A stretch of 64,000 nt of DNA from an uncultured Chloroflexia bacterium (GTDB lineage Bacteria > Chloroflexota > Anaerolineae > CG2-30-64-16), in NCBI GenBank assembly GCA_963810095.1, contig CAWEMM010000012.1:448001-512000 (forward strand), read 5' to 3'. The notes beneath the pieces are model-generated. The model was not told the DNA's origin. It ran no database searches and saw only the letters and a list, made by a program, of their open reading frames with translations. Shown one piece after another: positions 1-64,000 of the stretch. Made by a program: the position numbers and the translations under genes. How positions within the stretch are numbered: the stretch's first letter is position 1; each line of letters begins with the position of its first letter.

Positions 1-1160
1 CCAAAGAACTTGAAGATGATGAGGTCCTCGGTCCCGGTGTTCTCGACCGTGAGCGGCTTCGTGGCCGCCTCGTAAGTGACGAGCAGTTCGTCGTAGCCGA
101 ATTTCAAGCCTTCGACTTCGTGGCCGGCGTACTTGCCCTTGCCGCGCCACACGAGCACGTTGTACACGCCCTTGTCGACGCTCTGGAAAGACTGGCCCGG
201 CTTGACCACCAGCCGCTTGCCACTGAACTTCGTGGTGTTGTAATAGATCCAGCTCTCTTCGCCGCCGGGCTGCTGGGTCGCTGCGACGGGGACGGGCGGC
301 GTGTGGCGGTTCTCGTAGAAGTACGGGTCGCCGCTGATCTCCCAGTCGACCTGGTCCAGGATGGCTTGCTCGCCCTTGGTGGCCCGGTCTTCCGCGGTCA
401 CGTCCTTGAACAGGAGGTCTTTGGAGATAATCTTGCCCGCATTCAGGGCCTGGAGCATGGCGAAGACGTCCGAGTCCTCTTGCAATTCAATCGTGAGCGC
501 GGTGCCGGGTGCGTGGAGCACGCCCGAGGGCAGGTGGAAGCCTTCGCCCCGCACGTTCAGGTAGGCCCGCGAGTGCTGCAGGATCAGGTCGTCCTTCCAC
601 TCGGTCAGATACTGCAGGAGGAGGTGCTGCTTGCCTTCACGGACGATGTAGGGGTGTACGCCGAAGAACGTCTCAGGGTGGGGCCCAAGGTCGACGTCCT
701 CCGGGAAGTAATATGCTTCTTCCTTCGGGTTGCGACCCAGCTTGGCGGCGTCCTTCTTCATCTGGTGGATGTGATACGGGATGCGCGCGCCAAAGTCGTA
801 AATCTTGGCGAGGCGGCCGAGGCCCTTGTGCGTCTTAGCGTACTCGGCGCCCATCAGCAGGTCGCCGGCCGCATCGACCGCATCTTTCAGCGTCACGTCG
901 CCTGACTGGGTCAGGGTGCCGTCGATCACCAGGTGGCTCAGGCCCTCGTCCGGCGGACCGACGCGGTTGTCTGCCTTCGTCGTCGAGCCGATCCAGCGCT
1001 CGCTGATCCATCCCCGCTCGCCCACGTTGTACTCTGCCTCAGAGAGGCCGAGCCGCTTGCCGGGGGGCAGGAAGTCGCGCGCGACCCACGCCGGGGTCAT
1101 TCGCAGGATACCACAGCCCTGCTCCAGGGCTCGCTCAACGATTTCGCGTGTCTGACTCAT
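1..1160 (-). CDS. Type I phosphomannose-isomerase-like cupin protein (3' end runs off the window; missing from the ORF track)
   Basis: Manual translation from ATG at 1160 (MSQTREIVERALEQG...); the segments I read are in one frame to the window edge. Motifs KIYDFGARIPYHIHQ, KEEAYYF and GFHLPSGVLHAPGTALTIELQEDSDV parallel the PMI-I motifs K-x-x-D...Q-V-H-P, K-x-E-x-W-Y and P-A-G-x-x-H-A...E-I-Q-x-x-S-D. Confidence 0.7.
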   Translation of the reverse strand, partial: MSQTREIVERALEQGCGILRMTPAWVARDFLPPGKRLGLSEAEYNVGERGWISERWIGSTTKADNRVGPPDEGLSHLVIDGTLTQSGDVTLKDAVDAAGDLLMGAEYAKTHKGLGRLAKIYDFGARIPYHIHQMKKDAAKLGRNPKEEAYYFPEDVDLGPHPETFFGVHPYIVREGKQHLLLQYLTEWKDDLILQHSRAYLNVRGEGFHLPSGVLHAPGTALTIELQEDSDVFAMLQALNAGKIISKDLLFKDVTAEDRATKGEQAILDQVDWEISGDPYFYENRHTPPVPVAATQQPGGEESWIYYNTTKFSGKRLVVKPGQSFQSVDKGVYNVLVWRGKGKYAGHEVEGLKFGYDELLVTYEAATKPLTVENTGTEDLIIFKFF

Positions 1161-1184
1161 GCTCTTCGTCCTTTACTGCGGTTT

Positions 1185-1252
1185 CAACACAAAGGCACAA
1201 AGACACAAGGGCCCGCTGTCTCGTCTCTTGGTGTCTTGGTGTCTTTGTGTTG
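1185..1252. repeat. Palindromic intergenic repeat, family A (CACRAAGR 8-nt units facing YCTTYGTG units)
   Basis: caacacaaaggcacaaagacacaag ... cttggtgtcttggtgtctttgtgttg; related copies occur throughout the window. Confidence 0.85.
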
Positions 1253-1257
1253 TGGTC

Positions 1258-2670
1258 CTACTTACCGAGTTCCCCGAAACGGGCGTTGATCGCCAGGGCC
1301 GGGTCGATGGGCACGTTCGCGTGCGCGGTGCCCGGAGGCGTGGCGATCACCGGCGTGGGCCGAGGGCGCCGGCCCGCAAACTGCGGCAGCCACTGCGCCT
1401 CGCACTCCAGCATCTCGGTGACCATCTCGCGGGTCTCCTTCAGCGTCAGCGTGGCCGACGTGAGGGGATCCATCGCGCATGCCATGACCACCTTTTCCGG
1501 GTCGCCCGTCATGCCGGCCTCGACGGTCAGGCGCTGGACGTTGATGTTGGTCATATTGAGCGCGGCGCACTGCGAGGGCAGGTCGCCGACGATGGTCTGG
1601 TGGATGCCGGTCCGGTCGACGAACAAGGGGCCCTCGGCGCAGCAGTCGGCCGGCAGGTTCGTGATCATGCCGCGGTTGACGACGTTGCCGTTCAGGCGGA
1701 AGGTCTTGCCCGTCTCGAGCGCCTCGATAATGTAGGACCCGTATTCGACCGAGCGCTTAGGTAGGGCCGTGGGCTGGTCCCTGAGGATATCCTGGCCCTC
1801 GTACTTCGCCGCGACATGCTTGCAGAAGTTGTAGTACGCGCCCGTTTCGCCGCCGAAGCCCGGCTCGTCGCAATACAGCTCACGGGCCCGCTGGCTCGAA
1901 CGGAACCACGGCACGTATTCGGAGAGGTGGCCGGTCGACTCGGTCATGAAATAGCCGAACTGGCGGAACACCTCGCCGCGCACTTTCTCATTGATGTAGT
2001 ATTCGGGTTGCTCGAACCGCTCGCGCAGCTTGGGGTACAGGTCGGCGCCGTTGTGTGCCAGCTCGAGGAACCAGCCCATGTGATTGATGCCCGCGCACAG
2101 GAAGTCGATCTGCTCTTTCGGGACGTCCACGTAACCGGAGATCAGGTCCAGCGTCGTCTGAACGCCGTGGCAGAGCCCAACGAACTTGACGCCGGTCGTG
2201 CCGAGCGTCCAGCACATCGTGGCCATGGGGTTCACGTAGTTCAGCACGTACGCGTTGGGCGCCACTTCCTTGATGTCTTGCGCCATGCCAAGCATAGTGG
2301 GGATGGACCGGAGGGAACGGAAGATGCCGCCCGGCCCCAACGTGTCGCCGATGCACTGGTCGACGCCGTACTTGTAGGGGATTTTGTAGTCGTATTCGAA
2401 ACCCTGCACGCCGCCGACCTGGAACGTGGCAATCACATAATCCGCGCCGTCCAGGGCCGCCCGGCGGTCGGTTGTCTTCCAGACCTTAGCAGGGAGCTTG
2501 TTGTCTGCAATAACGCGCTTGGCGAACCCCTCGACCATTGCCGTGCGATTGGTCGACGGCGCCATGAGCGCAAATTCCGTGCCTTCGAGTCCCGGCGTAC
2601 CCAGGATATCCAGCATCAGCGTCTGGCAGAACACGATGCTGCCCGCGCCGATAATCGCAACCTTCGCCAT
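1258..2670 (-). CDS. melA: Glycoside hydrolase family 4, alpha-galactosidase-like (NAD+/Mn-dependent)
   Basis: KVAIIGAGS Rossmann start, GDTLGPGG, NYVNP, GLCHGV, AGINH, TESTGHLSEY; GGAGG RBS before ATG at 2670. Confidence 0.88.
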   Translation of the reverse strand: MAKVAIIGAGSIVFCQTLMLDILGTPGLEGTEFALMAPSTNRTAMVEGFAKRVIADNKLPAKVWKTTDRRAALDGADYVIATFQVGGVQGFEYDYKIPYKYGVDQCIGDTLGPGGIFRSLRSIPTMLGMAQDIKEVAPNAYVLNYVNPMATMCWTLGTTGVKFVGLCHGVQTTLDLISGYVDVPKEQIDFLCAGINHMGWFLELAHNGADLYPKLRERFEQPEYYINEKVRGEVFRQFGYFMTESTGHLSEYVPWFRSSQRARELYCDEPGFGGETGAYYNFCKHVAAKYEGQDILRDQPTALPKRSVEYGSYIIEALETGKTFRLNGNVVNRGMITNLPADCCAEGPLFVDRTGIHQTIVGDLPSQCAALNMTNINVQRLTVEAGMTGDPEKVVMACAMDPLTSATLTLKETREMVTEMLECEAQWLPQFAGRRPRPTPVIATPPGTAHANVPIDPALAINARFGELGK

Positions 2671-2864
2671 TCCATACCTCCATGCGCTGCCGGGCGCCAT
2701 CCTGGCGCACAAAAGGCCAGCACGCGATGATGGTTCGTGTGCTGGCCTTGCAGATGCTGACTAGGTTCGTCTGCCGCCAGATCACGCCCGGCGTGGAGTT
2801 AGTCGGGCAACACGGGAACGGCTCACGTTCAGGGCGACCGTCGTCGTGTCGCTCGGGTCTAGAG

Positions 2865-2901
2865 CGTCTGCAGGCCGCCGTTCAGCGGCGGCCTGCAGAC
2901 G
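2865..2901 (-). terminator. 16-bp perfect stem-loop after the substrate-binding protein gene (mRNA stabiliser or terminator)
   Basis: cgtctgcaggccgccg-ttcag-cggcggcctgcagacg, 8 nt past the stop codon; no U-tract. Confidence 0.6.
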
Positions 2902-2909
2902 TGAACGAA

Positions 2910-4082
2910 CTACTTCTGGGTCTTCATGTACTCGGCGAGCTTCGCATCGAAGTCCGCGAACATCTGCTGGTTCGCCTTGTACTGCTCTTCGTAGTAGCCC
3001 AGGTCGTACTTGAACTGGTTGGCCGCCCGGCCCTTCATGTAGTTGGCCGTGTTCCACGGCAGGGCCTGGTCAAGGTTGTCCTTCGTGATGACGGCGAAGG
3101 GCTTGATCTGCAGGTACTTCTCGAACGGTTCGCCCTTGAAGTACCGGACGATTTGCTGGACGCTCAGGTCGGCATTCAGAGAGGGCGGGTTCGGGACAGA
3201 GGCCATTTCCTTGCCCTGCTTCATCCAGTCCCACTCTTCTTCCTTGCCGTTGACGCTGACGACGACCTTGTCCTTGACACCGAGTTCGTCAAAGACCTGG
3301 AGGATGCCGCGGACGGTCTCGCCGTTGGCGCCGAAGATGACCTTGAAGTCCTCGCCGGAAGCGATGAGGTCCTGGGCGATCGGGATCGCCTTGTCGCTCT
3401 GCCACTCAGAGCTCTTCAGCACCTTGCACTCCTCGTTGCCGCCTTCCTTCAGACCGAGGTTGAAGCCGACGATCTGGCCTTCGGCAGTGCCCTGGCCGAG
3501 GAAGCCCGGGATCTGCACGCACTTGGTCTTCGGGTAGTTCTTGGCAACCCACTGGCCGAGCTGGTAGCCCAGGATGACGAAGTTGTCGGTAACGTGCCCG
3601 GTCAGGTCGGTGCCAGCGGCAACTTCGGGCTTGCCTGCGATGAAGAAGATCGGCACTTTGGCGTCGGAGGCGGCCTTGATGGAGGCCGCGCTACCGGCGG
3701 CGCCGGCGGTGATGACGGCGATGGCGTCGACGCCCTTCGCGATCAGGTCCTGGACGTTCGCCAGTTCCTTCTCGGGCTTGTAGTCCGAGTTCAGCTCGAC
3801 AACGTTCATGCCGTAGCTCTGGGCGATGGCCTTGAGGGCATCACCGAACTGGGCATAGTAGTCGTCGGGGCCGGCATTGATGAAGCCGATGGTCTTCCCT
3901 TTAACGGGATCTGCAGCGGCGGCCGGGGCAGTCGTGGGCGCTGCCGCAGGGGCTTCCGTTGCTGCGGCCGGGGCCGCAGGTGCTTGGGTCGCTGCAGCCG
4001 GCGCCGCAGGAGCCGGGGCGCTACAGCCGACGACTCCCAGAAGCACGACAACGACCAGGACGATGGAGACGACCTTGTTCAT
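2910..4082 (-). CDS. Sugar ABC transporter substrate-binding lipoprotein (RbsB-like)
   Basis: Lipobox VVGC, Ala/Pro linker, periplasmic-binding-protein type I pattern (QDLIAKGVDAI); AAGGAGG RBS before ATG at 4082. Confidence 0.92.
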   Translation of the reverse strand: MNKVVSIVLVVVVLLGVVGCSAPAPAAPAAATQAPAAPAAATEAPAAAPTTAPAAAADPVKGKTIGFINAGPDDYYAQFGDALKAIAQSYGMNVVELNSDYKPEKELANVQDLIAKGVDAIAVITAGAAGSAASIKAASDAKVPIFFIAGKPEVAAGTDLTGHVTDNFVILGYQLGQWVAKNYPKTKCVQIPGFLGQGTAEGQIVGFNLGLKEGGNEECKVLKSSEWQSDKAIPIAQDLIASGEDFKVIFGANGETVRGILQVFDELGVKDKVVVSVNGKEEEWDWMKQGKEMASVPNPPSLNADLSVQQIVRYFKGEPFEKYLQIKPFAVITKDNLDQALPWNTANYMKGRAANQFKYDLGYYEEQYKANQQMFADFDAKLAEYMKTQK

Positions 4083-4122
4083 TGACCTTTCCTCCTTATG
4101 GTCTTGGTGCACGGTTGAGTGT

Positions 4123-5184
4123 CTACGCCCGCACCGAGGCGTTTTCTACCTCAGCAGCCGCTTCCTTTCGTGCCGTGACAGTCACGGACGAGGTGCGGAG
4201 GCCGCTAAAATAGCTAAGTAGGACGGCGACCAGGATCAGGACGCCGCGCATGATGTACTGCCAGTGTGGGCTGACGCCCAGGATGTTGAGCGCGTTGGAG
4301 ATGACGCCGAGGAGGAGCACGCCGATCATGGTGCCCCAGACATTGCCCTTCCCACCGCTCAACGCCACGCCGCCCACGACAACTGCAGCGATCACGTCGA
4401 TTTCTTTGCCCTGGCCCATTAAGGGCCCGCCCACGCCGGTCCTTGACATCAGCGCCAGCGTGGCGATGGCAACAAAGAGGCCGTTCAGCCCGTACAACAG
4501 GAGCTTGAAGTTCTTGACATTGATGCCCGCGAGATAAGCCGCATTTTCATTGCCGCCCACCGCGTAGACGCGCCGGCCGAACTTGGTATACTTCAAAGCC
4601 AGCCACACGATAAAGGTCAGCATGATGAGCAGGAACACCGGCAGGCCGATCCGAAAGTCCCCGACATTCAAGTAGGTCTGGCCGATGAAGGTGAACCTGT
4701 CCGTGATCGTGATCTCGCGACCGTTGGTGATGAGGTAGGTGAAGCCGGTGTAGATGGTCATAAACGCCAGCGACACGATGAACGGTTCTAGTTTTGTGCG
4801 CGAGATGATCAGGCCCATGAGCAGCTGGAAACCGATCGCCACCGCCACGGCCGTCAACACCATGCCAGGCTCGCTGAAGCCGGCGTTGCGGAGGAGATAG
4901 GCCGCTCCGGTGCCGATAAAGCACATCATCTGGCCGACCGACAAGTCGATGCCGCCCGAGATCATGATCAGTGTCATGCCGAGCGCAAGGATGCCCGTCG
5001 TGGAGACCTGCAAGAGGACGTTGGAGATATTCATCGGCTTGACGAACGCCACTTTGCCCAAGTTGCCGTCGCGCACGATGAAGAGTTCCACAAAAAAGAC
5101 GACGACGAGGATGACCACGAGCACGAGCAGAGTCGGCGTGTTCTCCTGCCTTGTGAAGCGTTGCAGACGGTTGCTGGTCCTCAT
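4123..5184 (-). CDS. Sugar ABC transporter permease (RbsC-like)
   Basis: GGIDLSVG, FGRRVYAVGGN, IAAVVVGG..L.GG.G motifs; multiple hydrophobic segments. Confidence 0.95.
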   Translation of the reverse strand: MRTSNRLQRFTRQENTPTLLVLVVILVVVFFVELFIVRDGNLGKVAFVKPMNISNVLLQVSTTGILALGMTLIMISGGIDLSVGQMMCFIGTGAAYLLRNAGFSEPGMVLTAVAVAIGFQLLMGLIISRTKLEPFIVSLAFMTIYTGFTYLITNGREITITDRFTFIGQTYLNVGDFRIGLPVFLLIMLTFIVWLALKYTKFGRRVYAVGGNENAAYLAGINVKNFKLLLYGLNGLFVAIATLALMSRTGVGGPLMGQGKEIDVIAAVVVGGVALSGGKGNVWGTMIGVLLLGVISNALNILGVSPHWQYIMRGVLILVAVLLSYFSGLRTSSVTVTARKEAAAEVENASVRA

Positions 5185-6668
5185 TGCACAGTCCCTCCGA
5201 TGGAGTACTTCAGAATGTTCTCCTCGCTGATTTCGTCCTTTTGAACCTCGGCCACGATCCGGCCGTTTCGCATCACCATGATCCGGTCGCTCATCGACAC
5301 GAGTTCTGGCATGTCGGACGAAATCATAATGATCGCCTTGCCCTGCTTGAGCAGGTCGACCATCACCTTGTAGATCTCTTCTTTCGCGCCGACGTCAATG
5401 CCGCGGGTGGGTTCGTCGAAGATGAAGATCTCGGCGCGGGTCGCGAACCACTTAGCCAGGACCACTTTCTGTTGGTTTCCGCCCGAGAGGAACATGACCT
5501 GCTGGAAGATGCCGGGCGTGACGATACGCAGCGTGTCTACGAACCGCCGGGTGGTCTTGACATCGTCTGCCGGCACGGCCAGTGGGGTCTTTGACTGCGA
5601 GTAGCTGGCGATCGGGACATTCTTGTCCAGGCCGTGCTTGAGAAAGAGCCCCGTGCTCTGGCGGTCCTCGGTGATGTAGCACATGCCGTTGAGGATGGCC
5701 GAGAGCGGCGAATTGATCCGGACCTGCTTGCCCTGGACGAAGAACTGGCCGGTGGTCGCCTGCTTTACCCCGAACAGCAGGTCGGCCAGCTCGGTGCGCC
5801 CCGAACCGACCATGCCCGCAATCCCGAGGATTTCGCCCCTGCGCACCTGCAGGGACGCGCTTTCCACGCCCGGTCCACTGACGTTGCGCGCCTCAAAGGC
5901 CAGGTCGCCGACCGCGACCGCCTCCCGTTTATAGAAGAGGGACACGTCGCGTCCAACCATGTCGTGAATCAGGGCCCGCTCGGTGAGTTCAGCCGCAGAG
6001 TAGGTGCTGATCTTCTGACCATCCCGGAGCACGGTCACCCGGTCCGCGATCTTGAAGACCTCTTCGAGGTGATGTGAAATGTAGATGACGCTCATCCCGT
6101 TTTCGGCCAGCTTCTTGATGATGCTCAGCAGGTGCTCGATCTCGGTCTGGCTGAAAGAGGCAGTGGGTTCGTCGAGGATAATGACTTTGGAGTCCTGGAC
6201 CAGCCCCTTGGCGATCTCGACGGTCTTCTGACCGCCGCTGCCCAGCTGGCCCACGATGTCGTACGGTGAGATGTCTGAATGAAGGTACTCGAGGACTTCG
6301 CGCGCCTTTGCGACCATTTGGGCTCGATTGATGACGATCCCGTTGGTGATCTCCCGGCCGGTGTAGAGATTCTCGACGACTTCCAGTAAGGGAAAGAGCG
6401 TATGCTCCTGGTAGATCGTCTGGATGCCCATCTCCATGGCCGAGTGGGGCGTCAGAGTCACCTTCTTGCCGGCGAAGTAGATGTCGCCCCGGTCGGGCGT
6501 GTACACGCCGGAGAGCATCTTGATGAGAGTTGACTTGCCCGCGCCGTTCTCGCCACAAATGCAGTGTATCTCGCCCTTCCGCAGGTCAAAGTTAAAGTCC
6601 TCAAAGACTTTGACCCCCGGAAATGACTTGCTTATGCCCTTCATCTCAAGGATCAGTTCATCGGGCAT
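5181..6668 (-). CDS. Sugar ABC transporter ATP-binding protein (RbsA/MglA-like, two domains)
   Basis: GENGAGKST, LDEPT, LSGGNQQK, DEPTRGIDVGAK; 4-nt overlap with the permease. Confidence 0.96.
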   Translation of the reverse strand: MPDELILEMKGISKSFPGVKVFEDFNFDLRKGEIHCICGENGAGKSTLIKMLSGVYTPDRGDIYFAGKKVTLTPHSAMEMGIQTIYQEHTLFPLLEVVENLYTGREITNGIVINRAQMVAKAREVLEYLHSDISPYDIVGQLGSGGQKTVEIAKGLVQDSKVIILDEPTASFSQTEIEHLLSIIKKLAENGMSVIYISHHLEEVFKIADRVTVLRDGQKISTYSAAELTERALIHDMVGRDVSLFYKREAVAVGDLAFEARNVSGPGVESASLQVRRGEILGIAGMVGSGRTELADLLFGVKQATTGQFFVQGKQVRINSPLSAILNGMCYITEDRQSTGLFLKHGLDKNVPIASYSQSKTPLAVPADDVKTTRRFVDTLRIVTPGIFQQVMFLSGGNQQKVVLAKWFATRAEIFIFDEPTRGIDVGAKEEIYKVMVDLLKQGKAIIMISSDMPELVSMSDRIMVMRNGRIVAEVQKDEISEENILKYSIGGTVQ

Positions 6669-6774
6669 AACGGACCTCCTACGCCTTCATAGCAGACTTG
6701 CGCTCCGGCAGCAGCGAGCGGGGCGCCACGGTTTCCGCTGAACTCTGGCCTGGCTCAACCCTCAGATTGGCGCC

Positions 6775-7800
6775 TTACGGCGCGGATTCGCGCACGACGA
6801 TGCTGGGCTCCAGCACCATTTTGTGAACTGCTTCGTTTTCCCCATCGATCATGCCAAGCAGCATCTTGGACCCTAAGATGCACATGGTCTGCACCGGCTG
6901 ACTGATCGTCGTCAGCGTGGGCCGGACGATGCTGGCCACGGGGATGTCGTCATACCCAATCACTGCGATATCGGCCGGCACCCGCACCCGCAGCTCGTAG
7001 AGCTTCTTAAGCACGCCGAGCGCCATCTGGTCCGTCGAAACAAAGATCCCCCGCGGCTTGCCCTGGGTCAAGACCTCGCCTGCGCCGATGTAGCCCTGGC
7101 GAATCTTGTCGTACTCCCCCGTGCTCTCGGCAATGTAGACGGTCGGACAATGAAGGTGAAACTCCTCCATGGCCTTAGTGAACCCCTCCATCCGGTGCCG
7201 CAGCGCCAGGTTATAGAGCGGTTCGGTGATGTAGGCGATTTCGGAGACGCCGAGGGACACGAAGTGCTGAACGGCAAGAAAACTGCCCTTGACGTTGTTC
7301 ATGAGGACGCACACGGTGTCGGTCGCCGCCTCGTTCAGGTCGTCGTCTAGTACGACGTATGGCACATTGTAACGGTCGAGCTTCTGGATGCACTCCCGGT
7401 TCGTTAACCCGTAGCCGATGACGACGCCCGCCGCCTTGTTCTGGATAAGCGACGTGATGTACCAGTCTTCCAGCTGCGGGTCATGGAGCGCGCTGCAGAC
7501 AAAGAAGAAATAACCATGCTGCCGAGCAATGCTCTCGGTGTGCTTGATCATCTCGTTGTAGTAGCTGTTCGTCACGTCCGGAACGATCAGTCCTACGGTA
7601 TTGGACTTGCTCATTCTAAAGTTCCGCGCCACCAGGTTCGGGATGTATCCCAACTGGTCGGCTGTGTCGAGAACCCGCTGTCGCACTGGCTCCGACACCT
7701 CGCCCCGGTCATTGAGAACGTATGAGACGGTGGCTTGCGTGACGCCTGCCACTTTCGCGATGTCCTGCATGGTGGGGGACTTCGTCGTTCTGCGTCTCAT
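6775..7800 (-). CDS. LacI-family transcriptional regulator
   Basis: TMQDIAKVAGVTQATVSYVLN HTH, VPADIAVIGYDD, PTLTTI, VVRES. Confidence 0.96.
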   Translation of the reverse strand: MRRRTTKSPTMQDIAKVAGVTQATVSYVLNDRGEVSEPVRQRVLDTADQLGYIPNLVARNFRMSKSNTVGLIVPDVTNSYYNEMIKHTESIARQHGYFFFVCSALHDPQLEDWYITSLIQNKAAGVVIGYGLTNRECIQKLDRYNVPYVVLDDDLNEAATDTVCVLMNNVKGSFLAVQHFVSLGVSEIAYITEPLYNLALRHRMEGFTKAMEEFHLHCPTVYIAESTGEYDKIRQGYIGAGEVLTQGKPRGIFVSTDQMALGVLKKLYELRVRVPADIAVIGYDDIPVASIVRPTLTTISQPVQTMCILGSKMLLGMIDGENEAVHKMVLEPSIVVRESAP

Positions 7801-7849
7801 TGGATCTCGTCGATGCCAGTCTGAGCGAGTGCAAGTTTGCTTGTGGGAC

Positions 7850-7883
7850 TTATGCGATTTGTAGAAGTAACTTATACGATTAA
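7850..7883. promoter_or_regulatory. Candidate LacI-type operators (two CG-centred sites) just downstream of the promoter
   Basis: ttatgcgatttg (7850-7861) and ttatacgattaa (7872-7883); a third LacI-like site tgtaaccggtttcc lies at 7937-7950. Confidence 0.55.
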
Positions 7884-7892
7884 CTTGTCGAC

Positions 7893-7922
7893 ATTATGAC
7901 ACGCCTTCCCAACGCTTGTCAA
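7893..7922 (-). promoter_or_regulatory. Sigma-70-type promoter for the LacI/sugar ABC operon
   Basis: Minus strand TTGACA-N18-CATAAT with an extended TG motif. Confidence 0.7.
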
Positions 7923-8046
7923 ATCGGAGAAAACGATGTAACCGGTTTCCTTCTGACCGAACGAAACGCAACACGCGGTTGCCATGTAGGGCGAGCTTGA
8001 GCTCGCAAGTGCAGCAAGTCCTTTCCATTCTCCGACTAGACGGTCG

Positions 8047-8172
8047 CCCCGCTGCGCTGGACAACGAGGGACGAAATAGGACACTGATTGAACTGATGCG
8101 ACTGGTTATCACGATCTCTCTCCCGCAGGACAGTGCAGATCAGTTCAATCAGTTCAATCAGTGTCCCATTTC
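8047..8172. repeat. MITE-like palindromic repeat, family B, copy 1
   Basis: Inverted ends gaaataggacactgattgaactgat / atcagttcaatcagtgtcccatttc; closely similar copy at 44036-44160. Confidence 0.85.
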
Positions 8173-8180
8173 AGATCAGT

Positions 8181-9209
8181 TTAGGGGTGCTCCTGCAGAA
8201 ACGCCTCGACCTCGACAGATGTGGGCAAGGCTGGGATAACTCCCTGGCGGGTGGCCGTGATGGCGCCGACCACGTTCGCGTAGCGCAGGATCTCGGGCAG
8301 CAACTCGGCAGTAGCACCCCCCGAGCCTTCTTCGGCAAGGACCATCTCGGGCCGGTCACGCACCAACTGCCAAAGCAGGCCCGCAATAAACGAATCGCCG
8401 CAGCCGGTGGCGTCGACCGTATGCACCGGGAAGCCGGGAACACATCCCCAGGCGGTCCGGGTGTTGAACATCGCGCCGTGTGGCCCTAGCGTCACGATGA
8501 TCAGCGTGGGACCCAGCGACAGCAGCCCTTGCGCGGCCGCTGCGACGCGCTCCTGCCAGCCCTCGGCGCCGAGTCCCAATGCCTTGCCCGAAAGCAGCGC
8601 GAGCTCACCCTCGTTGACCTTCAGTACGTTCGCCAGGGGAATGGCCGCCTCCACCTGGGCAAGCGCTTCGCCGGCGCTGCGCCAGAGCGTGGGCCGGTAA
8701 TTCACGTCGAACGATACCAGCCCGCCGGCTTCCCGCACGAGACGAGCCGCTTCGAAGGCCGCGCTCCGCGAGGGCTCATCCGTCAGGCTGAGTGAGCCAA
8801 AATGAAACGCACGCGTCGCACGGAGCATCCCGGTGTCGAGCTCGTCGGGCCGCAGCAATGTGTCGGCGCCGGGATTGCGGTAGAACAGGCACTCGTAACT
8901 GTGCGCGTCGGGCTGCGCCATCACGTTCATCGTCGTGCGGGCATCAGGATCGATCCGCATCGCGCTCGTATCGACCCCTTCTCGCCGCATCACGTCGAGC
9001 AGCCAGTGGCCGAACGGATCGTCGCCGACCTTGCCTATAAAGGCCGTGTCCGCGCCCAGCCGCCGCGCGGCCACGGCCACGTTGGCGGGCCCGCCGCCCG
9101 GGGCCTTGCGGAACGCCGTCACTTCGGCATGGCTCTTGCCCAGCTCGACGGGAAACATGTCGACGAGCAACTCACCGAGGCAAACAAGATGCAACTGCCG
9201 GCTCCGCAT
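8181..9209 (-). CDS. PfkB-family carbohydrate kinase (fructokinase-like)
   Basis: PGGGPANVAV, GKVGDDPFG, FDVNYR, VDATGCGDSF. Confidence 0.95.
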   Translation of the reverse strand: MRSRQLHLVCLGELLVDMFPVELGKSHAEVTAFRKAPGGGPANVAVAARRLGADTAFIGKVGDDPFGHWLLDVMRREGVDTSAMRIDPDARTTMNVMAQPDAHSYECLFYRNPGADTLLRPDELDTGMLRATRAFHFGSLSLTDEPSRSAAFEAARLVREAGGLVSFDVNYRPTLWRSAGEALAQVEAAIPLANVLKVNEGELALLSGKALGLGAEGWQERVAAAAQGLLSLGPTLIIVTLGPHGAMFNTRTAWGCVPGFPVHTVDATGCGDSFIAGLLWQLVRDRPEMVLAEEGSGGATAELLPEILRYANVVGAITATRQGVIPALPTSVEVEAFLQEHP

Positions 9210-9327
9210 GACAGACTCCTTACCTGGTCAACTCGCTTGGCGAAGTAGCTCGTGGATCCATTGTCTTCGGGCACCGTGCTGGCGCCGGCCATGACGGCCA
9301 AGGCAACCAGGGCCGGCCAATGGTGAC

Positions 9328-9357
9328 ATCATGACACTTCCCTCGGACCGCTGTCAA
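9328..9357 (-). promoter_or_regulatory. Sigma-70-type promoter for the pfkB-like gene
   Basis: Minus strand TTGACA-N18-CATGAT with extended TG; same architecture as 7893-7922. Confidence 0.55.
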
Positions 9358-9424
9358 ATCTGCAACTCCTGAGAACGCATAAAACAATTTAATATTCATG
9401 GTCGAGTTGAAGGCACGTAACCTA

Positions 9425-9452
9425 TTGACACGGTCGGCATTTCTGATAACAT
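9425..9452 (+). promoter_or_regulatory. Sigma-70-type promoter for the Asp-box protein gene
   Basis: TTGACA-N16-TAACAT with extended TG. Confidence 0.5.
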
Positions 9453-9608
9453 GGGCGTGTTTCTATCGGAACTCTCTACATCGCAGCTTCCTCGATGGCA
9501 TTTCGGTTGCGGCCGGTTTGCAGGTTTGGCCAGAGAAAGGAGGCTGTCCTCGCCAGTTCGTTCCTTCGTGTTCGCCAGCTCATTCCTTAACTGAGGGAGT
9601 AAATCGCG

Positions 9609-11429
9609 ATGAAGAGCATGAGGTGGGTTCCGCGCGTTCTGGTCGTGGTATTGGTGCTGGCTGCCGTGGCGGCCGGCGTCTCGGGCAGCAGTGCTGTGAG
9701 TGCGACGGGCATCCTGGGTAACAAGATCCTGGCGCACCAGTTGGACATCGAACTGGGCCGCGTGAAGCCTCAGAAATGGGAGCAACCGGTTTCATCAGGC
9801 GCCATGTATGCCCTGCTGGGCATCACCGGCGAACTGGACAAGCGAGCGGACGCGGCGGGACCGAACGCGCCGCGGCGCTTCAGCCCGCCCAGGGCGGGGA
9901 CCCTCGGCTGCCCGAACGCCTACGTGGGCAACGGGGAAGTGAACAACCGCGTCAACCGGGACTGCTCTTACCGGCGGCAGGCCGAAGAGGTGGTCGCAAT
10001 CAACCCGACGAACCGTCTGAACCTGGTCGCCGGCCAGAACGATTCTCGGATCGGCTTCAACCACTGCGGTTATGACTTCTCCTTTGACGGCGGCAAGACC
10101 TGGGGCGACATGGTCCCGCCGTTCTACGGGTATATCATGCCCGACGGGCACACGGCCGATGCCTGCAGCGACCCGACGGCCACCTTCGATTCGGGCGGCA
10201 ACGCCTACATTGGCGGCATCCTCTTTGACATTAACTCGGCCGCCAGCTCGTTTGTCGTCGCAAAATCCAACGCCCCGAACGGGGGCCAGTTCTATCACAC
10301 GCCGGCCGATCTGCCATACCAGGAGTTCAGGACCGATCCGCTGGGGATCGTGGCCGCAGACAACGACCCCAACGTCTTCCATGACAAGGAGTTCATCGTC
10401 GCGGATGCGAATCCGGCCAGCCCGAAGAAGGATACGGTCTACGCGACCTGGACGCGGTTTGCGGTCACGAACGAAGGCGTCGGCGCCGACAGCCCGATCT
10501 ACTTCAGCCAGTCCACGGACGGCGGCGCGACTTGGTCGCCCGGAATCGAGATCAGCGGCGCCAACCCGGCATTCTGCACCGATTTCAGCGGCCAGGCGAA
10601 CCCGAATGCTTGCGACCAGGACCAGGGCTCGCATCCGTTCGTGGGTCCCGATGGCACGCTCTACGTCGGTTTCGCAAACGGTAACACTCCGACTCTGGGG
10701 ATCAACAACGTGCTGCTGGTCTCGTGCCCCGCGACGGCCGACTGCTCCAATCCGGCGAGCTGGACCGCCCCATCCAAGGCCGGCGACACCTACTGGACCT
10801 TGCCGTTCGGTCCCGATCCGAACACGGGCTGCCCGCCCGGCCGGCAGTGCGTCCCGCCTAACGGCTACCGCACCGACTCATTCACCTCGATCTCCGTCTC
10901 AGTCGACCGGAACAACACGGTCTATCTGAGTTGGGAGGACTCGCGCAACCTGGGCGCGAGCTGCAACCCGCTGGGCGACGCGGCGACCGCAACGGGCCCG
11001 TGCGATACCGACGTCCGCTACGCGTACTCGACGGACAAGGGCGCGACGTGGAGCCCCGAAGTCCAGGTCACCCCTCCTGGCACCGCACAATGGATGCCCT
11101 GGAGCGCGGTCGCACCCGACGGCGGCACGTTCTACATTACCTACTATGATCGCCGGCACGGGGACTGCGAGACGACGGGCTGCAACGACATCACGGTCGC
11201 CAAGGTCCGCCAGCCAACCACGGCAACGCCGAAGGTCAGTTATGAGCGCCTGACGACGTCATCCATGCCAAACCTGACAACGGCGAACAACCCGATCCAG
11301 GCCGGGTTCCTGGGCGACTACATGTGGGTTGCGACCGATGCGACGGGGAAAGCATACGTGGTGTGGGCCGACACCCGCGGGCTGAACAGCACGATCGAGG
11401 AGGACATCTACTTCACGACCACTAAGTAG
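9609..11429 (+). CDS. Secreted BNR/Asp-box repeat (sialidase-fold beta-propeller) protein
   Basis: Signal peptide; Asp-boxes SFDGGKTW, STDGGATW, STDKGATW; C-terminal FLGDY; many Cys pairs. Confidence 0.8.
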   Translation: MKSMRWVPRVLVVVLVLAAVAAGVSGSSAVSATGILGNKILAHQLDIELGRVKPQKWEQPVSSGAMYALLGITGELDKRADAAGPNAPRRFSPPRAGTLGCPNAYVGNGEVNNRVNRDCSYRRQAEEVVAINPTNRLNLVAGQNDSRIGFNHCGYDFSFDGGKTWGDMVPPFYGYIMPDGHTADACSDPTATFDSGGNAYIGGILFDINSAASSFVVAKSNAPNGGQFYHTPADLPYQEFRTDPLGIVAADNDPNVFHDKEFIVADANPASPKKDTVYATWTRFAVTNEGVGADSPIYFSQSTDGGATWSPGIEISGANPAFCTDFSGQANPNACDQDQGSHPFVGPDGTLYVGFANGNTPTLGINNVLLVSCPATADCSNPASWTAPSKAGDTYWTLPFGPDPNTGCPPGRQCVPPNGYRTDSFTSISVSVDRNNTVYLSWEDSRNLGASCNPLGDAATATGPCDTDVRYAYSTDKGATWSPEVQVTPPGTAQWMPWSAVAPDGGTFYITYYDRRHGDCETTGCNDITVAKVRQPTTATPKVSYERLTTSSMPNLTTANNPIQAGFLGDYMWVATDATGKAYVVWADTRGLNSTIEEDIYFTTTK

Positions 11430-11445
11430 CATTAAGATCACAAGC

Positions 11446-11525
11446 GGGACGCGGATTGAACTGGTGAAACTGATCTGCCTGCTTCCGACTGCGGCAGTCA
11501 GGCAGACCAGTTCAATCTGCGTCCC
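11446..11525. repeat. Family B palindromic repeat between convergent genes
   Basis: gggacgcggattgaactgg ... ccagttcaatctgcgtccc. Confidence 0.75.
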
Positions 11526-11540
11526 ATTCTGCAGCGGGAC

Positions 11541-12608
11541 CTAGCAGCCGCCCGTTTCTTCCCACGTGCGCAGGCCCTGGCGGCTCAGGTAGATGGGAAT
11601 GTGCTGCCACAGCGCATTCGTCTGCTCCAGCTCGCGGATCATCGCGCGCTTGGCCGACGACATCTCGCCGCACAGAATGGCGACACTGCCGCCGTCGCCC
11701 CCCGCGCCGTTGACCTTCCAGCCCAGCGCACCGTGTCCTTTCGCGATCTCGATAATCTGCCAGGCTTCCGCGCCCACCAGCTCAGGATGCAGCTGCGCCT
11801 GTGCGCGCGTGTTGTCGGCCATGGCCGCGCCCAGTGCGGCCCAATCGCCCTCGTAGACCGCATCGCGTGATCGCTCCGCCGTCGTGCGCAGGGCCTCGAG
11901 CCGTGGGGAGTTGGGCCCTTCACCTTCGAGCTCGCGAATCACCTTCTTGTGCACGTCCGACGACGAGTGCGACTTACCCAGGAAAATCAGGGCCAGCCGG
12001 CGCTCGAGCTCCCACCAGGCAGCATTGGAGACCTGGATCGGCGAGACGGACGCGGTGGGGTACTGAAACATCTCGATGAAGTTGATCCCGCCGTATGCCG
12101 ACGCCAACTGGTCCTGGATACCCGACTGCTGCCCCAGCTCTTCGGTCTCGATGGCCCATGCCGTATAGGCGACCTCGTGCGGCGTCAGCCGGCCAGGCGT
12201 GAGGCGGTCCAGCGCGCCCACCAGCGCGACGGTGACGGCAGCCGAGGTGCCTGTCGACGCACCGCCGGGCGCTTCCGAAAAGATGGTCAGGTGAATCGCC
12301 ATGTCCTCGGGCACCCGCATCCGGCGGATCGCCGCCTCGAGCAGCGGATGCTTCTGCCAGCCATTCATCCGCAGGTCGCGCACGTAGTGGTCGCCGTAAT
12401 TCTCGGCATGGATCACGACGCGGTCGCCCCCAGACCCCTTGTCGAAAGGATACACCTGGATTTGAACCTCGGCGTAGGGATAGACGCCGATGTTGAAGAT
12501 CTTGCCGTGGCCTGCGAACCAGGTGTCCGTCCAGCCGCCGTTGTCGCAGATCCGGATGGGGGCGACGGCGTTGACGATGCGCAGGGGGCGAAGGGGGGAC
12601 TCGGTCAT
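11541..12608 (-). CDS. GHMP-family kinase (HddA/galactokinase-like)
   Basis: APIRICDNGGWTD, PGGASTGTSAA (variant of the GHMP ATP loop), GIQDQ, KVNGAGGDGG. Confidence 0.88.
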   Translation of the reverse strand: MTESPLRPLRIVNAVAPIRICDNGGWTDTWFAGHGKIFNIGVYPYAEVQIQVYPFDKGSGGDRVVIHAENYGDHYVRDLRMNGWQKHPLLEAAIRRMRVPEDMAIHLTIFSEAPGGASTGTSAAVTVALVGALDRLTPGRLTPHEVAYTAWAIETEELGQQSGIQDQLASAYGGINFIEMFQYPTASVSPIQVSNAAWWELERRLALIFLGKSHSSSDVHKKVIRELEGEGPNSPRLEALRTTAERSRDAVYEGDWAALGAAMADNTRAQAQLHPELVGAEAWQIIEIAKGHGALGWKVNGAGGDGGSVAILCGEMSSAKRAMIRELEQTNALWQHIPIYLSRQGLRTWEETGGC

Positions 12609-12625
12609 CGGGAAACCTCTTTCAG

Positions 12626-12696
12626 CACAAAGTCGCGAAGACACGAAGGGTCACCGAGCTCTTCGTGAGGCTTCGTGGCTTGGTGTCTTCGTGGTT
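12626..12696. repeat. Family A palindromic repeat
   Basis: cacaaagtcgcgaagacacgaag ... cttcgtggcttggtgtcttcgtggtt. Confidence 0.8.
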
Positions 12697-13849
12697 AGCT
12701 CACAGGTGCGCCGACGCGCAAGTTGGGTGAGACGACAGGCAGGCTGAGCAAGATGAAGCCCAGGAGCAGGCTGAGCGGCAGCACCCACAGTGCGACTGCA
12801 AACGAGTTAGCCGCGGTCAGGGCTGTCACCAACAGCGGGACGACGACCCCGCCCATCGGGATGCCGATCTTGACTGCACCGAGCACGGTGCCGGTCATGT
12901 CGCGGTAGGCCAGGCCGGCGTACGACAGGATCAAGGGCAGTTGGGCCGAGAGGCACGCGCCTGCCACGCATGCCATAACCCACGTCAGCGGGCCGAGGTC
13001 GACCAGGAACAAGAGGCCGAACGACGCGACGCCCAAGCCAAAGAGCACCCGCATCATGCTGCGCAGCCGCTCGGGCCGCACCAGCACGCCGACAATCACC
13101 CGCCCCGTAATCATGCCTGCGTACATGACGATGAGGCCGAACTGGGCCGCCCGTGGCGCGAAGTCGCGTAGGTCGGCGAGATACGTGCTGAGCAGCCCGA
13201 TGGTGGCGGACTCCACGCCGGCCGACAGCAGGATCGCCAGGAACAAAACCAGGATGAGGCGGCTGCGGCCAATGACCGCCAACTTCTCGCGGAAGGTCGT
13301 ACCTGCTCCGCGCAACTGCTTCATCCGCACGAGCACGAACACCACGGCCAGCAGCGCCACGGCCACCGCCGCCTGCACCAGCGCGCTGCGCCACTCGAGC
13401 GAGAGGAAAATGAGGTAGAGCGCGATCAAGGCCGACCCAAACGTGACAAAGAGGTGGTTGACGTTGACGAAGGTCGCCGCTCGGCGCTCGTGCAGATCGA
13501 ACAACATCGCATCGGCCACGCCCTCGTAGGTGCCAACGCCCACACCGACCAGCATCATAACCAACGCGTTGAGCCAGAACACCTGCGTGCGAAAGAACGC
13601 AAAGAAGGCCAGCGCGGTGATCACGCTGCCGACGGCCAGGATGCGGGGCTTGGAGTGGGTGTCGGCCAGCGCGCCGCTGACGGCCACCGACACGCCAAAC
13701 CCGACATTCTGCACCGCGAGCAGGATGCCGATCTGCTGCGGGGTCAGCCCAATGTTCCGCGCCGCGGCCCCGATGATCGAATATCCCACCCCCAGAAAGA
13801 ACATGGCGGCGAAGGATGCAGCAGTGATGGCGCGTGGGTTGCGGATCAC
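12695..13849 (-). CDS. MFS transporter
   Basis: About 12 hydrophobic segments, SGALADTHSKPR motif-A variant; GTG start with RBS. Confidence 0.88.
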   Translation of the reverse strand: MIRNPRAITAASFAAMFFLGVGYSIIGAAARNIGLTPQQIGILLAVQNVGFGVSVAVSGALADTHSKPRILAVGSVITALAFFAFFRTQVFWLNALVMMLVGVGVGTYEGVADAMLFDLHERRAATFVNVNHLFVTFGSALIALYLIFLSLEWRSALVQAAVAVALLAVVFVLVRMKQLRGAGTTFREKLAVIGRSRLILVLFLAILLSAGVESATIGLLSTYLADLRDFAPRAAQFGLIVMYAGMITGRVIVGVLVRPERLRSMMRVLFGLGVASFGLLFLVDLGPLTWVMACVAGACLSAQLPLILSYAGLAYRDMTGTVLGAVKIGIPMGGVVVPLLVTALTAANSFAVALWVLPLSLLLGFILLSLPVVSPNLRVGAPVS

Positions 13850-13870
13850 AGGGTCTCCTGGTGGGGTGGA

Positions 13871-13962
13871 ATGGAACGCAGATCAAACTGATTGAACTGA
13901 TCGCTATGATCTTTGAGAAGGAATCATCCGAATCAGTTCGATCAGTCAAATCTGCGTCCAAT
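13871..13962. repeat. Family B palindromic repeat
   Basis: acgcagatcaaactgattgaactgat ... atcagttcgatcagtcaaatctgcgt. Confidence 0.8.
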
Positions 13963-13964
13963 TA

Positions 13965-15245
13965 TTACTTGCGGTGGTGCAGGTTCGTCGCCGCGATCCA
14001 GCTCAGGCCGGCCTCCGTGAGGACGCGGGCCGTGCGATTCACCGACTCGTGCTTGTCCAGGTAGTTCTGGAGCAGTACGTCCATCTCGTGCGCATCCTCA
14101 ATCTCTTCCTTCTTGCGGAAGTAGTCGAGAATGCTTGACGAATGGGCCCGCGTCGCTTCCACGTCGGGGTCGCCACCCTCGTGCTTCGCCGAAATGTTGG
14201 GCACGTGGTCGGCCAGCTGAACCAACTCGTCGCGGCGGTTGTATGGCTGGATGACGATATGACGGTACGCCTCGGTGATGTGGTGCTCGAAGCGGACCAC
14301 CTGCTCGAACCCGAGCAGCTTGCGGAACTGCGCCGTGATCTCGAGGGTCTCGTTGTTAGCCGAGTTGCCCCAGTTGAAGCCGATCAGCGGCGAGGTGCCA
14401 TCGTCGCGCGAGAAGAGCTTCGCGGCCATCAGGGTCCACAACGCGGCGAACGGGTTGTCGTTCCCCACGAACACGCTGATCTTAAACTCGTTCTGGATGC
14501 CCAGCTTGTAGAGCAGGTAGCCCGCCAGAATGGTGCCCGGGTTGATGTTCAAGACCTGCCGAGTGCCGTAGGTGGTGTAGTAATAGAGGAACTCGTCCAC
14601 CCACATGAGCACGTGGTCGTTCGGCTGGCCCACGCCGCCAAAGTAGCCCGTAATCGTGTCTGGCCCGCCAAGGTGGATGTTCGAGCCGTCGGTGCCCTTC
14701 GTGTCGAGTGTTTCGACGTACGAAGCGCCCATGATCTGCATCGCAGCCGCGAGCGCCAGCATGTCGCCGCAGTCACCCTCCGATTCGCGCATCTTACGCA
14801 CGCGAATGTAGCGACCCGGCATCAACTCGCACTTCTCGATGGACTGTCGCGCTTCCGCAATCAGCCAGGGGAAATACTGGGTCGCGCTGATCTCCAGCGT
14901 AACGGCGAATTCATCCTTGAACGCTGTCGTCTCGGCCCGCTCGCCGAGCACCTGTTTCCGATATGCCGCCTCGGTGACGAAGGCGCCCGCGTCCCGCTGC
15001 TTTTGCAGCCAGATCAGGTCGTCCAGGTAGCAGCAATCGTGTTCGGCCAGCCGGGTCATCAGGTTGTCGAGGTCGCGCGCCTTGGCAGCCTTCGCGTTGA
15101 TTTCCTCCGGCGTGCCATACTTCGCCACGACGTCCAGCAGGTCGTTGATCACCCGCAGGTTCGGGTCCAGCAGCAGCGAGTTAAGGTCATCCAATCGTGC
15201 CTGAGGGATGCGCAGCCTCGCGCGTAGCTCGTCTCTGTTAGCCAC
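13965..15245 (-). CDS. Protein of unknown function (426 aa, enzyme-like), directly downstream of panB
   Basis: Long ORF with typical codon usage, GAGG RBS and GTG start; Gly/His/Asp-rich segment ETLDTKGTDGSNIHLGG..ITGYFGGVGQPN; no family recognised. Confidence 0.85.
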   Translation of the reverse strand: MANRDELRARLRIPQARLDDLNSLLLDPNLRVINDLLDVVAKYGTPEEINAKAAKARDLDNLMTRLAEHDCCYLDDLIWLQKQRDAGAFVTEAAYRKQVLGERAETTAFKDEFAVTLEISATQYFPWLIAEARQSIEKCELMPGRYIRVRKMRESEGDCGDMLALAAAMQIMGASYVETLDTKGTDGSNIHLGGPDTITGYFGGVGQPNDHVLMWVDEFLYYYTTYGTRQVLNINPGTILAGYLLYKLGIQNEFKISVFVGNDNPFAALWTLMAAKLFSRDDGTSPLIGFNWGNSANNETLEITAQFRKLLGFEQVVRFEHHITEAYRHIVIQPYNRRDELVQLADHVPNISAKHEGGDPDVEATRAHSSSILDYFRKKEEIEDAHEMDVLLQNYLDKHESVNRTARVLTEAGLSWIAATNLHHRK

Positions 15246-15269
15246 AGTTCACCTCGCAGTTAGGGATTT

Positions 15270-15331
15270 CACCACAAAGGCACAAAGACACGCAGCTAAG
15301 GATGCCATTGTGCCTTCGTGTCTTTGTGTTA
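15270..15331. repeat. Family A palindromic repeat
   Basis: caccacaaaggcacaaagacac ... tgtgccttcgtgtctttgtgtt. Confidence 0.85.
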
Positions 15332-16198
15332 TTGCTTGTTGTCTTCCGCGATGAGCCGCTTGAGCTCGACCAACTCTTCTTCCTTGATGCCGAAGTAGCG
15401 CTCGGGATCGGGGAACTTCTTGCTCGTCACCTCGTTGACGTACTCCTTCAGCCCGTCGCCGATGACCTTGCCGGCGTCGCCGTACTTCTTTGCCATCTTC
15501 GGCGTGAAGCGCGGGTAGAGGCCGAACATGTCATGGAAGATCAGGAGTTGCCCGTGTGCGTTGGGTCCGCTGCCCAGCGAAATGATCGGCACCTTCGAGC
15601 GCTCGGTAATGATCTGGCAGACCTGGTCGGGCACCAGCTCGAGCAGGATTGCCATTGCGCCGGCATCCTCCAGCGCCTTTGCGTCGTCCACGATCTTCTT
15701 CGCCTGTTTGCCGCTCTTGCCCTGCAGGCGGAAGCCGCCAAGTGAGGACACGCTTTGCGGGGTTAGCCCCAGGTGCCCCATGACCGGGATGCCCGCGGCC
15801 ACGATCGCGCGCACCCGCGAGCAAACCTCGATCCCGCCTTCCAGCTTGATCCCATCACACGCGGCCTCGGCCATGAACCGGCCCGCGTTCAGCACGGCGG
15901 ACTCGTCTGACGCCTGGTAGCTCATGTAGGGCATGTCGCCGATGAGCCAGCCGTTGGGAGTGCCGCGGCGCACGGCCTGGGCGTGGCGGATCATGTCGGT
16001 CATCGTAACAGGGAGGGTCGAATCGAACCCGAGGATGGTCATCCCCAGGCTGTCGCCGACGAGAACGATGTCGATGCCGGCCTGTTCCACCAGGTAGGCC
16101 ATCGGGTAATCGTAGCACGTAACCATGGTGAGCGGCGTGCCCTTCGCCATCTTGTCGAAGAGCACGGGGAGCGAGACTTTCTTACGCTGTTCGGCCAT
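15329..16198 (-). CDS. panB: 3-methyl-2-oxobutanoate hydroxymethyltransferase
   Basis: TCYDY, LVGDSLG, DMPYMSY, KLEGG, GHLGLTPQ, GQLLIFHD; ATG at 16198. Confidence 0.95.
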   Translation of the reverse strand: MAEQRKKVSLPVLFDKMAKGTPLTMVTCYDYPMAYLVEQAGIDIVLVGDSLGMTILGFDSTLPVTMTDMIRHAQAVRRGTPNGWLIGDMPYMSYQASDESAVLNAGRFMAEAACDGIKLEGGIEVCSRVRAIVAAGIPVMGHLGLTPQSVSSLGGFRLQGKSGKQAKKIVDDAKALEDAGAMAILLELVPDQVCQIITERSKVPIISLGSGPNAHGQLLIFHDMFGLYPRFTPKMAKKYGDAGKVIGDGLKEYVNEVTSKKFPDPERYFGIKEEELVELKRLIAEDNKQ

Positions 16199-16431
16199 TG
16201 GGGAGTGACTCCTGTGTCGCGTTGGGTGGTTCCGAGTGCGGGCGGCGCGCACAAATACCTGACGCCACCATCCAATGCAGTTTACACGGAAACGGCGCTT
16301 TGGGCCAAACGACCCGCCCGTCTGCATCTCGGGCCCGAACACCAGGGCGGCTTTGCACCCAAGCACCAGTCGGGATACAATCCCCTCAAGCACCCTGTTG
16401 GCCTCATCGCTCTACTCGGGAGGTTCCTTCT

Positions 16432-17733
16432 ATGCTCTCTGACAGCCACACCCCACGCATGGGCATTCTCGTCGGCGGCGGACCCGCCCCCGGCATCAAC
16501 GGCGTCATTCATTCCGCCACGATCGAAGCGATCAACAACGGGATCGAAGTCGTCGGCATCTACGACGGCTTTCAGCACTTGATGGAGGGCAAGCTCGTCT
16601 CCACGCCGTTGACGATCAACAGCGTCTCGCGCATCCACCGGGACGGCGGCTCCATCCTACGAACGTCGCGGGCCAACCCCACCAAAAAAGACGAGGACCT
16701 CAAGCGGTGCGCCTGTGCATTGGCCGAGGCGGGCATCTCCTTGCTCGTGGGCATCGGTGGGGATGACACCGCCTACTCGCTCTACCGGGTTTCAAAACAC
16801 GCTTGCGAAGACATGGGGCTCGCCGTGCGGTCGGTGCACGTGCCGAAGACGATCGACAATGACCTGCCCCTGCCGGAGGGCATTCCCACCTTCGGCTTCG
16901 AGACGGCGCGGGAGGTTGGCTCGAAAATCGTGATGAACTTCATGGAGGACGCGCTGACCAGCCAGACCTGGTTTATCGTGGTCACCATGGGACGCAAAGC
17001 CGGACACCTGGCACTGGGCATTGGGAAGAGCTCAGGCGCGACGCTGACCGTGATTCCCGAAGAGTGGCACGGCCAAAAGATCCGGCTGCAGGAAGTGGTC
17101 GATATTCTCGTGACTGCCGTCATCCGGCGTCTCGTGGACGGCCGGCGCCACGGCGTCGCGCTGATCGCCGAGGGCATTCTCGAGTACCTCGACGATCGGG
17201 ATCGGGAGTACCTGCAGGGCATCGATGCGCTCGACCCCCACGGCCACGTGCGCCTGCATGACATGAACTTCTCGGACATCCTCAAGCGCTGGGTGATCAA
17301 GGACCTCGCCGGCCTGGGCATCGAAATGCAGGTGCGCGACAAGGAGTTGGGCTACGAATTGCGGTGCGCGCCGCCCATCGCCTACGATGTCGACTACACC
17401 CGCTCTCTTGGACAGGCCGCCGTCGACTTTCTGCTGCGCGGGGGCAACCACGCTACGATCAGCCTGCAGGGCAACAAGTCGGTGGACATTCCATCAGAGA
17501 CGATCATGGACCCCGCAACAGGCAAGATCGGCGTGCGTATGGTCAACCCCGACTCCTTCACCTACCAGTCCGCGCTCAAGTTCATGATCCGACTCAAGGC
17601 GGGAGACGAAAAAGATCCGATGTTCTTCCCGCGGCTGGCAATGCAGACCAATCTATCGGTGGACCGGTTCAAGGCCCGCTACGGGTACCTGATCGACGCA
17701 GCGCCGCGTCCCGACCTGCCCGGCCTGTCATGA
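16432..17733 (+). CDS. pfp: 6-phosphofructokinase, pyrophosphate-dependent type
   Basis: GGGPAPGIN, GGDDT (Asp diagnostic of PPi use), PKTIDND, MGR, LGYELRC. Confidence 0.88.
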   Translation: MLSDSHTPRMGILVGGGPAPGINGVIHSATIEAINNGIEVVGIYDGFQHLMEGKLVSTPLTINSVSRIHRDGGSILRTSRANPTKKDEDLKRCACALAEAGISLLVGIGGDDTAYSLYRVSKHACEDMGLAVRSVHVPKTIDNDLPLPEGIPTFGFETAREVGSKIVMNFMEDALTSQTWFIVVTMGRKAGHLALGIGKSSGATLTVIPEEWHGQKIRLQEVVDILVTAVIRRLVDGRRHGVALIAEGILEYLDDRDREYLQGIDALDPHGHVRLHDMNFSDILKRWVIKDLAGLGIEMQVRDKELGYELRCAPPIAYDVDYTRSLGQAAVDFLLRGGNHATISLQGNKSVDIPSETIMDPATGKIGVRMVNPDSFTYQSALKFMIRLKAGDEKDPMFFPRLAMQTNLSVDRFKARYGYLIDAAPRPDLPGLS

Positions 17734-18188
17734 TCGACGCGAACACCCGCCTCGTCACGACCCCCGACGCCCGACCCGCCGCTCAGGTCCGCTTTCGCGT
17801 CCGCTACTTCGAGACCGACGCGATGGGCATCGTCCATCACTCGGCCTACATCACGTGGTTCGAGGAGGGGCGCAGTGGTTTCACGAGAGCGATCGGCTAT
17901 CCGTATTCCCGGATGGAGCAGGAAGGCGTCAGCCTGGCCGTGGCCGAGGTCAGCGCGCGCTACCACCGTCCCGCCCGTTACGACGACGAGGTGGTGGTGC
18001 AAGCCGAGCTGACGGAGTTGGGCAGCCGGGGCATGACGTTCCGTTACGAGGTGCGGCGTGCGGAAGACGACGAGCTGCTGGTCACAGGCAGCTCCAAGCA
18101 TATCTCGGTGGACCCGCAGGGTCGGGTCACCAGGCTTGCGCCATCCCTGCGCCAGCTACTCGAAGAAAAGGTCAAGGCTGGACGCTGA
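17730..18188 (+). CDS. Acyl-CoA thioesterase (YbgC/4HBT hot-dog family)
   Basis: VRYFETDAMGIVHHSAY..WFE.GR, PARYDD; ATGA overlap with the pfk stop. Confidence 0.9.
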   Translation: MIDANTRLVTTPDARPAAQVRFRVRYFETDAMGIVHHSAYITWFEEGRSGFTRAIGYPYSRMEQEGVSLAVAEVSARYHRPARYDDEVVVQAELTELGSRGMTFRYEVRRAEDDELLVTGSSKHISVDPQGRVTRLAPSLRQLLEEKVKAGR

Positions 18189-18218
18189 CGGCCAGGGATA
18201 GATGGACCCGCATAACGC

Positions 18219-18251
18219 AGGAGCCCGGTTTCTGGCAGAAACCGGGCTCCT
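18219..18251. terminator. 16-bp perfect palindrome (repeat family C, GAAACCNGG core) between convergent genes
   Basis: aggagcccggtttctg-g-cagaaaccgggctcct. Confidence 0.7.
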
Positions 18252-18300
18252 TTCCTCATCATCTGTTCCGGGCAATCCAATCGGTTCAATCAGCGTTCCT

Positions 18301-18738
18301 TCATTCTTCGGATTCCTCAGTCTCTTCCGAATCGGGCGCGCGAGGGTCCCAACGCTCCACCGCATGCCGCTGCACGACGACGTTCCCGTCCGCCGTGCGG
18401 ATTTCGGCCGCGCCCAGGTCCCACCAGCCGACCTTGCCGCTGACCGTATCCCCATTCCACATTTGCAGGGTCAAGGGCCGGCCTTCCTGCATGGCGAAAA
18501 CAAACGCTCGATTCAGCGCCTTGCGCGGCCAATCGAGGCGCCAGCGCAGCTCATCAAATGGCACGCCGAAATAATCTGCCAACATGGCGATGGACGGATC
18601 GTCGCCAACGGCCCGGTAGCGCTGTTCCATGTACCGGTACAGACCCTTGGGCAACTCGGGCAGGGCGGCTTCGATCTCCGCGGGCGTAACCCCGCCCCGC
18701 TGGGCACGCAGCATCCGCAGGCGATCGCCGAGGCTCAT
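18301..18738 (-). CDS. XRE-type HTH plus Hfq/Sm-like domain fusion protein (short partner)
   Basis: N-terminus LGDRLRMLRAQRG...LADYFGVPFDEL (XRE); C-terminus GRPLTLQMWNGDTVSGKVGWWD...VVVQRHAVERWDP aligns by eye with Hfq [20 protein letters not shown]...MVYKHAISTVVP. Confidence 0.75.
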   Translation of the reverse strand: MSLGDRLRMLRAQRGGVTPAEIEAALPELPKGLYRYMEQRYRAVGDDPSIAMLADYFGVPFDELRWRLDWPRKALNRAFVFAMQEGRPLTLQMWNGDTVSGKVGWWDLGAAEIRTADGNVVVQRHAVERWDPRAPDSEETEESEE

Positions 18739-19577
18739 TGTACGTCTCCCGTGCCGTTCGACGTCACCACCATCTCCTGGGCAGCCGCCTCGCTTGTTGC
18801 CCCCGGGACCGTGCGATAGCTCACGATTGCCAGTTTGCTCAGGGTGACCTCGCTGCCGTCCCCCTGGCGCACGGTAATGTTATACGGCCCGAATCCCGCC
18901 ACCGGCCCATCGACGCTCGTCCCATCAAAGAGCACGAAGTGGAGGGGTGTACCTGCATCACGCACCCGCGTGAGGTACTGCATCTCGTACTGGTCGACGG
19001 CCTCGGGCAGGTACGCCCGGTGGCGGTCCGGTGTCGGCGTCGCGCGTATCTCCGCCTGCAACTGCACCAGCACCTGGCTGGCCTGCAACCGGTCGAACTG
19101 GTCGAGCGGCTTCCCGATTTCCTGCTCCACCGACGACCGCTCCTTGCCCAACCGCTGCAGAAGGTCGTTGATATGGGCCAACTGGCTGGCGCGGGCGGGA
19201 GCGGGCGGCTTTGCTTCAGAGGCGGGCCTGGGCGGACGCCCGGTGCGCGGGCGGGGCTGGCCTGCGGGCGGCTGCGGCCCTCCTGGCGGCGGTGGTCCCG
19301 CGGGGGCCGGCGGGCGGCTCGACAGCGGCGGCGGAGATTCGTGTCGCGTGTCCTGTCGCTCCAACTGGTTCGCACCGGGCCGGGGGTCGCAGCGCAAGCG
19401 CAGCTCGGATTCTTCGACGTAGAGGGCCTTGGCGAGTCGAGCCAGGTGCCGGGGATCAATCGAACGGGTCCCCGCTTCGTACTCCATGATCAGGCCGATG
19501 GGTAAGCCAGCACGGCTGGCGAGGGTGGCAACGCTGAGGCGCTTCTGTTCGCGCAATGCCCACAGGTTTTCAGACAT
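18735..19577 (-). CDS. XRE-type HTH, Pro-rich linker, helical motif and Hfq/Sm-like domain fusion protein (long partner)
   Basis: LWALREQKRLSVATLASRAG...YEAG...LARLAKAL (XRE); C-terminus EMQYLTRVRDAGTPLHFVLFDGTSVDGPVAGFGPYNI...LSKLAIVSY matches Hfq helix 1, Sm1 and Sm2; AAGGAG RBS before ATG at 19577. Confidence 0.78.
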   Translation of the reverse strand: MSENLWALREQKRLSVATLASRAGLPIGLIMEYEAGTRSIDPRHLARLAKALYVEESELRLRCDPRPGANQLERQDTRHESPPPLSSRPPAPAGPPPPGGPQPPAGQPRPRTGRPPRPASEAKPPAPARASQLAHINDLLQRLGKERSSVEQEIGKPLDQFDRLQASQVLVQLQAEIRATPTPDRHRAYLPEAVDQYEMQYLTRVRDAGTPLHFVLFDGTSVDGPVAGFGPYNITVRQGDGSEVTLSKLAIVSYRTVPGATSEAAAQEMVVTSNGTGDVQ

Positions 19578-19777
19578 AGGGGTCTCCTTTGCTGGAGCTC
19601 GCAAATGCTGAGCGCGAGCTCATGCTCTCCTTTAAACTAAGCCCAACAAAAACGCAGGACAGTAGCGCGTTATACCTTTGACGTAGCCCGGGGCCGCACC
19701 ACAAGGCACGAAGACAAGAGGGAGCAGGGGCTCAATCATGAGTGCGGTGACTTAGTTCGTGTCTAGGCGAGTGTTGA

Positions 19778-20397
19778 CTAACCCTGGCCATCGATCGGCG
19801 GCAGGGGCGGGAGGCGGTCGAGGCCTTCCAGGCCGAAGTACTGGAGGAATTGCAGGGTGGTGCCGTAGAGGAACGGCCGGCCCGGTTGTTCGAGCCGGCC
19901 CACAGGTTCGACGAGCGCACGGGCGAGCAGCGTTTTCAGCACGCCGTCACAATTGACGCCCCGGATCGCCTCGATGTCGCCGCGGGTCAGCGGCTGGCGG
20001 TAGGCGATGACGGCCAGCGTCTCCAGCGCGGCGGTGGAGAGCTTCGTACTGAGGTCCAGGCCAAGAAACTTCTCGATGTACGCGGCCGCCTCGGGCGCCG
20101 TCGTCACATGCACCCGGTCGGCCCGGCGAATGACGCGGAGCCCGCGGCGTTCGCCCGCGTATCGCCCCGCAAGCGTCTCGAGCGCGGCCTGGATCACATC
20201 CTCGCCTGCGTCAAGCACCTGCGCCAGCCGCGCGATCGGAATGGGCGCCGGTGCGACGAACAGCAGAGCTTCGATGAGCGCGGGCACATCCAGTGCGGGC
20301 ACGTCGGGCGCGGCACGTCGGGTGCCGTGACCGAGATCGCGAGGGGCGCCGAGGTTACTTCGGTGTCCGTCTCGCCGCCTTGCGTTTCGATCGTCAC
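19778..20397 (-). CDS. scpB: SMC-Scp condensin subunit ScpB (1-nt frameshift near 20310)
   Basis: IEALLFVA, LSTAALETLAVIAYRQPLTRGDIEAIRGV, PGRPFLYGTT..FL.YFGL; GTG at 20397 overlaps the upstream stop; one base is missing in an APDVP tandem repeat. Confidence 0.9.
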
Positions 20398-20955
20398 CCG
20401 GCGCCGTCCGTGTAAGGCGCGTGGTCGATGTGCACCTGGATCTTGCCAAGCTGCAAGCCCATGCGCTCCGTAATCACTTCTTTCGCGACGGAGACGATCT
20501 CGTCGGTCTTCATCGGCACGTCGATCTCGGGCCGGGTCTGCACTTCAAGCCGCACATTCACCTGCTTGCCCCCGCCCCACACGTACGGCTCGACGCTCAC
20601 AACATCGGCCAACTGGTCGATGTGCCATGCCAGGCGCCGCGGCGACAGAGTCGGTGGTTACGGAGGCCTGGCTGCCGGTCTCTGTCACCACCCGCACCGC
20701 GCGGGGCCGGCGTCGCTTGATCTGCTGCCAGAGCAGTGGGAGGACCACCAGGATCGCCACCACGGCGAGCCCCACCCGGCCCAACGCGTACAGCAGCGGC
20801 TGGTTCGCCTGCAGTGTCTGCACCCAGCCGGCGGCCCGCGCAAAGGCCGCGGAAATGGACTGCAAGGTTTGCGCCGGGAACAAGGCAAGCATCAGGCTCA
20901 GTGCAAGGAGCACGAGGAGCAGGATGATGACGACCAGCTTGTTGAAAACGTTCAT
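20394..20955 (-). CDS. Membrane-anchored Asp23/AmaP-like protein (frameshift near 20640)
   Basis: Two N-terminal TM helices, then a soluble domain (SVTTDSV...DVVSVEP...EIDVP.K..EI...MGL...V.I); joins ORFs 20545-21207 and 20394-20612. Confidence 0.6.
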
Positions 20956-20973
20956 GGTCCCCTCCTGGGCGAG

Positions 20974-20982
20974 ATTATAGCA
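20974..20982 (-). promoter_or_regulatory. Extended -10 promoter for the amaP-like/scpB unit, overlapping the upstream stop codon
   Basis: Minus strand TGCTATAAT about 20 nt before the GGAGG/ATG at 20955. Confidence 0.5.
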
Positions 20983-23862
20983 GCTTCGCACGCAAGCGGA
21001 TAACCAGTGCCGCAAGCAGCGCCAGCGCAAGCGCGAACAGCGCACCGATACTGATGATGACGCCGATCCGCCAGCTCTGTGGCGCGTATTCGAACACGAC
21101 TTCGTGATCTCCCGGCTCGATGCGGACGGCCCGATACAGCAGGTTTGCCTTGAGGATTTCGGCGGGTTGACCGTCGACGGTCGCACGCCAGCCGGGGTAC
21201 CAGGCATCCGCGATCACGAGCAGGCCGGTCTCGGTGGCTTGCACCCGGTAGCTCTGCCGCTCGTCCCGGTAGTCCACCAAAGTCACACCCTCTCCCGCCT
21301 GGGCCTCGGCTGCCTGTGCCCGAGCCAGCGGGGCCTCCACGACTGCCTGCGCCCGGGGCCGGAATGCCGGGTCGCCGATCGCCGCCTGGGCCGCCTTTGC
21401 GTCCGCGACGGGCATTATCCCATGTACGAGCCAGGCCCGTTCCGGCGCGCCGGTCCGCTCGTACACCTTCACGTCGCCCGAATGGATGCGGCGGAAGTCG
21501 CCTTGTGGCGATAGTGTGACGGACTGGTGGGTGCGGGCGCCGTCGCGCTCGTCGATCAAGCTGATGCCCTGGATGACCAGAGGCCCGGCGGAAGGGTTGC
21601 GCAGCGTGATACGGGCGGGCGTTCCGGGCGCCTCCAACGGCAGGACGGCCGGCTGCGGTGCGCCACCGGGTGCGCCCACGGCAGCGGGCGGTAGGGCCAG
21701 CGGAACTTCGGCCCCGTCTTCCATCCGCACCACGATCGCCACCGGCTCCTTAGGGGGTGTCAGACGCCGCAACGACGCCAACTGCGCTTGCGGGGAAGGC
21801 CGGGTAGCCTGCCAGGTCGAGTTCGAGCACGCCGTTGGCCGGGATGGTCGTGTGCTGCTCCAGGTCATAGTAAACGTCACCCGCCCACAGGTCGCGCTGC
21901 TTGTCGGTGATCACATACCGCACGCCCGTCAGGTCCAGCAGCCGCGCATCCGGAATGGCCGAGAGTTGCTCCGCAAGCCGGCCGTCCGGCGTCATGTGCT
22001 CGGGCGGCAGGAAAAGCTCCTGGAGCATGACGTAGCGCTGCAGCGGCAGCAGCCCGCCGTCGTAGCCGTCGACCGCCGGGAGGCGGAGGAGGAGCGGCAG
22101 GTTCGGTGCGAGCACCTCGACCTGCTTCGCCGCACGCACCAGGCGCTCGACTGCGACGTCCGGCAGCCGGTCGCGCCTGCAGAGCGCGCAGCTCGGCCAG
22201 GTCGCCGGGATCGTATCGGATATTCGAAAGGCTCAGGAAGCGGCCGCGGCCGCCGGATGGCCCATTGCCCGCCGCGGCAAGCAGCGCCGCGGGCGCATTG
22301 CGCAGTGCCATCGCCATCGGCGCGGTCGCCGCCACAAACGGCAGCGCCCGGCTGGCAAAGAGGAGTTCGAGAAACAGGAGCAGCACCAGGAGGGTCTGGA
22401 ACACGAAACGACGTCCCCCGCTTCGCCGCTTCGCCCCTTCGCGCTGTGCGCCTTCATCCCCCTCTGTGCCTTCGCGTTCCACCTCGGTCCCGCCCGACGC
22501 CGCAAGGGTCAGCGCACCTGCCGCGGCCGCCACTCCCACCCAAGCCGCCACAGTCAGCGGGGCCGGCCAGTGCTGCCACGCCAGCAGTCCGAGCATCGCG
22601 AGCGTAACCACAACGAGAATGACGCGGCCGGCTGTCCTTTTCGGCGGACCCGGCCGGCGGATGCGGAGCGCTGCCAGCGAGTCAAGCCCCAGGGCCGCCA
22701 GCAGGGCGGCCCCGAGCGCAAACAACTCGAGCCAGCGGGCCGGCGCCCGGAAGAGATCAAAGCCGGGCACAAAGCGCCACAGCAGGTAGTAGGCCGGGTT
22801 GTACGCGCCCAGCGCCAGGAACGCACCGAGCGCGGACAGGGCGAGGCTGCGCAGGGCGGGCCCGGCCCCGGGTGTGCGTGCCCGCGCCGCCCCCACTGTT
22901 GCCACGACGCCCAGTGCGGCAAGCAGCAGCCCGGCGATGCCCGCGTAGCCGAGAAACTCGGCGTAGCCCTCGCTGCCAAACGCCGCGTCCAGCCCGCCGC
23001 CGAAGGGGGGCAGGAAGGTCTGCAGCAGGAGCTGGGGCCGGAGCGAGAAACTGACGGCCTGCCGGTAGTCCAGCCCGCCGGTGCGCAGCCCAAGCGTATT
23101 CAGCTCGAGCGTGGGGAGCAGCTGCGCGGCAGCCAACGCCAGTGCGGGAATAACGGCCAGCAGTGGAAGCAGCCTGAGAAGCCCCGCGCGACGCACCGGC
23201 CAGCCCACGGAGAACACGGCCCATACTCCCAGCCCCACCATGTTGATAAAGGTCGTCTGCGTGTGGCCGGCCAGCACCTGGAGGCAGATGACGACGGCCA
23301 GCGCGACGAATGGCCCTATCGCCCGCGCCGGCGTGCTCGGCGAAACCCGCCTTCTGTTGACCTCATCGTACAGCCACAACATTGCGGGCAGCCACGCCAG
23401 CGCGTTCAGTTGGTTGATGTTCTCGACGCGGGCCAGCGTAAAACCGCCGAGCCCGAAGACGAGCCCGGCCGCGAACCCTGCAAGCCAGCTCGCCCGCAGC
23501 GAGCGGGTGGCCAGCGTATAGGTGAAGCCGGCAGCCAGCCAAACGTGAAGCAGCGCCGACCACACGAGCGCCTGCTCGGCCCGCAGCCAGCTGAGGGGCC
23601 AGTGGAGGGGATAGAGCACGGCCGCCTGGATGTTGGCGAGGAACGGCGCGCCGGAGAAGAGGTATGGGTTCCACAGGGGGACCTGGCCCGCCCGGAACGC
23701 CTCCATGCGGTGCGCCCAGTATGGGGTGAAGTAGGTGAAAGCGTCGACCCCCGCCAGGATGCGGTTCGTCAGCCCGAGCGGCCAGCACACGACGAGCGTC
23801 GCGAGCCCCAGCCCCAGCCAGGCCGCAATATCGGGCAGGCGGCGCCGCAACCCCGCCTTCAC
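20975..23862 (-). CDS. YfhO-family GT-C membrane glycosyltransferase (frameshifts near 22170 and 21770)
   Basis: PLWNPYLFSGAPFLANIQAAVLYP, AGHTQ, FDLFRAPARW, GYDGG, and C-terminal ADAWYPGWRATVDG...AN..YRAV...G.H.V.F.Y.P; GTG start overlaps the upstream stop. Confidence 0.85.
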
Positions 23863-25490
23863 GGATGCGCCTCGAGCAAGTCGCCCCTGCCTGCTGTAGC
23901 GCTCGAAGCCACGAGTGAAGGCTCCAGCCGGTAAAGCGTGATGTCCGGTTCGCCATTCTGCCCGGCCACCTCGTAGGCGGGCCATGCGCTGAAGCCACGG
24001 GCGGCCAGCGCAGCACTGAGGGCCGGGAGGCGTGAGCGCTCCCACTGCGGCAGCGCCAACCACTGCGACGGCGCCCCGGCTGTTCCTGCGACGCGCGCGG
24101 TCTCGCTCGCCAGCTTCTGCGGCGAGTCGTACCAACTGCGCACAATCGGGCGGCCGTACAGGTAGTACCCCAGGTGCCAGCCGATGCGATCGAAGTAGAC
24201 GGTCGCGCCCGGAGGCTGGCCGGCCAGAAAGCGGGCCGCCTGCGCCACCCCTCGATAGGCGCCGATGTCGCTCCCCACGGGAATCGCCGCCCGTACGCCC
24301 AAGGTGGCGGCAAACACCAGGACGGCGGCGAGGGCGGCGGCGGTGCTGCCGGCGACCCGGGCCCGCCCGCGGGGCGTCCTCGTCCGCTTCAGCGCCTCCC
24401 ACCCGGCCGCCAACCCCTGCCCGAGCAGGACGCAGACCAGCGGAAGAATCGGCAGCAGGTAACGATCCCACGGTTGGATGGTGAAGGCCACGTGGACCAG
24501 GAGATAGCCCGCGACATAGGCGAGGCACACAGCGGCAGGGCGGAGCCGTCCACGGCCGAGTAGTTCATTCGGGGATGGCCGCCCGCTCCTCCAAGCCAGG
24601 CAGCCGGCTGTCAGCAGCGCGAGGGTCAGGGGCCACGCCCCGAACCAGTAACCCGCCTGCCGCGCCCACTCGACCGCCCGCTCGGGCCAGTCGGCCAAGC
24701 GCGCCAGAACAACGCCCCCGTACGTCTGCAGGCTCTGGTCCCAGTAGCTCGGCCGGTTATGCCACCGCAGGCTGTCCCAATACGTAACCGCGCCGAAACA
24801 CGACCGCAAACCCCAAGGCTGCCAGTCCCACCGCGGCAAGGGTCCTTCGCGCTCTTCGCGCTTCACGCTTCGCGCCTTCGCGTTCCACCGCGCCTTCGCG
24901 TCCAAAACCCCCACGATCACCAGCGCCAGCACCAGCGGCACACCCATCACCCCCTGCTGTTTGCTGGCGCACGCGAGTCCGAGCAGCACGCCGGCCCAAC
25001 CAGGACGTCCTGCAAGCGCCGCCCACGCCGCAGCCACCAGGAAGAGGGTCAGCCACCCGTCGGTAAAGGCAGTCGGAGCGAAGAGGATCGCAAACGGCGA
25101 CAACGCCACTAGCGCGGCGGCAACCCAGGCGGTCCGCACGCCGGCCACCCGACGAGCGAGCCCAAACGTCGCCAGGACGGTGAGGACGCCGGCGGCCATG
25201 CCGGGGACGCGCAGGCTCAGCTCGGACACGCCAAACAGTTTGATCGTCGCGGCAAGCAGGTACAGGACGAGCGGCGGCTTATCGACCCAGGGAATCAGCA
25301 GCAGCGGGTCGGAGCCGTCTGCGATGGCCCGCGCCCAGGTGCCGTAGAGCGCCTCGTCGTGGTGGAGGGGCAGGTTAGCGAGCCACGGGATGGCGCGCAG
25401 AAGCAGCGCGATCGACAGGAGCGCGACAATGGCGAGTGTGCGCTTGAGGGCGCGCCCTACTCGGTCAACCGGTATTTCAGGAGCGTCCAC
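23859..25490 (-). CDS. ArnT/PMT_2 (GT39/83-like) GT-C glycosyltransferase; start uncertain
   Basis: HHDEALY, DKPPL..YL.A...LFG.SE...R, many TM segments, RYLLP; probable compensating indels near 24790-24850. Confidence 0.85.
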   Translation of the reverse strand: MDAPEIPVDRVGRALKRTLAIVALLSIALLLRAIPWLANLPLHHDEALYGTWARAIADGSDPLLLIPWVDKPPLVLYLLAATIKLFGVSELSLRVPGMAAGVLTVLATFGLARRVAGVRTAWVAAALVALSPFAILFAPTAFTDGWLTLFLVAAAWAALAGRPGWAGVLLGLACASKQQGVMGVPLVLALVIVGVLDAKARWNAKARSVKREEREGPLPRWDWQPWGLRSCFGAVTYWDSLRWHNRPSYWDQSLQTYGGVVLARLADWPERAVEWARQAGYWFGAWPLTLALLTAGCLAWRSGRPSPNELLGRGRLRPAAVCLAYVAGYLLVHVAFTIQPWDRYLLPILPLVCVLLGQGLAAGWEALKRTRTPRGRARVAGSTAAALAAVLVFAATLGVRAAIPVGSDIGAYRGVAQAARFLAGQPPGATVYFDRIGWHLGYYLYGRPIVRSWYDSPQKLASETARVAGTAGAPSQWLALPQWERSRLPALSAALAARGFSAWPAYEVAGQNGEPDITLYRLEPSLVASSATAGRGDLLEAHP

Positions 25491-26212
25491 ATCACCGTCA
25501 GCCCATCGCGCCAGCTGATCTTCTTGCCCTCGTTGTACTCGCGGCCGTTGTACGAGATGGGCACTTCGTAGATGCGATAGCCGCGCTTGAGGATCTTCGC
25601 GGTGATCTCGGGGTCGAAGCCCCAGCCGGGCGACTTAAGGCGCAGCTTGAGTGCGACTTCACGGGTGAAGACCTTGTAGCAGGTCTCCATGTCCGAGAGG
25701 ATCGTGTCGAAGAGGACGTTGGTAAACAGGGTCAACATCTTGTTGCCCAGCATGTGCGTAAAGAACATTGCCTTGCGCGCCCCGCCGAGGAAACGGCTGC
25801 CGTAGACCACCTTCGTGCGGCCTTCCAGGATCGGCAGTACGAGCTGGGGGTACTCACGCGGGTCATACTCGAGGTCGGCATCCTGAACGATCATGATCTC
25901 GCCGGTGGCCTTCTCAATGGCCGTGCGGACTGCTGCGCCTTTGCCCTGGTTGCGCTCGTGATAGTACACGAACACGCCGGGCAACTGCGCAAGCTCGGGT
26001 AGGATCTCGCGGGTGCCGTCGCGCGACCCGTCGTCGACGATCACGATTTCCTTCTCCATGACCATCGTGACGGTCTCGCCCTTCGGCGCCGCTTTGGGCT
26101 GGTACGGCCCGTTGCGCACGTGCAAGACCAGCTCAACCGCCAGCACCTGCTCGACAATGGGGCGGATGGTATCAATCTCGTTATAGCATGGAATGAGGAC
26201 GGACAACTTCAA
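25457..26212 (-). CDS. GT2 polyprenol-phosphate glycosyltransferase (DPM1-like)
   Basis: SVLIPCYNE, VDDGSRDGT, NQGKGAA, QDADLEYDP, VYGSRF, DMETCYK; TTG start with GGAGG. Confidence 0.93.
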   Translation of the reverse strand: MKLSVLIPCYNEIDTIRPIVEQVLAVELVLHVRNGPYQPKAAPKGETVTMVMEKEIVIVDDGSRDGTREILPELAQLPGVFVYYHERNQGKGAAVRTAIEKATGEIMIVQDADLEYDPREYPQLVLPILEGRTKVVYGSRFLGGARKAMFFTHMLGNKMLTLFTNVLFDTILSDMETCYKVFTREVALKLRLKSPGWGFDPEITAKILKRGYRIYEVPISYNGREYNEGKKISWRDGLTVMWTLLKYRLTE

Positions 26213-26250
26213 AGGAGCGACCTCCGGTATGATACACAATACGGGATGCC

Positions 26251-26350
26251 ATTATAACCACAAAGGCACAAAGACACGAAGATGGCGGCGCCTTGTGTTG
26301 ACCGGGCCGTTAGGCTCAGATGGTAGTTTCTCCGCAGAAACCGGCTTTCT
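26251..26350. repeat. Family A and family C repeats in a divergent promoter region
   Basis: accacaaaggcacaaagacacgaag (26257-26281) abuts a minus-strand TATAAT; agaaaccggctttct at 26336-26350. Confidence 0.7.
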
Positions 26351-26375
26351 GTTATACTTCCCCCGGAGTGTGAAC

Positions 26376-27236
26376 ATGACCGCAGGTAGTGGGTCGAAAC
26401 GGGTTCTGCTCGCCGTCTTTGCCCATCCAGACGACGAGTCGTTCGGGCCGGGGGGCACCCTCGCAAAGTACTCGCGCGAGGGCGTCGACGTGTGGCTCGT
26501 GTGCGGCACCGACGGCAACGCCGGCACGGTGGACTCGGCGATGCTGGAAGGCTACAAGAGCACCTCGCAACTGCGGGCAGCCGAACTCTGCTGCGCCGCA
26601 CAGACGCTGGGGCTGGCCGGCATCGACTGGCTGGCCTACCGAGACAGCGGGATGCGCGGCGCGCCCGAGAACGACCATCCGGAAAGCCTGTTTCAGGCGC
26701 CCATGGATAAGCTGGTGGGGCAGATCGTGGCCTCGATCCGCAAGCACAAGCCGCAGGTCATCATGTGCGACAACCAGTACGGCGGTTACGGCCACCCCGA
26801 CCACATCAAGCTGCATCAGGCGACCACCCGAGCCTTCTCAGCAGCGGCCGACCCGGCGCAGTACCCCGAGGCGGGCGAGCCGCACCGGGCCCGGGCGCTC
26901 TATCACCCGGCCTTCGGGTTCAAGCTCTTCAAGGTGGGCGTACGGCTTGCGCCGCTGGTCGGCCGGGATCCCCACAAGTTCGGCAAAAACGGCGACATCG
27001 ACCTGACCGAGGTTGTGCAGTGGGAGACGCCCGTCCATGCGCGCATCGACGTGAGCAAATACTTGGACGTGAAGCTGGCTGCAGGGGCGTGCCACAAAAG
27101 CCAGGGCGGACCCATGGAGATGACGAAGCGCCTGCCGGGCTGGCTGGTGCGGCGCATGTTCGGCGCCGAGGGCTTCACACAGGCCATCCCTGAGCCGAAA
27201 CCCGGCAAGGTGACCAAAGACTTGTTTCCAGGATGA
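26376..27236 (+). CDS. PIG-L family deacetylase (MshB/Mca-like)
   Basis: AHPDDESFG, YRDSGM, GGYGHPDH, HKSQ. Confidence 0.92.
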   Translation: MTAGSGSKRVLLAVFAHPDDESFGPGGTLAKYSREGVDVWLVCGTDGNAGTVDSAMLEGYKSTSQLRAAELCCAAQTLGLAGIDWLAYRDSGMRGAPENDHPESLFQAPMDKLVGQIVASIRKHKPQVIMCDNQYGGYGHPDHIKLHQATTRAFSAAADPAQYPEAGEPHRARALYHPAFGFKLFKVGVRLAPLVGRDPHKFGKNGDIDLTEVVQWETPVHARIDVSKYLDVKLAAGACHKSQGGPMEMTKRLPGWLVRRMFGAEGFTQAIPEPKPGKVTKDLFPG

Positions 27237-27240
27237 GGGC

Positions 27241-27879
27241 ATGGCACTAGAGGCAACACTGACTAATGAAGAGAGCGGGCTCCTGACGGGCCTCACTACC
27301 CCGCGCAAGGTCCAGGACTTCCTGGACACCGTCGCTTACGAGCCGGAATACTTCAACCGCTCGCCTTTGCGGGTGCTGCGTGAGCGCCGCGGGCACTGCC
27401 TCGACGGCGCGATCTTCGCCGCGGCTGCACTGCGACGCCTGGGCCACCGGCCCTTGATCCTGGACCTGACCCCCGAACCGCTGATGGACGACGACCATGT
27501 CCTCGCGGTGTACCGGAGGAACGACGGGTTCGGTGCGGTCGCCAAGTCCAATTTCAGCGGTCTGCGCTATCGCGAGCCGGTGTTCCGCACGCTCCGCGAG
27601 CTGGTCATGTCCTATTTCGAGGACTACTTCAACTCGTACGGCCGCAAGACACTCCGCGGCTACACCCGCCTGCTCGACCTCTCCCACTACGACGCTATGG
27701 ATTGGGAGACCAGCGATGCCGCGTGCGACCGCATCGAGAAGCGGCTGCAAGGCATGCATTCCATAGAACTGCTGACCCCCGCGATGATTCGCGAGCTCAC
27801 CCCTGTGGACGCCCGCCGGCTCGAAGCGGGCCTAAGCGGCGCCGACCCGGAGGGCCTGTTCAAGCCCGGCATCGCATAG
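27241..27879 (+). CDS. Hypothetical protein, possible transglutaminase-like Cys-His-Asp fold
   Basis: SPLRVL...HCLDGA.FAAAAL, DDDHVLAVY, AKSN. Confidence 0.6.
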   Translation: MALEATLTNEESGLLTGLTTPRKVQDFLDTVAYEPEYFNRSPLRVLRERRGHCLDGAIFAAAALRRLGHRPLILDLTPEPLMDDDHVLAVYRRNDGFGAVAKSNFSGLRYREPVFRTLRELVMSYFEDYFNSYGRKTLRGYTRLLDLSHYDAMDWETSDAACDRIEKRLQGMHSIELLTPAMIRELTPVDARRLEAGLSGADPEGLFKPGIA

Positions 27880-27892
27880 CCCGGGTGTCTGG

Positions 27893-27984
27893 CAACACGA
27901 AGGCGCGAAGTGTGCGAAAAGCACACGCCAGCGCGGTAGCCTCCGTGCTTCGCATCTTCAGCGCGCTTGGTCGCTTCGTGTTCC
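27893..27984. repeat. Family A palindromic repeat (degenerate)
   Basis: caacacgaaggcgcgaag ... cttcgtgttcc. Confidence 0.7.
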
Positions 27985-28034
27985 AAACCGCCTCGCCCAG
28001 ATAATCGAACCGCACCCGACCGCACCCCCATGGC

Positions 28035-28121
28035 TTGCCCCGTCCCGGCCCTTGTGCTATACTCGCTATTGCAATTGCTCGCAATAACAATAAATTCGTA
28101 ATAGCGAGGGTTTCGCAATAA
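28035..28121 (+). promoter_or_regulatory. Promoter of the ECF metal-uptake operon with AT-rich candidate Fur-family operator(s)
   Basis: TTGCCC-N17-TATACT with extended TG, followed by tattgcaattgctcgcaata and atagcgagggtttcgcaat; inverted repeat ctcgctatt/aatagcgag. Confidence 0.7.
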
Positions 28122-28167
28122 GTATCTATCGGAGAATTAGCTGGGGCCGGTCTCTGACTGTGCCCCG

Positions 28168-28216
28168 TCTGGCCGGTCTCGTACGCCAGCCAGGCTGGCG
28201 TACGAGACCGGCCAGA
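28168..28216. other. Perfect 24-bp inverted repeat in the 5' leader of cbiM
   Basis: tctggccggtctcgtacgccagcc-a-ggctggcgtacgagaccggccaga. Confidence 0.85.
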
Positions 28217-28270
28217 GCACTTTCGGATAGATTCTAAGCTCTGCCGGCTGTTTCCCCCAGGAGGTTGGCC

Positions 28271-29233
28271 ATGCCGTTTGCAAGCGTACAACCCATGCAC
28301 ATTCCCGACGGCTTCCTGTCCGTCGCGGTCTCCGTTGTCTTTTGGCTGCTCTCGATCCTGGCAGTGGCCTACGCGCTCCGCCGGCTGAACGCCGACCTCA
28401 ATGAGCGCAAGGTGCCGCTTATGGGCGTCCTGGCAGCAGCGATATTCGCCGGCCAGATGTTGAACTTCTCCGTTACCGGCGGCACCTCGGGCCACCTGAT
28501 GGGCGCGGCGATTGCCACCATCCTGCTCGGACCCTGGGCCGCCGTGCTCATCCTGACCGCAGTGGTCAGCATCCAGGCGCTGATCTTCCAGGACGGCGGC
28601 ATCCTGGCGCTCGGCGCGAACATCTTCAATATGGCCGTCGTTGGGGTCACCGTCGCCTACTTCACCTATCGCACCGCGCAGCGACTCGCGGGTGGAAGAA
28701 GGTGGGGGATCTTCGGAGGTGGCTTCGCCGCGGGCTGGCTGTCGATTTTCATTGCCGCGCTCGCGGTCGCACTGCAACTCGCGCTCTCGGGCACGTCGCC
28801 CGCCAATCTCGCCGTCCCGGCAATGGGTGCAATACACGCGCTGATCGGCGTCGGCGAGGGGTTGATTACGGTCGGCGCGCTGGCGTTCCTCTACACGGCC
28901 CGGCGCGACTTGGTCGTTCACGGTTCCGAAGGGGCGCCGGCCGGTAAGCTCATCTGGCTCGGCGGTCTCGTTCTGGCGCTCGGCCTCGCTGTCCTGGCGC
29001 CGCTCGCATCCTCGCACCCTGACGGCCTGGAGTGGGTTGCCGCGCAGAGCGGCTTCCTCGGCCTGCAGCGCGCGCCGTCGGGGGGTCTCCTGCAAGGCTA
29101 CATGCTGCCCGGAGTCTCGAACACCGCCGTCGCGACCATCCTGGCGGGCGCGATCGGCGTGCTGCTGGTCCTCGCGGTCGTAGTTGGCTTGGCGCTGGCC
29201 CGCCGGCGCCGGCCCGCAGAGAACGAGGCCTAG
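28271..29233 (+). CDS. cbiM: Co/Ni ECF transporter S component CbiM/NikM fused to a PDGLE (NikN) domain
   Basis: MHIPDGFL (from 28295), GTSGHL.G, FQDGG..ALGAN, ASSHPDGLE. Confidence 0.93.
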   Translation: MPFASVQPMHIPDGFLSVAVSVVFWLLSILAVAYALRRLNADLNERKVPLMGVLAAAIFAGQMLNFSVTGGTSGHLMGAAIATILLGPWAAVLILTAVVSIQALIFQDGGILALGANIFNMAVVGVTVAYFTYRTAQRLAGGRRWGIFGGGFAAGWLSIFIAALAVALQLALSGTSPANLAVPAMGAIHALIGVGEGLITVGALAFLYTARRDLVVHGSEGAPAGKLIWLGGLVLALGLAVLAPLASSHPDGLEWVAAQSGFLGLQRAPSGGLLQGYMLPGVSNTAVATILAGAIGVLLVLAVVVGLALARRRRPAENEA

Positions 29234-29238
29234 GCGCC

Positions 29239-30039
29239 ATGCACGCCCATTTTCTCGATCCATTTCGTGAAGGCGCTTCGCCGGTGCACAGGCTCGACCC
29301 ACGGATCAAGCTGGTGCTCGCGGTGGCCTTCATCCTGACGGCCGCGCTGATCCACCCCGGCGCGTGGCCGGCGTACGTGCTGCTCTTCGCCGGGGCCTTC
29401 TCGATCATCCTGCTGTCAGAGCTGGGCGTCGGCTTTGTCTACAAACGGGCGGTGCTGGCCGCGCCGTTCGTCCTCGCGGCCCTGCCGCTGCTCTTCACCG
29501 TGCCCGGCGAGGCGTTGGCGACCTTCCACATTGGGCCCTGGACCCTGACGCTGACTCAGCCCGGGCTCGTCCGCTTCATCAGCGTTGCGCTGAAGTCATG
29601 GATCTCAGTCCAGATTGCGATTGTGCTGGCCTCCACGACCGCTTTCCCCGACCTGCTGGCGGCCATGCGAGCGCTCAGGATCCCGCGGCTCTTGGTGGCA
29701 GTCATCGGCCTGATGTGGCGCTACCTCTTCGTCCTTGTCGACGAGGTGATGCGCCTGATGCGGGCACGCGAGGCGCGTAGCGGCCATCCGGCCGTGCCTG
29801 CGGGACGAGTGGGTGGATCGCTTGCCTGGCGGGGAAAAGTCACGGGCGGCATGGCGGGCAACCTCATGCTCCGCTCGTTTGACCGCTCCGAGCGCATCTA
29901 TGCCGCAATGGCCAGCCGCGGCTACGACGGCGAGGTGCGCGGCCTGCCGCGTCCGGCCGTGCCCTCGCTGGCCTGGGTCGTACTGGCGGGGGGCCTGCTG
30001 TTTCTGATGCTGATCCTGCTGTTGGGGCTTGTCCTGTGA
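29239..30039 (+). CDS. cbiQ: ECF transporter T component CbiQ/NikQ
   Basis: SPVHRLDPRIKL, RYL.VL.DE..R..RAR.AR, RSERIY.AM.SRGY.G. Confidence 0.93.
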   Translation: MHAHFLDPFREGASPVHRLDPRIKLVLAVAFILTAALIHPGAWPAYVLLFAGAFSIILLSELGVGFVYKRAVLAAPFVLAALPLLFTVPGEALATFHIGPWTLTLTQPGLVRFISVALKSWISVQIAIVLASTTAFPDLLAAMRALRIPRLLVAVIGLMWRYLFVLVDEVMRLMRAREARSGHPAVPAGRVGGSLAWRGKVTGGMAGNLMLRSFDRSERIYAAMASRGYDGEVRGLPRPAVPSLAWVVLAGGLLFLMLILLLGLVL

Positions 30040-30156
30040 AGGTTGCGATCAAGGTTACGAAGGGAGCGGAGGCGGATTCGCGGCCAGGCGGCGCCTCTTT
30101 CGCTCTGGCAGGGCCTCTGAGTTCTCTGTGCCCTGGGTGGCAAAAAAAGGTCTCTG

Positions 30157-30870
30157 ATGCATCACACAGTTGAAGTCGAACACTTATCATTCGCCTATCC
30201 CGACGGGCATCCTGCCCTCCACGATGTCACGCTTTCCATCGCGCCCGGCGAGAAGGTGGCTCTGCTGGGACCGAATGGTGCGGGCAAGTCGACCTTAATC
30301 CTGCACCTGAACGGGATTCTGAAGACGCAGCAGGGCCGGGTGTGCGTGGCAGGTTTGGAAGTCACCGACAAGACGCTCGGCCGCGTGCGCGCCTCGGTCG
30401 GCCTGGTCTTCCAGAATCCCGACGACCAGCTTTTTTCGCCGACCGTCTTCGACGACGTCGCGTTTGGCCCGATTTACCAGGGGCTGAAGCCGCCGGACGT
30501 CCGCGCCCGGGTCGACGAGGCGCTGGCTGCCGTCCGCATGAGCGAGTACAAACACCGGGTGTCGCACCACCTCAGCACCGGGGAGAAGAAGCGGATCGCG
30601 ATTGCGACCGTGCTGTCGATGCAACCCGAGATCCTGGTGCTCGACGAGCCGACCGCCGGCCTCGATCCACGCGCCCGCCGCGGCCTGATCAACCTGATTC
30701 GGGAACTGCCGCAGACCATGCTCATCGCGACGCACGATATCCGCATGGTCGTGGAGCTCTTCGATCGCTCGGTTATCATGGATGGCGGGGAGGTGGTGGC
30801 CGACGGGCCTTCTGCTCGGATTCTCGCAGACGAGGCGCTGCTGGCGTGCCATGGGCTGGAGGTCTACTGA
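30157..30870 (+). CDS. cbiO: ECF transporter ATPase CbiO/NikO
   Basis: GPNGAGKST, VFQNPDDQLF, LSTGEKKR, LDEPTAGLDP. Confidence 0.95.
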   Translation: MHHTVEVEHLSFAYPDGHPALHDVTLSIAPGEKVALLGPNGAGKSTLILHLNGILKTQQGRVCVAGLEVTDKTLGRVRASVGLVFQNPDDQLFSPTVFDDVAFGPIYQGLKPPDVRARVDEALAAVRMSEYKHRVSHHLSTGEKKRIAIATVLSMQPEILVLDEPTAGLDPRARRGLINLIRELPQTMLIATHDIRMVVELFDRSVIMDGGEVVADGPSARILADEALLACHGLEVY

Positions 30871-31301
30871 TGTCGTGCCAGGAGACCCTCTACCGTACGC
30901 TGCGTGAGAAAGGGATGCGCGTGACGCCCCAGCGCGAAATCGTGCTGTCGGTGCTCCATGACGTCGAAGATCATGCCGCGGTCGAGGAGATCTATCGCCG
31001 GGTCCAGATGCACAGCTCGGTCATGGACATTTCCACGGTCTACCGGACGCTCGAAATGCTCGGCGCGATGGGCATGCTCGACGTGCTGGACGGGGCGGAC
31101 GGCCAGCGCCGCTACGCGCTCCGTCACACCCACGACACGCACGTCCACCTGGTCTGCCAGGGCTGTGGCGCGGCGATCGAGGCCGACGTAAGGCCTGTCT
31201 CGGCGCTCGCAGCAACGCTGCGGGCCTCCTATGGCTTCGTTCTCGACGACCATCATCTGACACTCCCCGGGCGTTGTGCCGGCTGCTGCGCCGAAGCGTA
31301 A
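30870..31301 (+). CDS. Fur-family metalloregulator (Nur/Zur-like)
   Basis: GMRVTPQR, STVYRTL, HVHLVCQGCG, GRCAGC; overlaps the cbiO stop. Confidence 0.92.
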   Translation: MSCQETLYRTLREKGMRVTPQREIVLSVLHDVEDHAAVEEIYRRVQMHSSVMDISTVYRTLEMLGAMGMLDVLDGADGQRRYALRHTHDTHVHLVCQGCGAAIEADVRPVSALAATLRASYGFVLDDHHLTLPGRCAGCCAEA

Positions 31302-31425
31302 ACTGGACAGTACGCGCTGTGGGGCAAGCTGAAGCTCGCCCCACATGGATAGCGGCCATCGTTCCTCGTCGTTCATACTTAAGTTGCAGAGCGACCCAGT
31401 ACGTTCTCCTCTTCACAGGCTGCGG

Positions 31426-31453
31426 TTGACGTGTTAGAATTGTCAAGTATATT
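31426..31453 (+). promoter_or_regulatory. Promoter of the multicopper oxidase gene with an overlapping inverted repeat
   Basis: TTGACG-N16-TATATT; TTGAC-N11-GTCAA palindrome at 31426-31446. Confidence 0.6.
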
Positions 31454-31484
31454 GTGAGATTCCCCGCACTGGCCGAGGTACACG

Positions 31485-33099
31485 ATGAATACTGCACGTT
31501 CCACCAGCCGCCGAGGCTTCCTCAAGCTAGCAGGCGCCAGCTCTGCCGTGTTGCTGGCTCAATTGGCGGGCGATGCTCGGGGCCTGGATTCCATCGCTTA
31601 GGCCTCAGCCGGTGCAGCCCCTGCTGCGAACAACCAGGCCGCCGCCAGGAGTGTCGTCGTCGACATGGACGTCGCGCCCAAGAGCGCACAGGTCTTTGCC
31701 AAGGGCGGCGGCACGCAGGCACTAAGCTACCAGGTCACAAAGGTACAATCGGCCGACCCACAGTGGACCGTCACCAACATTCCCGGCAGCTACCTGGGGC
31801 CCATCCTGCGCGTCCGCAAGGGCGACCGGCTCCGCGTCAATGTCACAAATCGCTTGCCGGAAGACACGACGGTGCACTGGCACGGGCCTCACATCCCGTC
31901 TGACATGGACGGGCACCCGATGGACGCTATCGGCCCTGGCGCCACCCGCATGTACGAGTTCGACATCATCGACCGGGCCGCTCCACTCTGGTTCCACCCC
32001 CACCCGATGCACCGCACCGCGGAGCAGGTTTACGCGGGGCTTGCAGGCCTGCTCCTGGTCTCAGACGACGAGGAAGATGCGGTCGCACCCGGGTTGAGCA
32101 CGGGCGAGCATGACGTGCCGCTGGTGCTCCAGGATCGCCTTTTCGACGCCAACAACCAGTTTCTGTACCAGCCGAACATGATGTGGGGTGCTCTCGGCGA
32201 TCGCATTCTCGTCAACGGCTTCGCGGGATACCGCCAGGAGCTCCAGCCCCGCGCTTACCGCCTGCGCTTCTACAACGGCTCCAATGCCCGCACGTACAAG
32301 CTCGCATGGAGCGATGGGACCGCCTGGCAGGTGATCGGCACGGACGGCGGCCTGCTGGGCGCACCCGTTAGCCGCGACTACCTGACGCTCATGCCCGGCG
32401 AGCGCATCGACGCGTGGTGTGACTTCCGGGCCGCGCGGGCAAGGAAATCACCTTGCGCACCCTGCCCTTTACCGCCGGTACAATGGGCGGCATGATGGGC
32501 GGGGGCATGGGCGGCGGCAGGGCATGGGCGGCGCCATGGGCATGATGGGCGGCATGGCAGGGGGCCTCGCTAACGGCGCGGCGTTCGACATTATGACGGT
32601 TGCCGTTGGCACAAAAAAGGCCGATTCGCCCCGGCTAGGCACTTTCCCGGCCATCAAGCCCTTTGATCCGAAGGACGTTGTCAACTACAACAGCCCGCGC
32701 ACGTTCTCGCTTGCAATGGGAATGATGATGTCCTGGACCATCAACGGCCGGGTCTTCAACGACAACAACATGATGGAAGTGGCGCCGGACGAAAAAGTCC
32801 TCCTCAACACGACCGAAGCGTGGGAATGGATCAACAACGGCCCGATACCCCATCCCATGCACATCCACAACGTGCAGTTTCAGGTTTTGCAGCGCCAGGG
32901 CGGCATTGCCGGCAGCGACGACCGGTCAAGGCCGGCTTGTCGATACGGGCTGGAAGGACACCGCCGCGGTCGGCCGGGCGAGCGGGTGCGGGTTGCGACG
33001 CGCTTCGCACCCTATGCGGGCCTCTATATGTACCATTGCCACATCCTCGAACATGAGGACATGACGATGATGCGGAACAACGAAATCGTGAAGAAGTAA
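31485..33099 (+). CDS. Tat-exported multicopper oxidase (CueO/laccase-like) with a Met-rich loop; several frameshifts
   Basis: ATG at 31485 gives SRRGFLK Tat motif; Cu-ligand motifs HWHG, WFHPH, HPMHIH, HCHILEHEDMTM spread over ORFs 31665-32495 and 32419-33099. Confidence 0.88.
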
Positions 33100-33175
33100 G
33101 CCCGGCGCGCGGGCCGGCGGTTCTTTTCCACACCACGCTTGACGCCTTCATCGCCTTGCAAGAGGAGCATTTACC

Positions 33176-33730
33176 GTGAGGGATCTTTACCGGCTGGCGA
33201 CCAAGAACATTGCGGGAAGTTCGTTCCGCAGCGCGGTCGTCCTGCTCTGTGCCCTGGTCGTCACCGGCCTGGCCGTTTCTACACTGTTGATCGTCCGCGG
33301 CGCACAGCAAAGCCTGCAGCTGGCGATGGACCGGCTGGGCGCCGATATCATCGTCGTGCCGGAAGGCGCGGAGACCAAGGTCGAGAGCGCGCTATCTGAT
33401 GGGCGATCCCACCCGGGTGTGGATGCCGGAAAGCGTGCTGGCCCAGATTTCGGCGATCGAAGGCGTCGAGAAAGCGACGCCACAGCTCTATCTTTCCAGC
33501 CTCAGGAACGCCTCCTGCTGCGCGGTCTCCGATATGTTCATGGTGGTTACGATCCGGCCACGGACTTCACCGTGGAGCCGTGGCTCGAGTCGAGGCTGGG
33601 CGGCGGCCTGGGGTTAGGTGAAGCAGTCGGAGGCACCCACGTCTTCGTGCCTGAGGGCGAGCAGAACATCAAGCTCTACGGGTATTTCGTAACGCTGCGC
33701 GGCAACATGGAGCCCACCGGCTACGCTTGA
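33176..33730 (+). pseudogene. Truncated FtsX/MacB-type ABC permease (N-terminal part only, frameshifted)
   Basis: LATKNI...RS..., DRLGADIIVVP; ends abruptly at EPTG without C-terminal TM helices. Confidence 0.7.
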
Positions 33731-33770
33731 CCACATCAGCAAGACTTACGAGGTTGCGAAAGAGAATAAG

Positions 33771-34781
33771 GTGGCGCCGGTGATTTCCGCGAACGCGGGC
33801 GACCTGATCGAAGTGCGCTTGAAGAACCTGGGCGCAGCGAACGCGGACGAATTCGTGCCCGCGGTGGCGCTCGAATTCGAGGATACGCGCATTTTGTCGG
33901 AGGCCACGGTCACGGGCACGATCCCACCCGGGTCTCCCTCGATGGCCCTGCCGGCCGTCGCCGGAGAGCCGGCCTCGGGCAACGTCCTGGTATACACCTT
34001 CTCGGCGCCCGCGGCCGGCAAATATGCCTACACCCTGGTCACTTCCGGGCACGCCGAGCACGACATGGACATGTCCGTGGGCGACATGGCGACCTGCATG
34101 TGTCCCTGCTGCCAGGCCATGCGACGGATGGGCATGAGCATGGGCCCCATGAGCATGGGCGCCATGAGCATGGACGCGAGCATGGACATGTCGGACATGG
34201 GCGTTTTCCCGACGTTGCCGGCGGCCGTCCGAGGCTCTTTTGAGATCCGAGAGCAGGAACCGGCCGGCGGTGACCAAGCCGCGGTCCGGATCGAACGCGC
34301 AGCCGAGAACGACCGCATCCGCGGTTTGCAGGCCGGCACGCCGTTCCAGGTGCTCGTGCCCGCCTACCTGCCGCCCGTATTCGATCGCAGCCGGGCCGAG
34401 GTCCGTACGCTGGCGGCGGCCGGCAGGGGTTCGGTGGTCGAACTGACCTATCGCTCGCCGAGGTCTGCAGTATTCGTGACCGAGTGGTTGCCGCAGGAGG
34501 AAGGCTCTGAAACGCTGGTGGGGTCGACGGGCATCGAGATGGGCGCCACCGGCGCAATGAGCGGCACGATGCCCATGGGCCAAATGGGTGCCATGGGCGC
34601 CACCGGCGCCATGACGGGGACCTCGCAGATGGGTATGATGGGCTGCTCGGCCATGATGGGAAGCACGGGCATGATGGGCTCGACGGGCGTCATGTCGGGC
34701 ACGATGGGCACGACGAACTGTCCGTTGCTTGGCGTCACGCCCACCCCGGCCCCCGCCGCAACCGCGCAGTCCAACTCGTAG
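33771..34781 (+). CDS. Met-rich, cupredoxin-like metal-binding protein, probably 5'-truncated
   Basis: AGDLIEVRLKN...YTFSAPAAGKYAY (cupredoxin-like strands), HAEHDMDM, CMCPCC, two long Met/Gly tracts; no convincing RBS. Confidence 0.55.
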   Translation: MAPVISANAGDLIEVRLKNLGAANADEFVPAVALEFEDTRILSEATVTGTIPPGSPSMALPAVAGEPASGNVLVYTFSAPAAGKYAYTLVTSGHAEHDMDMSVGDMATCMCPCCQAMRRMGMSMGPMSMGAMSMDASMDMSDMGVFPTLPAAVRGSFEIREQEPAGGDQAAVRIERAAENDRIRGLQAGTPFQVLVPAYLPPVFDRSRAEVRTLAAAGRGSVVELTYRSPRSAVFVTEWLPQEEGSETLVGSTGIEMGATGAMSGTMPMGQMGAMGATGAMTGTSQMGMMGCSAMMGSTGMMGSTGVMSGTMGTTNCPLLGVTPTPAPAATAQSNS

Positions 34782-34878
34782 CGCGAGCCTGCCTTCTGCG
34801 CAACTCCGTCTCGGCCAGATTGGGCCGCCTCGGGCTGGGCTCCTGTATAATGTGGCAAACCGCACGACAGGAGCCCTT

Positions 34879-35985
34879 ATGCCCGCTAAGATCACCCGCA
34901 TCGACGTCTACAAGCTGAACGTCGCGCTGCACGAGCCGTTCGTCATCGCGCTCGGCACGAGCTATCAGGCCGAAAACCTCCTCGTTCGCATCCACACCTC
35001 CGACGGGCTGACGGGCTGGGGCGAGGGATCGCCGCTCCCCACCATCAACGGCGAAACGCAGGCAATCGCGTTTGACGCGGCCCAGGCACTGGCCCGCCTT
35101 CTGATCGGCAAGGACCCATCCGACATCGAGGGCCGGGTCGCCGACATGAACGCGGCGCTGCCTCATAACACCTCCGCCAAGTGCGCTCTCGACGTCGCGC
35201 TGTACGACCTGCTCGGCAAAGCCGCGGGCATGCCCCTCTATGCGCTTTTGGGGGGTCAGAACCGCCGCATCCGCACCGACTTCACCATCAGCCTCACCGC
35301 GCCGGAACACATTGCGGCCAAGGCGCGGGCGGTGAAGGCCCGTGGATTCCGCACGATCAAGCTGAAACTGGGGACCAACCGGCAGGACGACGTGGCCCGG
35401 GTGCGCACCGTCCGCGAGGCCGTGGGCGACGACGTGGGCCTGAGCGTGGATGCGAACCAGGGCTGGTCGGCCGCGACGGCTATCACCATCCTCCGAGAAA
35501 TCGATCGTTACGGGGTGGAACACTGCGAGCAGCCGGTGCCGAGATGGGACCACGCCGCACTCAAGGCAGTGAGCGACGGCAGCCCAATCCCCATCGTCGC
35601 CGACGAGGCGTGCTTCGACCACCACGACGCCTACACGCTCGCGCGCGAGCGTGCTGCGAGCATGTTCAACATCAAGCTGAGCAAGTCGGGCGGCATTCAC
35701 ACTGCGCTCAAGATCGCAGCGATCGCCGAGGCAGCGGGCCTGCGCTGCATGATCGGCTGCATGCTGGAAGCGCGGCTGGGCATTGCGGCCAGCGCCCACC
35801 TCGCCGCGGCTCGTCCCGTGATCGCCTATGCCGATCTCGACGGCATCCTGCTCCATTCGGAAGACCCGGTGGCGGGCGGGGTCACGGTCGACGGCGACGA
35901 GTTGGTCCTGTCGGATGCGCCCGGAATCGGCGTGGAGATGGACGAGCGGTTCGTCGAGCGGCTGGAGCGCGTCAGCGTGGCCTGA
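34879..35985 (+). CDS. L-Ala-D/L-Glu dipeptide epimerase (enolase superfamily)
   Basis: GWGEG.P, KLKLG, DANQGW, EQP, ADE, NIKL.KSGG, MIGCMLE, DLDG. Confidence 0.92.
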   Translation: MPAKITRIDVYKLNVALHEPFVIALGTSYQAENLLVRIHTSDGLTGWGEGSPLPTINGETQAIAFDAAQALARLLIGKDPSDIEGRVADMNAALPHNTSAKCALDVALYDLLGKAAGMPLYALLGGQNRRIRTDFTISLTAPEHIAAKARAVKARGFRTIKLKLGTNRQDDVARVRTVREAVGDDVGLSVDANQGWSAATAITILREIDRYGVEHCEQPVPRWDHAALKAVSDGSPIPIVADEACFDHHDAYTLARERAASMFNIKLSKSGGIHTALKIAAIAEAAGLRCMIGCMLEARLGIAASAHLAAARPVIAYADLDGILLHSEDPVAGGVTVDGDELVLSDAPGIGVEMDERFVERLERVSVA

Positions 35986-36111
35986 GTTCGCCCCACCCCT
36001 CCTCGTTCCTGCAGAATGCATCCCGAAATAATCTTGCAGCATCCGACGCGTACGGGAACAAGTGCTGCACTGGCTCCGTCTTCGGGACAACACCAAGCGG
36101 AGGAGTGAACT

Positions 36112-36825
36112 GTGTCCCGTAGAAGTACGCCTCTATTCGTGCTGTTGGCCTTCATGCTGGCGGCCGCATCGGGTTGCGTGGCTGTGCCCGTGAGCAGCAC
36201 GTCGACCGGTACGGGCACGCCCGGATCGCCCATTATCGAGGTGGAGACGGCGAGCGTGCCCTCGACGACAGTAACAGCGGAGCAGACGGCCGGGGTGTTA
36301 CAGCCAACCGTCGAGATGCTTGCGACAGCCACAGAGACGCCGGCCCGCACTGAGACGCCCGTCGCTACCCCTGCGGCGACCGCGACCGTGACGACAACAG
36401 GAACTATCGAAACGACCGCTGTGCCCCTGACGCCCTCGCCGGCGCTGCAGTATTACCGGGGACCTAACCCCTACCGCGCCACACCACTCTTCGAGGTCGC
36501 ATACGACCCCAGCCGGTGGCAGTACGTGGAGGACGACGGAACGGGGCGGCCGAGCCAACTCAAGCACCGGGAGATGGACGGTTGCGCCATCTGGCTGCGT
36601 GCCGGCCCCGTCGATGCGAAGCAGGTGGGCACGGTGTGGCTGGCCGAACGTGCGTGGAGCGTGGCCCAGGTTCAACCCAAGGTGATCGAGTACGTGTCGC
36701 CGCAGGAGGATTTCGCATGGATCTTCGGCGTTCTGCTCTCAGAGGAATTTACAGGGCGGGCCAATAGCAACTGCCAGGATGCGGCCGAGCAGGTCATCGG
36801 GACGTTCAGGGTCGTGCCCGGGTGA
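36112..36825 (+). CDS. Hypothetical lipoprotein with a Thr/Pro-rich linker
   Basis: Lipobox ASGC; GGAGG RBS before the GTG start. Confidence 0.7.
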   Translation: MSRRSTPLFVLLAFMLAAASGCVAVPVSSTSTGTGTPGSPIIEVETASVPSTTVTAEQTAGVLQPTVEMLATATETPARTETPVATPAATATVTTTGTIETTAVPLTPSPALQYYRGPNPYRATPLFEVAYDPSRWQYVEDDGTGRPSQLKHREMDGCAIWLRAGPVDAKQVGTVWLAERAWSVAQVQPKVIEYVSPQEDFAWIFGVLLSEEFTGRANSNCQDAAEQVIGTFRVVPG

Positions 36826-37060
36826 CGCTCGGCGCGGGGGGTGCAACGCCTCCCGCCGCCGCCGGTCCTCGTGGTCGGAGCGCGAAGGGCGAGTCCCGAT
36901 TCGCGCTCCCTGCCACCAATGACCACTAATTGCTGCAGCAAAACTTATGTCTCCTAAGTGGAGCAAATGTTGTGCGAACGGCGTCACTGAAGTATACTGA
37001 AGCCCGAAATCGCCCCTGGGGCGCGATGGTTTCGGCATCATTCTCGTTTCGGTAAGGGCC

Positions 37061-38660
37061 ATGAGCACACCACACGCATCCACCCCTCCCGCACCGCAGG
37101 CGCGGCGCAGCATCGCGCCGTGGGTCTTCATTGTCTTCTGGCTGCTCATTCTCGCGCTCGTCGCAGTGCTCGTTTTGTCGCTGGCCAACATTTACCAAGG
37201 CGACGTGATCCTGTCGGGCGTCACCGCGCTGGGACAGGACCTGGGCGGGCGGACGCGCTCTGAGGCCAGCCAGATCATCAAGGGTGAGTGGCAGAACCGC
37301 AAGATCATCCTGGACGCGGACGAGTTGAGCTGGACGCTGTCACCTGAGCAGCTCGGCGTCATCCTGGATGCCGATGCGATGGCAGAGGCGGCTTACCAGC
37401 AGGGTCGCGGGCAGCCGGGGCTCGAGAGCCTCCTGCCAACCGCCCGGCGCATCCTGGCGTCGTCCGGGCTCGTCCCGCTCGCCGCCGACACGGCCGCGGT
37501 CACACCTGTATGGCGTTTTGATCGGGGCGTGGCAACGGAGACGATTCGCACCCTGGCCGGGCAGATTGACGTGCCGGTCGCAAATGCCGGCGTGACGGTC
37601 GTCGACGGCAAGGTGGAGACGACGCCGGGGCAGGCCGGCCAGGCGCTTGACGTGGGCGCCATGCTCACAGCGCTCGAGTCGCAGCCGTGGGAGGTTGCGC
37701 TGGCCCGGCCCCAAAACCTGCCCCTGCGCTTCACCATGCCGGTCGTGCAACAAGCTCCGCCCATCAACGACGTCTCGTCGATCGTAAATGAGATCACGCC
37801 GCTGCTGGGCAGCCCCATCGCCGTGCGCCTGTACGACCCAATCCGGGATGAACGACTGGCATGGACGATCCAGCCCGCGGACATGGGGCGCTGGGTGGGC
37901 GTGGGCGAAGGGCAGGACGAAGCGAGCGGTCAGAAGAAGCTCACCTGGTCCGTCGACGAGACCAAGGTGCGCGACTTTGTCGCGGCTCAAAATGCTTCGT
38001 TCGGCGACGAGCGCTTTGTCGACGCGGATGCCGTCGCGCCGGCCCTGGCCGAAGCGTTTCGGAAGCAGGAGGGCGAGGTCAAGTTCACCGTGAAGCACGG
38101 GGAACGTAAACACGTCGTCAAGCCGGGCGAGACCCTGTCGAGCATCGCATACGATTACGGTTTCCCGTATCCATACCTGATGCTGGCCAATCCGGGCAAA
38201 GACACCCTGCTCGCCGGCGACACCATTACCATTCCGTCCGTCGACGTGCTGACGCCGCTGCCGGCGGTCGAGAACAAGCGCATCATCATCAACATGCCGA
38301 AGCAGACGGTGAAAGTGTACGAGAACGGCCAGGTCAAATGGGACTGGGTGGGCAGCACAGGCATCGACTCCAGCCCGACTTCGCCGGGCATCTTCCAGGT
38401 GCAGACGCACGAGGAAATGGCGTACGCGGCCAACTGGGACCTGTACATGCCCTGGTTCATGGGGATTTACCGCCCCGTGCCGGGGCAGGAATTCATGAAC
38501 GGCTTCCACGGCTTCCCCAGTCGCGACCGGCGGCAGCTGCTGTGGACGAAGAACCTCGGCAAGCGGGTCACGTACGGCTGCATCCTGCTCAGCACCGAAA
38601 ACGCCGAAGCTGCTGTACGACTGGGCCGAGCCGGGCGTCATTGTAGAGATTCAGAAGTAA
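37061..38660 (+). CDS. L,D-transpeptidase (membrane anchor, PG-binding region, LysM, YkuD); frameshift near 38610
   Basis: HVVKPGETLSSIA LysM; GFHG...LG..VTYGCI catalytic motif; the shifted frame restores LLYDWAEPGVIVEIQK-stop at 38660. Confidence 0.88.
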
Positions 38661-38749
38661 CCCGTTCTCGCCGGCCGCTCTCTTGAGCTGTGGTTGAGGA
38701 GCGAGCCGGTGAGCGGGGTCCGTAGGGTTCGTATTGTGAAGAAGGAGAG

Positions 38750-41121
38750 ATGAAGCAAATGCACCGCATGTTTTCGCGCGTTAGTTTAGTTACCGGCTTA
38801 ATGGTTTTCACGATGGTCGTCGCAGCCTGCGCGACCCTGCCCCCCATTACCGCCGGAACGCCGGCGGCTGCCCTCCCGACCTCGGAGTCCACAACGGGCG
38901 CCGCGGCCACCCCGACGGCCCCTGCTCCAGGCTCGCCGCTGCCCGGGTCCACCTCGGCCGTCGACAACGCGGTTCAGACCCTGGCGACGCAGTTGGGCAT
39001 TAAGGCGGAAGACGTCAAGGTCGTGTCGTCGGGCCAGGTCGATTGGCCGAACGGGTGCCTGGGCGTCCAGCGGCCCGGCATCATGTGTACCGACGCCATC
39101 GTGCCGGGCTACCAGGTGATGCTGGAAGTCGGCGGCAAGCAGTATGAGATGCGCACAGACCTGTCGGGGCAGGTGGTGGTGTTGGCGCCGGAAGGTGTGG
39201 GCATGGCCGCGCTTCCCGAAGCTGCGGTGCGAGCGCGCGAGCGGGCGGCCGTCGACCTGGGCCTCGAACTGGGCCTCGTCCGGATCGTTTCGGCCGAGCA
39301 AGTGCAATGGCCCGATGCCTGCCTGGGCGTGCCCGACCCGGCCGAGCTGTGTGCGCCCCAGGCGACGCCAGGGTACCGGGTGACGGTGGAGACAAACGAC
39401 ACGCAATACGTGTATCACACCGACGAAACCGGGCAGAACATCCGCCGCGAGCGACAGGCGCCGACCGCGAGCAACGTACCGCCCGCGGCGACGCGCGGCG
39501 CGTGACGCGGCCGCGAAGGAGCTGGGCGTCGCTGCCGACTCAGTCACCGTGGTCAGCGCCGAAGCGACTCAATGGCCCGACGCCTGCCTGGGTGTGGCCG
39601 GCCGCGGCGAGATGTGCGCCCAGGTCATCACGCCGGGATATGAAGTCGTTCTCGAGGCGAACGGTCAGCAGTACGTCTACCATACGAATGAAAGCGGCAG
39701 CGTGGTGCGCAGCGCCGGGCAGGCACCCACGCCGCGGGGGACATCTTCGGGGCAGAGCAGCGAGGCGATCGTCGGCCTGCGCAGCGACGTCAGCGGCTCG
39801 TGCGTGGATGTGCGCGTCGATCTCCAGGGCGTCAGCTTCGGCGCGTGCGGCAGCGAGATGACCGCAAGCGAATTCATGACGGGGACGTACCGTCTCGAGC
39901 AACTCATGGACATGCAGCGGACGTATGCGTCGTTCGGCGCCAGCACGCCGGCCGGCAAGGTGACCTTCGCCGGCAAGGGCACCATCGAGGCCAGCCCGAT
40001 CGAGCAGCGCATGGTTGCCGAGTGGGCCAACCTGGTCGGCCTGGAAACGCGTTCGGGCACCCGCATTGCGCTCTACGGTATGGAGTGGAGCCGTGAGGGC
40101 GGCATTGCCGGCTTCTGCGACAACGTGCGGATCGACTCGGGCGGGCACGCGACCTACACGACCTGCAAGCAGGCCGGCGACGCGGTCAGCTGCCGCGCCC
40201 GTGTGGACGCGGCTGACCAGCGACGAGTTGACGCAGTTCTACGGGTGGATGGACCAACTGGGCGCGGTGCAGGCCGAGCAGAAGGACCCGGCCGCGGCCG
40301 ACCAGATGACCGTGCGCGCGAGCTTTGCGGGACGGGGCACGGGCAAGGCCACCACGGCGGACCAGGATGCCATGCTGCAGTTCGGCGCGGCGCTGCTGCA
40401 GCAGTGGGCCAACGCCACGCCGGTGCGCTATCTCAGCTTGCTGACCGACGCCACCATGCGGAGCGGCCCGGGAGAGCAGTTCGACGCGCTCGAAAAGCTG
40501 GCGGCGGGCCAGCAGGCGCTCGTCACGGGCGTGAGCCAGGACAGCAAGTGGTGGCGGGTCGTCTGTGCCGATAATACGGTCGGCAATTGCTGGGTGACGG
40601 GCGACCCTGCGGTGAGCCAGCCCATCGCGCCCGCGGGCTCAACCGGGCTCCAGCCCGGCGCCGAGGGGCAAGCCGCGCTGGACGAGACGCAGGTGCTGGC
40701 AGCCGTCGTGCGCCAAATCTACACGAAGGACGACACGTTCGGCGGCAACTCGAAGCTGCCGCTCGTCTACCTGCTGTCGGTGGACGATGCAGACGGGAAC
40801 GCGATCCCCTATTCCAGCCCCGCCAGGGCGCTCCCTGCGCCGGTGCAACAGGGCGTGGTCGCGGCGCTCAGCGACTTGCCCACGCAGCTCAAGTGGGTGG
40901 CCAGCGCGGGCGAGGTCAAGCGCGACAAGAATAACGTCGTGGAAGGCAATGGGGCCATCATCACGCTCGGCAAAGTACAGCCCCAGCCCGACGGCACAGT
41001 CCGCGTCACCAGCAGCATCTACCTCGGGCCCATGGCTGCGGGCGGCCAAACGTACATCCTGGAGAACCAGGACGGTAAGTGGCAGGTGACGGGCACGATC
41101 GGCGCGCAGTGGATTAGCTGA
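38750..41121 (+). CDS. Large lipoprotein with three WPxxCLG-repeat domains and an SH3b-like domain; frameshifts near 39495 and 40195
   Basis: Lipobox VAAC; repeats WPNGCLG/WPDACLG...C....PGY.V......Y..[HR]T; MRSGPG...WWRV...CWV (SH3b-like); the three ORFs join end to end. Confidence 0.75.
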
Positions 41122-41271
41122 CCGGACCTAGACGGGTTCCACAAGCCTGGAGGCACGGACATCACAGAGGCCGGGCGCATGAAAGTGCGTCACGTCCTTT
41201 TGGGTCTTCGTGCCTTTTCTGGTTCCCGTGGTTATAATCCGGCGTACACCTTCATAAGGATCGGTGGTCTT

Positions 41272-42066
41272 ATGCCAACGCTGCCAGCCAACGGCATCAA
41301 CCTCTACTATGAGTCGCACGGGCCTCAAGACGGCGAAGTGCTCGTGCTCAACAACGGCATCCTCATGACCGCGGCCAACAGCTGGGGTTTTCAGACCCCC
41401 GTGCTCTCCCGCCGTTACCGGGTACTTCTGTATGACTGTCGGGGGCAGGGCCAGTCGGACCACCCCGAAGCACCATACTCGATGGAGCAGCACGCCGACG
41501 ACCTGGCAGCCTTGCTCGACGGCCTTGGGATTGAGCGAGCGCACATCGCGGGCATTTCGTACGGCGGTGAGGTTGCACAGGCCTTTGCGCTCGGCTACCC
41601 ACACCGCGTGCGCAGCCTCGTCCTGGCCGACACGGTCAGCGAGGTCGGGCTCGAGTTGCGTTACACGGCCCTCTCCTGGCTGAACTACGCGCAAGCCGGC
41701 GACCGGGAGGGCCTCTTCCTGGCGACGGCGCCCTGGAACTTCTCGGCCGGGTTCATCGCCGCGAATCAACAGGTGATGGAAGGTGCGCGCCTGCGCTATG
41801 GCACGCTCGACTACCCTGCAGTCGCCCGGCTATGTGAGGCATTCCTGGCCGTGGACTTCACCAGCCGCCTCGACGAGATCGACGCGCCCACTTGCATTCT
41901 CGTCGGAGAAGCAGACCGGCTGAAAGGGCGCTCCTATGCCGAGATCCTGCACCGCGGCATTCGGGGCAGCGAGCTTCACGTGCTCTGCGGCGCGGGCCAT
42001 GCAAGCTGCTGGGAAGCTGTGGCCGAGTTCAACACCGTCGTCCTCGGTTTTCTGGCAAAGCAGTGA
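41272..42066 (+). CDS. Alpha/beta hydrolase (enol-lactonase-like)
   Basis: YDCRGQGQS, GISYGG nucleophile elbow, GEAD, GAGH. Confidence 0.9.
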   Translation: MPTLPANGINLYYESHGPQDGEVLVLNNGILMTAANSWGFQTPVLSRRYRVLLYDCRGQGQSDHPEAPYSMEQHADDLAALLDGLGIERAHIAGISYGGEVAQAFALGYPHRVRSLVLADTVSEVGLELRYTALSWLNYAQAGDREGLFLATAPWNFSAGFIAANQQVMEGARLRYGTLDYPAVARLCEAFLAVDFTSRLDEIDAPTCILVGEADRLKGRSYAEILHRGIRGSELHVLCGAGHASCWEAVAEFNTVVLGFLAKQ

Positions 42067-42113
42067 ACGGCCGTTCGAGCTTTCAGGGGGCGCTTGAGAG
42101 CGGGGAAATCTCG

Positions 42114-42824
42114 ATGAAACAACAACTGGATCTGATCGCGTTCGATGCGGACGATACGCTGTGGCACAGCGAAAACCTTTACGCCGCGGCACAGGCCAGG
42201 TTCGCGCAGTTGATGGCCCCGTACGCGGACGAGGCCGCCGCTCTGGCCGCGCTGCACGAGACGGAAATGCGCAACCTTCAGCCGTACGGGTTCGGCGTTA
42301 AGGCCTTCGTGCTCTCGATGATCGAAGCCAGCATCCAACTCAGCGGAGGCGCGGCCGGCAGCACGATCTTCTCGACGCTGCTGGCAACGGGCAAGGACAT
42401 GCTGGCAGCCGAGGTTGAACTGCTGGACGGGGTGGAAGAGGCAATCCGTTCCCTCGCGGCCGCCTATCCGCTGATGGTCATTACGAAGGGCGACCTGGGC
42501 CACCAGGCGGCCAAGCTGGAGCGCTCGGGACTGGCGGACCATTTCCGTTATGTCGAGATCGTGGCGGACAAGAACCGCGAGGTCTACCTGAGCCTGTTCG
42601 CCAAGCACGGCATCGACCCGGCCCGGGTGCTGATGGTGGGGAACTCCCTCAAATCCGACGTCATCCCCGTCCTCGAGCTTGGCGGCTGGGGTGTGTTCGT
42701 GCCCTACACGATACTCTGGGCGCACGAGCATGCCGAACTTCCGCCTGCCCTGGCCCTGCGTTACCGTGAGATCGAACGCCTCGACCGGCTGCCCGAAATC
42801 TTGGAGCAGATCGAAGACGAATAG
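42114..42824 (+). CDS. HAD-family hydrolase
   Basis: FDADDTLW, ITKGD, MVGNSLKSD. Confidence 0.93.
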   Translation: MKQQLDLIAFDADDTLWHSENLYAAAQARFAQLMAPYADEAAALAALHETEMRNLQPYGFGVKAFVLSMIEASIQLSGGAAGSTIFSTLLATGKDMLAAEVELLDGVEEAIRSLAAAYPLMVITKGDLGHQAAKLERSGLADHFRYVEIVADKNREVYLSLFAKHGIDPARVLMVGNSLKSDVIPVLELGGWGVFVPYTILWAHEHAELPPALALRYREIERLDRLPEILEQIEDE

Positions 42825-42915
42825 GCGCAGATGACGCAGAGCAGGGCGAGAATGGCCGGATCGTCATTCCGAGGTTCCGTTGATCTGCCTGCTCCGCGTC
42901 GTCTGCGTCGGTTTC

Positions 42916-43848
42916 CTACCTCATCCCGGGCGGGATAAACTCTCGCATGCCTCCGACTTCTTCCAGCGGCTGGCGCGCCGCGGCGGCCTCGGGCTCGAAG
43001 ATATCGCGCGGCTGGGGTGCGGAAAGGTAGACGTCCATGGTCTCCTTCCCCGCCGCAAACAGCTCCTCGATGTGATCGAAGTCGTTGAACTCCAAGTCTG
43101 CCAGTGCATTGATTTGGACGTGGTGGAGCTCGATATTCGGGTCCGCGTCCGCGCGCTTGAGGTCCTGGTACAGCGACTGGACCAGGAACGTCTCCATGGT
43201 CCGCATGAAGATCGGGAAGAGCCCCTTGACGGGCGTCCCCGGCGCCTCGCCTGCGCCCAGGTTCATCGCGTAGATGATCTGTGCGCCCCGGTCCATTGCG
43301 ACCGCACAAGGCACTTCCGCCAAGACGCCGCCGTCCACCAGCTGCTTGCCCGCATACATCACCGGCGGCTGGAGCACCGGGATGACGCTGGATGCCATCA
43401 TGCCCTCGACAAGGGGCGCTTCGGGAAAGTCGCCAAAGACGAAGAGCTTGCGGCTGATCAGATCGACGGCGGTCAGGTAGCACGGCGCGGCGAGGTCGCC
43501 GAAGGTGCGGGCGTTGGGCGGCAGGTGATTCTGGATCAGCTTGCGCATGCCCTCGGTTGGAAACAGGCCGTCGTCGCCTTGCACCAGGCGGCCCGCGATC
43601 GTGAAGACGTTGCCCGGGTAGACGACGTCGCGGGTTGCGCTGCGCCAGGCGTCCTTGAGACAATCGATGTTGGCCAACGACGGGCCATGCGCTGCCAGAA
43701 AACCGGAATTGATGGCGCCGGCCGAAGTGCCGACAAACATGTCCGGCTCGATGCCGTGCTCGAGCAGGGACTGGAGCGCGCCGACGTGGAGCGGCCCACG
43801 GATTCCGCCCCCACTCATGACGAATGCGACCTTCTTTCCGTTTTGCAT
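42916..43848 (-). CDS. Patatin-like phospholipase
   Basis: SGGGIRG, GTSAG, DGG motifs. Confidence 0.93.
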   Translation of the reverse strand: MQNGKKVAFVMSGGGIRGPLHVGALQSLLEHGIEPDMFVGTSAGAINSGFLAAHGPSLANIDCLKDAWRSATRDVVYPGNVFTIAGRLVQGDDGLFPTEGMRKLIQNHLPPNARTFGDLAAPCYLTAVDLISRKLFVFGDFPEAPLVEGMMASSVIPVLQPPVMYAGKQLVDGGVLAEVPCAVAMDRGAQIIYAMNLGAGEAPGTPVKGLFPIFMRTMETFLVQSLYQDLKRADADPNIELHHVQINALADLEFNDFDHIEELFAAGKETMDVYLSAPQPRDIFEPEAAAARQPLEEVGGMREFIPPGMR

Positions 43849-44035
43849 CGGACCCTCCGGTTTCTGCCTGTGAACTGGCAGATGCTAGTGATCTCTGCGC
43901 CCTGGCTCGGCGCGGCCACTACCGCTAGTTTACCACTATTGCGCAAGCCCGGCACGAGACTGATCGGAGTTCGGATCATTGTATACAGACGCCATACCGC
44001 CCGTGCAGTAGGCTAATTCTACATAGAGGCTCATC

Positions 44036-44160
44036 CCCCGCTGCTGGACAACGAGGGATGAAATAGGACACTGATTGAGCCGATTCGACTGATTATCACG
44101 ATCTCTCGACCAAAGGACCGTGCATATCAGTTCAATCAGTTGCATCAGCGTCCTATTCCG
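44036..44160. repeat. MITE-like palindromic repeat, family B, copy 2
   Basis: Closely similar to 8047-8172, including the ctggacaacgaggga flank and the ttatcacgatctctc core. Confidence 0.85.
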
Positions 44161-44351
44161 GATGGGTCATGCTTATCAACGTCGTTGGCGGCGACTGGCG
44201 ACACGGGTACTACGGACGGGGCACTGCCGGTTACCGCCCGGTCAAGAGCGCTGACGGAGAGCGTAGATATCGCAGCAGAGATGCGGCGATGCCTACGCTC
44301 TCGTGCTATAGAGAACTGCTGTGAAACGTAGGACAAAGGAGCGGAGGAGTC

Positions 44352-44954
44352 ATGGCGAAGGGCCGAGCTACAGTACCGCCGGTAAAGCCGGCGCCGGCGA
44401 AATCCAAAGCGGGCGCGAAAGGTCGCAGCGGCTTGAGCCGGGCGCTCCCGTGGGTCATCGGGGGCGCGCTCGCGCTGGCCGCGATCGTCGGGCTGGCCTT
44501 CCTGGTGCAATCGAACACCGCACAGGCCAGCGCGCCGGGCGAGCGGATTGCGATCCAGGGCAACAATCACATCCAGCCGGGCACGCAGCACGCGGCCTAC
44601 AACTCTGATCCGCCTACGTCGGGCCCCCACTATCCCGAGCCGATCCCGGCGGGATACTACGACACGCCCCAAGCAGACGAGGCCGTGGTGCATAACCTGG
44701 AGCACGGCCACGTTTGGATCACGTATGACTGCACCAAGCTGACGAACTGCGATGCGGTGAAAACACAACTCCGCGCGCTCGTGCAGAGCTACAACCAGTG
44801 GAAAATCGTCGTCACGCCCCGCCAGAACAAGGACGCCGCGATCGGCGTCGCGGCCTGGGGCTGGCTGCTCAAGCTGAACAGCTACGACGAGACCAGCGTC
44901 CGCCGTTTCGTCGACGCGTGGCGCAACCGCGGTCCCGAGCAGACCATGGAGTAA
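44352..44954 (+). CDS. DUF3105-domain membrane-anchored protein
   Basis: YNSDPPTSGPHY, VHNLEHG.V.I.Y, AWG motifs; one TM helix. Confidence 0.85.
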   Translation: MAKGRATVPPVKPAPAKSKAGAKGRSGLSRALPWVIGGALALAAIVGLAFLVQSNTAQASAPGERIAIQGNNHIQPGTQHAAYNSDPPTSGPHYPEPIPAGYYDTPQADEAVVHNLEHGHVWITYDCTKLTNCDAVKTQLRALVQSYNQWKIVVTPRQNKDAAIGVAAWGWLLKLNSYDETSVRRFVDAWRNRGPEQTME

Positions 44955-45026
44955 CGCGGCGACTGCCACGAGTCAGACGAGTTGGACGATCGCCTTGCGG
45001 GTAAGCGGCGCGTCGGGCCAATTCGG

Positions 45027-46290
45027 TTAGTCCGTGGCGCCTTCGCCGGACCCTCGCCAGAAGAACGCCCAATACAGCACGACAGACACGGCGTACAACG
45101 CGATGGTCAGCATGAACGGAGGACCGAAGCCGTAGCGCACCTGGAGCCAACCGCTGATCATCGGCGAGAAGGCCCACCCGAAGTTCCACGACATCGCGAT
45201 CAAGCTGGCCACCGTCGCGCGGGCCGGCGCTGTCCACCCGCTCCATGACGAACGTCTGGTAGATGGGGCTGCTCATGTTCATCAGCGCGACCCGGACCAG
45301 GTAGGCCACCACGCTCAGCCAATACCACGGCGAGAAGCCCAGCAGCACCAGGAACGGGATCGACAGGGCCTGCGTGACGACCACGAGCTGAATCTTGCCC
45401 ATGCGCTCTGCCAGCGGCGGCGCGACGATGAGGCCCACGCCCATGGCCAACGAACCCCACGCGAAAAGCGCGCCGATGGCGGGGTCAGGCTGGCCGTACT
45501 GCTCACGGAAGAAGACGTTCATGAAGGGCATGATTAGACCGGCGCCGATCGACGTGATCAGGAGGGGTGCGATCATCTTGCCGAGCAGCACCGGATGTCG
45601 CTGCGCGTAGGATATAGGCGCGAACACCGAGCGCTGCGCTTTGGTAAGCTGGGGCATGCGCATAAGGGCCAGCGGCACCAGCGCCAGCGCTGCGACGCCG
45701 GCCATGATCAGGAGCGCCGCGCCGTACGCTTGCGGACTCATTGGGTCGACGCCCAGGATCTTCCCGGTCCACCCCGGCATCACACCCCCCAGCCAGTTCC
45801 CCACCGACTGCGCCGCCATCGCCAGGCCCATGCTGAAACTGAAGAGGTAAGTGCGCTCCTGTTCGCCGCTGTTCTCCATCATGAACGGGCTGCTCGTCAC
45901 CGCAGCAAGCGACTGGCTGACGCCGAAAAGCACGTTCGCCGCGTAGAGCATGGCGGGATTCGGCACAAGCACCATCAGCACGACTGAGCCCGCCGTGACC
46001 GCGCCCGAGATGATGAAGGACTTTTTGCGGCCGAGCAGGTCGGCCACGTAACCGATGGGGAGCGCGACGAGCAGCGCGCTGAAGTTGTTGACCGTCACGA
46101 GGTTGCCGAGAAGCGCCTGGTCGTACCCGCGTGACAGAACGAAGAAGTTGAAGATGAGGCGGAAAACGCCCGTCGCCAGGCCCGCGATCAGGACGTTCAG
46201 GAGATACAGACGGGCGTTGGGGCGGAAGAGACGGAGCCGCGCGCCATAGTCACGCGCAGAGCGCAAGACCCCTGTGGCCGCAGGTGACAT
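45027..46290 (-). CDS. MFS transporter (frameshift near 45225)
   Basis: GYVADLLGRK motif A; the C-terminus continues in ORF 45027-45212; TGCTATAAT extended -10 at 46342-46350. Confidence 0.88.
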
Positions 46291-46405
46291 GAGACAATTC
46301 CAGGCAAAAAAACTCCCGGCCAACACCGCCGGGGCACCAGTATTATAGCACGCCTGGCGGCGGCCAACCAACTCAGATCTATCCGACCATTGGCTCTTGC
46401 TGGAG

Positions 46406-46426
46406 GACGACTAAAGTCGTCACTAC
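46406..46426 (-). repeat. GTAG-type REP element
   Basis: Minus strand GTAG-T-GACGACT-TT-AGTCGTC: GTAG tetranucleotide followed by a short palindrome. Confidence 0.65.
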
Positions 46427-46615
46427 GCACAAGCTCACATGCGATTAGTGTAGCCCCAGCTCCCGCCCTGTCCGGGGTTTGTCGAACTAGACGCGGCATG
46501 GACTTGGTGGTATCGTCGGCTTGGTAACACCGGCCGCTGCCCGGGCTCGGACCCCGGCTTACACCTGTTCTCCGTTTTAATGCTGAATAGATCTCGCGCT
46601 CCATGAGGAGGCTCA

Positions 46616-49477
46616 ATGACCACGAACGATCCCGGTTCAAGCCCGATGTCCGTGCAGAATCCCCGCACCGAATATCTGGAAAACCCTCTTGGCATCGATG
46701 TCCGCCCGCGGAGCGGTCCACGTCTGAGCTGGCAGGTCGCCGCATGCTGTCCGGGTAGCACGACCGCCGGCCGCGGCATGATGCAGCTCGCCTACCAGGT
46801 GCAGGCCGCGCGCGACCCCGGCGCCTTGGCGGCCGGCGACCTCGTGTGGGACTCGGGCAGGGTGGCGAGCGGCGACATTTCCGCACGTTACGGTGGACCA
46901 CAGCCCGTCTCGCGCCAGCGCATTTACTGGCGCGTGCGAGCGTGGGACCAGGACCGCCGCGTCACCGAGTGGAGCGAGCCCGCCTGGTGGGAGACGGGCC
47001 TGCTGGAAGAGAGCGAATGGACCGCGGACTGGCTCGAAGTTGGCTGGGACGAGGACCCCAAAGCCTTCAAACCCTGCCCGTACTTCCGCCGGGCCTTCAG
47101 CGTCGACGGCCCGGTCAGCGTCGGCGCGGCTCTACATCACGAGCCACGGCCTCTACGAAGCCTGGCTGAACGGCGAACGGGTCGGCGACCAGCGCTTCAC
47201 ACCCGGGTACACTACCTACGACAAGCGCCTGCAGTACCAGGTCTACGACGTCACCGGAATGATCCACGCCGGCGGCAACGCGCTGGGCGCCATGCTCGGC
47301 GACGGCTGGTACCGCGGCAAGGTCTATGCGCCGAATGCGCGTAATGTGTACGGCGATCGCCTGGGCCTGCTCGCGCTCCTGATCCTGGAGACTGCCGGTG
47401 GGCAGACGGTGATGATCGGCACCGACGGCAGCTGGAAGTGCACGCACAGGACCGCTCCTCAAGTCCGACATGAAGGACGGCGAGGTTTACGACGCCCGGC
47501 TGGAAATGCCCGGTTGGTGTACCGCGGGCTACGACGACGCGGGCTGGAAACCGGTGCGGGTGGCGGCACACCCCAAGAACCACCTCGTCGCGTCGATGGG
47601 CGTGCCCGTCCGGCGGAAGGAAACGTTCACGCCCCAGGCCATCATCACGACGCCGAAGGGCGAGACCGTGATCGACTTCGGCCAGAACCTGGCCGGTGTG
47701 GTGCGCATTCGCGTGCAGGGGCCCCCAGGGACCACCGTTCACCTGATACACGGCGAGACGCTCGACGCTGACGGCAACTTCACGCAGGCCCACCTGTTCA
47801 TCCCACCCGCCCGGCCGGGCGTTGAACCGTTCCAGGAGGACTTCTACACCCTCAAGGGGGCCGCCGATGACGGCGGCCTGGCGGTCGAGGAGTACGAGCC
47901 CCGGTTCACCGTCCACGGCTTTCGTTATGTAAAACTAGAGGGCTACCCCGGCCGGCCGTCGCCCGACAACTTCCTTGCCACTCGCCATATACAGCGACAT
48001 GCCGCCCACGGGTGCGTTCACCTGCTCAGATCCGCTCCTCAACCAACTCCACCACAACGTCGAGTGGAGCATGAAGAGCAACTTCCTCGACCTGCCCACC
48101 GACTGCCCTCAGCGCGAGCGCGCCGGCTGGACCGGCGACGCGCAGATCTTCGCGCCCACCGGCCTCGTTCCTCATGGACACGCGCGCCTTCTTCCGCAAG
48201 TGGCTGGCCGATCTCGCCCTCGAGCAACGGGCTCGACGGTGCGGTAGGCAGCTTCATCCCGAACCCGATCCGCCTCGCGAAGGGCCGCAGTGCGACCTTC
48301 TTCAAAGGGCTGGACGGCTCGGCCGGCTGGGGCGATTGCCGCGGTCATCTTGCCCTGGGAGCTTTACCAGGCCTACGGCGACCTCGAGGTGCTCGAGCGG
48401 CAGTATGACAGTATGAAGAAATGGGTCGACTATCGTCCACGGCCGCGGCGACACGAACGAACCCGGCCAAGAAACTATCTCCCCGCTACTGGCGCGACTC
48501 TGCGCCATCGCGTCCGCCAGAGCCTGGTGGTGGACATGGGCTACCAATGGGGCGAATGGTTGGAGCCGGGCGGGGGCACTACGCTTGCCATGGGCCTCGG
48601 CATGGGGCGCCGCTTCCTGTTTGGCGAGCCGGTGGTCGCTACTGCCTACTTCGCTTACTCGGCCCGCCTCGTCGGCCAGATCGCGGGCCTGCTGGGCAAA
48701 GAAGACGACGGCGAGCGCTACCGCCGTCTGGCGGATGAGGTAAAGGCAGTATACGCAGCGGAGTTTATCGGCCGGGACGGCCGTATCGAGCCAGACCGGC
48801 AGGCGTCGTACGTGCGGGTGCTCGCACTCGACCTTGCGCCGGCGGCGCTCAAGCCCGCCATTGTCGAGCACCTGGTCCGGCTGGTGCGGGCGGCCGGCAA
48901 TCACATCGGCACCGGCTTCCTCTCGACGGTGTTCCTCTGCGATGTGCTGGCCGAGAACGGTCGCCTCGACGTGGCCTACGACCTCCTCATGCAGAAGACC
49001 ATCCCATCCTGGCTCTATCCGGTCACAAGGGGTGCGACCACCATCTGGGAGACGTGGGAGGGCATTGGCGAGGACGGTACGCCCCAGTTATCGCTCAATC
49101 ACTACAGCCCGGGCGCGGTCGCCAACTTCCTGCACCGGACGGTAGCCGGTATCCGGGCCGCGGAACCGGGTTACCGCTGTATCGACATCCGCCCGCGGCC
49201 CGGTGGCGGCCTGACAAGCGCAGCCGCGAGCTACGACTCCGCGTACGGCCTGGTCGCCTCGGCCTGGTCGATCGAGGACGGTCTCATGCGGGTCGCCGTG
49301 ACCGTCCCAGCCAACACCCGCGCAGCAGTCACATTGCCCCGCGCGGGGGCAGCCGCAGTTTACGAAGGCGGCCTCCCGCTCGGCGAGGCGCCCGGCATCC
49401 TGTCCCACATGCGGTCTGGCCCAGACACCGTCGTCGAGATCGGCTCCGGCGCCTACCGCTTCGAGTACGCAATTTAG
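46616..49477 (+). CDS. GH78 alpha-L-rhamnosidase, split by several frameshifts
   Basis: EYLENPLGID, VWDSG.V, DFGQNLAG, PRFTVHGFRYV, PTDCPQRERAGWTGDAQ, GATTIWE.W, SLNHY across consecutive ORFs. Confidence 0.9.
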
Positions 49478-49486
49478 AGGTGGGCC

Positions 49487-50323
49487 GTGCCTGATGGACA
49501 ACCGGCCACCCATTCTGCTTCCCAGCCACAGGAAGTCGCGCCCGCGGTCTACTGTCTGGAAGTCGGCAACGGGATGATGCGCTCGAATGTGTTCTTCGTG
49601 CGCTCCGGTGGGGCGTGGGTCTTGATCGATACGGGATCGGCCGGGTGCGACGGCGTAATCGGGCAGGCGGTCGCGTCCCTGTTCGGGACAGATACGCCAC
49701 CGGCGGCCATCCTGCTCACCCACGACCACCCCGACCATGCGGGTTCGGCGTTGGCATTGACCAGACGGTGGGGCTGCCCCGTGTATGTCCACCCGGACGA
49801 GCTGGCGCTCGTCACCATGGTCCCTGAAAACTACCTGGCGACCGTCAACCAGTATGCCAACCCGCTCGACCGCTGGGTCATCCTCCCGATCCTTCGCCTG
49901 CTTCCCGAGCGCAGGCGAGCGGCGATGCTGGCCGAGTCGAGTTTCAGGGACGCCGCGGCGGTGCTGGACCTCTACGGACCCGTCCCGCACCTTCCGGGCT
50001 GGACCTGCATTTCCACCCCGGGTCATACGCCGGGCCATGTTTCCTTCTTCCGCCCCGCGGACCGCGTCCTGATCACGGGTGATGCGGTCTTGACCATTCA
50101 GCTGAATTCCTTGTGGCGTTTCTTGCTGTCCGCTCTTGGGCGGGATAAGCGGGGAGTCTCGGGACCTCCGCGCCTCACCACTTGGGATTTGCGGGCCGCT
50201 CAGAAGTCGGTTGTCGCACTCGCAGGGCTTGAGCCTGACGTACTGGCATCCGGCCACGGGCTCCCTATGTGTGGCGGTGGGACCTCGGCTGCGTTGCAGG
50301 CTTTCGCAGACCGTTTTCGGTAG
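49487..50323 (+). CDS. MBL-fold metallo-hydrolase
   Basis: LIDTG, THDHPDH, TPGHTPGH, GDA, GHG. Confidence 0.9.
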   Translation: MPDGQPATHSASQPQEVAPAVYCLEVGNGMMRSNVFFVRSGGAWVLIDTGSAGCDGVIGQAVASLFGTDTPPAAILLTHDHPDHAGSALALTRRWGCPVYVHPDELALVTMVPENYLATVNQYANPLDRWVILPILRLLPERRRAAMLAESSFRDAAAVLDLYGPVPHLPGWTCISTPGHTPGHVSFFRPADRVLITGDAVLTIQLNSLWRFLLSALGRDKRGVSGPPRLTTWDLRAAQKSVVALAGLEPDVLASGHGLPMCGGGTSAALQAFADRFR

Positions 50324-50506
50324 CGCGTCACGCGATGCTTGATTGAGACGCTGGATGCCGGCCGCCGGAGCGGCGCCCGACAACGTCCGATTGGTTGGGG
50401 TGATCTGCCGCAGCGTGAGGCCGAAACGTTTGGGTTACCCGACTGGTGGGGACAGCGGGCGGATGCCCCTCCGCCGTCCCCACCGGTCGGGTGCGGCTTG
50501 TCAGGT

Positions 50507-51381
50507 TCAGCCGGCGGCCGCAGCCGCGGCCTTCGCCTTCTCCCGCTTCCTGAAATCCTTGATCCACTTGCGGCCGTACTCGTCATGACCGAGGAAGAGG
50601 TCCGCGGCGAGGACGGCGGTGTGCACTGCGGGTTCGAGGGGGTTCGTGATCGCCGAATTCAGCCCTGCATGCATCGCCATCGCAATAAAGGCCGCATTGA
50701 GCGACGGGCGGTCGGGCAGGCCGAACGAGACGTTGCTGGCCCCGGCCGTGAGGTTCACGCCCAGCTCCGCACGCAGCAACTGCATGGTTGCGAGCGTTAC
50801 GGCGCCCGCGTTCGAGTCGGCCCCGACGGTCATCACGAGGGGATCGAAGACAAGGTCCTCGATCGGGACGCCGTGATCCGCGGCGCGGGCGACGATCTTG
50901 CCGCGATCTCGAGCCGGGCGTACGGGTCCTGGATCGGACCGCGCTCGTCGTTGCACAGCGCGATCACGGCCGCGCCGTACTTCTTGGCCAGGGGCAGCAC
51001 GCGCTCCAGCGCCGCTTCCTCGCCCGTGGTCGAATTGATCAGCGCCTTGCCACTGTAGATCGCAAGCCCCGCGGCCAGCGCATCCGGGTTCGCCGAGTCG
51101 AACGAAATCGGTACGTCGGCACAGTCGATCACCATTAGCGCGGCCTGCCGCATGATCGCCGGCTCATCACCGCCCGGCACACCTGCATTGACGTCGAGCA
51201 CGGCGGCGCCCGCTTCGATCTGAGCCAGCGCGTCGGACTGGACGCGCGAAAAATCCCCGTTTGCCAGCTCCTCCGCCAGCTTCTTGCGCCCCGTCGGGTT
51301 GATGCGCTCGCCAATGATCACGAACGGATTCTCCGGGCTGATCACCACGGTCTTGGTCTTCGACGATAGTACGGTTTCCAT
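50507..51381 (-). CDS. Methyltetrahydrofolate:corrinoid methyltransferase (pterin-binding, AcsE/MtgA-like); frameshift near 50900
   Basis: IIGERINPTGRK, LDVNAG, SFDS, INS, FDPLV, GASNVSFGLPDR, AITNP. Confidence 0.9.
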
Positions 51382-51424
51382 GTGTTGCAACTCCCTGGGA
51401 GATATGCTGATTGGCAGGCTCGGC

Positions 51425-52861
51425 TTATGCCTGTACGGGTTGGGCCGTTGCTTCGGCCAGTATCGCTTCGAGGACAGTCTGCACCCCCGCCGGCAAGGCG
51501 GGCGGCTGGTGCCTGGCGAGAATGCGGCGGAGCTTGTCGTCGACGCGCTGGCTGGTATCCCGCGCGCCCGCCTGCTCCCATACGGCGTGCTGGTTTCGGT
51601 CGAGCACGGTGGGCATCCACACTTCGCGGCGTGACACGCCGACCGACTCCGGCTCTTCCAGGAAGTGCCCGCCCGGCCCCACCTTCTCGATCAGGTCCAG
51701 CATCACCGCGGCGCGGCTGACCTCGATCCCGCGGCCGATGCGCCGGGCCATGCCCACGATCTCGTCGACCAGCACCAGCATCGGCAGCGAGCCGATATCG
51801 GCGCAGTCGAGAAATCCGCCGTCGTGGACGAGCGCCGCGCCGCTCAACTGGGACATGAGGATCTGCAGTGCTGCCTCCACGCCGGCTTGCGCGTCGAGCA
51901 GCTTGCTCTCCGACGCGCCGGCCGTGCCCATGAAGGGCAAGCCCAGAAAGCGCGCCAGGTCTGCCGCGGCCGCCGAGTGCAGCGAAGCCTCAGGCGAGCC
52001 GTACGACGGCCGGGCCGTGCGCAGGTCCATCGGCGAGGGCAGGCCGCCGATCGCCGCGGCCGCGCCGGGCCGGGCCAGTTGAATCACCGCCAGCCCACTG
52101 AGCGCCGCCGCCTGGTGCAGCACCAGGGCAGATGCCCCACTGAACGGCGATTCGATTCCAACGGTGGGGCCGCCGAGGTAAACGACCGGAATGCCGTGCC
52201 GCGCCGCCCACATCACGTTGGCAAGATCTTCGTCCGTGTGCCGCAGGGGTGAGGGATAGGTGGAGAAGAGCGCGAAAATCGGCCGGGCAGCCAACACCTC
52301 TTCGTTCCCCGCCACGGCAACGGCCATGCGGTGCATTGCAGCAACGTTCGAGGGGTCGTGGGCCCATCCGACGATCGGCTTGCCGGTGTTCGCGATCAGC
52401 TCAGCAAACTCGTAGACCGCCGCCTGATCGGACCGCGGGATGTCCTGGATGAGCCCCAGGCCCATCACGTAGTCGATGTTCGGCAGGGCATCGGCCACCC
52501 GTGCGGCCAGGGCCGGGTCACCGCGGCGCGAAGGCCGGCGCTCGCCTGTCTCGGGGTCGACGAAGTAGGTGGTCGTCAGGCCGGGCCCGAAGTGGCTGGG
52601 TCCGTCCGCCGACACCCGCATCGGCCGGTCGCCGCTGCGCCCCCAAACGGTAAACGAGCGGGGGGTCGAACCAATTGCCGCCCGAATCACGGGGGCCGGG
52701 ATCCGGACGCGTACGCCGTCGACCCGCGCGCCGGCGCCCGCCAACAGATCGCGCGCCTCTGCGTTCGCCACGTCCACGCCGATGCGCTCCAGGCATTCCA
52801 GGGACGCAGCGGTGAGCTCCCGGCACTGTTCGTCTGACAAAACACGCAACGATAAGGTCAT
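51425..52861 (-). CDS. Trimethylamine methyltransferase (MttB) family protein, non-pyrrolysine
   Basis: LE.IGV.V, SPL, SYGSPE, GLPFMGTAGASESKLLDAQAG.E, VHDGGFLD, VGPGGHFL; no in-frame TAG. Confidence 0.9.
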   Translation of the reverse strand: MTLSLRVLSDEQCRELTAASLECLERIGVDVANAEARDLLAGAGARVDGVRVRIPAPVIRAAIGSTPRSFTVWGRSGDRPMRVSADGPSHFGPGLTTTYFVDPETGERRPSRRGDPALAARVADALPNIDYVMGLGLIQDIPRSDQAAVYEFAELIANTGKPIVGWAHDPSNVAAMHRMAVAVAGNEEVLAARPIFALFSTYPSPLRHTDEDLANVMWAARHGIPVVYLGGPTVGIESPFSGASALVLHQAAALSGLAVIQLARPGAAAAIGGLPSPMDLRTARPSYGSPEASLHSAAAADLARFLGLPFMGTAGASESKLLDAQAGVEAALQILMSQLSGAALVHDGGFLDCADIGSLPMLVLVDEIVGMARRIGRGIEVSRAAVMLDLIEKVGPGGHFLEEPESVGVSRREVWMPTVLDRNQHAVWEQAGARDTSQRVDDKLRRILARHQPPALPAGVQTVLEAILAEATAQPVQA

Positions 52862-53050
52862 GTCTGCACCCGTGGTTCACTGTTTACAGGAAGTCGCGAA
52901 GGCACCAAGTTTCGCGAAGATCGGCCGTCCTCCACAAGCCCGGGAAGAGGTGCGGACCGAGGCGGAAATTTTCCCCCCACAATGAAAGCAGGCCGCGCTT
53001 GGTGAAGCTTCGCGTTCTTTGATCCTTCCTGTGAAGGGAATGCCCCTCGC

Positions 53051-54217
53051 TTACACCCGCGCAACCGCGTCCGCGATGCGATCGAGCGCCTCGCGGATGT
53101 TGTCCATCGAGCTGGCGAAGACCAGCCGCAGATAGCCTTCGCCGTAGCTTCCGAAGGCCGTGCCCGGCAGAACGGCCACGCCTGCTTGCTCCAGCAGGAA
53201 ATCAGCCCACCAGGCGGACGTCTTGCCGTACGACGACACGTTGGGGAACACGTAGAATGCACCCTGGGGCGAGCGGCAGCGCCAGCCCGGGATTTTGTTC
53301 AAGCCGGCGACGAGCACGTCACGGCGGCGCTGGTATTCGGCCACCACCGCATCGACCTCTTCCTGCGGGCCGGTTAGCGCCTCGATGCCGGCAACCTGGG
53401 TGAAGCTCGCCGTGCAACCGACCGAGTGCGTCATCAGCAGTTCGACGCGCTCTGCCAGGGCCTCGGGCATGATGCCATAGCCAAGCCGCCAGCCGGTCAT
53501 CGCGTAAGTCTTCGAGAAGCCGTCGCAGATAATGGTCCGCTCCTGCATGCCCGGCAGGGCCGCGATGGTCGGCACCTCGCAGCCGTCGAAGGCGAGACGC
53601 ATGTAAATCTCGTCGGAGAGGACCCAAATGTCGCGCTCGATCGCGACCTGTGCGATGTGCTGCAGGGCGGCCGTCGACATCACCCCACCCGTCGGGTTGC
53701 TCGGCGAGTTGAGGATGATCATGCGCGTCTTGTCGGACACGAGCCGGTCAAACGCAGCCAGGTCGAACGAGAAATCCTGCTCTTCCACCAGCGGCACGGG
53801 CACCGCCTTGCCCCCCGCCACGCCGATCATCGCCGAGTAGGTTGGGAAGCCCGGGTCAGGATAGATGACCTCGTCGCCCGGCCGCACCAGCGCCAACGTG
53901 GGGAAGAAGAGCGCGGGCTTCGCGCCCGGTCCCACAACCACCTGCGCAGGGTTGAAGGCAACGCCCCGGCGCTTGCTAGCATCCTCGGCGATGGCCTCGC
54001 GGAGTGCGGGCATGCCGGCCGAAGGGGTATAGCGGGTGAAGTTATCCTCGATGGCCCGCACGCCGGCCGCCTTTACGTTGCCAAAGGTCGGCACGTCGGG
54101 CTGGCCGATCTCGAGGTGGACGATGTGCTTGCCCTGCGCTTCCAGTGCATTGGCACGGGCCAGCATGAAGTACGCGCCCTCGGGCGCAAGATGGTTGACG
54201 CGGTCGGCAAAGGTCAT
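53051..54217 (-). CDS. Class I/II PLP aminotransferase (aspartate aminotransferase-like)
   Basis: IGQPD, NSPSNPTG, SDEIY, FSKTYAMTGWRLG, GAFY, YLRL. Confidence 0.95.
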   Translation of the reverse strand: MTFADRVNHLAPEGAYFMLARANALEAQGKHIVHLEIGQPDVPTFGNVKAAGVRAIEDNFTRYTPSAGMPALREAIAEDASKRRGVAFNPAQVVVGPGAKPALFFPTLALVRPGDEVIYPDPGFPTYSAMIGVAGGKAVPVPLVEEQDFSFDLAAFDRLVSDKTRMIILNSPSNPTGGVMSTAALQHIAQVAIERDIWVLSDEIYMRLAFDGCEVPTIAALPGMQERTIICDGFSKTYAMTGWRLGYGIMPEALAERVELLMTHSVGCTASFTQVAGIEALTGPQEEVDAVVAEYQRRRDVLVAGLNKIPGWRCRSPQGAFYVFPNVSSYGKTSAWWADFLLEQAGVAVLPGTAFGSYGEGYLRLVFASSMDNIREALDRIADAVARV

Positions 54218-54239
54218 GGTCGCTCCAACTGGAATCTCT

Positions 54240-54301
54240 CAACACAAAGACACGAAGGCACAAGGGCTGAGACGCTTTGTGTCCTTGTGTCCTTGTGGTA
54301 A
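54240..54301. repeat. Family A palindromic repeat
   Basis: caacacaaagacacgaaggcacaag ... ctttgtgtccttgtgtccttgtggta. Confidence 0.85.
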
Positions 54302-54305
54302 ACCG

Positions 54306-55109
54306 TTACGCATGGCCGTAGTAGTCACGATGGACGGCCACGGAATAAGCGTAGTCGAGCAAGGTGCCCCAGGAGAAGACGGCGATGTCGATCTGTTCGA
54401 GGGCGAGCTCACGCTGCAGGGCCCGCGCGAAGGGCGGAAAGCCAGTACATTCTAGCACCAGCGCGCCCATTTGCGGGTATTGCCGGACGAACGCCGAAGC
54501 AACCGCCACAAACTCGCGTTCGGCCTTCTGGTAATCGGCCGCGGGTGGGTCGGTGCGAAGTCCCCCCGTCCACAGGTGATCGAACTCCTCGCACTCGAAG
54601 CGTGCCATCGCGTCGCCGATCACGTAATTCGAACCTAACTGAACCCCAACCGCGGCCAGATGGCGCTCGGTCAGGTAGGTCGCGTTCGCCATTAGGATGC
54701 CGACGACGCGCTCGGGGCCGATGAGTTGCTGGGCGAAGGGCACCTGAAGCAGCGAGGACATGAATACGGGCACGCGCACCGCCGCCGCCACCTCACGCTG
54801 AAAGTAGGCGAAGTAACCGCACTCACCCGCGATAGCCCGGCACCCCATCCGCTCGAGCCGCCGGGCGGACGCCAGGAGCGGCTCGAGGCAGGGCGACTTA
54901 TCCTCCTCTACCACGAGGCAGCGGATGTCCACGCCCTCGGCCACGTCATATTGGATGGGAAAGGGGTACGCGCTCGCATTCCGCACGTCGCCGGGGAAGC
55001 CGGGATAGACGTCGTCGAGAATGATGACACCCAGGCCCATGCCGTATACGCGGCGGTCGGGCCGCGCGTGGATGGCGCGCAAGTCGGGGTCGTGAGGAAG
55101 AGTTTGCAT
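54306..55109 (-). CDS. Asp/Glu/hydantoin racemase-superfamily protein, Alma1 (DMSP lyase)-like subgroup
   Basis: GVIILD..YP..PGDV.N...YPFP, AIAGECGYF, SSLLQVP, LVLECTGFPPF; both catalytic Cys present. Confidence 0.8.
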   Translation of the reverse strand: MQTLPHDPDLRAIHARPDRRVYGMGLGVIILDDVYPGFPGDVRNASAYPFPIQYDVAEGVDIRCLVVEEDKSPCLEPLLASARRLERMGCRAIAGECGYFAYFQREVAAAVRVPVFMSSLLQVPFAQQLIGPERVVGILMANATYLTERHLAAVGVQLGSNYVIGDAMARFECEEFDHLWTGGLRTDPPAADYQKAEREFVAVASAFVRQYPQMGALVLECTGFPPFARALQRELALEQIDIAVFSWGTLLDYAYSVAVHRDYYGHA

Positions 55110-55135
55110 GGTAGCCTAAATGGATCGTGGCCGTT

Positions 55136-55298
55136 TGGAAGGGGAAAGGCGGAACGAACAAAATGGGCGAAAGGCGACACGCGAAGGGCACGCTAGTCCC
55201 GGTGCCCATTGTCGTGCTCGGGCAGGACCGGCGTCCGGAGTTCCGCCGTTTCGTGTTTCGTCTTTCGCGTTTTTCCAGCCTTTCGCCTTCCCCTTCCA
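55136..55298. repeat. Long degenerate family A-type inverted repeat
   Basis: tggaaggggaaaggc ... gcctttcgccttccccttcca with internal cgaa/ttcg units. Confidence 0.65.
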
Positions 55299-55326
55299 GA
55301 TGACGCAGCCGCTTCGCTTCCCGCGC

Positions 55327-56571
55327 CTACGCCTTCGCCAGCGCCTGCTCCAGGTCGGCCACGACGTCTTCGACATCCTCCAGCCCCACCGACATGCGGA
55401 TCAGGCCGTCGTCGATGCCCGCCCGGTCGCGCTCATCCTGGGTCAAGTGCTCGTGCGTGATGGTGCGGGGGTGCATGACGATCGTGCGGCTGGTGCCAAA
55501 GGTCACCGCGTGGATGATCAGCTTGAAGCTGTCCATGACCGTGCGGACCGCGGGAATGCCGCCCTTCACGACGAACGAAAGCATGCCGCCGCCCGCCTTC
55601 ATCTGGCGCTGTGCCAGCGCGTACTGCGGGTGCGCCGGCAGGCCCGTGTAATTCACGCGGCTGATCTTCGGATGAGACTGCAGGTACTCGGCCAGCGCGT
55701 GGGCGTTGCTGCTGTGCTTCGCCATGCGCAGGGGCAGCGTTTCGAGGTACTGGACCGTGAGCCACGAGTCGAAGGGTTGCATCGTGCAGCCGACGAACTC
55801 GGTCGTGTTCCAGCGAATATCTTCGGTTAGCGACTCGGGCCCGACGATCGCGCCGCCCAGCACCGTCGCATTGCCGGCCAGAAACTTGGTGATCGACAGC
55901 AAGACGATGTCGGCGCCGAACGCCAACGGCTTCTGCAGTGCGGCCGTCGCGGTCGTGTTATCGACCATCATCGGGACGCCGCGACTGTGGGCCACGTCTG
56001 CCACTGCCTGCAGGTCGGTGACAAAAAGCGTCGGGTTGGATGGGGTCTCGACCCAGACCAATTTCGTGCGACTGTCGATCGCCGCGTCCCAACACTTGGG
56101 ATCCTCGGGGTCCAACACCCAACGGAACTGCACGCCGCAGCGTTCGGGGAATATGGTCGCCGCTTGCTTGTAGCCCTCGCCGAACGTCATCAGGGACGTC
56201 ACGATGTTGTCGCCGGGCCGGCAGATGGTGAAGAGCAGGTTGAAGAGCGCTTGCGAGCCGGACCCGGCCGTCACGCACGCCTCGCCGCCCTCGAGCACCG
56301 CCAATCGTTCCTCCAGCACCGAGGTCGTCGGCGTCTTGGTGCGCCCGTAGACCGGGTAGGGAATCTTGTCGAATTGCTCATATGGGAACGTCATCGACGG
56401 GACGATGGGGAGGCTGAAGGTGTTGAAGCGCCCCATGCCGGTAATCGGGCGGAACCCCGCATGGAGCGCCTGGGTAGCAAAGCCCAGGTCGTCGTCAGGT
56501 CGCGGCTGTCGCTGGCAGTCCGGATCATACGCCCAGGGCCGGCGCATGAAGAACATTTCGTCGTGTTGCAT
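55327..56571 (-). CDS. Cys/Met metabolism PLP enzyme (methionine gamma-lyase/cystathionine gamma-synthase family), divergent
   Basis: FATQALHAG, YGR...PT...LEERLA.LEGG, ETPSNP, VDNT, SITKFLAG, LIRMSVGLED. Confidence 0.9.
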   Translation of the reverse strand: MQHDEMFFMRRPWAYDPDCQRQPRPDDDLGFATQALHAGFRPITGMGRFNTFSLPIVPSMTFPYEQFDKIPYPVYGRTKTPTTSVLEERLAVLEGGEACVTAGSGSQALFNLLFTICRPGDNIVTSLMTFGEGYKQAATIFPERCGVQFRWVLDPEDPKCWDAAIDSRTKLVWVETPSNPTLFVTDLQAVADVAHSRGVPMMVDNTTATAALQKPLAFGADIVLLSITKFLAGNATVLGGAIVGPESLTEDIRWNTTEFVGCTMQPFDSWLTVQYLETLPLRMAKHSSNAHALAEYLQSHPKISRVNYTGLPAHPQYALAQRQMKAGGGMLSFVVKGGIPAVRTVMDSFKLIIHAVTFGTSRTIVMHPRTITHEHLTQDERDRAGIDDGLIRMSVGLEDVEDVVADLEQALAKA

Positions 56572-56592
56572 GAAGGATTCCTCATTATGTTG

Positions 56593-56640
56593 GAAACCTG
56601 GTTTCTGCGCCAGCGACGCTGGCGGTTGAAACCAGGTTTC
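56593..56640. repeat. Family C repeat doublet
   Basis: gaaacctggtttc and gaaaccaggtttc flank an inner hairpin cgccagcg-a-cgctggcg. Confidence 0.75.
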
Positions 56641-56645
56641 TCGGG

Positions 56646-58688
56646 TTACGGTTTGAGGTTACAGAGCTCTTCTTCGGATAAGTGGCACACGATCTTGTGC
56701 CCGTTGCCCATGTCGCGCGTCGGGGGTTCTTCGATATTGCACGTACCCTCGATTATGAAGGGGCAGCGCGTGTGGAACCGGCAGCCCTGCGGCGGGTTGA
56801 CTGCGCTGGGCACGTTCCCCGTCAGGCGAATGGTCTTCTGCTCGATCGTCGGATCGGGACGCGGGACGGCGGCCAGGAGCGCGGCCGTGTACGGGTGGTT
56901 CGGGGGCGAGTAGATCGCTTCACACGGCCCGATCTCGACGATGCGGCCCAGGTACATCACCGCGACGTCGTCCGAGAAGAAGCGCACCGCACTCAGGTCG
57001 TGCGAGATCAGGATCATCGCGGTGTCGTGCTGCTGCTGAATCTCCACCAGCACGTTGAGCACCGCCGCCTGCACCGACACGTCGAGCGCCGACACCGGCT
57101 CGTCGCAAACCACCATCGCCGGGTTGCTGGCGATGGCGCGCGCGATGCCGACGCGCTGCTTCTCGCCGCCCGACATCTGACGCGGAAGGCGGGCGTAGTA
57201 GTCCTCGTTCAGCTTGACCGCCCGCAGCAGGCGCACGACCTCGCCGTAGACCTCGTTCGATGGCACAGTGCGAAAGCGCTTGAGCGACACCGCGATCTGG
57301 TCGCCCACGGAGTAAGACGGGTTGAGCGTGCCGTTCGGGTCCTGGAAGACCATCTGCAGTTCGCGGATGGTGGCCAGGCTGCGCTTGTTGATTGGCTTCG
57401 TCACGTCAATACCGAGGAAATCGATCTTGCCCTCGCGCAGCGGCTCGAGGCCGACAATGCTGCGTGCCAACGTGCTCTTGCCGCAGCCCGACTCGCCCAC
57501 GATGCCAAGCGTGCGGCCGCGCTGGATCGTCACGCTGACACCGTCGACCGCCTTCACGTATCGACGCTTCTCCAGCCCGAACAGCCCCTTCAACGTCTTG
57601 TACGGCACGGGGTAGTGGGTCTTGACCTCGTGCGCGTCGAGCACGATAGGCGGCGCCTCGCGCTCGAACGTGGGCGGCTGGCCGTGTCGGGCCTCCAGGC
57701 CCATCGGGTACCACTTGTCGGCCAAGGAGCACCGGACGAGATGGCCCGGCCCGATTTCCATCAGCTTCGGGTGGCTGGCGTCGCACGCCTCGCTGCGGTG
57801 TTCGCATCGGGGCGCGAAGATGCAGCCCCCGGGGATCTGGTCGGGCTTGGGTACCCGGCCGGGGATGGGCGAGAGGATGCGCGTGCCCCGCGGTGCGTCC
57901 ACGTCGGGCAAGCAGCGCATCAGGCCGCGGGTGTAGGGGTGCGTCGGCCGGGCATAGATCTCGCGCGTCGGCGCGTACTCGACCACTTCGCCCGCATACA
58001 TCACCGCGACCTTGTCGGACACACGGGCGACGACGCCAAGATTGTGGCTGATATAGAGCGTTGCCGTGTGATACCGCTCTTTGAGCTCGGCGATCAGGTC
58101 CAGCACCGCCGCCTCGACGGTGACGTCCAGTGCGGTGGTCGGCTCGTCCATGATCAGCAGCGCGGGGTTGTTCAGCATGGCCATCGCGATCAGCACGCGC
58201 TGCTGCTGTCCGCCCGATAGCTGGAACGAGTAGCGCTTCATCACGCCCTCCACGTCGGGCATGTAGACCCGGCGCAGGGCTTCCTCGCACTCCTTGTACG
58301 CCGCCTCTTTCTTCAGGCCGCGGTGGATGATCAGCGACTCGGCCAGCTGATCGCGAATCATCATGCTCGGATTCAGCGCGGACATCGGCTCCTGGTAGAC
58401 CATGGCGATGTCGGCCCCGCGCAGCTTTCGCAGTTCTTCCTCAGTGCGCCCGCGCAGCTCCTGGCCCTTGAAAAGGATCTGGCCGTTCGACACGCTGCCG
58501 TTGGGGCCCAGGAAGTTGACGATCGAGAAGGCCACCGTGCTCTTGCCGCAGCCCGATTCGCCCACCAGGCCCAGGTTCTCCCCCTGGCAGATGTCGAACG
58601 TCACGTCGCGCACCGCGTCGACATGGCCCTTGCGGGTCTTGTAGCTGACCGCCAAGTTCTGGACGGACAGGACAGGGCCTTCGGTCAT
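56646..58688 (-). CDS. Peptide/nickel ABC transporter ATPase, fused DppD-DppF type
   Basis: Two GESGCGKST Walker A motifs, two SGG signatures, two HPYT...GC.F..RC C-terminal domains. Confidence 0.95.
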   Translation of the reverse strand: MTEGPVLSVQNLAVSYKTRKGHVDAVRDVTFDICQGENLGLVGESGCGKSTVAFSIVNFLGPNGSVSNGQILFKGQELRGRTEEELRKLRGADIAMVYQEPMSALNPSMMIRDQLAESLIIHRGLKKEAAYKECEEALRRVYMPDVEGVMKRYSFQLSGGQQQRVLIAMAMLNNPALLIMDEPTTALDVTVEAAVLDLIAELKERYHTATLYISHNLGVVARVSDKVAVMYAGEVVEYAPTREIYARPTHPYTRGLMRCLPDVDAPRGTRILSPIPGRVPKPDQIPGGCIFAPRCEHRSEACDASHPKLMEIGPGHLVRCSLADKWYPMGLEARHGQPPTFEREAPPIVLDAHEVKTHYPVPYKTLKGLFGLEKRRYVKAVDGVSVTIQRGRTLGIVGESGCGKSTLARSIVGLEPLREGKIDFLGIDVTKPINKRSLATIRELQMVFQDPNGTLNPSYSVGDQIAVSLKRFRTVPSNEVYGEVVRLLRAVKLNEDYYARLPRQMSGGEKQRVGIARAIASNPAMVVCDEPVSALDVSVQAAVLNVLVEIQQQHDTAMILISHDLSAVRFFSDDVAVMYLGRIVEIGPCEAIYSPPNHPYTAALLAAVPRPDPTIEQKTIRLTGNVPSAVNPPQGCRFHTRCPFIIEGTCNIEEPPTRDMGNGHKIVCHLSEEELCNLKP

Positions 58689-58830
58689 ACGTGCCTCATC
58701 CGATAAGTTCGCAAACAACGAGCGAAAGGTCGAACAGGAAGAACCGACGAAACCAAGCTCCACAAAGGGATTGCCGTTAGGCTTTGCGTGCCTCCGGTTC
58801 CTTGGTTCCTCCTGTGATCGATCGCACCCG

Positions 58831-59709
58831 TCATTGATATCGCATCGTTTCTTCGCGCAGGCCGTCGGCGAAGAGGTTGAGCCCGATCACCAGCGAGACG
58901 ATCGCTGCGGTGGCAGCCAACACGGGCCACGGGTTCGTGATCATGCGCGCGTGGCCTTCCTGCACCATCCCGCCCCAGTCGGGCCGGGGCGGCGGCAGAC
59001 CAAGCCCCAGGAAGCCGAGTGTGCCGATATAGAACGCCGCATACCCCACGCGCAACAGGAAGTCGACGATCAACGGTCCCCGGCAGTTCGGCAGGATCTC
59101 CCGAAACATAATGCGAGCAGCCGAGTCCCCGCGTAGCTTGGCCGCGGCCACGTACTCCCTCGTGCGGTTGTCCAGCGTCAGCGCGCGCACAAGGCGCGCG
59201 ATGCCCGGCGCGCCGCCGATCGCGATCGCGATCACCACGTTGACGGGACTCGCGCCCAGCGCCGAAATGATGATCATGTAGAGCAGGATCGTCGGAAAGG
59301 CCATGAACGCATCGAGGATACGCATGATGAACTCGTCGAGCCACCCCCCATAATAAGCCGCGGGGAGCCCGAGCGCCATGCCGATGAGGAACGCCACCGC
59401 GACCGACAAGGGGCCGAGCAGGAGGATCGTGCGTGCGCCATACGCGATGCGCGACCACACGTCGCGGCCGAGGTGGTCTGTGCCCAGGAAGTGCTGCCCG
59501 GAAGGGCCCTGATCCAGCGCCTTGTAGTCCTGGTCCTTGGTCGGATCGAAATGAGTGAACAGGGGTGCGCCGATCGCGACTACGACCCAGAACAGGACGA
59601 TGACCAGGCCCACGACCGCAACGCGCGACGACAGGATCACGCGCATGTTGTCGGCAAAGCGCTGCCAGCGGCGCGGCGCCACGATTACGGTTTGTGCTGC
59701 TGCGGTCAT
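58831..59709 (-). CDS. Peptide ABC transporter permease (DppC-like)
   Basis: LGTDHLGRDVWSRI.YGAR, EYV.AA, ILPN, LGFLGLG..PP.PDWG. Confidence 0.94.
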   Translation of the reverse strand: MTAAAQTVIVAPRRWQRFADNMRVILSSRVAVVGLVIVLFWVVVAIGAPLFTHFDPTKDQDYKALDQGPSGQHFLGTDHLGRDVWSRIAYGARTILLLGPLSVAVAFLIGMALGLPAAYYGGWLDEFIMRILDAFMAFPTILLYMIIISALGASPVNVVIAIAIGGAPGIARLVRALTLDNRTREYVAAAKLRGDSAARIMFREILPNCRGPLIVDFLLRVGYAAFYIGTLGFLGLGLPPPRPDWGGMVQEGHARMITNPWPVLAATAAIVSLVIGLNLFADGLREETMRYQ

Positions 59710-59810
59710 GCGCGTCCTCCGAGAGCGTTCACGACAAGGCCACAACGACAGCGGGGACACGCAGCTGCACCAACTTCTCCGTGCCCTTGTGCCCTTGTGT
59801 CGAAAAAGCG

Positions 59811-61121
59811 CTACGAGTACCGAATGCGCGGGTTCAGGTACGAGTAAATGATGTCGGCAATGAGCTGCGACACCACGGCGATCACGATCAGCACCATCGC
59901 GCCGGCTTCGATGGCAAAAACGTCCTTGTAGAGCGCGGCGTTCAGGATGAAGTTGCCGAGCCCGGGAAAGCCGAAGACGGCCTCGACGACGACCAGGCCG
60001 CCGATAAGCCAGTTGACATGCAGCATGATGACCGTCACCGGCGCCATCAGCGAGTTCCGCAGGACGTGGCCGAGCACCATCTTGCGGCGCGGCATACCCT
60101 TGAGAATGGCCGTGCGGACGTAGGCGGCGCCCATCACTTCGAGCACGCTCGCCCGTGTGATGCGCAGGATATAGCCCACTTCGACCAGGCTTGCAGTCAG
60201 CACCGGCAAGATGAGCATGTTGGGCTTTGACAAGACGCTGCCCGCATCCGTGTAGACGGTGGCCCCCGGCAGAACCTTGAGCCACATCGAGAAGATCATC
60301 ACCAGGAAGATGCCGGCGGCGAAGTCAGGCGTGGCTGCGGTGACGAGCCCGCCCAGGGTCAGGACGCGGTCGATCTTGTTGCCGCCGTTGAGGCCGGCGA
60401 TCAGGCCCAGGAGCACGCCGAGAGGGATGGCGACCAGGAAAGCCAGCATAGCCAGCGTCAACGAGTTGGCGATGCGCCTGCCGATCACGTCGGCCACGGG
60501 ACGCTTATACTGGAGCGATAGTCCCATGTCCCCGCGGATCAGGCCCTTGCTGAGGGGGATGTAGTCTACGGGCGAGCCGGCCGTTTCGATCCAGCCGGAG
60601 TATTCCAGCCGGTACTCGACGCCGCCCTGCCCCTTCACCCACTTGGCGATGCGATTGCCGGTGTCCACGCCCCAGAAGTACTGCTCGCCGTTCGGTCCTT
60701 CTCTCCAAGCCCCGTTGTCGGGCGTCTCGGTCGTCGAGCCGTCGGGCTGGCGGATCATCTTCACCAGGTCCTGGCCCGCGATCTTCCACTGCACCAGGTT
60801 GCCCTGCGCGTCGACCGCCCACCACTGGCGATAGCGCGCCTGCGTCCCCTGCTCCACCACGATTTCCCGCACCGGCATCCCCATCGTGCGGCGCGCCTGC
60901 CAGTCGCTCCCGAAGAGCCAGTTGACGTAGCGCGCCACGACCGACCGGTCGAGCCCAAGCTGGTTCCGCATGGATTCCTCTTGCTCGGGCGTGGCGTACG
61001 CGCCGAGGATATTCCGCGCGACGTTGCCCGGTGCGATCTCCACGACGCCAAACACGACGATGGAGACGAGGAGCATCGTCAGGATCAGGGTGATCATGCG
61101 GCGGAGGATGTATAGGGCCAT
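59811..61121 (-). CDS. Peptide ABC transporter permease (DppB-like) with a large extracytoplasmic insertion
   Basis: YILRR, LGLD, GDMG.S, YVRTA..KG, HVLRNS, VE.VF.FPG.G, YLNPRIR. Confidence 0.92.
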   Translation of the reverse strand: MALYILRRMITLILTMLLVSIVVFGVVEIAPGNVARNILGAYATPEQEESMRNQLGLDRSVVARYVNWLFGSDWQARRTMGMPVREIVVEQGTQARYRQWWAVDAQGNLVQWKIAGQDLVKMIRQPDGSTTETPDNGAWREGPNGEQYFWGVDTGNRIAKWVKGQGGVEYRLEYSGWIETAGSPVDYIPLSKGLIRGDMGLSLQYKRPVADVIGRRIANSLTLAMLAFLVAIPLGVLLGLIAGLNGGNKIDRVLTLGGLVTAATPDFAAGIFLVMIFSMWLKVLPGATVYTDAGSVLSKPNMLILPVLTASLVEVGYILRITRASVLEVMGAAYVRTAILKGMPRRKMVLGHVLRNSLMAPVTVIMLHVNWLIGGLVVVEAVFGFPGLGNFILNAALYKDVFAIEAGAMVLIVIAVVSQLIADIIYSYLNPRIRYS

Positions 61122-61135
61122 ACGATCACTTTCTC

Positions 61136-61174
61136 ATCTTATCAGGCCGGCGCGCTGCGCCGGCCTGATAAGAT
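61136..61174. terminator. 18-bp perfect stem-loop between mttB and the permease gene
   Basis: atcttatcaggccggcgc-gct-gcgccggcctgataagat. Confidence 0.65.
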
Positions 61175-62623
61175 CACTGCTTATTGATCCACTCCTGCTC
61201 GCGCTCGACGATCCGGCGGATTTCCTGCTGGACGTCGACGGGGAGCGGGTCGGCCTTGTGCTTCGCGAGGATGGTGTCCACCTGCTTCGTGGCGCGGGCC
61301 TCCATCGTGGTCGAGCCCTTCTTCTGCCAGACGGCGAAGGGGCTCTTGTCGGCCAGCTTGGAGTAGAACGGCTCGCGATAATGGCGAATGGTGTGCTCGT
61401 GCTCGAGATAGCTTCCCGTGGGGCCAAGCTCGTCGATCACGTCCAGGGCTAGTGTTTCGTCGTTTACGACGACACCCGCGGTCATTGCACGGATGAAGCC
61501 CAGGTAATCGTTGCACAGGGCGATCTGCTGGAGCGAGCCCTGCATCCCTGCATCCATGAAGCCGACGTCGTGCACGATGTTAGCGCCGTGGAGCAGCGCG
61601 GTCATCAGGCTGATCGTCGCCTCGAACCCGGCCTGCTGGTCCAGGGCCTTGGAGTCTGTGGAGCCGCCCAAGCCAAACACAGGCAGGTCGTAGTACTTGC
61701 CCATGCTGGTCGGCACGCCCTGCTCGTCGGCCAGCACGTAGTTGCCGACCATCGTTTGCAGGTTATAGGGCCCGCCGTTCCAGCCGGGCACGCCGACAGG
61801 GGTGCCCTCGCGCACGAGTTGGGCCAGCACGATGCCGAGCAGGATGCCGGCGTTCATCGACGCCATGCAGCCGGCAGTCGTGACGGGTGAGTTCACGCCG
61901 CCTGCGTTGAGGGGAATCCACAGCAGCGGAAGCCCCTTCTCTGCCAGGAACATGCACTTCTGCAGCGCCTCGGCATTCATGATCAGGCCGGACGTGACAT
62001 TGATGTAACAGGTGGCGAACGGCCGGCGCCGGAAGGCTTCTGCGCCGCCCGCGACTGCTTCGCACATCTCCACCGCCGCCACGCAGCCCTCGAAGTCAGG
62101 GGTCACGAACACGATCGGCTTGGTCGTGTTGTTCAGCATGACCTCCATCTGGTAGCGGTCGTAGATGCGCTGGTCGACGTCTTCGGGCAGCACGGCCGAC
62201 ATGACAAAGTCGATCTCGGGCAGCGCGTCCATCAAGGTCGCGGCCTCGCAGACGTCGTCGAGAACCGGCCTGCGGCGCAAGCCCGTGTGGCGGTCGAGGA
62301 TGTTGAGGCAGTCTGATCCGCCGCCGTAGTAAGTGTTGTAGCCGCCCGCCCGCATCGCAACCTGGCCCTTGCGGTTGTACAGGTTCATGCGGTGTGGGAC
62401 CACGGAAAGCGCACGGCTGACCATAAACTCGGGGATGCGCACACGAATGCCGTCCGCTCGCCGCGCCGCCCTTCACAAGCAACTGCAGGGCTTTCTCGTC
62501 ATGGACGTCGAGGCCAACCCGGTTGAGGATCTCGAGCGATGCAAGGTGAATCTCCTCGCACTCCCGCTTTCCCATGCGCGCGTAGTGCGCGCTGCCCATA
62601 TTCGTCTGATGAGTTGTGATCAT
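61174..62623 (-). CDS. Second MttB-family methyltransferase, non-pyrrolysine; frameshift near 62460
   Basis: IH.ASLEIL..VG in ORF 62096-62623, continuing into NTTKP, SPVT.AG, LPVFGLGGSTDSKALDQQAGFE, VHDVGFMD, LGPTGSYL. Confidence 0.88.
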
Positions 62624-62653
62624 GTGAGTCCCGATTCAACTGATAACAACCTA

Positions 62654-62740
62654 ACCACAAAGACACGAAGTACACGAAGGTTCACAAAGCCGGTTCCGGC
62701 TGTCCTTTGTGAACCTTCGTGCCTTTGAGGCTTCGTGGTA
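62654..62740. repeat. Family A palindromic repeat
   Basis: accacaaagacacgaagtacacgaaggttcacaaag ... ctttgtgaaccttcgtgcctttgaggcttcgtggt. Confidence 0.88.
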
Positions 62741-62742
62741 GG

Positions 62743-64000
62743 CTACGCCTTAGGCTCTTTCCACGCCTGGTGGAGCATGCAGTACTCTTCGGGCGACTCG
62801 AGGACGCCCTTGATGTTCTTCTGGTAGATCTGCCAGACGTTCATGAAGAACGGGGTGCAGATCGAGCCGCGATCCTTCTGGATTTCCTCCAGCTTGGCGA
62901 CGAGCGCCTTGCGCTTGTCGAGGTCCAGCGTGCCCGTGGCCTCCGTCAGGATCTTGGAGAACTCGTCGTCTACCCAGCGGGTCTCGTTCCACGGCACGGG
63001 CTTCCCGTCCTTGTCCGCGGTGTACGCCTGCGGGAGCAGCATTGTGGCCAGCGGCCGGTGCGCCCACCAGGTAATTCCCGTGTTGAACTCGGTCCAGCCA
63101 TCCCAGTACTGGTTCGAGGGCATCGGCTTGAGGGTGATGTCGAACCCACCGGCGGCCGCATCTTCCTTCAGCGCCTGGGCGTAGGCCATCGACTCGGGCC
63201 AGTCGGATGCGACGTTGATCTCGACCTTCACCGGGGTGGTCACGCCGGCTTCCTTCAGCAGAGCCATCGACTTCGCGGTGTCAAACGGGAACGGCTCGAG
63301 GGGCACGTACTCGCCCTGGGCAGGCGCCACGTGGCTGTCGTTCCCGATCACGCCCTGGTTGCGCAGCGCCAGCGCCAGGATCTTCTCCCGGTTGTGGCAG
63401 TGCTTGAGCGCCTGGCGCACCTTGTTATCTTTCCACGGGTCCTGGTCCACGCGAACGCGGAGCGTGCGGGTGGCCGCGGTGGGGGTGGAGATAATGGTGA
63501 ACGCGGGATCGTCCTTCACGCCTTCCCACACGGTCACCGGCGGCTCGACGATCATCTCGACCTGGCCGGACTTCAGCGCAGTCTGCCACGCCGCGGGGTC
63601 GTCACCCAGCTGCACGAAGACGATCTCGTCGAGATAGGGCAGCGGGTTGCCGTCCTCGCCCATGCGCCAGTAACCCTCGCGCTTGGTCAGGCGGCAGCGC
63701 TCGCCCGGCACGTATTCCTTCATGTTGAACGCGCCCGTGCCCACGGGCTTGAGCGTGATGTCGCCCTCGAACGTCTTGGGCACGATCGCGGCCGGGTACT
63801 GGAAGAGGTGCTCGGGCACGTAGATGGTGGGGTCGGTGCAGTTAAGCCTGACGGTGTAATCGTCGACCTTCTCGACGCCGGTGGGCGGCAGGTAGCTCAT
63901 GAGGCCCAGCAGCGAAGAACCCACGTCCTTGTTGAGCCACTGGCCGAAGTTGAAGATGACGTCGTCCGCATTGAACTCCTGGCCATCGCTGAACTTGATG
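62743..64000 (-). CDS. Family 5 (peptide/nickel) ABC substrate-binding protein; 5' end outside the window
   Basis: KFSDGQEFNADDVIFNF at the window edge, PVGTGAF, YW, PYLD, VRQAL. Confidence 0.92.
   Translation of the reverse strand, partial: IKFSDGQEFNADDVIFNFGQWLNKDVGSSLLGLMSYLPPTGVEKVDDYTVRLNCTDPTIYVPEHLFQYPAAIVPKTFEGDITLKPVGTGAFNMKEYVPGERCRLTKREGYWRMGEDGNPLPYLDEIVFVQLGDDPAAWQTALKSGQVEMIVEPPVTVWEGVKDDPAFTIISTPTAATRTLRVRVDQDPWKDNKVRQALKHCHNREKILALALRNQGVIGNDSHVAPAQGEYVPLEPFPFDTAKSMALLKEAGVTTPVKVEINVASDWPESMAYAQALKEDAAAGGFDITLKPMPSNQYWDGWTEFNTGITWWAHRPLATMLLPQAYTADKDGKPVPWNETRWVDDEFSKILTEATGTLDLDKRKALVAKLEEIQKDRGSICTPFFMNVWQIYQKNIKGVLESPEEYCMLHQAWKEPKA

Follow-up and report, generated by a model that had tools for sequence, protein, structure and literature searches.

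A conserved gene pair of Anaerolineae predicted to encode two fusions of an XRE-type helix-turn-helix with an Hfq-fold Sm domain

Two adjacent genes on the minus strand of a 64,000-nucleotide stretch of Anaerolineae DNA (hereafter the window) form a conserved pair, and both of their products, as judged by sequence profiles and structural models, are fusions of a helix-turn-helix (HTH) with an Hfq-fold Sm domain that is homologous to Hfq. The RNA chaperone Hfq, as known so far, is a protein on its own that forms homohexamers, and Sm rings of mixed composition are regarded as characteristic of eukaryotes. With a pair of diverged Hfq domains conserved in bacteria, both fused to a DNA-binding domain and probably encoded in an operon with a condensin subunit, the reach of the Sm family would grow to include the control of transcription or of the nucleoid. 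The pair would also be a natural case for studying the origin of hetero-oligomeric Sm rings, and would explain what replaces Hfq in Chloroflexota. The most likely function of the pair is that of a DNA-binding regulator or nucleoid factor carried on an Sm oligomer. Both proteins are small and should express easily, and their stoichiometry, structure and nucleic-acid preference are directly accessible.

The pair is real and appears to be uncharacterised. Literature searches on Hfq with HTH or XRE, Chloroflexota and Anaerolineae, which covered papers without their supplementary files, returned no paper on an HTH-Hfq fusion. The nearest characterised concept is that of the WYL transcription factors, which also combine an HTH with an Sm fold. 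The statement in the initial annotation that no characterised system has this architecture therefore holds for HTH-Hfq fusions within the literature searched, but not for the union of HTH and Sm fold as such, of which the WYL factors are a characterised class.

The gene pair and its genomic setting

The features of the locus are collected in Table 1. The two genes had been described as adjacent and joined by an ATGA overlap at 18735-18738, and the coordinates of the minus-strand open reading frames agree: the overlap is real because the stop codon of the long gene (18735-18737) and the ATG of the short gene (18738-18736) share these positions. The peptides quoted for the long and short proteins were likewise both found in the translated reading frames. 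The start codons of both genes can be taken as fixed, since the N-termini are conserved across the families (M-[SA]-E-N-L-W in the long, M-S-L-G-D in the short), and a GGGAG Shine-Dalgarno-like run lies inside the long gene, approximately 9-13 nt before the ATGA overlap. Among the 68 related loci whose junction is intact, 62 have the same 4-nt overlap, which upholds the translational coupling proposed at the outset; the other junctions are an 8-nt overlap (two loci), a 1-nt overlap (one), a 3-nt gap (two) and a 1192-nt gap (one). On the evidence of the sequences, the two genes are thus a translationally coupled pair. Scans of 18150-19850 for sigma-70 promoters and intrinsic terminators gave no sites.

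Table 1. Positions of the pair, its predicted domains and its flanking features within the window
Feature	Position	Strand	Basis or detail
scpB (SMC-ScpAB condensin subunit)	19778..20299	-	PF04079, E 3.9e-53; directly upstream of long gene
Conserved leader, ~100 nt, between scpB and long gene	19578..19680	-	Alignment of 16 sequences
Covarying 8-bp hairpin	19595..19621	-	GAGCTCGC, 11-nt loop, GCGAGCTC; six nt before Shine-Dalgarno
Long gene	18735..19577	-	280 aa; ATG at 19577, stop 18735-18737
Long protein aa 1-62, XRE-type HTH	19392..19577	-	Pfam above cut-off, structure match, conservation
Long protein aa 63-127, disordered Pro-rich basic linker	19197..19391	-	pLDDT, composition
Long protein aa 128-182, three-helix domain	19032..19196	-	AlphaFold model: helices 130-143, 147-154, 163-179
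Long protein aa 190-258, predicted Hfq-fold Sm domain	18804..19010	-	Profiles, AlphaFold model, Foldseek
ATGA stop/start overlap	18735..18738	-	Long-gene stop overlaps short-gene start
Short gene	18301..18738	-	145 aa; ATG 18738-18736, stop 18301-18303
Short protein aa 1-70, XRE-like HTH	18529..18738	-	Structure matches; Pfam below cut-off
Short protein aa 71-133, predicted Hfq-fold Sm domain	18340..18528	-	Profiles, AlphaFold model, Foldseek
Short protein aa 134-145, acidic low-complexity tail	18304..18339	-	7 D/E, 0 K/R

The long-family gene was detected in 68 of the 69 loci found through the short family, the sole miss being a locus truncated by a contig end. Within the window's own order, both genes occur in the same 31 of 37 genomes, neither occurs in the same 6, and no genome carries only one. 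The joint conservation in related genomes on which the initial proposal depended is therefore borne out. The pair is single copy, and its carriers include Caldilineae- and Ardenticatenaceae-labelled MAGs. Three of the 6 genomes without the pair are 92-97% complete; because both genes are missing from these 6 of 37, the pair may not be essential.

Upstream of the pair, scpB lies on the same strand in 41 of the 69 loci. The distance from the scpB stop to the start of the long gene is at most 150 nt in 34 of the 40 loci in which it was measured, and in 5 of the 40 the two are within 10 nt of each other or overlap. The three genes, scpB, long and short, thus probably belong to one operon, the link to scpB being one of gene order only. 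Neighbouring genes that had been guessed to be 'Asp23-like' and 'AmaP-like' had no Pfam match, and the neighbour labels PanB and PFK were assigned by eye. An origin in a toxin-antitoxin system or prophage, raised by the XRE HTH and the HigA-like folds, was rejected because the pair is single copy, stands in conserved synteny with scpB and other genes of housekeeping type, and occurs in 31 of the order's 37 genomes.

The leader between scpB and the long gene contains a conserved block at 19660-19676 and an AGGAG at 19584-19588. In its hairpin, compensatory changes are seen in 5 of the 8 pairs, and 97.7% of cells are paired as against 85.1% in shuffles; none of 500 shuffles equalled this value, and slid controls reached at most 47%. 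A model of the leader (R1) had one match in the window's own genome, the leader itself, with no second copy, and therefore no regulon motif was identified. Among 72 loci the same model matched only its 15 training loci and, weakly, one further locus (L020); matching so little beyond the training loci, it gives no sign of a wider RNA motif. No Rfam family was found in 18200-19900 at E<=1. In some clades, a palindrome of the form GTAA-N10-TTAC is enriched upstream of the long gene; as an operator here it was set aside, since it is missing from the leader in this window.

Domain architecture and relationship to Hfq

In the long protein, an XRE-type HTH is followed by a Pro-rich basic linker, a small helical domain and the predicted Hfq-fold Sm domain. 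The HTH, which the initial annotation had recognised, exceeds the Pfam cut-offs of two families (HTH_31, 27.4 bits against a cut-off of 27; HTH_3, 26.2 against 23), and XRE/Cro-C1 HTH families (PF01381, PF13560) are matched by all 40 of the 40 long-family members. Its model aligns with C.AhdI at Z 10.3, with an rmsd of 1.3 over 58 aligned residues and 36% identity. This HTH is basic (median pI 9.5) and nearly invariant in the family; no other part of the pair is as well conserved, which points to a specific DNA target. The linker is 23-38% proline in the 7 members sampled, with a median pI of 11.6, and pLDDT falls below 50 for residues 73-106. For the middle helical domain, no match was found in Pfam, PHROG or Atlas; its model resembles the C-terminal domain of Red-beta (8tfu_A; Z 9.1, rmsd 2.6, 62 aligned), at a level of Z that is common for helical bundles, and it also aligns with 6m9k_D (Z 8.5, rmsd 1.4, 58 aligned).

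The short protein consists of an XRE-like HTH, the predicted Hfq-fold Sm domain and an acidic tail. An XRE-type HTH had been assigned to this N-terminus as well, and fold matches at Z 8.7-9.5 bear this out, though the Pfam score is sub-threshold (HTH_31, 20.6 against 27, E 5.5e-4). The model of residues 1-70 aligns with HigA 3trb (Z 9.5, rmsd 3.8, 86 aligned), 2eby (Z 9.4, rmsd 1.9, 67 aligned), the N-domain of CapH (Z 9.0, rmsd 2.3, 65 aligned) and P22 c2 (Z 8.7), and 20 of 40 short-family members have an HTH match at E<=0.01. The short HTH may fail to bind DNA, being slightly acidic (median pI 5.3) and sub-threshold in Pfam. The N-terminal folds of the pair thus match those of XRE/Cro-C1 regulators (C.AhdI, DdrO, SinR, P22 c2, HigA, CapH). 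Those regulators, however, dimerise through helical or cupin-type C-termini, and none among the matches listed has an Hfq domain.

At the other end of the short protein, the acidic tail gave no match to the PDB in a phmmer search; E. coli Hfq likewise ends in an acidic tip. Distant short-type relatives (L073, P0277 and P0280) end instead in RGG/Gly-Arg-rich tails, which hint at RNA, rather than DNA, as the substrate.

The likeness of both C-termini to Hfq, initially seen by eye, is confirmed by family profiles and structural comparison. Single sequences gave weak matches (long, PF17209, E 0.15, 12.1 bits; short, PF21979, E 0.003, 18.1 bits), and both proteins missed the curated Hfq family cut-off of 27 bits, the short one also that of NF047718 (15.7 against 52), so that significant likeness required the profiles of the families. 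The short-family profile matched the solved Hfq 6gwk at E 3.4e-5, with at least ~30 further Hfq chains among the matches listed, and the long-family profile matched Hfq 3ahu at E 0.004. All 40 of 40 short-family members match Hfq_1 (PF21979) at E<=0.01 (best 1.5e-7), as against 8 of 40 long-family members for Hfq (best 9.8e-5).

In the AlphaFold models (pLDDT 85.9 and 78.8 for the two proteins, with the Sm parts mostly above 90), both Sm domains are composed of a helix followed by five strands. A non-Sm fold had been named as the outcome that would overturn the proposal; the C-terminal domains of both proteins model as Sm folds. Hfq 6gwk is the best Foldseek match of the long protein (E 1.6e-5, TM on target 0.74-0.92, rmsd 0.7-0.9 Å) and of the short (E 2.2e-4, TM on target 0.67-0.84), and the Hfq matches of both have a probability of 1.00 in that program. 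Similarly, the best VIA matches are Hfq 6gwk for the long protein (Z 11.7, rmsd 1.4, 63 aligned) and Hfq 1kq1 for the short (Z 9.1, rmsd 1.5, 60 aligned). The Sm domains of the two proteins align with each other (hhalign E 5.2e-5, 20% identity), whereas the remainder of the proteins does not.

As the initial annotation had pointed out, the Y-K-H-A motif of Hfq is altered differently in the two proteins: in alignment with solved Hfq it is replaced by S-K-L-A in the long protein and by Q-R-H-A in the short. The residues of the Hfq Sm2 motif and proximal site have recognised roles, those of the stacking Phe, the Lys and the His among them, and the combination of [Y/F]-K-H-A with the proximal aromatic is intact in neither subunit, each of which retains a different part of it. 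In the long Sm domain, the stacking Phe has an aromatic counterpart in Y232 and K248 keeps the Lys, while the His is replaced by Leu and the N-terminal Gln by Glu; within the family the motif reads S/N-K-L-A, with K248, L249 and A250 invariant. The short Sm domain keeps R124 and H125, its aromatic position is an invariant Gly, and both W-W-D-L-G-A and Q-R-H-A are invariant in its family. The long Sm domain is acidic (median pI 4.7, net charge -3) and the short one mildly basic (median pI 8.9, net charge +1).

The closest relative of the pair is thus Hfq (PF17209 and the cyanobacterial-type PF21979, Hfq_1), whose Sm domain is homologous and provides the best profile and structural match for both proteins, and whose Sm2 R-H-A is retained by the short subunit. 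Unlike in Hfq, however, the Sm domain sits behind an XRE HTH in both proteins, and two diverged, coupled paralogues stand in place of one stand-alone gene. The pair also falls below the curated cut-offs, its proximal-site positions are changed in each subunit, and the Sm domain of the long one is acidic.

The check for a canonical hfq in related genomes, proposed initially, found none above the PF17209 cut-off in the 37 genomes of the order, all 14 weak places lying inside the pair. In a sample of 401 genomes of the phylum, a match to the Hfq model at E<=0.001 was seen in 5, and in 4 of these it falls on the long gene of a pair. As far as sequence models can tell, genomes of the order that carry the pair have no other Hfq-type protein.

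Possible assembly and function of the pair

We give about even weight to the explanation that the coupled pair forms a mixed Sm oligomer which displays HTHs and serves mainly as a DNA-acting regulator or nucleoid factor linked to SMC-ScpAB. The long and short proteins would be made in fixed proportion and would work as one complex. Their Sm domains would oligomerise, as a mixed ring or something close to one, with the acidic domain from the long subunit perhaps pairing with the mildly basic one from the short. Such an oligomer would be one scaffold carrying several HTHs together with the basic Pro-rich linkers of the long subunit. DNA would be its main target, whether it is a multivalent regulator of transcription or a nucleoid-associated factor linked to SMC-ScpAB. 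The Q-R-H-A of the short subunit, a partly retained proximal-face motif, may have kept the ability to bind single-stranded nucleic acid, which would then be a ligand or a second substrate. Within this explanation we infer the heteromeric assembly, the DNA target, the condensin link and any RNA binding.

The pair shares with the eukaryotic Sm/Lsm hetero-heptamers the presence of more than one diverged Sm paralogue from which a single ring could be made. The short-family profile also matched metagenomic proteins with two canonical Hfq domains in tandem (P0294, E 5.2e-5; P0297, E 1.2e-4), which show that prokaryotes do combine Hfq domains that differ from each other in one assembly. The pair differs from both the heptamers and the double-Hfq proteins in that its Sm domains lie on separate polypeptides, each with an HTH.

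A hetero-oligomeric ring had been suggested in the initial annotation, and modelling lends weak support to co-assembly of the long and short Sm domains in a mixed ring. A complex of three long and three short Sm domains scored 0.56 (runs 0.61, 0.56 and 0.53) as against 0.00 for the best of three controls, with the runs agreeing in at least 60% of contacts and a partner pLDDT of at least 80. This reaches a mark that 58 of 80 solved complexes also reached, along with 2 of 110 mismatched pairs; among those that passed, scores of 0.60 or below belonged to only 7 of the 80 solved complexes and to both of the mismatches. The score of 0.56 was obtained from unpaired alignments in a set-up of three plus three unlike that of the calibration set, and it could reflect a mere likeness to solved Hfq hexamers, such that a mixed ring and two homomeric rings are indistinguishable by it. 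Homomeric rings or dimers thus keep some probability.

A more far-reaching version is tentative and, taken as a whole, rather doubtful. According to it, an alternating (e.g. A3B3) heteromeric Hfq ring with six HTH arms would be a nucleoid organiser or global regulator tied to SMC-ScpAB, would hold RNA or ssDNA in composite pockets formed by an aromatic and Lys from the long subunit and Arg-His from the short, would bridge DNA and RNA, and, in a phylum lacking ordinary Hfq, would be the only system of Hfq type.

The Sm domains may instead be modules that sense ssRNA or ssDNA and switch the HTHs within dimers or heterodimers, as in PafBC, DriD, CapW and BrxR, an alternative which we regard as unlikely. 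WYL factors (PafBC, DriD, CapW, BrxR and SiwR) do join an HTH and an Sm fold in one chain, and PafB and PafC are likewise two paralogous subunits. In the characterised WYL regulators the Sm2-loop region is described as the ligand site, binding ssDNA or RNA (PMC6789036, PMC10693628), and the WYL domains of PafBC are described as forming no Sm ring (PMC6789036 or PMC10693628). In the pair, the beta4-beta5 loop (Q-R-H-A, K-L-A) is invariant in both families. The short Sm model aligns with two WYL domains, that of DriD at Z 8.1 (64 aligned, rmsd 2.3) and that of PafBC at Z 8.0 (63 aligned, rmsd 1.6), each about 1 below the Z of 9.1 of its best Hfq match. However, the profiles match Hfq families and solved Hfq, the Sm domains are Hfq-type by sequence, and no WYL family appears in Pfam at E<=10 for the whole proteins or their single domains, nor for family members at E<=0.01. 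The best 50 matches listed for the long model are led by Hfq chains (Z 10.9-11.7), well above other Sm folds. The HTHs are moreover of XRE type and not winged, WCX is missing, and the AlphaFold models of the long and short proteins contain no further C-terminal domain after the Sm domain. The three-plus-three ring model, though its score is weak, also reached the mark.

Returning to the mixed oligomer, there is a low probability that the two proteins form two separate homohexameric rings, co-expressed and with distinct tasks, for example a DNA regulator built from the long protein and an RNA binder built from the short. To our knowledge, every bacterial Hfq ring with a solved structure is a homo-oligomer, and the Hfq matches in the PDB are all homomeric entries. 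Two Sm domains that are just 20% identical and differ in charge would suit separate rings, as would the inability of the three-plus-three modelling to tell mixed from homomeric rings. Conversely, the overlap kept in 62 of 68 loci and the exact coincidence of presence and absence in the 37 genomes (both genes in 31, neither in 6, one alone in 0) fit an obligate partnership better than two independent rings, and the opposite charges of the Sm domains would be expected to favour mixed contacts more than they disfavour the stacking of like with like.

The DNA-acting mixed oligomer has finally to be weighed against a straightforward replacement of Hfq, in which the pair would be chiefly an RNA chaperone and the HTHs accessory, for instance as a tether to the nucleoid or to nascent transcripts; this we consider very unlikely. 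It would account for the failure to find a canonical hfq in the 37 genomes of the order and in nearly all of the 401-genome phylum sample, and it is consistent with the R-H-A kept by the short subunit, the RGG-rich tails of distant short-type relatives, which are typical of RNA binders, and the covarying hairpin within the pair's own leader; E. coli Hfq, for its part, is described as binding DNA and as counted among nucleoid proteins (PMC7144919, PMC12152304). Against it stand the changed proximal-site positions (in the long subunit, Glu for Gln and Leu for His; in the short, Gly for the aromatic), the acidity of the long Sm domain, and the conservation of the long HTH, which is higher than anywhere else in the pair. 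The public annotation of some relatives already reads 'Hfq-like protein' or 'sRNA-binding regulator protein Hfq'.

Two coupled genes with Hfq-fold C-terminal domains

The initial annotation described two overlapping genes, each beginning with an XRE-type helix-turn-helix (HTH) and ending in a segment resembling Hfq. The overlap is present, and every peptide quoted from the two proteins is found in P0001 (long) or P0002 (short). For the long gene, the ATG start was preferred to an upstream TTG (19604), because M-[SA]-E-N-L-W is the conserved family N-terminus and the ATG is preceded by an AGGAG at a distance of 7-11 nt. The short protein begins with M-S-L-G-D, which is invariant in its family.

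Features of the gene pair and its surroundings, in window positions
Feature	Position	Strand	Remarks
Short ORF	18301-18738	minus	145 aa, P0002
Long ORF	ends 18735, start taken as ATG 19577	minus	280 aa, P0001
ATGA shared by both ORFs	18735-18738	minus	
Three-helix middle domain, long protein	19032-19196	minus	aa 128-182; matches no sequence family
Leader, scpB to long gene	19578-19680	minus	~100 nt; conserved in the window's clade (16 sequences, alignment A3)
8-bp hairpin	19595-19621	minus	ends six nt ahead of the Shine-Dalgarno sequence
ORF upstream of scpB	20397-20612	minus	72 aa; conserved in 35/69 loci; no Pfam match
Hydrophobic ORF upstream of scpB	20548-20955	minus	136 aa; conserved in 32/69 loci; no Pfam match

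The HTH of the long protein (aa 7-60) scores above the Pfam cut-offs of HTH_31 (27.4 bits versus 27) and HTH_3 (26.2 versus 23), and that of the short protein (aa 3-65) matches HTH_31 below its cut-off (20.6 versus 27). The Hfq signal from single sequences is weak, both in Pfam (PF17209, E 0.15 for the long protein; PF21979, E 0.003 for the short) and against the PDB Hfq 6gwk (E 0.33 and 0.026, respectively). At E<=0.001, 616 of 659 candidates qualified as relatives of the short protein and 247 of 4892 as relatives of the long; from the 120 listed per search, 40 members of each family were hand-picked across the identity range to give alignments A1 (short) and A2 (long). The A1 profile matches 6gwk at E 3.4e-5, with about 30 further Hfq chains among the matches listed, and the A2 profile matches B. 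subtilis Hfq at E 0.004. At E<=0.01, all 40 A1 members match Hfq_1 (best 1.5e-7) and 18 match Hfq; eight of the 40 A2 members match Hfq (best 9.8e-5). When 1.84 billion cluster representatives were searched exhaustively by HMMER with the A1 profile, 58 clusters matched at E<=0.001. The two Sm domains also align with each other in hhalign (E 5.2e-5, 20% identity), which found no other alignable part between the long and short proteins.

The AlphaFold model of the short protein (pLDDT 85.9) consists of six helices followed by five strands. That of the long protein (pLDDT 78.8) contains the HTH (1-60), proline-rich disorder (65-125), three helices (130-179), and a further helix (192-208) leading into five strands (211-256). 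In Foldseek searches of the PDB, Hfq is the top match of both models, with 6gwk at E 2.2e-4 for the short (TM on target 0.67-0.84) and E 1.6e-5 for the long (TM on target 0.74-0.92, rmsd 0.7-0.9 A). An independent structural alignment against all representatives likewise places the long protein with Hfq (Z 11.7) and the short with Hfq (Z 9.1) and HTH proteins (Z 8.7-9.5). The observation of HTHs joined to Hfq-like segments is thus confirmed, far beyond chance. By homology, the C-terminal domains fall within the Hfq branch of the Sm superfamily. They miss the curated Hfq cut-offs and the stand-alone architecture, and the long one misses the Sm2 motif test; they are most aptly described as a new subfamily of Hfq-fold domains.

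The model of the middle domain of the long protein resembles the Red-beta C-terminal domain (8tfu_A, Z 9.1, rmsd 2.6, 62 aligned; 6m9k_D, Z 8.5, rmsd 1.4, 58 aligned), in a Z range common for helical bundles. The partners of the Red-beta domain are lambda exonuclease and the acidic SSB tail; that the middle domain might dock the acidic tail of the short subunit is pure speculation. Two of the 58 clusters matched by A1 are metagenomic proteins of 174-178 aa, P0294 and P0297 (E 5.2e-5 and 1.2e-4); they carry two canonical Y-K-H-A Hfq domains in tandem and are natural pseudo-heteromeric Hfq proteins.

Conservation, genomic setting and ordinary Hfq

A scan of one genome per species recovered 69 short-gene loci, whose record titles all read Chloroflexota, Anaerolineae, Anaerolineales, Caldilineae or Ardenticatenaceae. 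In 68 of these a long-family gene was detected as well, and the remaining locus ends at a contig edge. Synteny was surveyed, as the initial annotation had proposed: of 68 loci in which the start of the short gene is complete, 62 have a 4-nt ATGA/GTGA overlap, the other junctions being overlaps of 8 nt (two) or 1 nt (one) and gaps of 3 nt (two) or 1192 nt (one). The window's order is represented by 37 genomes of one family: the short gene occurs in 31 of them and the long gene in the identical 31; both are absent from the same six, three of which are 92-97% complete. The short gene was found in 6 of 401 genomes of an even phylum sample, and the pair is therefore a trait of a few families. In the distant carriers L072 and L073 the genes are still paired.

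The 1192-nt gap, at locus L040 of a single MAG, holds an ORF of 377 aa that by eye resembles a zinc alcohol dehydrogenase (485-1618, plus strand); this sole separated pair could reflect a misassembly or an inserted ORF. The short type of L073 (2402-3043, plus strand) has an RGG-rich tail and its long-type partner lacks the middle helical domain. Long Gly/Arg-rich C-terminal tails (RGG, GGNFRDN-like) replace the acidic tail in L073 and in the distant short-type relatives P0277, P0280 and P0288. On one 4625-nt contig, two proteins closely related to the pair (P0012, P0126) are labelled 'Nitrososphaerales archaeon' by NCBI, probably through a binning or labelling error; the other named relatives among the matches listed are all Chloroflexota.

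Upstream of the long gene, scpB (PF04079, E 3.9e-53) is encoded on the same strand, an arrangement seen in 41 of the 69 loci. The distance from the scpB stop to the long-gene start is at most 150 nt in 34 of 40 measurable loci, five of these having at most 10 nt or an overlap. A convergent 4HBT thioesterase gene lies downstream of the pair in 26 of 69 loci. The setting of the pair is thus chromosomal and housekeeping, not a mobile element.

In the window's own genome (88.5% complete), matches to PF17209 and PF21979 are limited to the two genes of the pair. Canonical hfq, suggested for checking in related genomes, passed the PF17209 cut-off in none of the 37 genomes of the order, and all 14 weak PF17209 places there lie inside the pair. 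In the phylum sample, PF17209 matched at E<=0.001 in 5 of 401 genomes, with a search that gave a match in five of its 14 controls, among them E. coli and B. subtilis; four of the matches coincide with a pair's long gene, and the fifth, in genome G015, lies elsewhere (E 6.4e-5, under the cut-off, in a 90-aa frame). Ordinary Hfq seems nearly absent from this sample.

Some family members are already tagged 'Hfq-like' or 'sRNA-binding regulator protein Hfq' in public annotation, and the ESM Atlas holds a 167-member cluster, 'Hfq related/Helix-turn-helix domain-containing protein', in which Chloroflexota are commonest. No paper on an HTH-Hfq fusion was found in the literature searched. The pair is a real, conserved and uncharacterised feature of the Hfq/Sm kind, and whether it forms a heteromeric ring is a testable question.

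Proximal-site residues and possible assembly

The differing changes to the Sm2 motif noted at the outset recur in HMMER alignments to solved Hfq. Y-K-H-A is replaced by S-K-L-A in the long protein (N/S-K-L-A in the family, with K, L and A invariant) and by Q-R-H-A in the short, where all four residues are invariant. The Hfq aromatic that stacks on uridine has Y232 as its counterpart in the long protein, whereas the short has an invariant G109 there; in place of the N-terminal Gln, the long protein carries an invariant E198. On that alignment, the two subunits have retained different parts of the proximal site. Charge is also distributed unevenly: median pI in the long protein is 9.5 for the HTH, 11.6 for the linker (23-38% Pro in seven members sampled) and 4.7 for the Sm domain (net -3), and in the short protein 5.3 for the HTH and 8.9 for the Sm domain, with a tail holding about 6-7 acidic residues against about 0 basic ones.

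A complex of three long (aa 188-258) and three short (aa 70-136) Sm domains scored 0.56 (runs 0.61, 0.56 and 0.53) versus 0.00 for the best of three controls; it was modelled from custom unpaired alignments, and this, like the 3+3 copy number, departs from the set-up of the calibration. Run-to-run contact agreement was at least 60% and partner pLDDT at least 80. In the calibration, 58 of 80 solved complexes and 2 of 110 mismatched pairs came up to the mark; only seven of the 80, but both of the mismatches that passed, did so with a score of 0.60 or below. The hetero-oligomeric ring originally envisaged thus gains weak support from the model, although likeness to solved Hfq hexamers may explain the pass and the model does not discriminate a mixed ring from homo-rings. 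For these reasons, the case for a hetero-complex is mainly genetic: it is based on strict coupling and strict co-occurrence, together with complementary charges and the complementary motif residues kept. Two separate homo-rings are a less likely reading.

Our preferred reading, to which we give even chances, is of a complex, probably mixed, that the Sm domains would hold together and in which a number of XRE HTH domains, along with the basic linkers, would face DNA; it would act as a global regulator or nucleoid-associated factor tied in function to SMC-ScpAB. The R-H-A loop of the short subunit may additionally bind single-stranded nucleic acid.

Among characterised systems, the closest in concept are the WYL transcription factors, which combine an HTH with an Sm fold, include the paralogous PafB/PafC pair, and bind ligand at the Sm2 loop (PMC6789036, PMC10693628). 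However, the pair has no WYL family match, its HTH is of the XRE type and not winged, and it lacks a WCX domain; by these criteria it falls outside the WYL class. A WYL-like sensor-regulator working as dimers is a less likely reading, on a par with two homo-rings. Least probable is an Hfq-type RNA chaperone proper with accessory HTHs, and the DNA and RNA readings are non-exclusive, since E. coli Hfq also binds DNA and is counted as a nucleoid protein (PMC7144919, PMC12152304).

The leader and a candidate operator

The leader between scpB and the long gene contains invariant GAG/CTC motifs. Its hairpin shows compensatory changes in five of eight pairs, with 97.7% of cells paired versus 85.1% in shuffles; the observed covariation was reached by 0 of 500 shuffles, and slid controls gave at most 47%. 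The G-U pairs on the sense strand and the varying stem sequence favour an RNA structure rather than a protein-specific DNA palindrome. A covariance model of the leader matched the genome at no second place, and beyond the close clade it gave no match except a weak one in the related locus L020; Rfam has no family at the leader. The hairpin may act as an autoregulatory or stabilising element.

The exact palindrome GTAA-N10-TTAC is absent from the window's own leader. It occurs five times in 590 kb of loci, always upstream of the long gene, with sites in L010, L016, L020, L027 and L028 at about 76-97 nt from it. With at most one mismatch, it is present in 11 of 60 upstream regions, from kin that are not independent, versus about 1.8% of random 230-nt windows. 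The palindrome is a candidate operator in some clades.

What the first reader, a model, noticed from the sequence alone, without database searches (positions are those of the whole stretch)
22397..22481. Family A repeat inserted inside the YfhO-like coding sequence
Seen: tggaacacgaa ... ttcgcgttcca inverted ends with internal cttcgc units, the same terminus as the intergenic copy ending near 27984. It is read through in frame as a charged loop (EVEREGTEGDEGAQREGAKRRSGGRRFVFQ) between two TM helices. Established precedent: Rickettsia palindromic elements add peptide segments to proteins. Inference: repeat-driven creation of new protein sequence in this lineage.
Basis: partly seen in the sequence, partly recalled or inferred. 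Interest (0 to 1): 0.6.

Follow-up and report, generated by a model that had tools for sequence, protein, structure and literature searches.

The report
Repeat relic translated inside membrane protein
An 85-base worn-down copy of a hairpin-forming DNA repeat sits in frame inside a membrane glycosyltransferase-like gene of an uncultured Anaerolineae bacterium, adding about 30 charged amino acids to a short loop, which is a further example of a phenomenon first described in Rickettsia.

Summary
Window 22397-22481 has the inverted ends and 8-base CTTCGC-type units. On the minus strand it reads in frame as EVEREGTEGDEGAQREGAKRRSGGRRFVFQ, between two hydrophobic helices of a YfhO-like gene.

It belongs to a real repeat family of about 42 loci in this genome, but it is a relic. 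One arm is nearly gone and it no longer folds as a hairpin. The closest relative (G001) carries a full two-armed copy at the same site, also read through. Two other same-genus genomes have a 2-residue loop there. A fourth (G007) has a different, genome-specific palindrome in the same loop.

I found seven coding copies in six genes: this one, the adjacent PMT_2 glycosyltransferase, CoaBC, TopA and two polyketide synthases. All are read in the same frame, (L/V)EREGAK.

The gene shows two frame breaks. Short-read contigs contradict the window at every covered break, so these are probably assembly errors, not decay. The break near 22178 and the element itself were not covered.

This is a new member of a known kind: Rickettsia palindromic elements and intragenic REPs. 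Translation is unproven. This scan has noted similar in-frame palindromes on other DNA many times.

The parts
22397..22481 (-). Relic copy of the family A repeat, read in frame. On the coding strand it keeps one arm (TGGAACGCGAAGG followed by GAAG-type units) and only the last 12-13 bases of the other arm (TTTCGTGTTCCA).
20975..23862 (-). YfhO-like membrane protein gene. The likely GTG start at 23862 overlaps the upstream stop as GTGA. As assembled it has frame breaks near 22178 and 21752.
   Evidence: PF09586, 42 bits, C-terminal piece only; weak GT-C fold matches
22495..22560 (-). Hydrophobic helix before the insert (residues 435-456 of the N-terminal piece).
22324..22413 (-). Hydrophobic helix after the insert (residues 484-513). 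Its first residues, RRFVFQ, are encoded by the end of the repeat.
22174..22181 (-). Frame break 1 in the YfhO-like gene (context gcgcgac, not a homopolymer). The window has one base more than G001 here. No listed short-read piece covers it.
21750..21756 (-). Frame break 2, at a C5 run on the coding strand. One short-read contig (run X4, depth 3.2) has two more bases behind 21752 and another letter at 21753, which puts the gene back in frame.
24843..24905 (-). Second coding copy of family A: two tandem termini plus one arm, in a loop of the adjacent PMT_2 glycosyltransferase gene. The true frame between the two assembly indels reads REGAVEREGAKREARRARR, followed by a hydrophobic helix.
   Evidence: (31.5 bits, E 7.8e-7)
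23859..25490 (-). PMT_2-family (GT-C type) glycosyltransferase gene directly upstream. Short-read contigs of two runs differ from the window at 24900 (one base more) and 24795 (one base fewer).
27890..27985 (.). Two-armed intergenic copy of family A. It starts 11 bases after the stop of ORF 27241..27879 (+) and lies upstream of a cbiM-like ORF, 28265..29233 (+).
   Evidence: RNA fold z -3.41; 31.6 bits, E 7.4e-7

Best explanation
The 85 bases are a decayed copy of a non-autonomous repeat I call family A. Full copies are imperfect palindromes of about 90-210 bases. They end in TGGAACRCGAAG...CTTCGYGTTCCA, and their arms are runs of 8-base CGAAG-type units.

A full element landed in the codons of a very short loop between two late transmembrane helices of a YfhO-like, GT-C-type membrane protein. 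This happened before the species of the window (G000) and its closest relative (G001) split. The element has almost no stop codons in any frame, and this insertion kept the frame, so the gene stayed open. The element is now read as part of the protein.

In G000 most of one arm was later deleted. What remains is the hydrophilic reading (EVEREG...EGAKRR) and no hairpin. The extra roughly 30 residues are most likely a tolerated, flexible charged loop, not a new function.

The same process has put family A copies into loops or linkers of at least five other genes in this genome. Only insertions read as (L/V)EREGAK-type charged peptide are seen, which suggests selection removed the others.

Shown:
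- family membership
- the in-frame reading
- absence of the insert from some orthologs
- the shared site in G001
- the other coding copies and their common frame

Inferred:
- translation into protein
- tolerance rather than function
- the order of insertion and deletion
- the way the element moves (unknown)
For: Family. The genome has 152 hits of the 12-base terminus with up to 1 mismatch. Their GAAG-unit counts are bimodal, and 59 arms have 3 or more units in the 60 bases read. These merge into 44 loci, 2 of which look like background. Ten full copies fold as DNA hairpins with z -4.5 to -10.3. The 20-base terminus pattern occurs 52 times in G000 and 46 times in G001. It occurs 0 times in G002, G004 and G006, and 0 times in 11 of 12 genomes of other families of the class. 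The reversed control pattern gives 0-1 hits (15 of 31 genomes have a match).

This copy. See the observation check. Its arm is in register with C6:1406568 and other arms listed.

Orthologs. All 31 of 31 related genomes searched have the gene. In the alignment of 10 sequences the loop is 2 residues in L005 and L006, and 6-8 in L009 and L011. It is about 21 in L002-L004 and about 35 in the window.

G001. The same site holds a 139-base two-armed copy (56.5 bits, fold z -7.06), read through without a stop.

G007. The same loop holds a perfect palindrome with 26-base arms, from a family with 175 arm hits in G007 and 0 in G000, G001, G005 and G006.

Other coding copies:
- PMT_2 gene
- CoaBC, with a 41-residue loop against 0 in five outgroups and 10 in G001
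- two ACP linkers of a KS-ACP-ACP synthase
- a linker of TopA
- the AT-ACP linker of a PKS/NRPS

All seven are read as xTG-GAA-CGC-GAA, although arms are stop-free in 65-98% of cases in each of the six frames.

Gene probably intact. One search lists 3 indel differences between short-read contigs and the window over 7.2 kb. All 3 fall exactly at frame breaks predicted from orthologs (21752, 24795, 24900). Codon-position GC of the gene is coding-like, 0.73/0.54/0.84.
Against: - The profile score of this copy alone is marginal (E 0.025), and the copy has lost its palindrome.
- No listed read-derived piece covers 22397-22481 or the frame break near 22178. That break could therefore be real, which would make the gene a pseudogene.
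- The short-read contigs have depth 2-4 and may come from a slightly different strain.
- The loop is length-variable across the genus (2 to about 47 residues), so part of the extra length may not come from the element.
- The G000 and G001 peptides differ (68 identical columns of 140 at DNA level, and partly different frames). That argues against a conserved function but does not prove tolerance.
- The coding-copy census used my own ORF and codon-position-GC heuristic, not a gene caller. The assembly has indel errors that can hide or fake open frames.
- There is no RNA or protein evidence.
Confidence: 0.8

Rival explanations
1. The YfhO-like gene is a decaying pseudogene. The repeat sits in dead DNA, and the open frame across it is an accident of high GC content.
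For: As assembled, the gene has two frame breaks against five intact same-genus orthologs. The break near 22178 is not in a homopolymer and no listed short-read piece covers it. In 65% GC DNA, open frames persist by chance.
Against: Short-read contigs contradict the window at all three covered break sites in this gene and its neighbour. Further frame breaks of the same kind appear in two polyketide synthase genes of the assembly, which points to assembly error. Codon-position GC is coding-like. Both flanks of the insert align in frame with orthologs. G001 keeps the frame open through a longer copy at the same site.
Confidence: 0.08
2. The segment is an ordinary low-complexity charged linker that grew by replication slippage of GAAG-rich codons. 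Its likeness to the repeat family is coincidental.
For: The units are short (8 bases) and simple. The TopA linker of relatives without the family is also K/A-rich low complexity. The profile E-value of this copy is only 0.025.
Against: Both family termini are present in inverted orientation. The arm matches genomic arms in register over about 56 bases. G001 has a full-length, hairpin-forming family member at exactly this site. Same-genus genomes with 0-1 family copies (G002, G003) have a 2-residue loop.
Confidence: 0.03
3. The inserted peptide has been put to use. The charged (L/V)EREGAK-type segment is kept because it serves as a spacer or interaction loop. That would explain why only this frame is seen and why two species keep it in two adjacent glycosyltransferase genes.
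For: All seven of seven coding copies in six genes use one of six possible frames, although all frames are mostly stop-free. The insertions in the YfhO-like and PMT_2 genes are shared by G000 and G001.
Against: The peptides encoded at the shared YfhO-like site differ in length, sequence and partly in frame between G000 and G001. Same-genus relatives do without the loop. A frame bias is also expected from simple removal of harmful readings, namely the Arg-rich or hydrophobic F/L-rich frames. The AlphaFold model gives the segment only middling confidence, 57-68 in its first 20 residues.
Confidence: 0.1

Closest known systems
Rickettsia palindromic elements (RPE; Ogata et al. 2000 and 2002, as summarised in passages of PMC10969869 and PMC3733652 that I read)
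   Same: A dispersed palindromic repeat of about 100-150 bases found both between genes and in frame inside unrelated genes, including housekeeping genes. It adds a peptide segment in loops or linkers and leaves the frame open. Copies decay with time.
   Different: The host is a free-living, large-genome, 65% GC Anaerolineae lineage, not a reduced intracellular alphaproteobacterium. The sequence looks unrelated: 8-base CGAAG-type units and a TGGAAC terminus. I did not compare it with RPE sequences. Only about 7 of about 42 loci are coding here, whereas the review says nearly half of the R. conorii RPEs lie in ORFs. Coding copies here are mostly one-armed.
Intragenic REPs (GTAG- and CGTC-tagged palindromes; Di Nocera et al. 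2013, PMC3733652, passages read)
   Same: Small palindromic repeats occasionally inserted in frame in ORFs of many phyla. They encode 20-30 residues, up to 82. The authors thought them likely harmless because they sit in flexible linkers or loops. That paper reports different REPs at about the same site of recB in two Xanthomonas species, comparable to the shared loop here.
   Different: Family A has no GTAG or CGTC tag and is much longer than a 20-40-base REP. No Y1 (RAYT/IS200-type) transposase was found in this 88.5%-complete genome. The G007 palindrome in the same loop does contain GTAG and looks more like a classical REP.
Bacterial MITEs with in-frame fusions (ERIC, Coxiella QMITE, Anabaena MITEs; review PMC10969869, passages read)
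   Same: Non-autonomous elements with terminal inverted repeats. They lack their own transposase and sometimes fuse in frame with host ORFs.
   Different: I saw no target-site duplication at the flanks of the copies listed, and no parent insertion sequence is known. I did not search for one.

Membership tests
RPE-like protein-coding palindromic repeats (kind, not sequence family) | Dispersed multi-copy repeat family in the genome | tested here: met
   About 42 loci in G000. Terminus pattern: 52 hits in G000 against 0 for the reversed control.
RPE-like protein-coding palindromic repeats (kind, not sequence family) | Palindromic, hairpin-forming element | tested here: met
   Met for the family: 10 full copies have z -4.5 to -10.3, and the G001 copy at this site has z -7.06. 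Not met for the window copy itself, which is a relic (z -0.13).
RPE-like protein-coding palindromic repeats (kind, not sequence family) | Inserted in frame in an ORF, with no stop, and both flanks aligning with orthologs | tested here: met
RPE-like protein-coding palindromic repeats (kind, not sequence family) | Insert absent from orthologs | tested here: met
   2-residue loop in L005 and L006; 6-8 residues in L009 and L011. However, L002-L004 have about 21 residues at this position.
RPE-like protein-coding palindromic repeats (kind, not sequence family) | Insert lies in a surface loop compatible with the fold | tested here: inconclusive
   The insert lies between two hydrophobic helices. The AlphaFold model from a 15-sequence alignment has mean pLDDT 69. 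The insert blocks score 57 and 68, and its second half is modelled as an extension of the next helix.
RPE-like protein-coding palindromic repeats (kind, not sequence family) | Insert is present in mRNA and protein | not testable with these tools
   No RNA runs held the stretch (one search lists only DNA runs). There are no proteomic data.
RPE-1 to RPE-10 sequence families of Rickettsia | Sequence homology to an RPE consensus | not tested
   No RPE sequence was available from a tool. Rfam gathering-threshold search of 20000-29500 found nothing.
REP / REPIN mobilised by RAYT | Short 20-40-base stem-loop tagged with GTAG or CGTC | tested here: not met
   Family A copies are 90-210 bases with a TGGAACRCGAAG terminus and no such tag.
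REP / REPIN mobilised by RAYT | A Y1 (RAYT) transposase gene in the genome | tested here: not met
   PF01797 has no match in G000. The genome is 88.5% complete, so absence is not proven. The control search found it in 6 of 14 genomes.
MITE | Terminal inverted repeats | tested here: met
MITE | Target-site duplication | tested here: inconclusive
   No direct repeat is visible at the flanks. The flanking TT...AA looks like an extension of the palindrome. I did not analyse this formally.
MITE | A parent insertion sequence with the same ends | not tested
   Not searched.
YfhO (PF09586), host gene | Pfam match above the gathering score | tested here: met
   Only the C-terminal piece, window 20978-21748, matches (42 bits against a cut-off of 28.5; profile positions 745-835 of 835). 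The N-terminal 557 residues have no Pfam or NCBIfam match.
YfhO (PF09586), host gene | GT-C type membrane glycosyltransferase fold | tested here: inconclusive
   The best Foldseek PDB matches are all GT-C enzymes (AglB, STT3, ArnT, AftA, PglB). However, E is 2e-3 or weaker and TM-scores are 0.3-0.4.

The most novel reading that the evidence does not exclude
Two things may go beyond passive tolerance.

(1) The short loop between these two helices of the YfhO-like protein may be a true insertion hotspot. Two unrelated palindromic families hit it in one genus: family A in G000 and G001, and a GTAG-containing palindrome in G007. That would mean the elements are aimed at a local DNA feature and are not landing at random.

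(2) The arm of family A may act as a ready-made charged linker. It is stop-free in all frames, yet it is fixed only when read as (L/V)EREGAK. If so, a non-coding repeat is repeatedly recruited as a loop or linker in essential enzymes (CoaBC, TopA) and in multi-domain synthases of this Anaerolineae lineage.
Probability: 0.2. Interest if true: 0.6.

Novelty: new member of a known kind. Interest (0 to 1): 0.4.

Why it matters
It extends in-frame palindromic repeat insertion to free-living, large-genome Anaerolineae (Chloroflexota).

It also offers a natural series at a single protein site:
- empty (G002, G003)
- full hairpin copy (G001)
- one-armed relic (G000)
- a different repeat (G007)

Such a series allows study of how proteins absorb selfish DNA and how the DNA decays once it is coding. 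The single reading frame shared by seven coding copies is a testable sign of selection on what the repeat encodes.

For annotation there are two practical points. These inserts split Pfam domain matches, as with the Flavoprotein domain of CoaBC. And this long-contig assembly carries indel errors that mimic pseudogenes.

Tried and rejected
- Pfam on the raw 883-residue ORF gave nothing. That ORF includes out-of-frame flanks. The trimmed N-terminal piece also gave nothing in Pfam or NCBIfam.
- RNA folding of the window copy on either strand is no better than shuffles (z -0.37 and -0.11). It is not a structured RNA now.
- Rfam at gathering threshold over 20000-29500 gave no match.
- Read support for the element itself: the four runs laid are Logan contigs with shares of 0.16-0.23. 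No listed piece covers 22397-22481 or about 22178, and 50 further pieces were not shown. This says nothing either way about those two places.
- RAYT as mobiliser: PF01797 was not found in G000.
- Foldseek against the PDB gave only weak GT-C matches.
- Candidate coding copies at C12:728888 and C11:61535 were dropped, because the flank codon-position GC and stops indicate they are intergenic. C13:52329 and C6:1386873 were dropped as background, not family members.
- Literature: a search for Anaerolineae with repetitive, palindromic and MITE (3 of 4 terms required) listed no paper among its top 10 that contains the word Anaerolineae. A search for Chloroflexi with palindromic, repeat, inserted and coding sequence brought up only PMC3733652 as relevant. 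That paper reports GTAG repeats in Chloroflexi. In the passages I read it names no intragenic case in that phylum. I did not see its additional files.
- The last item of the script (L011) failed on a pattern and was not repeated.
Full report
**What is at the coordinates.** Window 22397-22481 reads TGGAACACGAA...TTCGCGTTCCA on the plus strand. The two 11-base ends are inverted repeats, 10 of 11 complementary and 63 bases apart. The interior has CTTCGC-type units at a spacing of 8. The 11-mer, with up to one mismatch, occurs five times in the window against 0.76 expected; none of 100 shuffles reaches five. On the minus strand the segment is read without a stop as EVEREGTEGDEGAQREGAKRRSGGRRFVFQ. 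This is residues 460-489 of the N-terminal part of the protein. It lies between hydrophobic segments 435-456 and 484-513, has mean hydropathy -1.62, and contains seven acidic and seven basic residues.

**The host gene.** The 883-residue ORF listed by the tool is not the gene. Three-frame translation and comparison with five same-genus orthologs show where it runs. The gene starts at a GTG at 23862, overlapping the stop of the upstream gene, and ends at 20975. The orthologs have uninterrupted open frames of 932-1230 residues. The window shows two frame changes, near 22178 and near 21752. The C-terminal piece matches Pfam YfhO (PF09586, 42 bits against a cut-off of 28.5). The N-terminal 557 residues match nothing in Pfam or NCBIfam. 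An AlphaFold model of that part (15-sequence alignment, mean pLDDT 69, pTM 0.79) finds only weak matches in the PDB. All the best ones are GT-C membrane glycosyltransferases (AglB, STT3, ArnT, AftA, PglB), with E 2e-3 or weaker. "YfhO-like" is therefore fair. Relatives found in public genomes are labelled Anaerolineales or Anaerolineae MAGs.

**Is the gene broken?** I laid short-read contigs of four sediment metagenome runs, all from one study, on 20900-28100. Only three insertion or deletion differences were listed. All three fall exactly where ortholog comparison had predicted a frame problem:
- two extra bases behind 21752 (one contig), which restores the frame of the YfhO-like gene
- one base fewer at 24795 (two runs)
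- one base more behind 24900 (two runs)

The last two lie in the upstream gene. Between them the window ORF is read in the wrong frame. The correct frame gives REGAVEREGAKREARRARRTLAAVGLAALGFAVVF, and its hydrophobic part aligns with the helix of the orthologs. Further frame breaks of the same kind appear in two polyketide synthase genes elsewhere in the assembly. I conclude that the assembly carries indel errors and that the gene is probably intact. Three caveats apply. The contigs have depth 2-4. They may come from a near strain. And no listed piece covers the break near 22178 or the repeat itself.

**The repeat family.** Termini paired within 20-200 bases occur 13 times in the 6.13-Mb genome. 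A profile of 10 full copies, with this one left out, finds 55 loci at E of 0.05 or better. A few of these belong to a second, related family. The 12-base terminus with up to one mismatch occurs 152 times. The number of GAAG units in the 60 bases read from the terminus is bimodal (93 hits with 0-2 units, 59 with 3-7), and the window copy has 4. After merging there are 44 loci, two of which look like background.

Full copies are imperfect palindromes of 91-206 bases. As DNA they fold far better than shuffles (z -4.5 to -10.3). By my ORF and codon-position-GC heuristic, none of the 22 loci of 100 bases or more is coding. The 20-base terminus pattern occurs 52 times in G000 and 46 times in G001. 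It occurs 5-24 times in nine other genomes of the same taxonomic family and 13 times in one genome of another family. It was not found in G002, G004, G006, G013 and G016, nor in 11 of 12 genomes from other families of the class. The reversed control gives 0-1 hits. No Y1 transposase (PF01797) was found in G000. I saw no target-site duplication in the flanks listed. How the family moves is unknown.

**Is the window copy a member?** On its own the evidence is suggestive. The profile matches its minus strand over model positions 1-56 with 17.0 bits and a genome-wide E of 0.025. The far end keeps only the terminal 12-13 bases, and the hairpin is gone (z -0.13). The orthologous site in G001, the closest relative, decides it. 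DNA alignment of the whole two-gene region (72.5% identity over 4906 columns) shows a 139-base two-armed copy between the same flanking codons. That copy matches the profile end to end (positions 2-117, 56.5 bits), folds as a hairpin (z -7.06), and is read through without a stop in the gene's frame. The window copy aligns to it at both ends and along one arm (68 identical columns of 140). The simplest reading is one insertion before the two species split, followed in G000 by deletion of most of one arm.

**Orthologs without it.** All 31 of 31 related genomes searched have the gene. In the alignment of ten sequences:
- The loop is 2 residues in G002 and G003. These genomes have 0 and 1 family hits.
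- It is 6-8 residues in two genomes of other genera.
- It is about 21 residues in G005, G006 and G007.
- It is about 35 residues in the window.

The 21-residue loop of G007 is itself a perfect palindrome with 26-base arms. It belongs to a family with 175 arm hits in G007 and none in G000, G001, G005 or G006. It contains GTAG and folds with z -13.6. The same loop has thus been hit independently by a second repeat family. The G005/G006 loop ends in CTTGTTCCGAC, which resembles the family A end. I could not show that it is a remnant.

**Other coding copies.** I looked at every family locus for a spanning open frame with coding-type GC at the three codon positions, and then at the genes themselves. 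Seven copies lie in six genes:
1. The YfhO-like gene.
2. The adjacent PMT_2 glycosyltransferase, at about 24843-24905. G001 has a copy at the same site.
3. CoaBC. Here the Flavoprotein domain match is split. The loop is 41 residues, against 0 in five outgroups, 10-15 in four relatives (10 in G001) and 24 in G002.
4. and 5. The linkers after two tandem ACP domains of a ketosynthase-ACP-ACP protein.
6. The linker between the zinc-ribbon domains and the Toprim domain of TopA. This one is less clean, because relatives have a K/A-rich low-complexity linker there.
7. The AT-ACP linker of a PKS/NRPS.

All seven have the CGAAG strand as coding strand and the frame xTG-GAA-CGC-GAA, read as (L/V)ERE(G/D)A. 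Family arms are stop-free in 65-98% of cases in each of the six frames, so stop codons do not explain this. If the six genes are independent and the frames equally likely, all sharing one frame has a chance of about 1 in 7,800. That figure is rough, because the frame was noticed after the fact and the census is heuristic. The other frames would give Arg-rich or Phe/Leu-rich hydrophobic peptides. My inference is that selection removes those insertions.

**How it works.** The best-supported model has these steps:
- A non-autonomous palindromic repeat lands in DNA that encodes a short inter-helix loop.
- It is nearly stop-free, and this insertion kept the frame, so the gene survives.
- The repeat is transcribed and translated as an extra, mostly charged and probably flexible loop.
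- The palindrome then decays.

Function is most likely unchanged. The inserted peptides at the shared site differ between G000 and G001, and relatives do without them. In the AlphaFold model the first 20 residues of the insert have pLDDT 57-68, and the rest is drawn as an extension of the next helix. This is weak evidence, because only the query covers those alignment columns. Translation, tolerance and the order of events are inferences.

**Comparison with what is known.** This is the behaviour described for Rickettsia palindromic elements. Di Nocera et al. (PMC3733652) described it for intragenic REPs in several phyla, with inserts of 20-30 and up to 82 residues. The MITE review PMC10969869 covers both. 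I read passages of these two papers, not the whole texts or their supplements. Family A differs from REPs: it has no GTAG or CGTC tag, it is much longer, and no RAYT was found. It was not compared with RPE sequences. My searches found no report of such coding repeats in Anaerolineae. Earlier notes of this scan describe similar in-frame palindromes in many other genomes, and a note on this genome described another hairpin repeat family.

**Verdict.** I classify it as a new member of a known kind. Two features add some interest: four states at a single protein site, and one shared reading frame in all coding copies. Interest 0.4.

Noticed in passing
window 21752, about 22178, 24795, 24900; also L021 about 5600 and L023 about 1800: The assembly carries single- or two-base indel errors that mimic frameshifts. 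Short-read contigs contradict the window at the three covered sites. Two polyketide synthase genes show similar frame breaks. Pseudogene calls in this genome need read support.
   Followed up: partly
window 12625-12686 and 62656-62735; G000 C12:293801, C14:24404, C6:1283844, C9:703096: A second, related palindromic repeat family built from ACACGAAG / CACAAAG units (CACAAAGACACGAAG...CTTCGTGTCTTTGTG) appeared as weak hits of the family A profile.
   Followed up: no
L003 (G007:C105), loop of the YfhO-like ortholog: A perfect palindrome with 26-base arms, GGTTCGTAGTAGGCGCTTCAGCGCCC, is read in frame as VRSRRFSARARMGAEAPTTNR. Its family has 175 arm hits in G007 and none in four other same-genus genomes. 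It contains GTAG, like RAYT-linked REPs.
   Followed up: partly
L009, L011, L012 (YfhO-like orthologs of other genera): Other loops of the same protein carry large lineage-specific inserts of 30-75 residues. Some have internal tandem repeats (PRHLVTLSPRHLVT; NTQYAVRSTQYPIPNTQYP), which suggests more repeat-derived loop growth. The PMT_2 orthologs L016 and L017 also have a 35-residue insert in another loop.
   Followed up: no
G000 C7:308333-308611; C2:142055-142517; G011:C150:2-716: Family A also occurs as tandem arrays: four arm units in a row on C7, three full copies about 170 bases apart on C2, and 13 terminus hits at a 58-base period in G011.
   Followed up: no
L022 (G000:C11:172000-177500), TopA: TopA of G000 and G001 has a duplicated N-terminal DUF5679 zinc-ribbon domain, where other same-genus genomes have one.
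   Followed up: no
L027, L029, L030, L032, L033 (CoaBC of relatives): The short 10-24-residue CoaBC loops of relatives contain family-like fragments in their DNA, such as GGACCGCGA..GAAGGCG and a TCGAAGCC/GGCTTCGA mini-palindrome. They may be decayed remains of an older insertion at the same site.
   Followed up: no
window 27986-28264: An AT-richer stretch with a TATACT box and an inverted repeat (ctattgcaattgctcgcaataacaat) lies between the intergenic repeat and a cbiM-like ORF. No Rfam family matches at the gathering threshold.
   Followed up: no
window 55802-55812: One further near-match to the family terminus (TGGAACACGAC, minus strand) was not examined.
   Followed up: no

Follow-up and report, generated by a model that had tools for sequence, protein, structure and literature searches.

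Which compound is broken down by a gene cluster in which a peptide-type importer, two methyltransferases of the non-pyrrolysine MttB superfamily, PLP enzymes and a racemase-fold protein stand in one row? The question is raised by positions 50507-64000 of a 64,000-nucleotide stretch of DNA from an uncultured Chloroflexia bacterium, referred to below as the window. Open reading frame calls and Pfam/NCBIfam searches gave ten gene types there, all on the minus strand and transcribed from 64000 to 50507, and thus the co-directional run described in the initial annotation was recovered with all its gene types and in the same order. The features are given in the order of transcription, followed by one distant gene.

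62743..64000, minus strand: SBP5, family-5 solute-binding protein of a Dpp/Opp-type ABC importer (PF00496), 5' end past the window edge
61174..62623, minus strand: mttB-1, non-pyrrolysine MttB-superfamily methyltransferase (PF06253), +1 frameshift at about 62460
59811..61121, minus strand: DppB/OppB-type permease (PF19300 and PF00528)
58831..59709, minus strand: DppC/OppC-type permease (PF00528 and PF12911), probable ATG at 59709
56646..58763, minus strand: fused DppD-DppF ATPase (two ABC_tran and two oligo_HPY domains), alternative start at 58688
55327..56571, minus strand: Cys/Met-family PLP enzyme related to methionine gamma-lyase (PF01053, Cys_Met_Meta_PP)
54306..55109, minus strand: PRK07475 racemase-fold protein (PF01177, Asp_Glu_race, and NCBIfam PRK07475)
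53051..54217, minus strand: class I/II PLP aminotransferase, accessory (PF00155, Aminotran_1_2, E 3e-72)
51425..52861, minus strand: mttB-2, intact non-pyrrolysine MttB-superfamily methyltransferase (PF06253, MTTB, E 5e-79)
50507..51390, minus strand: pterin-binding methyl-corrinoid:THF methyltransferase, MT2 (PF00809 and PRK07535), -1 frameshift at about 50901/50902
13965..15245, minus strand: 426-aa protein, possible unlinked accessory gene (tblastn, 59% identity to the in-cluster protein of relatives)

The intergenic gaps within the cluster are 34-217 nt. The promoter and terminator scans gave nothing above shuffled sequences (0 promoter-like signals versus 1.8 expected and 7 terminator-like signals versus 7.7 expected), therefore the operon structure is read here from spacing and synteny only. 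The arrangement is nevertheless far more than chance would give, being syntenic across dozens of independent genomes. Neither a published description of the cluster nor a characterised ortholog of MttB-1, MttB-2, the lyase variant or the PRK07475 protein was found. As an observation, the initial annotation is partly confirmed, since its gene list holds while the two frameshifts and the absence of a corrinoid gene have to be added as corrections; its interpretation, the import of a methylated onium amino acid or osmolyte followed by lyase and transamination steps and a putative sequential demethylation by the two MttBs, is partly supported.

The cluster is conserved in many uncultured Anaerolineae (Chloroflexota). 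A lack of co-conservation, named at the outset as evidence that would speak against the pathway, was not observed, because in 68 of the 80 related loci the racemase-fold gene has an MttB gene at a distance of at most 3 kb, and in 46 of the 66 loci with at least 3 kb of downstream sequence one starts on the same strand at most 1.6 kb downstream of it. Where 9.9 kb or more of upstream sequence was available (45 loci), 31 loci have the lyase variant, 32 an MttB-1 ortholog and 26 the fused ATPase; the full transporter/MttB-1/lyase block recurs in 26-32 of these 45 loci. The pair of MttB-1 and lyase holds with the transporter divergent or absent (loci L005, L008, L009, L011, L012, L022, L028 and L042). 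The core is modular: MttB-1 goes with the transporter and the lyase, and MttB-2 with the racemase-fold enzyme. The genes for the lyase and transamination steps proposed initially are both present, but the aminotransferase (12/80 loci), like the THF methyltransferase (8/80), falls outside the co-conserved set, and both are accessory, not core.

A B12-binding corrinoid protein was found neither in the cluster nor in the rest of the window (44 further ORFs scanned with Pfam, and tblastn with two corrinoid queries), and the same searches found no activase; the window encodes a CbiMQO cobalt importer. In the relatives, the corrinoid protein follows MttB-2 immediately in L036, stands beside the pterin methyltransferase in L028, occurs also in L005, L042 and L075, and comes after the operon in five Desulfobacterales loci, while DUF1638 was found in 19 related loci and a RACo-type activase in five. 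All three adjoin MttB-2 and the pterin methyltransferase in relatives, and together they form the usual set of an MttB-type system for methyl transfer to tetrahydrofolate. The accessories of the relatives thus support a B12-dependent transfer of this kind by the cluster. The match of MT2 to PF00809/PRK07535 falls into two frames, with profile positions 1-141 in one and 142-265 in the other. DUF1638 and a RamA-like protein have been genetically linked to B12 reactivation, according to the available portion of PMC5764234. In Eubacterium, as the accessible part of PMC12478193 describes, many MttB paralogs are served by one common corrinoid protein, and a shared protein encoded elsewhere in the genome would explain the missing gene here.

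The mttB-1 segment 61174-62442 matches PF06253 (E 9e-69), with the N-terminal 38 residues matching TIGR02369 in the other frame, and MttB-2 scores 337 against the TIGR02369 cut-off of 525. The two proteins share 29.7% identity, which bears out the earlier description of two divergent MttB paralogs. In the PDB, MttB-2 comes closest to MtgB of D. hafniense, the enzyme for glycine betaine (E 6e-56), which is its best solved relative. Like the MtgB/MtgC/MtgA system of this bacterium with its RamA/RACo-type activase, the window has an MttB-superfamily MT1 (PF06253, no pyrrolysine) and a pterin-binding MT2, to which its relatives add the corrinoid protein and the activase. Unlike it, the window contains two MttB paralogs and lacks the corrinoid gene, and its ABC importer, lyase variant and racemase-fold enzyme are all absent from the Mtg system. 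The residues binding glycine betaine in MtgB, Y97/R312/H348/F356 in the part of PMC13080624 that is available, correspond to L/M/H/A in MttB-2 and to S/F/H/G in all 45 sequences of the MttB-1 orthogroup; hence, by that description of the site, each paralog retains one of the four (His348), and the carboxylate-binding Arg is gone in both. Since the site is kept in neither, a methyl donor other than glycine betaine is likely. In seven Desulfobacterales-type loci (L049, L057, L058, L061 and L064-L066), an MttB stands immediately upstream of the racemase-fold gene, with the P/M/H/A pocket pattern given as that of MttB-2.

These features bear on whether the cluster is an ordinary unit for demethylation of quaternary amines of the betaine, choline or carnitine type, the MttBs acting on a common osmolyte and the PLP and racemase-fold genes being neighbours that serve general amino-acid or peptide use. 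All characterised non-pyrrolysine MttB members act on quaternary amines in the accessible part of PMC12478193, the MtgB match and the peptide type of the transporter agree with this, and in Eubacterium limosum several MT1s (MtpB, MtcB, MtyB and MthB) likewise feed one corrinoid protein encoded elsewhere, as that same part reports. However, the E. limosum substrates, compared by description, are quaternary amines that carry no free alpha-amino group, and descriptions of the loci mention neither PLP lyases nor racemase-fold genes. An ordinary quaternary-amine unit is unlikely in view of the lost MtgB residues, the location of MttB-1 within the transporter operon, and the MttB/lyase and MttB/racemase pairs, which are tightly co-conserved across two phyla despite rearrangement.

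The lyase matches PF01053 (E 3e-114) but stays under all NCBIfam equivalog cut-offs (e.g., 338 versus 549.7 for the methionine gamma-lyase model TIGR01328). It resembles methionine gamma-lyase (C. freundii 2rfv, Pseudomonas putida) in fold and length (E 5e-92), and the PLP Lys, the Asp, Tyr58/Arg60 and the C-terminal carboxylate-binding Arg of 2rfv are retained. Unlike it, the active-site loop YGC is replaced by FGE (Tyr113 to Phe, Cys115 to Glu) and GHGD by GNAT in 45/45 orthologs, all of which carry the motif FGEGYKQA, whereas the Tyr is kept in 6/6 paralogs. Judged by its sequence, the lyase forms a subfamily of its own, with kinship to methionine gamma-lyase. In the latter, the Tyr protonates the thiolate leaving group; the loss of this Tyr together with the gain of a Glu fits a cationic gamma-substituent, and the enzyme would act on an onium group. 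The aminotransferase reached no NCBIfam equivalog cut-off.

Between their lyase and racemase-fold genes, many relatives carry a PALP enzyme, RidA, a 424-aa protein or an OCD-family enzyme. A threonine-dehydratase/EutB-like PALP occupies this place in 24 of 47 lyase-bearing loci, and tblastn over the related loci found PALP in 31, RidA in 13 and an OCD/EutC-like cyclodeaminase in four (421 bits to PRK08291, above cut-off), while the PALP protein gave 246 bits to the EutB model, under cut-off; neither PALP nor OCD is present in the window's own cluster. In Desulfobacterales, bona fide Kbl and Tdh occur together in five loci and Kbl in six, with 681 and 566 bits, respectively, in L049, above both cut-offs. 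A regulator of the GntR/FCD type is transcribed divergently from the cluster in 11 loci. Along with the lyase and the aminotransferase of the window, these genes of the relatives count in favour of an amino-acid-like compound. The 424-aa family is found at its place in 17 related loci, and the 426-aa protein of the window (59% identity by tblastn and alignment) has no Pfam or NCBIfam family match, its AF2 model (pLDDT 77, pTM 0.80) giving weak matches with TM about 0.3, mostly to TIM-barrel enzymes.

The racemase-fold protein passes PRK07475 (252 bits versus a cut-off of 231) and has homologs of 67-90% identity in Anaerolineae and Desulfobacterales. Its AF2 model (pLDDT 81) gave TM 0.5-0.6 to Asp racemase, arylmalonate decarboxylase and Glu racemase. 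Two Cys are invariant, Cys97 in ECGYF and Cys221 in ECTGFPPF, with ECGY and ECTG found in the window protein and 16 aligned relatives. The EutA/EutB/EutC module serves the utilisation of hydroxyectoine, and, like it, the relatives join a racemase-superfamily protein, an EutB-like PALP and, in the four loci with a cyclodeaminase, an EutC-like enzyme. Unlike in that module, the window protein has no match to the EutA model at E<=0.001, the PALP of the relatives remains under the EutB cut-off, and the PALP/OCD genes are missing here. A PRK07475 homolog with 58% identity was also observed in a biosynthetic-looking plasmid cluster of Planktothrix, and another, of Leisingera, sits in a TRAP/FAD-oxidase/class V aminotransferase cluster.

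Marine Desulfobacterales demethylate DMSP with THF as acceptor, the same MttB/racemase pair is found in Desulfobacterales, and both catalytic Cys are invariant, which would suit a pathway where an Alma1-type lyase gives DMS and acrylate and MttB demethylates DMSP or DMS. The label "Alma1-like" given initially stands insofar as PRK07475 is the bacterial subfamily nearest to the eukaryotic Alma1 homologs (PMC10349084) and the window protein shares with Alma1 the Asp/Glu racemase fold and the two catalytic Cys. It fails for the activity: the subfamily has been reported without DMSP-lyase activity (PMC10349084), and the motifs that this paper requires around the Cys residues of Alma1-type lyases, D/NCGF and ECTE/Q, are replaced by ECGY and ECTG in the window protein. 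By its motifs the protein thus does not qualify as an Alma1 DMSP lyase, and a DMSP-cleaving step is not indicated. Moreover, DMSP has no amino group, which would leave the conserved PLP enzymes and RidA without a function, and the source hints in the record titles are inland (groundwater, lake, salar soil), none naming a marine site. Catabolism of DMSP is thus very improbable.

For the importer, the solute-binding protein matches SBP_bac_5 (PF00496, E 4e-65), its gene being cut by the window end, and remains far under every cut-off of the NCBIfam equivalogs for nickel, glutathione, dipeptide and opine; for the full-length ortholog L014:835-2532, the PDB holds no close relative (best match E 8e-32). 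Orthologs with 63-71% identity stand first in the same cluster of relatives. DppB matches PF19300 over residues 1-71 and PF00528 (BPD_transp_1) over 235-434, with an insert of about 120 aa separating the N-terminal helix from the core, and tblastn matches of its orthologs extend over about 1.3 kb, nearly the whole 436-aa protein. The fused ATPase is one 705-aa ORF matching the NCBIfam dipeptide/oligopeptide ATPase models. This Dpp/Opp type would also serve a salvage of peptides or D-amino acids, with small peptides imported, unusual or D-amino acids processed by the PLP and racemase-fold enzymes, and the MttBs taking N-methyl groups off such modified residues as trimethyllysine. The Leisingera homologs of PRK07475 beside an FAD oxidoreductase and an aminotransferase, and the Spirochaetia locus L017, pairing the racemase-fold gene with SBP5/Dpp and a class V aminotransferase without MttB, point the same way. 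But no peptidase is conserved in the cluster among the related loci, and the lyase variant suggests a gamma-substituted 2-aminobutyrate skeleton, not lysine, so salvage appears quite improbable.

It is on balance somewhat probable that the cluster is a catabolic unit for an imported, methylated, amino-acid-like compound, combining MttB/corrinoid/THF demethylation with PLP-dependent breakdown. From the gene identities, the synteny, the active-site substitutions and the corrinoid accessories of the relatives, we infer the catalytic steps and the substrate as follows. The compound would enter through the Dpp/Opp-type ABC importer, and the two deeply diverged non-pyrrolysine MttBs (MT1) would methylate Co(I) of a corrinoid protein, presumably the product of a gene elsewhere in the genome, from which the pterin-binding MT2 would pass the methyl group to tetrahydrofolate. 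The gamma-lyase variant, which should yield 2-oxobutyrate, and the aminotransferase would deaminate the skeleton. The two-Cys PRK07475 enzyme may remove a proton from the carbon beside the carboxylate, most likely epimerising the substrate or a product and so readying it for the next enzyme. As a best guess, the substrate would be an alpha-amino acid with a gamma cationic methyl-onium group, S-methyl-L-methionine being the prime candidate. This guess does not explain the need for a racemase-fold enzyme, the tie of MttB-2 and racemase in the relatives to threonine-type catabolism (PALP or Tdh/Kbl), or an importer of the peptide and not the amino-acid type.

Two of the ten genes are broken relative to the nearest relative, L001, which keeps both in single frames: mttB-1 is split over the frames 62096-62623 and 61174-62442 by one extra base near 62460, and MT2 over 50833-51390 and 50507-50956 by one base missing near 50901/50902. 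Were the cluster a decaying remnant, dead in this genome whatever the relatives do, these single-base indels would be real; the PALP/RidA/424-aa block of many relatives is missing from the window and from L001 as well, and other genes nearby are broken too, a rhamnosidase into four frames and a multicopper oxidase into two. However, past the breaks the proteins are 92% (mttB-1) and 85% (MT2) identical to L001, with a third-position GC as high as in coding frames (0.88 and 0.81), which indicates no decay after them, and frameshifts scattered in 64 kb of otherwise intact genes resemble assembly consensus errors more. Decay is thus doubtful, though with an appreciable chance, and, because other genes of the window are split as well, the frameshifts are probably assembly errors; if real, the pathway would be inactive in this strain. 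For the family as a whole, the accessory set varies so widely between the loci that several related substrates may be handled.

The ten genes at 50507-64000 form a co-directional run on the minus strand, with intergenic gaps of 34-217 nt and a G+C content of about 64% over the stretch. The gene list and order proposed in the initial annotation, which left the strand unstated, were right, since each assignment is backed by both Pfam and NCBIfam.

Genes of the cluster in the direction of transcription, as assigned by Pfam and NCBIfam
62743-64000, minus strand, family-5 solute-binding protein (SBP), truncated by the window end
61174-62623, minus strand, mttB-1
59811-61121, minus strand, DppB-type permease with an insert of about 120 aa
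58831-59709, minus strand, DppC-type permease
56646-58763, minus strand, fused DppD/DppF ATPase
55327-56571, minus strand, Cys/Met-family PLP enzyme (the lyase)
54306-55109, minus strand, Asp/Glu-racemase-fold protein
53051-54217, minus strand, class I/II aminotransferase
51425-52861, minus strand, mttB-2
50507-51390, minus strand, pterin-binding methyltransferase

The SBP5 protein, the two BPD_transp_1 permeases and the oligo_HPY ATPases, which are fused, compose an ABC importer of the Dpp/Opp (PepT-type) family. No substrate-specific NCBIfam equivalog cut-off was reached by the SBP, and the solved structures were uninformative as to its ligand, as the matches (best E 8e-32) were a mixture of peptide, nickel, heme and opine binders. 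The insert of the DppB-type permease (59811-61121, minus strand) is situated between the N-terminal helix and the conserved core, and appears to be conserved, because the tblastn matches of the orthologs extend over about 1.3 kb, almost the full length. A promoter and terminator scan gave nothing exceeding the shuffled sequences. At the other end of the run, the pterin methyltransferase of L001, the nearest related locus, is directly followed by an MFS gene and a DUF3105 gene (L001:11470-12763); the latter two are found in the window at 44352-46371, separated from the pterin methyltransferase by an inserted rhamnosidase and MBL-fold hydrolase (49487-50323).

Two genes of the cluster, mttB-1 and the pterin methyltransferase, each occupy two overlapping frames in the window, while each is single-frame in L001. 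This Anaerolineae MAG locus, whose cluster proteins are 76-92% identical to those of the window, served as the reference. Relative to it, mttB-1 has one surplus base near 62460, and the pterin methyltransferase gene lacks one base near 50901/50902. The parts after the breaks remain 92% (mttB-1) and 85% (pterin methyltransferase) identical to L001, with a high third-position G+C. Splitting also affects other genes of the window: the alpha-L-rhamnosidase (46616-49477, plus strand) is spread over four overlapping frames, with the domains Ig_Rha78A_N, Bac_rhamnosid_N, Bac_rhamnosid, 6H and C in separate ORFs, which implies three frameshifts within one gene, and the multicopper oxidase (31665-33099, plus strand) falls into two ORFs that overlap in different frames, Cu-oxidase_3 followed by Cu-oxidase_2, apparently through another frameshift. 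Because these genes are split too, and the downstream parts stay L001-like with a high third-position G+C, assembly error is favoured over decay as the putative cause of both breaks in the cluster, this copy of which is possibly damaged. Programmed frameshifting was rejected, as the two breaks are opposite in direction and absent from L001, and no slippery motif is evident at either.

The relatives of the cluster were collected through the racemase-fold protein, for which 2041 matches at E<=1e-10 were obtained among 6183 candidates; this protein is unusually conserved, the best 120 of the 2041 matches being 71-90% identical. The scan of species-representative genomes gave 427 relatives, the best 80 loci of which (L001-L080) were retained, and every locus count in this text refers to these 80 of the 427. 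Going by the record titles, Anaerolineae or other Chloroflexota account for 67 loci and Spirochaetia for one, nine are titled Desulfobacterales, 'delta proteobacterium' or Thermodesulfobacteriota, and the remainder of the 80 belong to other lineages. According to tblastn with the window proteins over the best 80 loci, 68 have an MttB gene at most 3 kb away from the racemase-fold gene. A downstream flank of 3 kb or more is available in 66 loci: in 46 of these an MttB starts no more than 1.6 kb downstream on the same strand, and 45 contain, somewhere in the locus, an MttB-2 ortholog with 50% identity or more; among the 45 with at least 9.9 kb upstream, the lyase was found in 31, the MttB-1 ortholog in 32 and the fused ATPase in 26. 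Twelve of the 80 loci have no nearby MttB: five of them (L003, L023, L033, L041, L046) have less than 2 kb of contig past the racemase-fold gene and L080 has just 1.3 kb, while the flank is ample in the six others without an adjacent MttB (L017, L018, L030, L051, L055, L078).

The cluster is modular, with an MttB-1/lyase pair and an MttB-2/racemase pair: MttB-1 keeps with the SBP, the permeases and the lyase, and MttB-2 keeps with the racemase-fold gene. Where the transporter is divergent or missing, MttB-1 is placed directly before the lyase (L005, L008, L009, L011, L012, L022, L028, L042). In seven Desulfobacterales-type loci (L049, L057, L058, L061, L064-L066) an MttB 47-51% identical to MttB-2 is located directly upstream of a racemase-fold gene, the product of which is 67-68% identical to that of the window. 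The aminotransferase is present in 12 and the pterin methyltransferase in 8 of the best 80 loci, and the order lyase, racemase, aminotransferase, MttB-2, pterin methyltransferase is found only in the window and in L001. A divergent GntR/FCD regulator gene precedes the cluster in 11 of these loci, and in the organism studied it is probably located just beyond the window end.

Both MttB enzymes fall into the MttB superfamily (PF06253), the profile being covered by MttB-2 over positions 31-494 of 500 (E 5e-79) and by MttB-1 over positions 79-496 (E 9e-69), with the N-terminus of the latter in the other frame. The pyrrolysine trimethylamine methyltransferase was rejected as an identity, with TIGR02369 scores of 318.5 (MttB-1) and 337 (MttB-2) against a cut-off of 525, and neither gene has an in-frame UAG or internal stop, the frameshift in mttB-1 aside. 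Judged by sequence, both are non-pyrrolysine members, with just 29.7% identity to each other; the best solved match is MtgB of D. hafniense for MttB-2 (E 6e-56) and an entry titled trimethylamine methyltransferase for MttB-1 (E 2e-43). The glycine betaine site of MtgB is formed by Y97, R312, H348 and F356, according to PMC13080624 (the chain index being the paper number minus 2). At these positions L, M, H and A are found in MttB-2 and, indirectly, via the alignment to MttB-2, S, F, H and G in MttB-1; by this residue test, neither enzyme of the window is a glycine betaine enzyme. When 130 MttB sequences, taken from the window and the loci, are aligned, the pocket positions read S, F, H and G in the 45 members of the MttB-1 orthogroup, P or L, M, H and A in the 53 of the MttB-2 orthogroup, and Y, R, H and M in four sequences from Desulfobacterales loci; the racemase-adjacent MttB of the Desulfobacterales-type loci and MttB-2 are alike at all four. 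Tblastn of MttB-1 against plasmids returned two records with 28% identity, so no cultured close relative of it was revealed there.

With two substrate:corrinoid methyltransferases (MT1) and one pterin-binding methyl-corrinoid:THF methyltransferase (MT2, frameshifted), the cluster has the MT1 and MT2 parts of a three-component corrinoid system, and its methyl-transfer core is of a known, MtgBCA-like kind. Neither a B12-binding corrinoid protein nor a reductive activase was found within the 64-kb window by Pfam on 58 ORFs and by tblastn. The absence of the corrinoid gene would be explained by sharing, since several MttB paralogs of Eubacterium use one common corrinoid protein, as stated in PMC12478193. 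Among the best 80 of the 427 relatives, a corrinoid protein is encoded in 10 loci, such as L036 (immediately after MttB-2), L028 (adjoining the pterin methyltransferase), L005, L042 and L075, while DUF1638 is found in 19 and a ferredoxin-RACo activase in 5, located after MttB-2 or the pterin methyltransferase. Mutant fitness links DUF1638 and a RamA-like protein to the B12 reactivation of a split methionine synthase (PMC5764234). With these accessories in relatives and the two published precedents, the predicted B12-dependent methyl transfer is the well-supported part of the model. An ECF-type cobalt importer, with CbiM(-PDGLE), CbiQ and an ABC ATPase (CbiO), is encoded elsewhere in the window (28265-30870, plus strand), which fits a corrinoid-using organism.

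The lyase has the Cys_Met_Meta_PP fold with the PLP lysine (PF01053, E 3e-114), and the Lys of its SITKF motif aligns to the PLP Lys of 2rfv, the methionine gamma-lyase (MGL) of C. freundii that is its best solved match (E 5e-92). It is under every NCBIfam equivalog cut-off, the MGL equivalog being rejected by the scores of 338 against 549.7 (TIGR01328) and 338 against 666 (PRK07503). Aligned to 2rfv, the lyase keeps the PLP Lys and the PLP-binding Asp, as well as Tyr58/Arg60 and the C-terminal Arg, and its site is altered from YGC (Tyr113, Cys115) to FGE and from GHGD after the Lys to GNAT. The signatures FGEGYKQA and GN[AG][TS] are present in 45 of 45 lyase orthologs (65-88% identity), and the Tyr and G[HQ][GS]D are retained in 6 of 6 lyase paralogs (34-37% identity) in the loci. 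We take Tyr113 of MGL to be the general acid for the leaving thiolate, and Cys115 to be MGL-specific and to line the S-methyl pocket. As these residues are lost to Phe and Glu, an onium-type leaving group is suggested: the Phe/Glu pair would suit a group that is cationic when bound and departs neutral, the candidates being the dimethylsulfonium of S-methylmethionine (SMM) or an ammonium group.

The racemase-fold protein is a member of PRK07475, scoring 252.1 bits (cut-off 231) over profile positions 5-245 of 246, and has the Asp/Glu/hydantoin racemase domain (PF01177) with two canonical cysteines, Cys97 and Cys221, invariant in 17 sequences; the fold of its model resembles those of Asp racemase, arylmalonate decarboxylase and Glu racemase (TM 0.5-0.6). 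The name 'Alma1-like', first given to it after the algal DMSP lyase, stands for the family neighbourhood, as PRK07475 is the bacterial subfamily closest to Alma1 in PMC10349084, and fails as a functional label. That paper reports bacterial PRK07475 homologs without lyase activity and requires, for the Alma1-type lyase, DCGF/NCGF and ECTE/ECTQ around the Cys residues, whereas the contexts are ECGYF and ECTGF in 17 of 17 aligned sequences (the window and 16 relatives), so that the Alma1-type lyase was rejected by these published motifs. The profile search against PDB chains gave E 0.23 (Glu racemase) and 0.76 (Asp racemase), with no close solved relative and no Alma1 structure, and only generic 'aspartate/glutamate racemase family' clusters were matched in the ESM Atlas. 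Tblastn against plasmids returned 106 records, every one with less than 60% identity and in unrelated contexts. On plasmid1 of Planktothrix agardhii NIES-204 (locus L081, AP017992.1 62905-63690), a homolog 58% identical to the racemase-fold protein has a biosynthetic-looking setting, with glycine amidinotransferase, O-methyltransferase, P450 and sterol-desaturase-like neighbours and no MttB. PRK07475 is probably a family of general enzymes acting on the alpha-proton of carboxylates, a member of which was recruited into this cluster.

The partners joining the cluster in relatives are of the amino-acid type. A fold-type II PLP enzyme is encoded between the lyase and the racemase-fold gene in 24 of the 47 lyase-bearing loci (best 80 of 427); its nearest models are those of threonine ammonia-lyase and the EutB dehydratase (246-248 bits, under the cut-offs), and it is frequently accompanied by RidA and a 424-aa protein, and an OCD/EutC-like cyclodeaminase occurs in 4 of the 80 loci. 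The 424-aa protein, cluster-internal in 17 of these relatives, has no Pfam, NCBIfam or PDB sequence match; its window counterpart of 426 aa is 59% identical to it, and the AF2 model of the counterpart gives only weak fold matches (TM about 0.3), mostly to TIM-barrel enzymes, headed by lysine 5,6-aminomutase alpha, MTHFR and class II aldolases. The gene of the 426-aa protein (13965-15245, minus strand) lies about 36 kb from the cluster, its neighbours at 11541-16393 being PanB hydroxymethyltransferase, an MFS transporter and a GHMP kinase. In the Desulfobacterales operon, Kbl and Tdh are found downstream, followed by the corrinoid protein, the L049 copies exceeding the cut-offs with 681 and 566 bits, respectively. 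The order in the MAG loci L049:8503-17310 and L057:8503-13909 is Lrp, Usp, MttB, racemase-fold, Kbl, Tdh, corrinoid protein and HisH/HisF-like, with additional insertions of DapF, an MtaA-like URO-D methyltransferase and a second MttB in L049. Thus, the MttB-2/racemase pair is joined to two unrelated threonine-degrading routes, the dehydratase in Anaerolineae and Tdh/Kbl in Desulfobacterales, and such an attachment in two phyla hints that a threonine-like product arises in this module. The threonine link is not predicted by the SMM idea.

In the proposed pathway, the substrate would be imported via the Dpp-type system, and its methyl group(s) would be passed by the two MttBs to a shared corrinoid protein, from which the pterin enzyme may move the methyl on to THF. 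The lyase would perform a gamma-elimination to 2-oxobutyrate and ammonia, the racemase-fold enzyme may epimerise, and the aminotransferase would carry out the final deamination, being replaced in this last step in relatives, presumably, by the dehydratase with RidA or by Tdh/Kbl. This general model, as a whole, seems a reasonable account, held with modest confidence. SMM or a similar gamma-onium amino acid is a doubtful choice as the substrate. The fullest joint reading is a speculative one that we regard as improbable: that an amino acid with a sulfonium or other gamma-onium group, such as SMM, is degraded in anaerobic Chloroflexota, and for one module also in Desulfobacterales, by an undescribed B12-dependent route in which the MttBs would demethylate a non-betaine onium donor, the lyase subfamily without the general-acid Tyr would be specialised for a neutral leaving group, such as dimethyl sulfide, and PRK07475 would gain its first physiological role.

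No published account of the gene combination of the cluster was found by full-text searches of the literature. By these searches, the two MttB orthogroups appear to be undescribed, and so do their fixed pairing with two partners, a gamma-lyase clade lacking the Tyr and the bacterial sister family of Alma1, and their placement within a peptide-type importer operon. The cluster is clearly a widely conserved orphan pathway, with copies in dozens of species-representative genomes from Anaerolineae and from allied Chloroflexota. Anaerolineae are common fermenters of digesters, sediments, soils and groundwater. To our knowledge, substrates are established for just a few members of the MttB superfamily, and each is a quaternary amine or trimethylamine. 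If the proposal is true, a new class of substrates linked to the breakdown of amino acids would extend the known range of B12-dependent methyl transfer, with relevance to anoxic carbon, nitrogen and possibly sulfur cycling, and a testable function would be provided for two orphan groups, the bacterial PRK07475 relatives of Alma1 and the Tyr-less clade of Cys/Met-family lyases. If the substrate is a plant sulfonium compound, the pathway would also matter for where volatile methyl-sulfur compounds come from and are consumed in anoxic habitats.
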